DNA from: an uncultured virus (IMG/VR IMGVR_UViG_3300025141_000059)
Lineage: Duplodnaviria; Heunggongvirae; Uroviricota; Caudoviricetes
Reading direction: 5' to 3' (one strand)
Length of the DNA stretch: 20,000 bases
IMG/VR virus record: IMGVR_UViG_3300025141_000059
This document shows positions 1 to 20,000 of this stretch, one piece after another. The translations under genes and the position numbers were made by a program. Numbering within the stretch: position 1 is the first letter of the stretch; each line of letters starts with the position of its first letter. The notes beneath the pieces are model-generated. The model did no database searches and was not told the origin of the DNA. It saw only the letters and a program-made list of their open reading frames with translations.

Positions 1-34
1 TGGTGAGTTTGAGTTGTGCTTTTATTGTTGCCAT
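1..34 (-). CDS. 5' end of the next phage gene (MATIKAQLKLT...), truncated by the window edge
   Basis: ATG at 32-34 on the minus strand, 4 nt after the TAA of the 142-aa gene. The frame is open to the edge and fits the tightly packed operon. Only 11 codons are visible. Confidence 0.55.
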   Translation of the reverse strand, partial: MATIKAQLKLT

Positions 35-38
35 TGTC

Positions 39-467
39 TTAGTGGATTATTGATTTGATCGACATATACTGTCGAGCCGTCATTGTGTGCGGCAGGATAG
101 CTTTTGGGATCTTCCTCAGTTTAAGTTCACATCTCTCTTTCAGCATCATGTCGACAACGGCAAGAGCTTTATTTCTCTCAGCTACTATCTCTGGATGCAT
201 TTCTTCAAATTCTTTCTGCTTGATCGGGTCATTCTGTGCAAACTCGTGCATCCTCATGACGAACTCCTCAAGCTCTGGAGTTGGTTTTATAATCTTGTCC
301 AGAGGGCGTGTGACCTCAGAAATGGTCTCAATGTTCTCAGTTACGATCACTGCAAATTTCAGACCTTGCAGATCCTGTACACTGTACAATCCCTGTAATA
401 GATTTACCTGGTCCTGTAGGGTTACCTCTTCTGTTACTTCCGGTGGCATTTCAATTGTTTTATTCAT
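39..467 (-). CDS. Small helical phage protein, possibly DUF1617-like / tail-fibre-associated
   Basis: 142-aa ORF co-oriented with the operon, with an A-rich leader and no Shine-Dalgarno. Charged, helical composition. The pattern 'LLQGLYSV..L.GLKFA..V..N' loosely recalls DUF1617-type proteins; this is unverified. Confidence 0.6.
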   Translation of the reverse strand: MNKTIEMPPEVTEEVTLQDQVNLLQGLYSVQDLQGLKFAVIVTENIETISEVTRPLDKIIKPTPELEEFVMRMHEFAQNDPIKQKEFEEMHPEIVAERNKALAVVDMMLKERCELKLRKIPKAILPHTMTARQYMSIKSIIH

Positions 468-503
468 GATTTTTTATTATAGGTTAAGGAACAAATATAG
501 CCA

Positions 504-1994
504 TTACCTTGCTCCGGAAGAATGCCTGTCTACTACAATACCCCTTGCAGCGATGGTTGCTGTACCAGAATCCATGGACAAAAAGATCTGTCCGGCGTTG
601 GCCACAAAGGTGTTCAAAGTAAAAAATGATATTGTGATGCTTTCATTGAACGGTGGTGTTTTGGTAATAGATACCACTGCATCTGCTATAACAGTACTTG
701 GTGCTACTCCACCCCCTATGTCCAATTGAACAAATATAGCTCCCGCACCCCCACCTTTAGCTGTAACCTCAAGATCTATCCGCATTGAATAAGAGTCTCC
801 TACGGAGATCGGCGTGATCTCATCGTTTACTGTGTCCCAGAGCTCACCTGTACCCAATATTGAGGCCGGGAGATATCCTGATTCTGAATTAGCCCCTGCA
901 CCATCTATCAATAGTTTGGCCGGAACCGTAGTAAGTGCTTGAGTTGCAGGAGTTGTTTCTCCGTCCTGATAGTATCCCCATCCTGCAGGTTCGATCCTGT
1001 CAGAGACATCTATCCCTGCACATGAAGCATCCACTGCCCATTCCTCATCCAGGTTGGAATATCCGGATGTTACGGAACCCGCACCAGAAAAGACACTTGA
1101 AGAGATGATTCCTATCATCCCCACGTTTAAGTTTGCACCATTGGCCGCAACTGCCAGTCCGGTTCCTCCTGCGACAGTTACAAAGCTACATCCCAGTATA
1201 CGTACGAGATTAAAAGTTGCAACTCCGAGCCCCACACTCGTAGGAGTTCCAGCTGTTTGAGAGAATTCTGTATCTATCAGGATCAAGGATCCATTGGACC
1301 CTGTAAAGGACAGTCCTGCGGAAAACCCTACAAACAGTCCGATGTTACATTCAAATAGATCGTATTGATCCACCGTTCCGAGCCCTCCTGCACCAAAGAA
1401 GCGAACCCCTGTCATAAGACAGGTCTCAGAACCAGAACCTTGAAGATCAAAAATGACGCCTGCGCTTGCCTGAAACCCTGCTTCTACGATCCTAAAGTCG
1501 GCTGTTGCAGTGATCAAGGCTCCTGCAGTTGTAGAGGTCACGTAATCAAGAGTTGGGGATTTTCCACGGACCGTGGTGTTTATCCCCATTACCAGGCGGT
1601 CACTTCCTATGCTGATGGCTCCGTGTATTACATATATGGTATTATCTGCTAAGGTTCTTACTCCAGCGACAGCGGCTGGAAAGTCAGTGGCGCTGTAGAC
1701 ATTTACGATATTTCCTGCCTCATCAACCTCTACTATATACCCGTTCACCTGAGTAACCAGGTCATACAGGGAGGTGGAGGTCGGAAGTGATATTTGAGAA
1801 TCCCATCTTGCGTTCACAGCAGACGATTCCTCATCCCCCTCATAGTAAACCCTGATAAAACCTGAGGCCCCTCTTACGAGAAGTTTTGTTCCATCTGCCC
1901 TCACCTTATCGTAATAGGTTACATCCTTATCAAGTTCGGTGGAGATCAATAGTTGTGTAGGCGTATTCTCTATGCTAAATACTTGATCTGCCAT
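504..1994 (-). CDS. Putative tail/head fibre or spike protein (beta-helix-like middle, beta-sandwich-like C-terminus)
   Basis: 496 aa rich in G/A/T/S/V. The middle has periodic beta-strand/turn segments (TIYVIHGAISIGSDRLVMGINTTVRG...). A distinct C-terminal module begins at GWGYYQDG. The start overlaps the upstream stop (TAATG). Confidence 0.6.
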   Translation of the reverse strand: MADQVFSIENTPTQLLISTELDKDVTYYDKVRADGTKLLVRGASGFIRVYYEGDEESSAVNARWDSQISLPTSTSLYDLVTQVNGYIVEVDEAGNIVNVYSATDFPAAVAGVRTLADNTIYVIHGAISIGSDRLVMGINTTVRGKSPTLDYVTSTTAGALITATADFRIVEAGFQASAGVIFDLQGSGSETCLMTGVRFFGAGGLGTVDQYDLFECNIGLFVGFSAGLSFTGSNGSLILIDTEFSQTAGTPTSVGLGVATFNLVRILGCSFVTVAGGTGLAVAANGANLNVGMIGIISSSVFSGAGSVTSGYSNLDEEWAVDASCAGIDVSDRIEPAGWGYYQDGETTPATQALTTVPAKLLIDGAGANSESGYLPASILGTGELWDTVNDEITPISVGDSYSMRIDLEVTAKGGGAGAIFVQLDIGGGVAPSTVIADAVVSITKTPPFNESITISFFTLNTFVANAGQIFLSMDSGTATIAARGIVVDRHSSGAR

Positions 1995-3154
1995 TATCTA
2001 AATATTTTAACATTCCATCCTTCAAATGTTATCTCATTTGGATTCCCTACACCATTCTGCGCGGTAAATACAAGTGTATTGGACACGTTCCAGGTTATAG
2101 GGTGTTTACTTGAGCGTCTTTCTGGAGCGATCCCATCGAAGTCCATACTTCCTTTACACAATGATCCTCCAGGGCCTGTACGTACAACCTTCATTTTCAT
2201 TGCAAATTCAAGGTTATTCGGATTCGTCGTCACGGTATTGTTGATAACAGCTGTACCTCCTATGTAAAGTTTGACATCTTTTGCATTCGCATTATTGGCT
2301 ACAAATCCCCAGGCTTCAACTTCAATAGCGTCTCCATCGGCCGCCAGTGTGTCCGCAGGGATCGTATAGGCCGCGAGAGTATTCTCTGCCGTGTCCGCAT
2401 TATTGGCTACTTGAGAGTACTTGGAATCAAGCCTGGTAAGAGCCACCAATGTATCTACTGGTACAACTTTACTTCCAGTGATCTTGGATCCGGCCATGGA
2501 TGTGATCTGCGCATCAAGGATCGTTCCCGTCAATTTTGTCGTTGCTAAAGAAGTGATCTGCGCATTTGAGATCAACCCAGTGATGTTCGGGAACGCCACT
2601 ACAAAGTCCAGAGAGTTCGGACCTGTTGTTATGGTCACGGATCCGTCAGCTGATGCAGGAACTGCCGCTGCTGGTCCCGCCGCACTACCGATAGGTATCT
2701 GTCCATTCGTTGTCAAGGCCAAGGAAGCTACAGTATCGAGAGCTGATGTGTACAGCAAGGACCCGGTAGGAATAGTGGCCAGATCGGTTCCACCGTTTGC
2801 AACTGGGAGAACTGTTGCTCCAACATCTGCTGCAAGGTTGACAGTGCTCAGAAACAGTGAGGCAGCGTTATTACACGCGCTCAGATCTATACCTGTAGGT
2901 AGAACAGTGAATTCCAGGGCCCCACCAATATTTGTCATGATGGTAAGCATGCCTGCAGTTGCTGATGTCAGCGCTTTCAGGTTGATCTGGTTCTTATTCG
3001 TTATCGCAGTGTACGGGGCTTCTCCGACCCCGACTGTTGATATTGCCGGGAATAGGCTCTGCAACTGTATCCTTTTATGTCCGACAACAGGAATGTAGTG
3101 CGAGGCATCGACATTCAGTTTTGTAAGTATATCCCAAGTTGCTATTTCAGACAT
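1994..3154 (-). CDS. Putative tail fibre protein
   Basis: 386 aa rich in T/A/G. Contains the LPVANGGT motif common in phage fibre shafts, a 'NGQIPIG' segment and a short internal repeat (ITGLISNAQITSL / LTGTILDAQITSM). Confidence 0.65.
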   Translation of the reverse strand: MSEIATWDILTKLNVDASHYIPVVGHKRIQLQSLFPAISTVGVGEAPYTAITNKNQINLKALTSATAGMLTIMTNIGGALEFTVLPTGIDLSACNNAASLFLSTVNLAADVGATVLPVANGGTDLATIPTGSLLYTSALDTVASLALTTNGQIPIGSAAGPAAAVPASADGSVTITTGPNSLDFVVAFPNITGLISNAQITSLATTKLTGTILDAQITSMAGSKITGSKVVPVDTLVALTRLDSKYSQVANNADTAENTLAAYTIPADTLAADGDAIEVEAWGFVANNANAKDVKLYIGGTAVINNTVTTNPNNLEFAMKMKVVRTGPGGSLCKGSMDFDGIAPERRSSKHPITWNVSNTLVFTAQNGVGNPNEITFEGWNVKIFR

Positions 3155-3165
3155 CGTTGTTTTCT

Positions 3166-6100
3166 TTAAAATATAAGTTCGTCTCCATCCATTACAAGCG
3201 GATCTCCTTCAGAGGTTGCTGGCCCTTCGCCAGGCTCAATCGGTGCCTCAGGCAGTGTAGGCACTCCTGGAAGTCCGCAATCTTCACAGTGCTCTTTCAG
3301 GTATGCAAGATACACATCCAATCTGTTCGTTGTATCTGATGGGATCACCGGTTCTACACATATAGCCCAATGGTCCTCACTTCCTAGCTCTTCAGGATCC
3401 ATTCCTGAGATCGGTTGTCCATTATGAATATATACGTAGAAAAGTTGACTTGGCCCATATTGAACCACGTCGCCCCACTGATAAGCTGTTCCTACATCCC
3501 ACACTAACTCACTTCCAGTAGGTCCTCCTTCAGTCCATCTTTCATTACATGATGCTGGATTGTATTCTCCTGTGATACTATCAGCGCAGTTGTATATGCA
3601 TTCCAGTCCGTTCTGTGAGAGCAGATAATGGATCAGGTGCACGAGTATGAATGTGCTGGCCTTGCAGTCGGTGAGTCTTCCGGTCCTGAGAAGGTTGAAA
3701 TACGTGGTGCCCATGGTACTGAGACACAGTTCTGTGGCATCCATCACCTGCTCCACATCGGATGGTCTGCAGGGCAGTATCTCAAGTTGATATTCACAGG
3801 GTCCTCCTGTTGTGACCGCTCCCTCGGAACCATTCGTTCCTTCCAAAGCTATGTCAACATTGGCGGCCGGTGCGAAATTGGTCGCATGCGGGTCCATGCA
3901 TCCATAGATGATGGGTACCAGGCTGAGTATGTAGTTTTCAGAGCAGCCCGCTCCTGTCACTACGGTCACAAGCCAGATGTCCGTAACATTCACGTCAGAG
4001 CCCACAGGGCTGTTCTCGATGGTCTCCTGGGTCTCCAGGGTCAGATTGTACCAGATCACGGAATAATCGAGCGGTACGTTCGCAAATACGATCGTAGGTG
4101 TTAAGCCTACTACATTTATGGTATCTATGATGGGCTCAGTGCACGGATACACGCATTCCTCTCCGGGTATGGTAGCATTCGGATCGTAGTTCCCTGCAAG
4201 GGGATCCATACATCCTGAAATGGCATAGTAACAGTCCCCAGGCACGTGGTTGGTGACGTTAACATCGTAGTTCGTGGCCGAAGAATCTCCGCATCCGAAA
4301 ACCGGATATGCACAGGATCCATCAGGAACGGTCGCAGCAGGGTTGTAGTTCAAGGCCTCTGTCTCCATACATCCAGATATGGAGGGTGGGGGTGGGGGAG
4401 GCGGTCCAATACAGTTCAGGTCTGCAGCTGTCACTGTCTGGATACTTGTGGAGGTCTCACAGACGGAGTCTCTGAAGTTGACTATGACCTCCAGTACGTC
4501 ACCCTCAGCAACATTGATAGGTGGAGATACCGGTAACCCGTTCACCATATATGTCAAGGTGAAAGGTTCCCCGTCAGTTTCCGCGAAGGCGCTTACCAGA
4601 CCCGTGCAGGCGTCGATGGCAACATCTATCGCTGCAGTACACGGTAATGGTGCAGGTAGTGGTTCCCCGACAAAGAAATAATAGATGCTGTTACAATTCG
4701 CTCCTTGGAGCTGTGCGTTGACCGCGTACCAACCTGTAGGAAGGCCTGTCCAGGCATAGGCAGGATACGCCACACCGAGCTGGCTGTTGACCAGAGTTCC
4801 CAAGACCTCTCCGTTACCTACAGTGTTGTAGATGAAGAGGTCGAATACTCCCCCGTCAAAGACCAGCGGGTCTATTGCAGGATTGGGCTGTGCGTTGAAA
4901 TTGATCACACCATCAGAGGCTCCTATTGTGAGCGTGTTCTCTATCAGTGTATTCACGTCCAGTATAAGGTTCGGTCCAGGACTGTCAGCTATCCACAACT
5001 GGTTTTGGCTGCAATACACACAGCATGCTGCGCAAGGTTCTCCAGCTGCAGCAAAGAAGTTCAGTGCGGTAGGGTCGTCACAGTACTGACGCCCACCTCC
5101 GCCCGCAGACTTGGAAGCGCTCCGCTCTATGATAACGGCTGTAAGTGTTGCAGTAATACCTGACTGCACATTCTCTGCAGTGATGGTGTAGACACCAGGT
5201 CCCGGTGCCAGGCCTGTGAATGTGTGAGTATCTGAGTTTACCGGTCCTATGCTCACCTGCGCACCCAGTCCCGGCGGCGGCGTCATAGTGTAGTTGTATG
5301 TGTAAGTGTTCAGTGCTGGGTATACCGGATACTTTTCCGCCTCGTACGCATCCTTATCTGCAAGAGACTCCCTGGCCGGGGATCCAGGCACTTCAGTAAT
5401 GGTGACCTTGATCTCTCCTGTTCCTTGAACTGGTGCATCTGTGATAGATATCTTAGGACCGAAATGTCTGTAATTGGTCACACAGTCACATCCCTCTTTG
5501 AATATTGAGGGAATTGCCCCTGAGAGGTTCCCGGCCGGAATAGCGACGCCATTACAATCAAGGCCTGTTGTCCTGTAGTAGTCGGCATGCCCCTCTGCTT
5601 TACATACAGAGAACTCCTGTGCCTGTTTGAAATCCTCTTCCGGCAGATCCTTTGACCATATCAAGGTGAACGATGTCTGGAGATCTGTTCCAGAGAGTGC
5701 GTCCACCCACATTTCCTGTGCTGAGTCATAATCCCCACCTACAGTGGAAACGATGTACATTGCCTGTTCCTCCGGTCTTGGATCAACAGTAGGCAGATGT
5801 CCGAGACTGGAAACATCAAGTGTTATTCCGTCACTCTTATATACTCCCTCAAATCCGAACTTGCCTGATGGATCCGATTGGGCCATGAGAGCCTGGTTGG
5901 TCCTTCCTGTATATTTTCCTATTGTCCCTTTAGCATGTGTTACGTATGAATATTCCCCATCCCTTCCTGTAAGAGATATTCCTCCGATAATTCCGAGGTC
6001 TGCAATCCCCTGAGATCTGCCTGGGATGAACAGCGTGAAGAACTCCTGTTCTCCGTTTTCGAATATTACAGTATAATTTCGAGTACCACCATCATCTTCA

Positions 6101-6291
6101 AGATCGCTGTAATAAAGCACTTGAATACCGTCCCATCTATAATCGATGTCGGTCGGCTCACTAGTATGATCTATGATCCTGGCTATCTTAAGACATTCAC
6201 CCTCCCTCGGAGTGGCGAATGACACGACCACCGATCCAACGTCTGTTGATGTCGCTGTGGCAAGTATGAACTTTGGAGCTCCCATTAGCAA
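3166..6291 (-). CDS. Large Cys-rich virion surface protein with GCMDPxAxNY-type repeats, Ig/SprB-like beta domains and a CBM5/12-like module
   Basis: 1041 aa. About five GCxDxxAxN(Y/F) repeats. Beta-sandwich signatures (HTFTGLAPGPGVYTITAEN; AWTGLPTGWYAV), a poly-Pro linker, and WDVGTAYQWGDVVQY near the C-terminus. The start overlaps the upstream gene by 7 nt. Confidence 0.7.
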   Translation of the reverse strand: MLMGAPKFILATATSTDVGSVVVSFATPREGECLKIARIIDHTSEPTDIDYRWDGIQVLYYSDLEDDGGTRNYTVIFENGEQEFFTLFIPGRSQGIADLGIIGGISLTGRDGEYSYVTHAKGTIGKYTGRTNQALMAQSDPSGKFGFEGVYKSDGITLDVSSLGHLPTVDPRPEEQAMYIVSTVGGDYDSAQEMWVDALSGTDLQTSFTLIWSKDLPEEDFKQAQEFSVCKAEGHADYYRTTGLDCNGVAIPAGNLSGAIPSIFKEGCDCVTNYRHFGPKISITDAPVQGTGEIKVTITEVPGSPARESLADKDAYEAEKYPVYPALNTYTYNYTMTPPPGLGAQVSIGPVNSDTHTFTGLAPGPGVYTITAENVQSGITATLTAVIIERSASKSAGGGGRQYCDDPTALNFFAAAGEPCAACCVYCSQNQLWIADSPGPNLILDVNTLIENTLTIGASDGVINFNAQPNPAIDPLVFDGGVFDLFIYNTVGNGEVLGTLVNSQLGVAYPAYAWTGLPTGWYAVNAQLQGANCNSIYYFFVGEPLPAPLPCTAAIDVAIDACTGLVSAFAETDGEPFTLTYMVNGLPVSPPINVAEGDVLEVIVNFRDSVCETSTSIQTVTAADLNCIGPPPPPPPSISGCMETEALNYNPAATVPDGSCAYPVFGCGDSSATNYDVNVTNHVPGDCYYAISGCMDPLAGNYDPNATIPGEECVYPCTEPIIDTINVVGLTPTIVFANVPLDYSVIWYNLTLETQETIENSPVGSDVNVTDIWLVTVVTGAGCSENYILSLVPIIYGCMDPHATNFAPAANVDIALEGTNGSEGAVTTGGPCEYQLEILPCRPSDVEQVMDATELCLSTMGTTYFNLLRTGRLTDCKASTFILVHLIHYLLSQNGLECIYNCADSITGEYNPASCNERWTEGGPTGSELVWDVGTAYQWGDVVQYGPSQLFYVYIHNGQPISGMDPEELGSEDHWAICVEPVIPSDTTNRLDVYLAYLKEHCEDCGLPGVPTLPEAPIEPGEGPATSEGDPLVMDGDELIF
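4141..4380 (-). repeat. Three tandem 26-27-aa Cys repeats (GCMxxxAxNYxPxAxxxxxxCxY); further copies near 3790-3909 and 5010-5088
   Basis: ISGCMETEALNYNPAATVPDGSCAYP / VFGCGDSSATNYDVNVTNHVPGDCYYA / ISGCMDPLAGNYDPNATIPGEECVYP, read directly from the translation. Confidence 0.9.
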
Positions 6292-6782
6292 TTACATCCG
6301 CAGTCATCAGAGCAAAGTTCCTGTGCTTTTCTATACTTGTTATTGACACTTTCGAAGATACCTGTATTGGCTGCAGGATCCCCACCTATCTGGGTGAGGT
6401 CTGATTCTATTCCTACGATAAGAAGATGGACCCGTTGAGAGGTGATCAATGCATCGTTGCATTTCACACATCTGCAATCACATCCCAGCAGCTTATCTAC
6501 CTTCTTGGCAATGCAGCAATTCAGATCGCACTTACCGAATGCACCAGCATAGGCCCTCTCCTGAAGTGCGTCTACTCCTTCTATCTCAAAGATGCCGTTG
6601 TTAGGCAGAGGTGTGCTGTTCAGGTATACTACCTGGTTGTAGACACCATTGCCGATAGGCAAGGTCATATTGACTGTATGCGAGACCCCATTGTGTATCG
6701 TGATCGTAGCGGGCCCTTGAGCCCCTGACACAGATAAACTCAGGTATCGACAGTCTCCACTAATTGTTGCGGTTATATTCAT
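6285..6782 (-). CDS. Small Cys-rich structural protein (crAss-like, positionally similar to portal-vertex auxiliary proteins)
   Basis: 165 aa with clusters CDLNCC, CDCRCVKC and a C-terminal CSDDCGCNC. It lies right after the auxiliary-capsid-like gene, as similar CGC-ending proteins do in crAss-like capsid modules (recalled, not searched). Confidence 0.6.
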   Translation of the reverse strand: MNITATISGDCRYLSLSVSGAQGPATITIHNGVSHTVNMTLPIGNGVYNQVVYLNSTPLPNNGIFEIEGVDALQERAYAGAFGKCDLNCCIAKKVDKLLGCDCRCVKCNDALITSQRVHLLIVGIESDLTQIGGDPAANTGIFESVNNKYRKAQELCSDDCGCNC

Positions 6783-6791
6783 ACCAAGTGA

Positions 6792-6838
6792 TCTTAAAGA
6801 ACGAAGCCAGGGGGAGAAATATATCCCCCTCTGGCTTC
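6792..6838 (-). terminator. Probable intrinsic terminator/attenuator after the auxiliary capsid gene
   Basis: Inverted repeat GAAGCCAG (6803-6810) / CTGGCTTC (6831-6838), extended by a GGGGA/TCCCC inner stem. On the minus strand it is followed by GTTCTTTAAG. Confidence 0.65.
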
Positions 6839-6864
6839 CCCTGATTTATAGTCGTAGTGCTCTC

Positions 6865-7836
6865 TTACAGGTTCACTACACCGAAAGCGCCTGGGCATGA
6901 TGTCATCCAAGGATTGATGACCGCTTCGAAAGCGGCCTGTCCGGCTCCACCATCTGCATATGCGATACTGATCTCACGAATGTTATCTACTCCATGAATA
7001 CTTCCAGGGGTTGAGTTCTGAACACGTACAGTGTACACATCATAGGTACCAGGAGTAGCTACATCGATGTAAGACACCGGAGTGTTCGGCTGTTGAACAC
7101 GGTTGTAGAAACTCTTATCGCCTTTCAGCTGATTCTCATACTGAGCAAGAACCTCTGCATCTCCGTAGCCTAAGCTTGGAGCGGCAACTGCTGTAATGGT
7201 GACATCTGCTCCGTTGGTACCATCGATACCTTCAGTAGCTGTTCGGAAAGATCCAAGTTCTGTTCCTAAGGTCAAACTAAAAGTAGAACCTGTGAATGTC
7301 AAAGTTCCAGCACCATCATCCTGAACTACCGCCCAGGTGATTCCTATAATAGGGAAATCTGTTAAAGGGTTGGCTACAATATTTGCAACTGTTTCTCCTG
7401 TCAGCAATGCCATCAAGTTCTGTGCCTGTAATGTTGGGACCAGTCCTGCAACTGCATTGTGAGTTGCACTCTTTCGAGGAAACTGTGCCTGTCCTCCATT
7501 AGAACTGATCAGTTTCAATGTCAACTCTCCATCAGCAACGACAGGACCACCTACAGTGAAATCCACTGTAGTAGACTGAGCGGTTTGAGCTACGTAGTTG
7601 TTTCCTGCCCATCCGATGACATCCTTACCATTGATCCAAGGCGAGTAGATATTCCCTTCGGCATTGGTTCCCATTACGAATCGGATGCTTGGCGAATCTG
7701 CGATAGTTTGAGGAGCAACCAATGGGGATAGCGCGATCACGCCGTCTGGTTCTCTAATAACTCCCAGGGCTCCTGCCGCTACCACGCTGTTCGGAGCCGC
7801 GTATGCTGTACCATCACTTACTAATAGTTGTCTCAT
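6865..7836 (-). CDS. Putative auxiliary (decoration) capsid protein, crAss001 gp36-like
   Basis: 323 aa rich in A/G/T/V. Its size and position (after the ring protein, followed by a terminator) match the auxiliary capsid gene of crAss-like phages. C-terminal pattern 'GYGDAEVLAQYE...FYNR...P...GTYDVY'. Confidence 0.6.
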   Translation of the reverse strand: MRQLLVSDGTAYAAPNSVVAAGALGVIREPDGVIALSPLVAPQTIADSPSIRFVMGTNAEGNIYSPWINGKDVIGWAGNNYVAQTAQSTTVDFTVGGPVVADGELTLKLISSNGGQAQFPRKSATHNAVAGLVPTLQAQNLMALLTGETVANIVANPLTDFPIIGITWAVVQDDGAGTLTFTGSTFSLTLGTELGSFRTATEGIDGTNGADVTITAVAAPSLGYGDAEVLAQYENQLKGDKSFYNRVQQPNTPVSYIDVATPGTYDVYTVRVQNSTPGSIHGVDNIREISIAYADGGAGQAAFEAVINPWMTSCPGAFGVVNL

Positions 7837-7866
7837 GACTTTGATTTATTGTTGAGAGATTTATGG

Positions 7867-9021
7867 TTACTCTCGGTTAAACAATTCACCTTGCTGTGTC
7901 TTGTAGCGAGGATCTGTGATTTCTTCTAAGATACTGGATGCTGCCATTGCTACTATCTCTTCGTGAGTATGTTCAGGCAGATCGCAGTCATACCCCAAAG
8001 ATAGGGAAACAACTTGCGGTCGTCTCAGGTAAGTGATTTTTACCTTCTCTATTATGAATATAGCATTTGTATATACGTCGATGTAGCCTTCTCTGACCGT
8101 TGTAAGGGGTTCTTCGTGTGATGTCGTGTTGAACGGGTCATCCAGGAGTTTGAAGATGTCATCCTGTTGAGAGAACCTGTTAAGTACCGTGTCCTTCTGA
8201 GGATCTGAGATATCCGGGACCCTAGTAATGAGATTGCTCCTGTCCTCGAGCCTCGGAAAGGTGTCGGTGACAGGATCGTTCAATGCATCGTATCCTACAA
8301 GAGGAGTAAGTGGGTTGCCACTCGAGGCATCCCAGTTGTACCAGGAATGCATCGATGTGTCAACCACTACGATGAATTGGTTAGGAAAGTTCAAGTTCGC
8401 GTAAGATTGCCAATGAATACTGAACCCCGCTTCAGGGTTTTCCGTGATGTCTTCGATCACCTGCTGCGTGTATTGTGGATATCCAGCAACGGTATACCCT
8501 GCAGCAAGCAGTTCTTGACTTGGCGTCCACACAAGCTCGTTAATAGTTGGGGTGGGAACAACACCGTCATGCATTCTCAGTTCTGACACGAACTCATTGC
8601 CGTTGACAACAAGGTCCTCAAATCTGAAAACAAAGTAGGCTATGTTCGATTGTTGGCTCTCGATATACCCGAGGTCTCTGCAATTATCCAACCAAATGGA
8701 AGATCGCTGATTCACCAGGTACATGTAATTGGAAGGGAAAGCAAACGTATCCACCCAGACTTTACCGGGCCGTAAGATCTCTTTGAAGAACACCTCATCC
8801 TCATACTCTACAAGCAGGGAGCGGAGGTCATCTATACGTTTCTGGCTCTGTTCGAACCCTTCGTTGTAGATGTTGTTCTTTCCGTACCGTTGATTAATGA
8901 AACGCTGTATCGCCTTATTAAGCTCGATGTCCTTCTCCTCAGGGAGAAGTTGATCGGCCTTAAGGGAGTTGACCTTATCTACGGTCACATCCAGGTTGAT
9001 ATGCATTCCATTGATATTCAT
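7867..9021 (-). CDS. Tail ring / head-tail connector protein (crAss gene 74-like, P22 gp4-type)
   Basis: N-terminus M...MH..LD..VDK..S.....L.PEEKD..LNKA...F and SQKRIDDLR.L; C-terminus YLRRP..VSL.....CDLPEHTHEEIV.MA...ILE....R. These match my recollection of crAss-like ring proteins. The start overlaps the upstream stop (TGATG). Confidence 0.8.
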   Translation of the reverse strand: MNINGMHINLDVTVDKVNSLKADQLLPEEKDIELNKAIQRFINQRYGKNNIYNEGFEQSQKRIDDLRSLLVEYEDEVFFKEILRPGKVWVDTFAFPSNYMYLVNQRSSIWLDNCRDLGYIESQQSNIAYFVFRFEDLVVNGNEFVSELRMHDGVVPTPTINELVWTPSQELLAAGYTVAGYPQYTQQVIEDITENPEAGFSIHWQSYANLNFPNQFIVVVDTSMHSWYNWDASSGNPLTPLVGYDALNDPVTDTFPRLEDRSNLITRVPDISDPQKDTVLNRFSQQDDIFKLLDDPFNTTSHEEPLTTVREGYIDVYTNAIFIIEKVKITYLRRPQVVSLSLGYDCDLPEHTHEEIVAMAASSILEEITDPRYKTQQGELFNRE

Positions 9022-9953
9022 CAGGCAGTGAGCTCTTTATGTTTCACTCTCATAGAGTTCAACGATGTTGATCTCTTTGGATTCTTCATGTACAGGATCG
9101 CCTCATTGATGTTCTCTCCGACTATCTCGTCGTAGTAGTACACGGCACTTCCTATACGCGTAAGCGTCCCGCTCTCAATGAAGGAGAGTACTTCCGCTTG
9201 AATATCCACATCCTTGTCCAGGGCTGCTTTGAGGAACTTCTGTGGTGAAGACACCTTGATATCGTAAAGCATGTTCTCCACACTTTCTCCGTCAAGCCTC
9301 TCCACTGAGATCCCTTCAGCAAGTATACGTAGAAGGTTCTTCATTCTCACCCGGTTGTCAGATGCTTTGATGAACTCTCTGTCCGCATGCTTTGCCACCT
9401 GGATGGAATTGTGCTTCTTCTTGCTGTCCTTGGTAGGATCCTGCAGGTAGAAACGCATGTTCGATTTTGCCATCATCTCCACTTCGCTGTCAGCAACAAG
9501 GGGGTGTGCAAGTGCGAACTTGTATATGATGAAGTCTGATAGGGCGAGAGGCCAGTCATTCTGGTCTGTTCCAACCTCGAGCTCCCTGCCGGCAAACCCG
9601 ACCTTCACTCGTTGCTCAGCGTAGAAACGCCTTACATATCGACTCCATTCCCTATCAGAGCTGTCAACGTCCAAAAGAGGCTCCAGATACTTGATCTCGT
9701 CCTCTTTGCTGTCAAAAGCCTTTAAAGGTTGTCTGTTCTTGAATACACTCCCGAGAACCTGTTCGGCCTCTGCACTGATCTCCTTTGGAAGGTGACCGTG
9801 GATAGGGCGTCTACGTAGGTAGACCTTCTTAGAACCGAATGTAGGCTCTTCGATAACAGGTTTCTTTTTTTTGGGGGCTGGTGCAGCTTTTGTTTCAGTT
9901 ACTGCTTCTGTTCCGACATCAGGGCTGTCGACGGCCTCATTTTTCTTCGCCAT
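9021..9953 (-). CDS. Conserved crAss-like protein encoded directly after the MCP (gene 75-like)
   Basis: 310 aa with a low-complexity N-terminus, 'PL..SDFIIYKFALAHPLVA.S', 'RFYLQDP' and 'G.NINEAILYMKNPK'. It occupies the slot of the conserved post-MCP gene in crAss-like phages. Confidence 0.7.
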   Translation of the reverse strand: MAKKNEAVDSPDVGTEAVTETKAAPAPKKKKPVIEEPTFGSKKVYLRRRPIHGHLPKEISAEAEQVLGSVFKNRQPLKAFDSKEDEIKYLEPLLDVDSSDREWSRYVRRFYAEQRVKVGFAGRELEVGTDQNDWPLALSDFIIYKFALAHPLVADSEVEMMAKSNMRFYLQDPTKDSKKKHNSIQVAKHADREFIKASDNRVRMKNLLRILAEGISVERLDGESVENMLYDIKVSSPQKFLKAALDKDVDIQAEVLSFIESGTLTRIGSAVYYYDEIVGENINEAILYMKNPKRSTSLNSMRVKHKELTA

Positions 9954-9997
9954 TAGGCTAACTTTTAGGGTTCTTTCAAGATTAAATCTCCAGGATG

Positions 9998-10049
9998 AAA
10001 AGAATAACTCACCCGGAAGGGTGGAAGGCGGAACCTAAGTCCCGCCTCC
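9998..10049 (-). terminator. Double hairpin with T-tract after the major capsid gene; probable terminator
   Basis: Stem AGGCGG...CCGCCT (about 10026-10047) abuts CACCC-GGAA-GGGTG (10010-10023). On the minus strand it is followed by AGTTATTCTTTT. Confidence 0.65.
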
Positions 10050-10068
10050 CGAGGTATACATTGACCGC

Positions 10069-11523
10069 TTACGTAGCGATGCACTGCAGGTCAAGACTTG
10101 TGTCGAATCTACCAAGGCAGATAGCACCGGTCTTAAGCATGTGTACACTTGCTCCGTCAACGTCAGAAGCACGTGATGCTGAGCTGTCGAATCCTTTCGG
10201 AGTAACAGAACCTGCAACACACCATCTAAGGTGTTCACGTCCTTTTTTACTGATCATTCTCAAGTTGCTTACACCATCGTAAGATGATTGGTCAACGAAG
10301 ACCATTCTGTAAGACTCAAGGGAGTACCCAGTCACTGGGTGTAATCCTGCTGCTTCTGCAACCGGACCATGGTCGAACATTGGAAGCTTCACAACATTCA
10401 CAGTATGACCATCAACGTGGTCATAGCGCTTGAAGTATCCAGTAAGACCAAGGCTTCGTCCTGATCCGGTGATGAATCGTGTCTCACCTCCAACTTGCCA
10501 TTGGTTCGCTCCGAAGAAATCTTTCAACGCAGTGTCGAATTCCCGCATTCCACCGGTACCGGTGTAAAGCGTAACACTCTTCTTGTTCGCATCGGTCATT
10601 CCGTAGAACAGGTCTCCGATGATGTTGGTCAACTGCTGCTCAGTAAGCTGAGCGTACGTCTCACGGTTGATGATCTGCTCCAACAGGCCTGGACCGATAA
10701 CAACCGGCTGGCCGTTCTCATCCTTCATGTTGACGACTCCGTCGCCTCCATAGGTACGTTGTCCATACCAGTACAACATCTCGCACTCCTCTTTGAAGGC
10801 AAGCATGTGCTGATACTCTTCGTAGTCCATCCACATCTTAGTGGTAGAGCTTCCTTTGGTAGGAAGTGTGAACTCCGCAACATAGTCCTTAGCATTACCT
10901 GACATATGGTAAGACTTTCTTACTGTGGTCAGTTTGTTCCGGACCTTACCTGGCGCTTGCCAGTTGCTCGCGTTCCCACGAGAGAAGTCAGTCCCAACAG
11001 GTGCAAATAATTGCGCCCAAAGGTCTCCAGCTGTGAAACCGGCCGTTAAGACAGCGGCATTTTCCGGATTTACCAACTGCAGTGTGTAATCCCATCCAGA
11101 ACCACCTACAGCCTCTACCGGCTCCATCATGATACGAGCCTGCTCACCGTTACCGTTCACAAGAACGTATGGGTGAATGAAGAACTTGTCTGGGAATCTC
11201 AACACGAATGTTGATCCTCCCTGTCCCAAGTTTGCGACCGCATTGGTAACATGAAGTGGCCGTGTCATCAGCTTACGCGTCTGAATACGGTACTCATACT
11301 CCAAGCGGTCGATCGACTTGGTATTCTTCAGCCCCTCAGACAAGAATGAAAGCGGGAACCGCATTTCGTCTTTTCCTGAAAGGTGAGTGATTATTGGAGA
11401 CAGCTCTGTCGGTCTCGACAATAATGCATTAGATAGACTGTTCATATCAGTCATCTGGGAGTCGTTGAACAACACCCGCTGTACGCCGATGTTAGTTCCT
11501 CCAATAGGTGTTGTAATTGCCAT
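10069..11523 (-). CDS. Major capsid protein (crAss-like, HK97 fold)
   Basis: 484 aa with motifs I recall from crAss-like MCPs: 'TDMNSLSNALL..P', 'PGKVRNKLTTVRKSY..SGN', 'WMDYEEYQ', 'GPGLLEQI', 'LYTGTGGMREFD', 'H.DGHTV.V...PMFD.G', 'HPVTG..LESYRM.F.D', 'SDVDG.S.H.L...I'. Flanked by a scaffold-like gene and a terminator. Confidence 0.9.
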   Translation of the reverse strand: MAITTPIGGTNIGVQRVLFNDSQMTDMNSLSNALLSRPTELSPIITHLSGKDEMRFPLSFLSEGLKNTKSIDRLEYEYRIQTRKLMTRPLHVTNAVANLGQGGSTFVLRFPDKFFIHPYVLVNGNGEQARIMMEPVEAVGGSGWDYTLQLVNPENAAVLTAGFTAGDLWAQLFAPVGTDFSRGNASNWQAPGKVRNKLTTVRKSYHMSGNAKDYVAEFTLPTKGSSTTKMWMDYEEYQHMLAFKEECEMLYWYGQRTYGGDGVVNMKDENGQPVVIGPGLLEQIINRETYAQLTEQQLTNIIGDLFYGMTDANKKSVTLYTGTGGMREFDTALKDFFGANQWQVGGETRFITGSGRSLGLTGYFKRYDHVDGHTVNVVKLPMFDHGPVAEAAGLHPVTGYSLESYRMVFVDQSSYDGVSNLRMISKKGREHLRWCVAGSVTPKGFDSSASRASDVDGASVHMLKTGAICLGRFDTSLDLQCIAT

Positions 11524-11551
11524 TTTTACTTATTGTTTTAGCGGGGTTGGT

Positions 11552-12712
11552 TTAGCTTCCCATTTCTTCAAAATCAAATTCGATCTCATCGACAAGTTCT
11601 TTCGTGTCAGACGACGTCCTTCCAGCGCCATCCTTCCCTACTTTGTCCTTGTCTTTTAATCTTGACCTCAAATTCTTAGTAACAGTTGTCCTCGCTTTTG
11701 TAGCGATGAACTTGCTCATGTCGAGGTTCTTGAACATGAGGAAGTCGATAGCCAACTGCTGTTCCAAAGAGGCCTCACTGTGGTCGAAGTCCCGTTGGGT
11801 ATAGCCCTCTTTGGTAATAGGTTTTGTCACGTAGTCCAGAAACTTGGTTCTTTCCTTCCTTGACACCGGAATTCCGGATAATGTCTCATTGTCGTTGACG
11901 ATCTCTCTCACATCTTCCCAGGTCTTCTCAATATCCCTCTGTTGCTGTGCAACGATGGCTTCCTGCTCCTCTCTCAATGCCTGACGTCTTCCCTCCTGCG
12001 CTCTTGTCAGAGCTGTCCTTGCGGCAGTGGCCCTGTTTGCGAGGTGACCCTTATCTTCATAGGTTTCGATCATATCGTTCGCTATGGTAGGATCCTCTCC
12101 TCTTTGCCTAAAGTACTCAGTGAGGATGGCCTTCTGAGCAGCATCATCATCGTCTTTGATCTCAAGTCTTCCGTAGTCGACCTCCTGTCCGTACACCTGG
12201 AAGAACCTATCAACGTCTCCACCATTCTGTACGTGTTGAAAATGTGCTTTGATGGTCGGGTGCCTTTCAAAAATAGCGTCCAACTTCTCATTGGCCATCC
12301 TATCGCCTACATGCTTTGTGAGGTTCGCAATACCTTCTGGGGTATCTTCGAATTCCTCTTCCACTTCATAACCAAGAGTTGTAATGATCTCATTTACTAC
12401 AGTGTTCTCCTTTTCGTCATCATCGTTAAGTGGTCCTGCATCTGCATCGGCCCTTGCCTTTGCAGTTGCTTCTGTCACCCCTACGTCTGGGGTCTCCCCA
12501 CCGTCATCTTCTTTGGGAAGGTCCGTTGGTGAATCGATGTCTTCCAATTTTGGATCCGTTGGTGGTGGATCAACTGGTGATTCATCGATTGCGTCTTTTG
12601 GGTCCGTGCCTTCCGGGGCATCTATTGCCTCTGGGCCTGCAGGTGGATCATCTACGATCCCTCCTTCAAAGTCAAAGTCAAAGTCAGGTATTTCAATTGT
12701 GTCCTTACTCAT
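11552..12712 (-). CDS. Putative capsid scaffolding protein
   Basis: 386 aa with a very acidic, Pro-rich disordered N-terminus, a central Q/E/R coiled coil and a basic C-terminal stretch. It lies immediately upstream of the MCP. Confidence 0.75.
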   Translation of the reverse strand: MSKDTIEIPDFDFDFEGGIVDDPPAGPEAIDAPEGTDPKDAIDESPVDPPPTDPKLEDIDSPTDLPKEDDGGETPDVGVTEATAKARADADAGPLNDDDEKENTVVNEIITTLGYEVEEEFEDTPEGIANLTKHVGDRMANEKLDAIFERHPTIKAHFQHVQNGGDVDRFFQVYGQEVDYGRLEIKDDDDAAQKAILTEYFRQRGEDPTIANDMIETYEDKGHLANRATAARTALTRAQEGRRQALREEQEAIVAQQQRDIEKTWEDVREIVNDNETLSGIPVSRKERTKFLDYVTKPITKEGYTQRDFDHSEASLEQQLAIDFLMFKNLDMSKFIATKARTTVTKNLRSRLKDKDKVGKDGAGRTSSDTKELVDEIEFDFEEMGS

Positions 12713-12721
12713 GATGTTTTA

Positions 12722-12729
12722 CAAATTTA
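12722..12729 (-). promoter_or_regulatory. Bacteroidota-type -7 promoter element (TAnnTTTG) upstream of scaffold/MCP
   Basis: The minus strand reads TAAATTTG-TAAAACATC-ATG, matching the Bacteroidota primary-sigma -7 consensus. No TTTG -33 box is seen at the usual spacing. Confidence 0.5.
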
Positions 12730-12846
12730 TGTTCGATTCTGTTGTTTTCCGGTATTAGCGGTGTTTTTCCACCATCTCTTATTGTATAGCATTTACTGTC
12801 TATATCCTCCTAATTTAGGGTTCAGATCAAACCTGTTTCATTATGT

Positions 12847-15800
12847 CTATAGCTTCCATCCCTGTGATCCGTTATAATATCCTCCGTATTTGTTGTAACT
12901 GTGTTTCCGTGGCTTCAAAAGATCTTCTCCAAGCGCATTAAGTTTTTCTTTCCATGTACCATTTATTTCATCATATACTTCAATTCGATCCGTAGGGTCA
13001 TACGTGGTTAATGCTCTCTGCTCCTCACTGTTTCCCAGTCTATTCATTCTTGCCCTCATCTTCTCATTGATGGCATTGAATGCTCCTTCAGGCGGTTCCT
13101 TTCCAACCTTCTTGTACATCTCATTCCATCTGGCCAACTCTTTATTATAGTGCTTCATTACCACGTCATCTTTAAATGGAGATGAACCTTGATAAAGCTT
13201 GTCCATTCCTTTTATATCAGATCTCTCAATGGGATTGAATGAACTGAAAATATCATTCTTCAGATCTGCAGGGTACTTTTCCAGATTCTTCAAATACCTT
13301 ACAGTTTCCGATAGGGTCTGGTCAGGACCGAATTCCTTATTCAGAATCCTGAGCACATCTTCATCCAGAATATTCCTGTCCATCATTAATTCTGCCCGTC
13401 TCTTTTCAAATGCTGAAGGAAAATTGAGTGGTTTTAAAGCAGGAGTGCTTCCAAAGGACGCCTTTACCCCAAGCTGATCTCTCAATGGAGCGGTCTTATC
13501 AGACATTCCTCTTTCCACCATGTCTCTACCCATTTTATTCAAGGCATCCAAATGCTCAGGAGATTTTGGTTTTTTTCCAAATATATCTCCAAGAAGATCA
13601 CCGAGTCCTTCAGGAGGAAGACCTGCAGCCTCACGAGCAGCTTCTGCCGCCATGTCATCAGATGTAGGGTAATGTTGAATATGATCGTCTAAGAACTTTT
13701 CTTTTGTAATTCCTTCTTCTAATATATCATCCCACATCTGTGGGTATTCATTTCTTCCCTCGGGCATCTTTCCTTCCAGTGACCTGTTCAATCCCCTGTA
13801 ATTCATATCCCTGTACGCTTGCATCGGAGTCTTCATATTCGCTAATCTATTCCCTGCATATCTTGCTCCTGCTCCAAGTCCTGCTCCTATCATTCCTGCT
13901 CCCATCTCCCAAGTGGCACCTTCCACCATACTGTTTCCTCTTCCTTTCCATCCTTTTCTTCCAGCGTCAAGTTCTTCCTGAGAGGGTCCTTCCAATGTGA
14001 ACATGGTTCTTGGAAGAAGTGCTGCCTTTGTTCCTGCATCATGAAAGGTTCTTGCCACTTTCTCAGTTCCTGACAATGGTATATTCAAGGGAGATGCTCC
14101 AGGTCCATATCCAGCTTCACGTATCCCTCTTCCTGCCCATGGTTCCAGAGGCTGGATCTCTTCAAGTTCTCCCAGAGGTCGAGGCATAGCTACACCAGTG
14201 CTTTCAGCCGGACCCCCGTTCTGCATCATCTTCTTTTCCCACCAAGTTCCACCGTTACGCATTTTCGGTTTAGTTGGTTTTATTTTCTTATCAAGGTAAT
14301 CAGTTATCTCCTGTATATTGAACATCGCTCCATACAGGCCAGCTGTAGCGGTTCCTGCGCCAGTAGCTGTAATTATATCTTTATTCCTGTCGAACTTATG
14401 TTTCAATGACGTCTTCCCTGTTCTTTCAGCTACAATGTCTGGAAGATGAACACGTCTGTCGATCATCTTTGCATTAGGAATGTCCGCTCCTGTATTCACA
14501 CGGAGTCTTTCAAGATACTTGTTCGCCATTTCCAAGGTCTCCTCTGACCCCCCTCCTTCTGGAACGAATTTCTTTCCAGAACTGTTCATTGGATTGAATG
14601 CTCCTGTATGACTTATATTGAAGTCACCTTTTCTTACTGCAGATCCAAGTTTTGGATAGAGAAGTCTAAAGGAGTCTGAAGACAATGATTGTTCGCTGAA
14701 TCTATTTCCGGCACCCAAAACCCCTTCCTCTATATCCTTTGCTTTTGAGTGAGCCGCAGTCGGAGATACGCCGAACATTGAGTGGGCATCAGAATCTCCA
14801 GGAAGCTTGTTTTGAGAGTTGTAAAAAAGAGCCTTTGGAGATAATTTACCTTTTTGATATGCTTGTTTTAGCGGTAAGATAAGGTTCCTTTTTGGATCTT
14901 TAATAGCGCCATGAAATTTTTGAATAGGGCTTCTTCTAGCAAGATACGACCTTGGTGGTCCCAATGTACTGCTGAGGAAATCTCTCATGGCTGCATCGTC
15001 AATTCTCCCAACGATGTTTGGATCGATACCATCTGCATAGAATTGGAGGCCCTGTAAGTAGTCTTCGGATTCTACTGCGTCTCGAATATCAAGTTCCTGG
15101 CTCATTCTTCGCATGTTTTCTCGATCAACAATCGCGTTGTGATCATCGACAGTCATCACATCCATTTCGGCATCAAGATCGTGGCTTCGCATCTCAACCG
15201 CGTTTGAACGTTCGTAGTATGCATCCATTCTCTTTTGAGTCTCACCGCCTTTCATTTGTCTAGGCTGAAGCCCTTCTTCTGCGGCTGCATCAAAGAAGTC
15301 AGCTCTATCTCCAGAGTTCTGCGCGACTTCGTCTAGAATCCTTTCTTGTCCCTTGGTATAGCCTCTTCTTCCATTATAAATCCTCTTCGCTCCTTTGTAC
15401 ATTCCATATCCTACAAATGGAAGGGCTGCAGCTCCTGCTGCGATACCTACGGTTCCCCAGTCCCTGTCCTTAATTGCTTTTACAAGATGCATGACATCTC
15501 TGGCATCTCCGTATCCAGGAGCGAAGTCTGCGGAACTATTGATAACGTCAGCAGCACTTTCCATATTCTCTCTTGCAGCATATGCTATAGGGTCGTGTTT
15601 CTGACTCCAGTTACGTACTGCTGTAGGATTGGTCCTGTCCAGAGTATCTTCCACCTTAACCTCTGGTAGCATGTGTCCCCATGCTGGGCCTGCGTTATAC
15701 GCTGTAGAAGGGATGTGTTCAGGTGCACCATCTTGATACTTAGGAAGTTCTCCACCTGTTTGATACTTAGGTAGAGATCCTCCGTATTCATATGGCAAAC

Positions 15801-18800
15801 CTTGTACTCCTTGAATTTTTTTAGCAGTAGAACCTTTTTTAGGTTTTGCAGGTTTTTCATACTGCTGTATTCTATCCATTGTACTATTAAACTTAGCCCA
15901 TTCTGGTTTTTTATCAAAACCGCTTACAGGTTTAGCCATAGATTTAGCTACTAAAGGTTGAGCTACTGGCTGTGTTGGTTTTTTAAAGAGATAATTATAG
16001 TCCTTGTACGATTGCATAGTTACACCTTGAGGTTTTATTTTACTCTCTTTGATGTATTTAGGGTCCTCAAAAACAAAATCATCATCGTAACCTTTACTTC
16101 TTTGCGCACTAACGTGTTCAGGACTAGCTATATAAAGAGATTCTCCAGTGTCAAATATTTTATAAGCCCCTCCTTTGGTATTAAATTTTTCATTCTCTTT
16201 TAAAATAAGATCATAAGGATACTTTGAAGGGTCAGCACTATTACTTCTTGCTATATCACGGTAAAATTGCTTATGCTGTTCATAAAGATTTAAACTGTCA
16301 TTATAATCATTATAAGCTTGTTCTCTTTTTTTAAACTCTTCTTCTCTTTTTTTAAACTCTTCAGGATCTGATATGTATTTTACATCACCTCCATCCTGAT
16401 ATTCTGGAAGTTGTCCTCCACCTTGAAACTTAGGTAGAGATCCTCCGCTTTCTAAAAACCGTACATTTCTATACATACCACCTTTATTTCTAGGATATCT
16501 TCTTCTACTGTTTTTTCTATCTTCTCTTTTTTCTCTTCTGGCTTCTTTTCTTTCTAACCTTTCCATCTCTTTTCCCAATCCAATAGTTCCAAGACCAATC
16601 ATGGGTTCATCCCGAGGATTTCCACGTTCTCTTTCTGATATAAACATTTGATTAACTTCTTCAGGGCTAAAAAAATCATATAAACCTCCCATATTATTTA
16701 AATCATACTGCTGCAATCTTTCAGAATTACTTATTACATTTTTAGGTGTTCCCTCCTGATACTGAGGTAAGTATCCTCCGTCTTGAAATTCAAATGTTTT
16801 TGCTTCTGTTTTACCAGGAATACTATCGGGAGTAGTATGTATTTCGACAATTCCTTCGTGTCTACCGAAAGGACTTGAAAAGGAAGGAGGACTAATATTA
16901 ATACTTTTAATTTTATTTGTCAGTGTACTTGGAGAATCAAAAGGATTACTCACATCATATACACTATCAAGATTAGCAGCAACAAGTCTAAGTTCGTCGA
17001 GTGAAAGCCCAGTAGGGTCATCAAAAACATTTTCAATTCTATATGATACAGGGTCCTCTTCATAATAAATCTTATTTCCTTCATCATCCAACTCCGCCCC
17101 TTGTATTGCTTCTAGATCACTTTCTTGTGCATCTTTATACCAATTTAAAGACAGGGCTTTCGGAGTATTTCCATTTTTACTTAATACCATCGGGGTCGAC
17201 CATGTTCTTTCGTCATCCCAATTCTCAGAGGCAAACCCCATTTCTTCAGCAGGAAAATTCTCAAAATTCTGAAGATCGTGCTTAGTATTGAGCAAAGGCA
17301 TAGTTGAATAGGGCTCCTCTAACGTCCAAGTCTGTTTAATATGCTCTTCAAGTTGTTCTCTAGACATATTTGCATAAGGAGCAGCAGGTGCTGGGGATAT
17401 ATAAGGCCTAGGTGTTACTGGTGTAGCTATACTTGAGGAGTTATATGTGCTTGGAATAGCAGATACCGGTTGATCCACCGACGTCCACCTCTGAGGCCAC
17501 AGCGTTTGGTTTTTATCCGAAGCAAGTTCAGTTGTATATCTTTTCCCTTCATAAGTAAACTCTTTTTCTCCAGCAGCTCTTGCCTGTCTGAATGCTTCTC
17601 CACGAGTCATAGTTTTTTCTACAGGTCTCTGTTCAAATCCCATGACTGGTTCAGCCATAGTAGTTCTTGCTTTAAGTTCAGGAGTAGTATCTAAGTTCCA
17701 ATTTCTTACAATAACAGAATCAGAATATCCTGATTCTCTTAATTGATTGTAAGAGTATTTTTTACCATCAGTATGCATAAGATTTACAGCATCTCTATCT
17801 CCTTGCCATCCTTTTACAGGACCTCCATCCTGATATTTAGGAAGCTGTCCTCCGTCTCTAAATTCAGTTAAAGGAGTTGTGCGATTATTTCCACCAAATT
17901 CAGGCTTCTTAGTAGTTGATATTCTCTTATTATTCTTATCATAATAAATTCTACCATATATATCAAAAGGGTTAAACAGTAGTCTTTCAGACATATCTCC
18001 TATCTTTTCAAGTAGTTTATTTAAACGACCATCTTTATCAATCTCTCTATGTTTTTCATATTCCATGATATTATCAATAGAACTTCTTATACCTAATACT
18101 CGTTTAGCAATTCGTTCAGGGTCTAAATCCCAACGATCTTTATATTCAAGGTAAAAACCTCCATCTTTAGTATTTACTTTATTAACTGAATGTCGTCCAA
18201 ATGTATAATCTCCAAAAGGTTTAACACCACTTGCTCTACCATCAGCAACAGCTGCTTTCTTTAAGTCTGGGTCGTCCTTTAAAGTAGCAGTTAAATCATC
18301 AGGAAATTCATCCTCATAACCTTTTAATTGAAAAGTACCTTCTTGATAAGGCGATGGTTCAAATATATTTTTACCTACTTGCTCTTCACCAAGATACTTT
18401 CTAAAAGCATTGGATTCCGCCTCGGCTGCTCCGCTAAATACGGAGTAGCTGTTGGCAGCAGTTCTGGGTTTAGGATAGATCATTTGATCTCTAAAGTCTT
18501 GAAAATCAAGATTATATCCTGTGAAAGTATCAATATTAGATATATTCTTCCGCCAATTTAGAGGGTTTAAATCTCTTCTTTCTTGTTTCTTCTTTTGTTG
18601 CTCCTGCGCCCGTATTTCAGGAACAGCCATTGTTTTAGTCTCTTCTTCATGCTGTAATTGATTTTCTTCAAACTTTCTTCCGTTTTGATACTTAGGTAAT
18701 GAGCCTCCGTCTCTATATTCTAAACCTTGTACTCCTGGACCTCCTCCGGTTGCATATTGCGGAAGACCGGCCGAGGTCATCTGTCGGTTCTGTACGATCT

Positions 18801-20000
18801 TCATGATAGCTCCCTCAAGTGAGATGTCTCCTGCTTGGAGTTCCGGATCATTGATCAGCTCCTGCAACTCTTCCTGAATGAGCTCCGTACCCATCTCTGC
18901 AGCTGCTTCCTGGATCTGGTCCATGCTCTCTCCAGGGATGATGGATTGCGACGCGTTACCTGCCTCTGCAACTTCTTCGTTGGTCTTCTTTATCTCGTTG
19001 ATGATACTATTGATACCATCTTCGATCTCAATGGGCTGTATCTCACTGATAGGTTTGAGGTTCTCAATTCCATTCTGGACGGTACTGACAGTGTCTCCCA
19101 CTGCTCCCTTTGCACTCTCTATTCCGGCCTCAATCACTCCCGTAGCCTGATCGAGTTCATCCATACCCTCCATGATATTGCCCTCGACAAAGCTCAGTGC
19201 CAGGATAAAGTCAGCATAATCCTCGCCCATGTAACGGATCCTGTCGATCCTCTCCACAGCCCCGTCGAGTTTCTTTTTTGTCTCAGGAACACCGTCCCTC
19301 AGGAGATCCAGGGTTTCCAGGGCCGTGTATCTGGCCTCAGGGACCGCATTCCTTGGAGCAGCGATCATATCCTTGGCCGTATTATCCAGAACCTCTCCGG
19401 TTTTGGACGCCAGAGTGTATGGTTCCCTGTAATCGTAATTGACACGGCTGTCCTTTAGATGTGCCTCCATCATGGCGTCGTGATCTATGTTCAGTGAAGA
19501 CGAATAGTCAGCAACGAAGTTCGTATACGAGACCCCCTCAGGAGTATTCGGCATCTCCTTGATGTGAATATTGCGGAACATCTCTATCCCTTCAGCAATA
19601 CTCTCTCTTGAGAATCCCTTCTTGTTGGTGAAGTCATTCCTGATCATATTGTCGATCCCCTTATTATGGGCCAGGGACAGAATGTTCCGTTTGGTGATGT
19701 CATCCTCCTCAGTGAACTGGTCTCCGAGCATCTGCTCCAAAAGGGTGTAGTTCCTGGCGGTGTTCAACATGGTCGCTGCAGCCGATATCCGCGGGTCGTA
19801 GATGGAATTGTGGTCCACTCCGTATCGGTCGAGTAGATCTCTGTCCGCCTGGCCTTCGAAGTTCCCTTCCAACTTGATCTGTGATGGGCCCTCACTGAAC
19901 GGGTCAGTATTCAGACGTCCCTTGAACAACTCACCGAATGTCTGTTTGTAGCTCCGAATGATGTTCCGCGGGTATTCTCTTTTTCTTACGTACCCTTCCC
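12847..20000 (-). CDS. Giant modular (polyprotein-like) protein, >2380 aa, 5'-truncated; putative virion cargo/effector array
   Basis: The frame stays open beyond the track's TTG at 19929 to the window edge (..EGYVRKREYPRNIIRSYKQTFGEL..), so the true start is outside the window. About seven dissimilar modules are separated by recurrent xxGG linkers. It ends in TAG, followed by ACA TAA. Confidence 0.85.
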   Translation of the reverse strand, partial: EGYVRKREYPRNIIRSYKQTFGELFKGRLNTDPFSEGPSQIKLEGNFEGQADRDLLDRYGVDHNSIYDPRISAAATMLNTARNYTLLEQMLGDQFTEEDDITKRNILSLAHNKGIDNMIRNDFTNKKGFSRESIAEGIEMFRNIHIKEMPNTPEGVSYTNFVADYSSSLNIDHDAMMEAHLKDSRVNYDYREPYTLASKTGEVLDNTAKDMIAAPRNAVPEARYTALETLDLLRDGVPETKKKLDGAVERIDRIRYMGEDYADFILALSFVEGNIMEGMDELDQATGVIEAGIESAKGAVGDTVSTVQNGIENLKPISEIQPIEIEDGINSIINEIKKTNEEVAEAGNASQSIIPGESMDQIQEAAAEMGTELIQEELQELINDPELQAGDISLEGAIMKIVQNRQMTSAGLPQYATGGGPGVQGLEYRDGGSLPKYQNGRKFEENQLQHEEETKTMAVPEIRAQEQQKKKQERRDLNPLNWRKNISNIDTFTGYNLDFQDFRDQMIYPKPRTAANSYSVFSGAAEAESNAFRKYLGEEQVGKNIFEPSPYQEGTFQLKGYEDEFPDDLTATLKDDPDLKKAAVADGRASGVKPFGDYTFGRHSVNKVNTKDGGFYLEYKDRWDLDPERIAKRVLGIRSSIDNIMEYEKHREIDKDGRLNKLLEKIGDMSERLLFNPFDIYGRIYYDKNNKRISTTKKPEFGGNNRTTPLTEFRDGGQLPKYQDGGPVKGWQGDRDAVNLMHTDGKKYSYNQLRESGYSDSVIVRNWNLDTTPELKARTTMAEPVMGFEQRPVEKTMTRGEAFRQARAAGEKEFTYEGKRYTTELASDKNQTLWPQRWTSVDQPVSAIPSTYNSSSIATPVTPRPYISPAPAAPYANMSREQLEEHIKQTWTLEEPYSTMPLLNTKHDLQNFENFPAEEMGFASENWDDERTWSTPMVLSKNGNTPKALSLNWYKDAQESDLEAIQGAELDDEGNKIYYEEDPVSYRIENVFDDPTGLSLDELRLVAANLDSVYDVSNPFDSPSTLTNKIKSINISPPSFSSPFGRHEGIVEIHTTPDSIPGKTEAKTFEFQDGGYLPQYQEGTPKNVISNSERLQQYDLNNMGGLYDFFSPEEVNQMFISERERGNPRDEPMIGLGTIGLGKEMERLERKEARREKREDRKNSRRRYPRNKGGMYRNVRFLESGGSLPKFQGGGQLPEYQDGGDVKYISDPEEFKKREEEFKKREQAYNDYNDSLNLYEQHKQFYRDIARSNSADPSKYPYDLILKENEKFNTKGGAYKIFDTGESLYIASPEHVSAQRSKGYDDDFVFEDPKYIKESKIKPQGVTMQSYKDYNYLFKKPTQPVAQPLVAKSMAKPVSGFDKKPEWAKFNSTMDRIQQYEKPAKPKKGSTAKKIQGVQGLPYEYGGSLPKYQTGGELPKYQDGAPEHIPSTAYNAGPAWGHMLPEVKVEDTLDRTNPTAVRNWSQKHDPIAYAARENMESAADVINSSADFAPGYGDARDVMHLVKAIKDRDWGTVGIAAGAAALPFVGYGMYKGAKRIYNGRRGYTKGQERILDEVAQNSGDRADFFDAAAEEGLQPRQMKGGETQKRMDAYYERSNAVEMRSHDLDAEMDVMTVDDHNAIVDRENMRRMSQELDIRDAVESEDYLQGLQFYADGIDPNIVGRIDDAAMRDFLSSTLGPPRSYLARRSPIQKFHGAIKDPKRNLILPLKQAYQKGKLSPKALFYNSQNKLPGDSDAHSMFGVSPTAAHSKAKDIEEGVLGAGNRFSEQSLSSDSFRLLYPKLGSAVRKGDFNISHTGAFNPMNSSGKKFVPEGGGSEETLEMANKYLERLRVNTGADIPNAKMIDRRVHLPDIVAERTGKTSLKHKFDRNKDIITATGAGTATAGLYGAMFNIQEITDYLDKKIKPTKPKMRNGGTWWEKKMMQNGGPAESTGVAMPRPLGELEEIQPLEPWAGRGIREAGYGPGASPLNIPLSGTEKVARTFHDAGTKAALLPRTMFTLEGPSQEELDAGRKGWKGRGNSMVEGATWEMGAGMIGAGLGAGARYAGNRLANMKTPMQAYRDMNYRGLNRSLEGKMPEGRNEYPQMWDDILEEGITKEKFLDDHIQHYPTSDDMAAEAAREAAGLPPEGLGDLLGDIFGKKPKSPEHLDALNKMGRDMVERGMSDKTAPLRDQLGVKASFGSTPALKPLNFPSAFEKRRAELMMDRNILDEDVLRILNKEFGPDQTLSETVRYLKNLEKYPADLKNDIFSSFNPIERSDIKGMDKLYQGSSPFKDDVVMKHYNKELARWNEMYKKVGKEPPEGAFNAINEKMRARMNRLGNSEEQRALTTYDPTDRIEVYDEINGTWKEKLNALGEDLLKPRKHSYNKYGGYYNGSQGWKL
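14212..14271 (-). repeat. Degenerate linker: KPKMRNGG-TWWEKK-MMQNGG
   Basis: Two MxNGG copies in the translation, separating the last two modules. Confidence 0.6.
15728..15810 (-). repeat. Linker repeat GVQGLPYEYGG-SLPKYQTGG-ELPKYQDG; left direct repeat of the AT-rich block
   Basis: TTGATACTTAGG occurs at 15733 and 15760 (27-bp period). 15760-15810 matches 18685-18735 at 42 of 51 positions by hand alignment. Confidence 0.9.
16321..16362. repeat. Perfect 21-bp tandem duplication (EEFKKRE x2)
   Basis: TTCTCTTTTTTTAAACTCTTC at 16321-16341 and 16342-16362. Confidence 0.9.
16387..16458 (-). repeat. Linker repeat FLESGG-SLPKFQGGG-QLPEYQDGG
   Basis: Read from the translation. The DNA shares CTTAGGTAGAGATCCTCCG with the 15766-15784 copy. 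Confidence 0.9.
16751..16791 (-). repeat. Linker repeat EFQDGG-YLPQYQEG
   Basis: Read from the translation. Confidence 0.85.
17821..17865 (-). repeat. Linker repeat EFRDGG-QLPKYQDGG
   Basis: Read from the translation. The DNA ACCTCCATCCTGATATT is shared with 16387-16403. Confidence 0.9.
18680..18768 (-). repeat. Linker repeat GLPQYATGGG-PGVQGLEYRDGG-SLPKYQNG; right direct repeat of the AT-rich block
   Basis: Read from the translation. 18685-18735 is the partner of 15760-15810. Confidence 0.9.

What the first reader, a model, noticed from the sequence alone, without database searches (positions are those of the whole stretch)
12847..20000. Giant phage protein built as an in-frame cassette array joined by a conserved di-glycine linker (candidate polyprotein cargo system)
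Seen: six internal junctions (about 18680-18768, 17821-17865, 16751-16791, 16387-16458, 15728-15810, 14212-14271) carry 2-3 tandem copies of a 9-aa unit xLP(K/Q/E)(Y/F)QxGG or its core (Y/F/M)xxGG. The protein also ends near YNKYGG. These junctions divide it into modules of roughly >400, 270, 340, 100, 190, 490 and 440 aa with little similarity to each other, a repeat-spacer layout at protein scale. The gene lies directly upstream of scaffold and MCP. Known: GG-X sites are cleaved in viral maturation (adenovirus protease (M/L/I)xGG-X, ASFV pS273R polyprotein processing), and phages package and inject head cargo. Inference: the linker is a protease site and/or capsid-packaging tag and also a recombination handle. 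The phage would then load a variable set of effector domains into the head from one gene.
Basis: partly seen in the sequence, partly recalled or inferred. Interest (0 to 1): 0.88.

Follow-up and report, generated by a model that had tools for sequence, protein, structure and literature searches.

The report
Junction-tagged mosaic phage cargo protein
A crAss-like phage encodes a 2,781-residue protein made of unrelated, swappable modules joined by one short conserved glycine-flanked peptide; the same peptide marks other proteins that such phages carry in their particles, so it is probably a hinge or loading tag, and cutting at it has not been shown.

Summary
The minus-strand ORF 12847->20000 holds the last 2,383 codons of a 2,781-codon gene. 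The full length is seen in L049, which is 99.97% identical in DNA. The gene lies between the portal gene and a gp31-like gene plus a crAss-type capsid gene.

Six junctions carry 2-3 tandem copies of aromatic-x-x-G-G-x-L-P-K-Y-Q-x-G-G (7 LPx[YF]Q against 0.03 in shuffles). The same peptide marks module borders and chain ends in a large mosaic protein family of crAss-like phages, including gp45-type (C1) cargo proteins.

Cassette turnover at the junctions is shown:
- A relative with an 80%-identical capsid protein shares only 121 + 141 aa of the giant protein.
- Two sister phages differ by a two-module, ~450-aa block bounded by junctions.
- Inside this ORF, GC3 drops from ~0.6 to ~0.2 at junction 1 and rises again at junction 5.

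Packaging into the virion is inferred. Cleavage at GG is not supported. No peptidase family was found in a 97%-complete relative. In crAss001 gp45 the matching copy (AFGGWLNTQGG, 425-435) lies uncut inside the cryo-EM-resolved portal-bound segment.

I favour an uncut hinge or docking tag that also serves as a recombination joint. The scan has noted this motif before on other DNA (at least 7 notes). My searches found no paper describing it.

The parts
12847..20000 (-). 3' 2,383 codons plus stop of the giant mosaic gene. The full gene is 2,781 codons; its first 398 lie beyond the window end.
   Evidence: Full length from L049:8807-17152, 99.87% aa identity over 2,383 aa.
18766..19998 (-). Module M1 (fragment residues 1-411). 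It is the distal part of a conserved N-terminal block. The motif order KES...SEGxxQIK...AHNKG resembles a lytic transglycosylase, but this is unconfirmed. GC3 is 0.62.
   Evidence: 27-32% identity to P0003 and P0006; alignment A1. No PDB, Pfam or hhalign support. GC3.
18676..18765 (-). Junction L1: LPQYATGGGPGVQGLEYRDGGSLPKYQNGR (3 units). GC3 drops from ~0.57 to ~0.20 here.
17899..18675 (-). Module M2 (442-700). No relative found. GC3 is 0.20.
17818..17898 (-). Junction L2: FGGNNRTTPLTEFRDGGQLPKYQDGGP (3 units)
16801..17817 (-). Module M3 (728-1066). It is shared as a whole with P0002 (69% identity, 716-1083 against 12-392). Its first 121 aa are shared with P0004 (83% identity).
16744..16800 (-). 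Junction L3: KTFEFQDGGYLPQYQEGTP (2 units)
16459..16743 (-). Module M4 (1086-1180). Basic (23% K+R), with no relative found.
16384..16458 (-). Junction L4: FLESGGSLPKFQGGGQLPEYQDGGD (3 units)
   Evidence: AF2 coil with pLDDT < 50.
15805..16383 (-). Module M5 (1206-1398). It is found in other mosaic proteins (P0008 at 68% identity, also P0026, P0033, P0040). GC3 is 0.18.
15724..15804 (-). Junction L5: QGLPYEYGGSLPKYQTGGELPKYQDGA (3 units). GC3 rises from ~0.10 to ~0.38 here.
   Evidence: AF2 coil with pLDDT < 50.
15355..15723 (-). Sub-module M6a (1426-1548). It is the most widely shared cassette (LDRTNPxAVRNWS...) and ends in a Gly/Ala-rich hydrophobic stretch at 1515-1533 (nt 15400-15456).
14275..14961 (-). 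Sub-module M6c (1680-1908). A conserved alpha/beta domain (invariant SLS.DS) followed by a second hydrophobic stretch at 1875-1893 (nt 14320-14376). Its fold is unassigned.
14209..14274 (-). Junction L6: TKPKMRNGGTWWEKKMMQNGGP (2 core units). An xxNGG unit lies at the same aligned place in 5 of the 13 M6c-bearing proteins aligned.
12850..14208 (-). Module M7 (1931-2383). An orphan: the only match was a fragment identical to itself.
   Evidence: ESM Atlas gave leads only.
12880..12897 (-). C-terminal core unit YNKYGG, 10 residues before the stop
11552..12712 (-). 386-aa acidic, helix-rich protein between the giant gene and the capsid gene. It is gp31-like and possibly a scaffold (inferred).
   Evidence: (24.8% identity to crAss001 gp31 over 113 aa, E 4e-4). 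gp31 is not named in the virion atlas.
10069..11523 (-). crAss-type major capsid protein
   Evidence: Pfam PF23898, 1.1e-74; phrog_11589, 1.8e-81

Best explanation
The ORF is most of a 2,781-residue mosaic protein of an environmental crAss-like phage, encoded between the portal gene and the capsid gene. It is most likely carried inside the particle and expelled into the host envelope at infection.

Its architecture:
- It starts with a basic leader bearing one junction core (MSKKKFQLGG).
- Next comes a conserved head block that looks like two cell-wall hydrolases: one NlpC/P60-like and one lytic-transglycosylase-like.
- Then follows a string of at least eight unrelated modules, two of which end in hydrophobic Gly/Ala-rich stretches.

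The modules are joined by 1-3 copies of one peptide: aromatic-x-x-G-G-x-L-P-K-Y-Q-x-G-G.

The peptide has two roles:
- At the DNA level its repeats are the joints where cassettes are gained, lost and swapped between phages. This is shown.
- At the protein level it is kept by selection as a recognised element shared with the gp45-type cargo proteins. It is most likely an uncut flexible hinge or docking tag that marks a chain for loading, and lets the modules unfold and thread one by one through portal and tail. This is inferred.
For: Phage and locus:
- The capsid protein matches Crass_capsid at 1e-74 and a ring protein is present.
- L049, the same phage at 99.97% DNA identity, shows the order TerL, portal, 131-aa protein, giant gene, 386-aa protein, capsid protein.
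- Three related records share this order.

The motif is real: 7 against 0.03 expected, with differing codons between copies.

Turnover at the junctions:
- The window and L002 have capsid proteins 80% identical and ring proteins 62% identical. Their giant proteins share only 121 aa at 83% and 141 aa at 35%.
- P0001 716-1083 equals P0002 12-392, running from linker to linker.
- Among 298 HSPs in 53 family proteins, 30% of endpoints lie within 10 aa of a motif or terminus, against 8% on random placement.
- L033 (1,809 aa) and L043 (1,328 aa) are 80% and 72% identical on the two flanks. They differ by two modules bounded by junctions at 973, 1152 and 1430, against a single hybrid junction at 956. 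The three L033 junctions share about 20 nt of near-identical DNA.
- GC3 is 0.62 in M1, 0.18-0.24 in M2-M5 and 0.34-0.44 in M6-M7, with the breaks at L1 and L5.

Link to cargo:
- A DNA scan of IMG/VR for GGxLPKYQxG found 29 loci, 27 of them with the motif in an open frame.
- In 5 of 5 and again 5 of 5 records searched, the LPKYQ pattern occurred and its reversed control did not. Where the DNA was fetched, the copies lay in the giant gene or in the gene block after the tail genes.
- In L042 a 739-aa protein follows a crAss_MUZ gene (1e-172). It has crAss_CARG1 (2e-13) at 268-374, flanked by QMAMGG and MRTGGGLPKYD.
- In relative G001 the motif density is 7.0 and 6.4 per 1,000 aa in the giant and C1-position proteins, against 0.72 in the other 59 proteins.
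- In crAss001 gp45 the copies YGG 208-210, AFGGWLNTQGG 425-435 and FAYGG 559-563 bracket the two pieces seen by cryo-EM (214-245 in the tail barrel, 425-552 on the portal). Sources; PMC10172136, sections 7 and 10.

Envelope-directed content in the family:
- SLT domains in P0002, P0009 and P0022.
- Amidase_2 in P0006, Phage_lysozyme in P0041, and LysM next to a junction in L032.
- Two hydrophobic stretches in M6.

Copies at chain ends:
- N-terminal: MSKKKFQLGG, MKYKKLLPKYQLG, MQTGGSLPKYQ.
- C-terminal: GGLHRYQ*, GGWLDKYN*.
- These fit a tag better than a mere spacer.

Junctions L4, L5 and L6 fall in coil with pLDDT < 50 in the two AF2 models, and no predicted domain spans them.
Against: - There is no proteomic or structural evidence that this protein is in the virion.
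- It has no crAss_CARG1 domain at E <= 1, and it does not sit in the usual cargo block after the muzzle gene.
- No module of this protein has a Pfam, PHROG or PDB match.
- The hydrolase reading of the head block rests on motif order seen by eye and on ESM Atlas leads of 0.79-0.83. A PDB profile search and hhalign against a true SLT module failed.
- No binding partner for the peptide is identified.
- The AF2 models are of low confidence (mean pLDDT 61 and 47.5), so 'unstructured linker' is weakly shown.
- The uncut copy is in a distant phage with a degenerate form of the motif.
- A cultured Flavobacterium crAss-like phage (FpV4) has neither the giant gene nor the motif in its cargo-position proteins. 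The tag is therefore not universal.
- The HSP endpoint statistic counts non-independent pairs, and the conserved motif can itself extend or stop an alignment.
Confidence: 0.55

Rival explanations
1. The protein is a polyprotein. A phage or co-packaged protease cuts after Gly-Gly at each junction, during head maturation or after injection, and so releases separate effector domains.
For: - The core aromatic-x-x-G-G-x resembles GG-X processing sites (adenain, ASFV pS273R, double-glycine leaders; recalled, not from a call).
- Tandem copies would give redundancy.
- Copies at extreme N- and C-termini would behave like removable pro-peptides.
- Genes that start or end inside the motif suggest that separate products are tolerated.
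- HExxH zincin-like motifs occur once each in 11 of 53 family proteins, against 0.55 expected. One also occurs in a 2,668-aa cargo-block protein of relative G001. This fits the self-processing idea for polyvalent proteins in PMC5512222 (passages read).
- The head block of this protein is NlpC/P60-like, which is a papain-type fold (lead only).
Against: - No peptidase family appeared at E <= 0.01 among the ORFs scanned from the 97%-complete relative G001 (51, 11, others).
- There is no HExxH in the 2,781-aa protein, and 42 of the 53 family proteins lack one.
- The gp45 copy at 425-435 is continuous in the resolved crAss001 density (PMC10172136).
- crAss001 virion gels show bands of 150, 270 and >300 kDa, so its giant cargo proteins are not broadly fragmented. 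These proteins lack the motif, so this is weak evidence (PMC6235969, methods passage).
- A cut site would not need LPKYQ conserved on the C-terminal side of GG.
Confidence: 0.22
2. The peptide is only a flexible spacer. It looks conserved because the cassettes spread together with their flanking linker DNA, so it is a recombination handle and has no protein-level partner.
For: - Indels and swaps occur exactly at the linkers.
- Within one phage the linkers share about 20 nt of near-identical DNA.
- The linkers are Gly/Pro-rich (16-28% Gly against 4-10% in the modules) and are predicted as coil.
Against: - Codons differ between copies while the residues are kept.
- The peptide is kept in phages whose capsid proteins are only about 30% identical, down to a recognisable copy in crAss001 gp45.
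- It stands at chain termini, where no spacer is needed.
- It is absent from the other multi-domain proteins of the same genomes.
Confidence: 0.12
3. The protein is not internal cargo. It is instead an external or assembly component, for example a fibre, a decoration or a tape-measure-like ruler, or a lysis-phase wall hydrolase.
For: - It lies in the head module rather than in the cargo block.
- Related family members carry wall hydrolases that could also act at lysis.
- There is no direct evidence of packaging.
Against: - It shares its junction peptide with CARG1-bearing C1 cargo proteins.
- Its content turns over almost completely between phages with 80%-identical capsids, which is unlike a ruler or a structural fibre.
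- The relative G001 has a separate holin and amidase pair for lysis.
- It has no repeats or coiled-coil ruler features.
Confidence: 0.06

Closest known systems
Cargo protein C1 (gp45) of Bacteroides phage crAss001 (Pfam PF25725 crAss_CARG1; PMC10172136)
   Same: - It carries the same junction peptide. In an environmental C1 the CARG1 domain is flanked by it.
- gp45 itself has AFGGWLNTQGG at the start of the portal-bound piece, and aromatic-GG units before and after the resolved pieces.
- It has hydrophobic stretches and a beads-on-a-string build.
   Different: - This protein has no CARG1 domain.
- It is three times longer.
- It lies between the portal and capsid genes, not after the muzzle gene.
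- It shares no module with gp45.
Phage-type polyvalent proteins (Iyer, Burroughs, Anand, de Souza, Aravind 2017, PMC5512222; abstract and passages read)
   Same: - One giant polypeptide of many unrelated domains.
- It is encoded beside virion genes, and lysozyme-type domains occur in the family.
- It is presumed to be packaged and delivered with the DNA.
- A relative's genome also has a protein with a weak ART-PolyVal match.
   Different: - That paper's text has no occurrence of 'linker' and names no junction peptide.
- Its hallmark zincin peptidase is absent from this protein.
- None of its named domain families was detected here.
Capsid targeting sequence of phage T4 internal proteins (recalled; no call)
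   Same: A short peptide at the N-terminus of proteins that are loaded into the head. Here a junction core stands at residues 6-10 of the full protein and near the start of many relatives.
   Different: - The T4 signal is N-terminal only and is removed by the prohead protease at a different consensus.
- Here the peptide is mostly internal and tandem, no prohead protease was found, and one copy is seen uncut.
Ejection proteins of podoviruses with wall-degrading domains (T7 gp16, P22 gp16/gp20/gp7; named in PMC10172136, section 11 passages)
   Same: - Large internal proteins expelled before the DNA.
- A wall hydrolase sits at the N-terminus, and there are membrane-active segments.
- An ESM Atlas lead points to a P22 gp16-like cluster at 0.89 for M7 (lead only).
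   Different: - No sequence or fold match was found.
- Those proteins are not cassette arrays and have no junction peptide.
GG-X polyprotein processing (adenovirus protease, ASFV pS273R; recalled)
   Same: A hydrophobic-x-G-G-x core recurs between functional units.
   Different: - No clan CE or CA protease was detected.
- The conserved part extends C-terminal of GG.
- The one copy with structural data is uncut.

Membership tests
Crassvirus cargo protein 1 (gp45; Pfam PF25725) | crAss_CARG1 portal-binding domain | tested here: not met
   No hit at E <= 0.01 on the whole fragment or at E <= 1 on each module. No hit on the N-terminal 810 aa of the full protein.
Crassvirus cargo protein 1 (gp45; Pfam PF25725) | Gene directly after the muzzle gene, ahead of the virion RNA polymerase genes | tested here: not met
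   The gene lies between the portal gene (plus a 131-aa ORF) and the gp31-like and capsid genes.
Crassvirus cargo protein 1 (gp45; Pfam PF25725) | Present in virions and partly threaded through the portal | not testable with these tools
   This needs proteomics or cryo-EM of this phage.
Phage-type polyvalent proteins (PMC5512222) | Many unrelated domains in one polypeptide of a phage, encoded next to virion genes | tested here: met
   At least 9 modules with no mutual similarity. The portal and capsid genes flank the gene.
Phage-type polyvalent proteins (PMC5512222) | Zincin-like metallopeptidase (HExxH) or other hallmark domains of that study | tested here: not met
   No HExxH in 2,781 aa and no Pfam hit. 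In the wider family, 11 of 53 proteins have HExxH.
Phage-type polyvalent proteins (PMC5512222) | Packaged and delivered with the DNA | not testable with these tools
   Inferred only, from the shared junction peptide and the gene context.
GG-X processed viral polyprotein | Recurrent hydrophobic-x-G-G-x sites between units | tested here: met
   11 [YFM]xxGG against 1.9 expected, clustered at six junctions.
GG-X processed viral polyprotein | Cognate protease encoded by the virus | tested here: inconclusive
   No peptidase family was found among the G001 ORFs. The rest of this phage's genome was not available to me. The NlpC/P60-like head block is only a lead.
GG-X processed viral polyprotein | Cleavage products observed | not testable with these tools
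   The only related datum is that the gp45 copy at 425-435 is continuous in the resolved density (PMC10172136).
Lytic transglycosylase (Pfam SLT) for module M1 | SLT domain match with a catalytic Glu-Ser | tested here: inconclusive
   The order KES...SEGPSQIK...AHNKG is seen in the sequence. There was no Pfam hit, no PDB profile hit, and hhalign to the SLT module of P0002 gave probability 0.1.
NlpC/P60 / CHAP peptidase for the N-terminal block (outside the window) | Cys-His catalytic pair in the family's fold | tested here: inconclusive
   ECSGG...THVGV...THN is seen in L049. ESM Atlas clusters with NLPC_P60 or CHAP score 0.79-0.83, which are leads only. There was no Pfam hit.

The most novel reading that the evidence does not exclude
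The junction peptide is a portable 'cargo code' of crAss-like phages. A conserved virion part recognises the short tag. Candidates are the SH3-like wing loops of the portal that interdigitate with gp45, or the lumen of the tail barrel. Any module flanked by tags would then be loaded into the head, held in a set order, and fed unfolded through the tail. Because the tag is also the recombination joint, phages could trade injected effector modules freely. That would make it a natural plug-and-play protein delivery system.
Probability: 0.25. Interest if true: 0.85.

Novelty: new variant of a known kind. Interest (0 to 1): 0.64.

Why it matters
How tailed phages choose which proteins to load into the head, and in what order these leave, is poorly understood outside T4 and P22. 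For crassviruses the structural atlas left most of the cargo unresolved.

A short peptide shared by the giant mosaic proteins and the gp45-type cargo makes this question testable. The peptide sits at every module border and at chain ends. It can be mutated, fused to a reporter, or sought in the existing crAss001 model.

It also explains how these phages renew their injected repertoire. Whole modules move between genomes at the junctions, as this ORF shows by a 2.9-kb block of foreign codon composition. If the tag suffices for loading, it would also be a handle for sorting phage dark-matter proteins into 'injected' and 'not injected'.

Tried and rejected
Searches that found nothing or did not help:
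- tblastn of the whole fragment against 50,697 phage records: no match.
- The search for related loci with P0001 and P0005 in IMG/VR: none.
- Exact 49-nt search for the window's own contig in IMG/VR and in the metagenome contigs: none. A protein-based scan later found L049.
- No whole genome is held for the window, and L049's record could not be searched whole. The rest of this phage, including its cargo block and any protease, was therefore not seen.
- Pfam and PHROGs on the whole protein and on each module: no family at the thresholds used.
- PDB sequence searches: only chance-level rows.
- hhalign of the M1 alignment against the SLT-bearing P0002: probability 0.1.

Structure work:
- AF2 of M6c gave mean pLDDT 61. 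Foldseek against the PDB gave no match at E <= 0.001, and VIA-align wide gave a best Z of 4.4. No fold was assigned.
- AF2 of L4-M5-L5-M6a gave mean pLDDT 47.5, too weak for a fold search.
- Structure prediction was not ready and was used later.
- Complex prediction (junction peptide with the portal of L002) was not available, and nothing was folded.
- The ESM Atlas gave only leads below 0.9 for named families.

Ideas rejected:
- A portal fusion: the portal is a separate 771-aa gene.
The gaps hold only one 21-aa ORF without the motif.
- The motif as a general crAss feature: the cultured FpV4 lacks it.

Literature:
- The 'LPKYQ' search returned only unrelated papers.
- 'Crassvirales' + 'polyvalent protein' returned none.
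- The crAss + cargo + gp45 search returned only the atlas and an N4-like phage paper.
- The Crassvirales + cargo + motif terms returned nothing relevant.
- Subscription journals and supplements were not searched.
Full report
**What is in the window.** All large ORFs are on the minus strand. In transcription order they are:
- an open-ended frame of 2,383 aa (12847->19998)
- a 386-aa acidic protein
- a 484-aa protein matching Pfam Crass_capsid at 1.1e-74 and phrog_11589 at 1.8e-81
- a 310-aa protein
- a 384-aa protein with a weak crAss ring 3/4 match
- five further proteins

The capsid protein is about 30% identical to those of gut crassviruses. This is therefore a distant, environmental crAss-like phage.

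A protein-guided scan of metagenome contigs found L049, whose DNA is 99.97% identical to the window over 11,233 bp. In L049 the giant gene is 2,781 codons, so the window lacks the first 398. The order there is TerL (699 aa), portal (771 aa), a 131-aa ORF, the giant gene, the 386-aa gene, then the capsid gene. Three related IMG/VR records have the same order, with giant genes of 1,870, 1,809 and 1,328 codons. Gut crassviruses and the cultured Flavobacterium phage FpV4 have no such gene between portal and capsid.

**The observation.** Against 2,000 shuffles:
- LPx[YF]Q occurs 7 times against a mean of 0.03.
- [YFM]xxGG occurs 11 times against 1.9.
- Plain GG is not enriched (20 against 15.6).

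The copies use different synonymous codons. The modules between the junctions show no similarity to each other at E <= 10. The C-terminus carries YNKYGG. The full protein also begins with a basic leader and a core unit, MSKKKFQLGG. Pooled over 18 family proteins (237 GG sites), the consensus is aromatic/Met - Q/K/R - x - G - G - x - L - P - K - Y - Q - x - G - G.

**It is a cassette array, and the junctions are the joints.** Word-seeded and exhaustive searches found 5 and 37 relatives. Each shares only single modules with this protein:
- M3 as a whole with P0002 (69%; 716-1083 against 12-392, linker to linker).
- The first 121 aa of M3 with P0004 (83%).
- M5 with P0008 (68%).
- The small M6a cassette with some twenty proteins.
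- M6c with a dozen others.
- M2, M4 and M7 with none.

The window and L002 have capsid proteins 80% identical and ring proteins 62% identical. Their giant proteins share only 121 + 141 aa.

Across 298 pairwise matches among 53 family proteins, 30% of match ends lie within 10 aa of a motif or a chain end, against 8% for random placement. The pairs are not independent, and the conserved motif itself can end an alignment.

The clearest case is a natural indel. The giant proteins of L033 and L043 are 80% and 72% identical on either side. L033 has two extra modules bounded by junctions at 973, 1152 and 1430. L043 has one hybrid junction at 956, whose left side matches the first L033 junction and whose right side matches the third. 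The three L033 junctions share about 20 nt of near-identical DNA.

Inside the window's own ORF the third-position GC differs by module:
- 0.62 in M1
- 0.18-0.24 in M2-M5
- 0.34-0.44 in M6a-M7

The drop falls between residues 400 and 440 (L1) and the rise between 1400 and 1440 (L5). A 2.9-kb block of four modules thus looks imported from a lower-GC phage through two junctions.

**The peptide belongs to cargo proteins.** A degenerate DNA pattern for GGxLPKYQxG hit 29 IMG/VR loci, and 27 of them have it in an open frame. In ten records searched whole, LPKYQ occurred in all ten and its reversed control in none. Three of the five records tested hold a crAss capsid match, two of them above the cut-off.

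Besides the giant gene, the copies lie in the block after the tail genes. In L042 a crAss_MUZ protein (1.2e-172) is followed by a 739-aa protein. Its crAss_CARG1 domain (2.1e-13, residues 268-374) is bracketed by QMAMGG (262) and MRTGGGLPKYD (382), and another copy stands at 134. In L032 a junction directly precedes a LysM domain.

In the 97%-complete relative G001, sites per 1,000 aa were:
- 7.0 in the giant protein
- 6.4 in the C1-position protein
- 0.72 in the other 59 proteins

In crAss001 gp45 I find YGG at 208-210, AFGGWLNTQGG at 425-435 and FAYGG at 559-563. The atlas paper reports residues 214-245 bound in the tail barrel and 425-552 bound to the portal wing (PMC10172136, sections 7 and 10 read). 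The motif therefore brackets both resolved pieces, and one full copy lies inside the resolved chain.

**What the protein probably does.** Pfam-recognisable domains in the family are all envelope-directed:
- SLT in 3 proteins
- Amidase_2, Phage_lysozyme, LysM and a weak PG_binding_1

The conserved head block of this protein is shared at 31-35% with L033, L043 and P0003. It shows ECSGG...THVGV...THN and then KES...SEGPSQIK...AHNKG. That reads like an NlpC/P60-type peptidase followed by a lytic transglycosylase, but the support is thin. ESM Atlas leads of 0.79-0.83 back the first, and every profile test of the second failed.

M6a and M6c each end in a Gly/Ala-rich hydrophobic stretch. M6c is a conserved alpha/beta domain with invariant SLS.DS, and no fold match was found.

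Together with the position beside the portal gene, this fits a protein that is packed in the head, opens the wall, and inserts in the membrane ahead of the DNA. Packaging itself is inferred, not shown.

**What the junction peptide does.** Three readings remain.

1. *A cut site.* For it:
   - The core resembles GG-X sites.
   - The copies at chain ends look like pro-peptides.
   - 11 of 53 family proteins carry one HExxH each, against 0.55 expected. So does a 2,668-aa cargo-block protein of G001. This matches the self-processing proposal for polyvalent proteins (PMC5512222, passages read).

   Against it:
   - No peptidase family appeared among the G001 ORFs.
   - This protein has no HExxH.
   - The gp45 copy is uncut in the mature crAss001 virion.

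2. *A passive spacer carried along by recombination.* The codon differences argue against it. So do the conservation down to crAss001, the copies at chain termini, and the absence from other multi-domain proteins of the same genomes.

3. *An uncut hinge or docking tag.* This fits all of the above. The two AF2 models add that L4, L5 and L6 lie in coil with pLDDT < 50 and that no domain spans them. The models are weak, and no partner is known. I could not test binding because the complex predictor was not available.

I give the hinge or docking-tag reading about 0.55, cleavage 0.22, a passive spacer 0.12, and 'not cargo' 0.06.

**Comparison with what is known.** The build matches the phage-type polyvalent proteins of Iyer et al. 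2017. It lacks their hallmark peptidase, however, and their text names no junction peptide. It works like crAss001 C1 and like the podovirus ejection proteins. It is not a member of the CARG1 family, because the domain test failed. The N-terminal copy recalls the T4 capsid targeting sequence (recalled, not from a call).

**Novelty.** My searches for the motif string, for Crassvirales with polyvalent proteins, and for cargo with motif terms found no description. Subscription journals and supplements were not covered.

The scan's own earlier notes report the same junction motif in crAss-like cargo proteins on at least seven other windows. This window adds four things:
- the full-length head-module giant gene
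- the linker-bounded indel
- the composition breaks at L1 and L5
- the uncut copy in the crAss001 structure

I rate it a new variant of a known kind.

Noticed in passing
L039:5107-5496 (+), and the same ORF in L003, L007, L008, L010, L016, L022, L029, L030: A 130-aa protein starts MNSKDLDPMKQPFGGMLPKYQNGG. Its later part (…VVDGIEPVLLSRDEYVIPADVV) resembles the core of the CARG1 region by eye. In L039 it directly follows a 724-aa gene (contig 53% complete). No capsid match was found in that record. It may be a minimal tagged portal-binding protein in another phage group.
   Followed up: partly
L045:9251-17254 (-), record G001: A 2,668-aa protein in the RNA-polymerase or cargo block of the relative has an HExxH (…LYHEGFHNV…) and a weak ART-PolyVal match (3.9e-6; 28 bits, below the 31-bit cut-off). 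It is possibly a second polyvalent cargo protein with a peptidase and an ADP-ribosyltransferase.
   Followed up: partly
L044:1352-1702 (+) and L045:3305-4156 (+), record G001: The relative encodes a 117-aa SET-domain protein (Pfam SET, 3.4e-8) and a spore-photoproduct-lyase-like radical SAM protein (9e-25). Both are unusual for a crAss-like phage.
   Followed up: no
window 3166-6291 (-): A 1,041-aa protein is 32% identical to a 1,029-aa protein of L002, which has a weak match to the T9SS C-terminal sorting domain (Por_Secre_tail, 0.003). It may be a tail fibre or spike that borrows a Bacteroidota secretion-tail fold.
   Followed up: no
window 504-1994 (-): The C-terminal 157 aa of a 496-aa protein match phrog_8270 (8.8e-17; unknown function). 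It has no junction motif.
   Followed up: no
L040:8570-14560 (-): In this giant protein the junction has a longer form that repeats six times: GGxLP(K/x)YQ(x)(S/A)xxxI. Examples are GGSLPKYQVSPTSI and GGDLPMYQRLSDRI. This suggests lineage-specific extensions of the tag.
   Followed up: no
P0015, P0027, P0042; L037:5260-9069 (-): A variant unit, GGWL(D/N/S)KY, stands at the very start (MDWLNKY, MGWLDKY) or the very end (GGWLDKYN*, NSWLSKYE*) of several family proteins. It looks as if the genes were split inside a junction.
   Followed up: partly

What the first reader, a model, noticed from the sequence alone, without database searches (positions are those of the whole stretch)
15760..18735. 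2.9-kb AT-rich in-frame block bounded exactly by 51-bp direct repeats inside the giant gene
Seen: 15760-15810 and 18685-18735 (GVQGL(P/E)Y(E/R)(Y/D)GGSLPKYQ) match at 42/51 nt and are 2925 bp (975 codons) apart, so recombination between them keeps the frame. The extended GVQGL form appears only at these two junctions. Base composition switches at them. Hand-counted 60-nt lines gave 18/60 (16141) and 17/60 (17941) G+C inside, versus 29/60 (15481) and 32/60 (19261) outside. Inference: four modules were acquired as a unit from a lower-GC phage by recombination at the linker. That would be direct evidence that the linker acts as an exchange site.
Basis: partly seen in the sequence, partly recalled or inferred. 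Interest (0 to 1): 0.82.

Follow-up and report, generated by a model that had tools for sequence, protein, structure and literature searches.

The report
Borrowed modules in phage cargo protein
A marine crAss-like phage has taken four protein modules from an AT-richer phage lineage and spliced them in frame into one giant gene at a short repeated linker peptide, which shows in the DNA how these phages swap parts of the proteins they probably carry in their particles.

Summary
Observation confirmed. The repeats match at 42/51 and lie 975 codons apart; synonymous GC drops from 0.61 to 0.18 and rises to 0.33 within 8-15 codons of them. Contigs of other runs and a second assembly span the junctions. 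The block is four linker-bounded modules in a 2,781-aa Crassvirales gene between portal and scaffold. Low-GC donor: supported. Two sister AT-rich phages share 329 and 388 nt of two modules at 94% and 92%, while their capsid genes are only about 41% identical to this one at 4-fold sites. Linker as exchange site: supported in relatives, including an empty/filled pair. Corrections: GVQGL is the native tail of the fourth module's family, not a junction mark; exchange also occurs at inner linkers and inside modules; the flanks differ from each other; no empty allele, circle, or relative with two block modules in order was found, so transfer as one unit is likely (about 0.55), not shown. The motif also occurs in crAss001 cargo protein gp45. 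This scan noted the GG-linker system before on other DNA; I found no paper on it.

The parts
12847..19998 (-). Giant gene (window part, 2383 aa; whole protein 2781 aa in L081) in the variable slot between portal plus a 131-aa gene and the scaffold-like gene
18766..19998 (-). End of the native N-terminal part (GC3s 0.61); with the part beyond the window it holds an NlpC/P60-like and a lytic-transglycosylase-like domain (weak fold matches)
18742..18765 (-). Half-linker LPQYATGG; most likely place of the upstream codon-usage switch
   Evidence: MAP aa 414, 95% interval 18774-18732
18685..18735 (-). Upstream repeat: GVQGL stump plus linker GGSLPKYQ
17863..18678 (-). Module M1 (GC3s 0.18), unknown fold; homologs in 12 of 41 proteins; a P0007-type allele co-occurs at low depth in runs X2 and X3
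17821..17862 (-). Inner linker L2 (FRDGGQLPKYQDGG); DNA shared with L111 begins here
16789..17820 (-). Module M2 (GC3s 0.20); 17511-17839 is 94% identical in DNA to low-GC phage L111
16750..16788 (-). Inner linker L3 (FQDGGYLPQYQEG)
16459..16749 (-). Module M3 (GC3s 0.15); 72-76% identical to the first module of P0010
16387..16458 (-). Inner double linker L4
15811..16386 (-). Module M4 (GC3s 0.17); 15955-16342 is 92% identical in DNA to low-GC phage L117; its family ends in a QGVQG-type tail
15760..15810 (-). Downstream repeat: native M4-family tail plus linker
15727..15759 (-). Second half of the downstream linker (GGELPKYQDG); codon-usage switch lies within 15819-15696
12847..15726 (-). Downstream flank (GC3s 0.33, itself below the core's 0.46); begins with module M5, found behind other modules in P0009, P0029, L007, L100
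11552..12712 (-). Acidic gene before the capsid gene, scaffold-like by position (label inferred)
10069..11523 (-). Crassvirus major capsid protein
   Evidence: (PF23898, E 1e-74)

Best explanation
The giant gene encodes a bead-string protein of a marine crAss-like phage, probably carried in the virion (inferred). Unrelated modules are joined by a conserved peptide, [FY]xxGG-x-LPKYQ-x-G, kept for a protein-level job (most likely a loading or docking tag, possibly a cut site; inferred). Because every copy is in frame and 60-95% alike in DNA over about 24-50 nt, ordinary homologous recombination at the linker swaps whole modules without breaking the frame (module borders at linkers: shown; recombination pathway: inferred). 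The modules are shuffled singly within an AT-rich phage lineage (shown). An array of four was then moved recently into this mid-GC phage (donor lineage and recency: shown for M2 and M4), most likely in one event with crossovers in or beside the two bounding linkers (inferred, about 0.55; stepwise about 0.35). The 51-nt repeat is longer than the other linker pairs because both copies include the tail of a module-4-family member: the downstream one is M4's own tail, the upstream one is probably the stump of an earlier family member that sat directly behind the N-terminal part (inferred).
For: Repeats and switches confirmed. M2 part vs L111: 309/329 nt, 39 of 40 4-fold sites identical, against 73 of 179 in the capsid gene. 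M4 part vs L117: 356/388 nt, 33 of 36 4-fold sites, against 65 of 156 in the capsid gene; L111 and L117 are sisters (capsid 98% aa, 100/100 support), 0.31-0.32 changes per column from this phage. Both have 37.5-38.4% GC and slot genes with GC3 0.19; 69 of 80 related loci have core GC3s of 0.30 or less. Module homologies begin and end at linkers with other neighbours. P0026 and P0029 share 122 aa at 95% and 201 aa at 91%, and P0029 has about 790 extra residues between two linker copies. The slot spans 89-5862 nt in 43 of 80 loci that hold both neighbours, 8 of them empty. M4-family members follow the N-terminal part directly in P0036 and P0026. Virion link: a linker-bearing protein (L104) has the cargo-protein-1 domain PF25725; crAss001 gp45, detected in virions (PMC10172136, section 10), has GG motifs between its segments and 150 aa at 48% identity to linker protein L090. 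Junctions spanned by contigs of X2 (both), X3 and X4 (downstream) and by L081 (3 mismatches in 18,444 nt).
Against: No protein among 41 has two block modules adjacent in this order; no empty allele of this phage and no joint 15760-18685 in 4 runs, whose contigs drop rare variants. Exchange borders also lie inside modules: the L111 match ends and the L117 match starts and ends away from linkers, M1 has a divergent middle against P0007, and a population bubble in X2 ends at 14411-14440, not at a linker. The flanks differ in GC3s (0.61 vs 0.33), so they were not simply one segment split by an insertion. The two repeats differ at 4 of 14 conserved codons; 10 of 14 identical is only mildly above codon-bias expectation (6.3, p=0.04). 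DNA of a donor for M1 and M3 was not obtained as a locus. The giant protein itself has no Pfam or PHROG match; its place in the virion is inferred. Motif excess is not confined to slot proteins (62 vs 15.2 expected there, but 22 vs 6.2 in portals, where homologs are not independent).
Confidence: 0.7

Rival explanations
1. Stepwise gain: the four modules came one or two at a time from the AT-rich pool, each by recombination at a linker; the block looks uniform only because all donors are AT-rich.
For: Modules occur singly in all homologs; shared DNA with L111 starts at inner linker L2; most relatives are AT-rich; other mid-GC phages also have AT-richer slot genes (L007 core 0.46, slot 0.23; L008 0.65, 0.41).
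Against: GC3s is homogeneous over M1-M4 (p=0.71); M2 and M4 parts are about equally close to one donor lineage and within its own diversity; one crossing between lineages is simpler than several.
Confidence: 0.33
2. Cassette integration: a circle holding one repeat and the four modules entered a resident repeat by a single crossover, and can leave again; the GVQGL form is a dedicated site.
For: Direct repeats in frame at both ends, switches near them; an N-tail-linker-M5-family order, the expected empty arrangement, exists in distant P0029; circles by recombination between cassette repeats are known in T4-type phages (PMC2839356, abstract and Discussion).
Against: GVQG is the module family's own tail; longest exact match is 14-15 nt; no deletion joint or circle in 4 runs; the one back-joint (X3, 18699 to 17849) fits a P0007-type allele of another phage; flanks are unlike.
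Confidence: 0.2
3. The linkers are only survivors' marks: recombination is random and selection keeps joints that fall in floppy linkers, so the linker DNA plays no part.
For: Borders inside modules exist; DNA identity of linker copies is largely explained by the peptide and codon bias.
Against: Joins of non-homologous modules fall in register within the linker (P0026/P0029, M5 behind five different neighbours), which random joining in a floppy region would not give.
Confidence: 0.12
4. Chimeric assembly at the repeats.
For: Co-occurring phages with related modules are present in the same samples.
Against: Both junctions are spanned by X2 contigs at depth 27-29, equal to the flanks; X3 and X4 span the downstream one; a second assembly is collinear; the exact match is far shorter than a 31-letter word.
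Confidence: 0.02

Closest known systems
Cargo protein C1 (gp45) of Bacteroides phage crAss001 (PMC10172136: passages and section 10 read; Pfam PF25725)
   Same: Crassvirales; small segments separated by xx-GG motifs (GG at 209, 263, 332, 373, 427, 562); gp45 200-335 is 48% identical to a linker-bearing protein of this set.
   Different: The window protein has no PF25725 domain and no direct similarity found, sits between portal and scaffold rather than behind the muzzle gene, and has a longer double motif; the paper's main text has no occurrence of 'cleav' or 'protease' and one of 'motif', in a figure legend context not about this.
Polyvalent proteins of phages and conjugative elements (Iyer et al. 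2017, PMC5512222: passages read)
   Same: Disparate domains in one chain, encoded among virion genes; relatives carry Kinase-PolyVal, SLT, lysozyme and pesticin-like domains.
   Different: No MPTase or other polyvalent-family domain detected in the window protein; the paper has no occurrence of 'linker'; here a conserved in-frame linker marks the joints.
Botstein linker model and PeSL cassettes of T4-type phages (Arbiol et al. 2010, PMC2839356: abstract, outline and Discussion read)
   Same: Short conserved repeats direct module exchange by homologous recombination between related phages.
   Different: PeSLs are intergenic promoter-terminator cassettes that move whole genes and form circles; here the repeat is a coding peptide inside one gene, no promoter or terminator excess, no circle seen.

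Membership tests
Crassvirales (crAss-like phages) | Crassvirus major capsid protein | tested here: met
   PF23898 E 1e-74; best named hits are crassvirus capsids at about 30-33%
Crassvirales (crAss-like phages) | Tail ring protein, portal and terminase in the structural block | tested here: met
   PF25710; portal-like gene upstream in L081 and terminase-portal order in relatives, labelled by position and BLAST among loci
Crassvirales (crAss-like phages) | Giant virion RNA polymerase | not tested
   Outside the 21 kb held; no whole genome available
Cargo protein C1 (gp45) family | PF25725 portal-binding domain | tested here: not met
   No hit in the window ORF or its N-terminal part; met in L104, which shares the linker
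Cargo protein C1 (gp45) family | Present in purified virions | not testable with these tools
   Uncultured phage
Polyvalent proteins (Iyer 2017) | Several biochemically disparate domains in one chain, near virion genes | tested here: inconclusive
   Position met; amidase-like and transglycosylase-like folds only at Foldseek E 0.016-0.08 on a pLDDT 55 model; block modules have no known family
Polyvalent proteins (Iyer 2017) | Hallmark domains such as MPTase, ArdC, MuF, Kinase-PolyVal | tested here: inconclusive
   None hit in this protein; Kinase-PolyVal hit in linker-sharing L100 protein
PeSL-type cassette | Intergenic promoter plus stem-loop repeat | tested here: not met
   Repeat is coding; 16 promoter-like sites vs 13.8 expected, 3 terminators vs 4.5
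PeSL-type cassette | Excised mini-circles | tested here: inconclusive
   No joint between the bounding repeats in contigs of 4 runs; contigs drop rare variants
Site-specific integrative cassette (attL/attR or target duplication) | Identical core at both ends, an empty site, a recombinase | tested here: inconclusive
   Only 14-15 nt exact blocks, 9 mismatches; no empty allele of this phage; recombinase not searchable

The most novel reading that the evidence does not exclude
Crassviruses run a plug-in cargo system in which one short peptide is both the virion loading and cutting signal and, through its DNA, the joint for in-frame exchange of whole module arrays between phage lineages, with excised circles as carriers. 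The same motif would cut crAss001 gp45: both fragments resolved by cryo-EM (214-245 in the tail, 425-552 on the portal) begin at or just behind a GG motif (209, 427) and end before the next strong one (263, 562), so they may be separate pieces rather than one chain stretched through the portal.
Probability: 0.2. Interest if true: 0.82.

Novelty: new variant of a known kind. Interest (0 to 1): 0.56.

Why it matters
Linker-guided module exchange is an old proposal for phage evolution, shown mainly for intergenic repeats. Here it is seen inside one reading frame, and because donor and recipient differ in base composition the transferred stretch and its borders can be read from the DNA: near-identical modules in phages whose capsid genes are close to saturation at silent sites. 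It gives a dated example of how Crassvirales vary the proteins they probably inject, and a test in a cultured phage (does gp45 break or dock at its GG motifs?).

Tried and rejected
Excision circle: X3 joint 18699 to 17849 and X2 joint 17898 to 18488 first looked like a circle and a deletion; the linked minor letters give N>D, D>N, F>T, matching P0007, whose linker is one residue shorter as the joint requires, so I read them as an allele of a co-occurring phage (the contigs themselves were not seen). X7 covers capsid and scaffold genes but little of the giant gene (10 of 30 bins); low depth, a hole proves nothing. GVQGL as a widespread linker form: 80 of 126 or more pattern loci fetched, 87 matches, 8 flagged by regex, all collagen-like or unrelated repeats. 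Close relatives lacking the block: none from N-terminal queries (one distant hit), downstream flank, scaffold in metagenomes (only L081), M3 in genome contigs, named phages. Module function: no Pfam/PHROG hit (51, 52), no Atlas hit for M2 and M4 (84, 85), M1 model pLDDT 59 without PDB match (60, 66; best Z 3.4), no sequence hit in PDB (56, 90). My early alignment across the downstream junction to L100 proved a spurious extension; real similarity starts at the linker. A pre-toxin TG label for M5 is recalled from its look and had no Pfam hit.
Full report
Setting. The window is the structural block of a crAss-like phage: capsid gene at 10069-11523 (PF23898, E 1e-74) and a ring protein; the runs that hold it are marine. 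The giant ORF runs from beyond the window to 12847 on the minus strand. A second assembly, L081, gives the whole protein, 2781 aa, behind a portal-like gene and a 131-aa gene and matches the window at all but 3 of 18,444 nt. In 43 of 80 related loci that hold both neighbours this slot spans 89 to 5862 nt; 8 are empty.

Observation. Twelve codon shuffles reach 31-33 of 51. Two GC3 change-points fit best, at 18768 and 15717, with 95% intervals 18774-18732 and 15819-15696. Synonymous GC is 0.61 upstream, 0.15-0.20 in the four modules (homogeneous, p=0.71), 0.33 downstream and 0.46 in the core genes. So the downstream flank is also foreign-looking and unlike the upstream one. The upstream switch most likely lies 8 codons outside the repeat, at a half-linker. 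The repeats are two of seven copies of a GG-x-LPKYQ linker; one other pair reaches 41 of 51.

Not an artefact. Of 12 runs listed I laid 4. X2 contigs span both junctions (15543-17835, depth 27; 18538-19340, depth 29); X3 and X4 span the downstream one. No joint between the two repeats was listed; contigs drop rare variants, the tables were cut, and X2-X4 may be one campaign.

Donor. L111 (37.5% GC, same slot, capsid 80% aa) shares 329 nt of module M2 at 94%, starting at inner linker L2; 39 of 40 four-fold sites are identical, against 73 of 179 in the capsid gene and 17-39% in four other core genes. L117 (38.4% GC) shares 388 nt of M4 at 92%; 33 of 36 four-fold sites against 65 of 156. L111 and L117 are sisters (100/100) and not close to this phage in a capsid tree of 31 rows, where the window's own place is unresolved and the outgroup branch is long. 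A P0007-type allele of M1 is present at depth 3-4 in X2 and X3, so donor-like phages share water with this one. Recent transfer from an AT-rich lineage is thus shown for parts of two modules; direction follows from composition.

Linker as joint. In 41 proteins from four searches, M1 is matched in 12, M2 in 14 (4 of these by a short sub-domain only), M3 in 1 and M4 in 7; none has two block modules adjacent in this order. Matches start and stop at linkers with changing neighbours. P0026 and P0029 are an empty and a filled form: 95% and 91% identical on either side of about 790 residues bounded by two linker copies. Against a strict linker rule: the L111 match ends, and the L117 match ends, inside modules; M1 has a divergent middle against P0007; and X2 shows a bubble at 12863-14410 (depth 21 vs 33-34) whose border is not at a linker.

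What GVQGL is. QGVQG/D tails end M4-family modules in P0022, P0026, P0028 and P0029, with a variant in P0027. The downstream repeat is therefore M4's own end. Upstream, five residues GVQGL lie between two half-linkers; P0036 and P0026 carry an M4-family module right behind the N-terminal part, so I infer a stump of a lost family member. This explains the long repeat without a dedicated site, and leaves open whether the array entered by one crossover in the tail or by two crossovers at the outer half-linkers.

One event or several. Uniform composition, one donor lineage for M2 and M4 and similar silent divergence favour one transfer of an array built in the donor lineage (about 0.55). Single occurrence of modules everywhere else and an AT-rich pool (69 of 80 loci with core GC3s at most 0.30) allow stepwise gain (about 0.33). 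No donor with the array and no empty allele were found.

Why the linker exists. It is a protein motif. It recurs in slot proteins (62 vs 15.2 expected in 35 proteins; portals also exceed expectation through shared sites), in a second gene of one genome, and in a protein with the cargo-protein-1 domain. crAss001 gp45, found in virions by mass spectrometry (PMC10172136, section 10), has related GG motifs and shares 150 aa at 48% with a linker protein. Its two resolved fragments start at or just behind such motifs; this is a post hoc match and only a lead. The N-terminal part of the window protein gives weak fold matches to an NlpC/P60-type amidase and MltE (E 0.016-0.08, model pLDDT 55); relatives carry SLT, lysozyme, pesticin-like and Kinase-PolyVal domains. 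I take virion cargo as likely (0.75), a docking or loading tag as somewhat more likely than a cut site; neither is shown. The four block modules have no assigned function.

What is known. It works like Botstein's linker model and the PeSL cassettes (PMC2839356: abstract, outline, Discussion) but inside a reading frame, and resembles polyvalent proteins (PMC5512222: passages). A review of the order (PMC10136315: passages) does not mention it in the passages seen. Searches (listings only) found no paper on GG-linker shuffling in crAss-like phages; subscription journals are mostly missing and no supplements were read. Earlier notes of this scan describe the same linker system on other DNA, one on a 1870-aa gene that shares words with this block, and an analogous system in T4-like giants; they are unchecked notes. 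What this window adds is the compositional contrast and the near-identical donor DNA.

Verdict. Real feature, foreign origin and linker exchange supported, unit transfer probable but unproven, bounding repeats not special sites. New variant of a known kind; interest 0.56.

Noticed in passing
window 12863-14410: In run X2 this C-terminal 1.55 kb has depth 21 against 33-34 on both sides, with a diverging contig of depth 12.8 at 14391-14440: about a third of the population seems to carry another C-terminal part, with a border away from any linker. A smaller replaced stretch lies at 15094-15198 (depth 13).
   Followed up: partly
window 16300-16365: M4 has two short in-frame tandem duplications near its start (EEFKKR twice; YND twice) that L117 lacks.
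   Followed up: partly
L112:22988-25516 (crAss001 gp45): Both cryo-EM-resolved fragments (214-245, 425-552) begin at or just behind a GG motif and end before a later one.
   Followed up: partly
L007:3-2840 and L008:1446-3113: Two other mid- or high-GC relatives also have slot genes much poorer in GC than their core (0.23 vs 0.46; 0.41 vs 0.65), suggesting repeated flow of modules from AT-rich lineages.
   Followed up: partly
L081:1129-1524: A conserved 130-160-aa gene behind the portal ends in the GG motif; it is separate here and in L002, L004, L008, L009 but fused as the first domain of the slot protein in many relatives, and absent in 8 loci.
   Followed up: partly
L117:1756-2631 and L111:715-1605: A gene beginning with a similar phosphoesterase- or nuclease-looking motif (label recalled) lies between slot gene and scaffold in L117 but upstream of the terminase in its sister L111.
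   Followed up: no
window 17530-17620: A 35-residue stretch of M2 (RGEAF...YTT) is a small mobile domain found in many unrelated short proteins and in front of M1-family members.
   Followed up: no
L082, L086, L087, L089, L095, L101, L108, L109 (130-aa ORFs) and L092: The linker pattern also hits proteins of other, apparently non-crAss phages with MxxGG motifs, so the GG tag may reach beyond this group.
   Followed up: no
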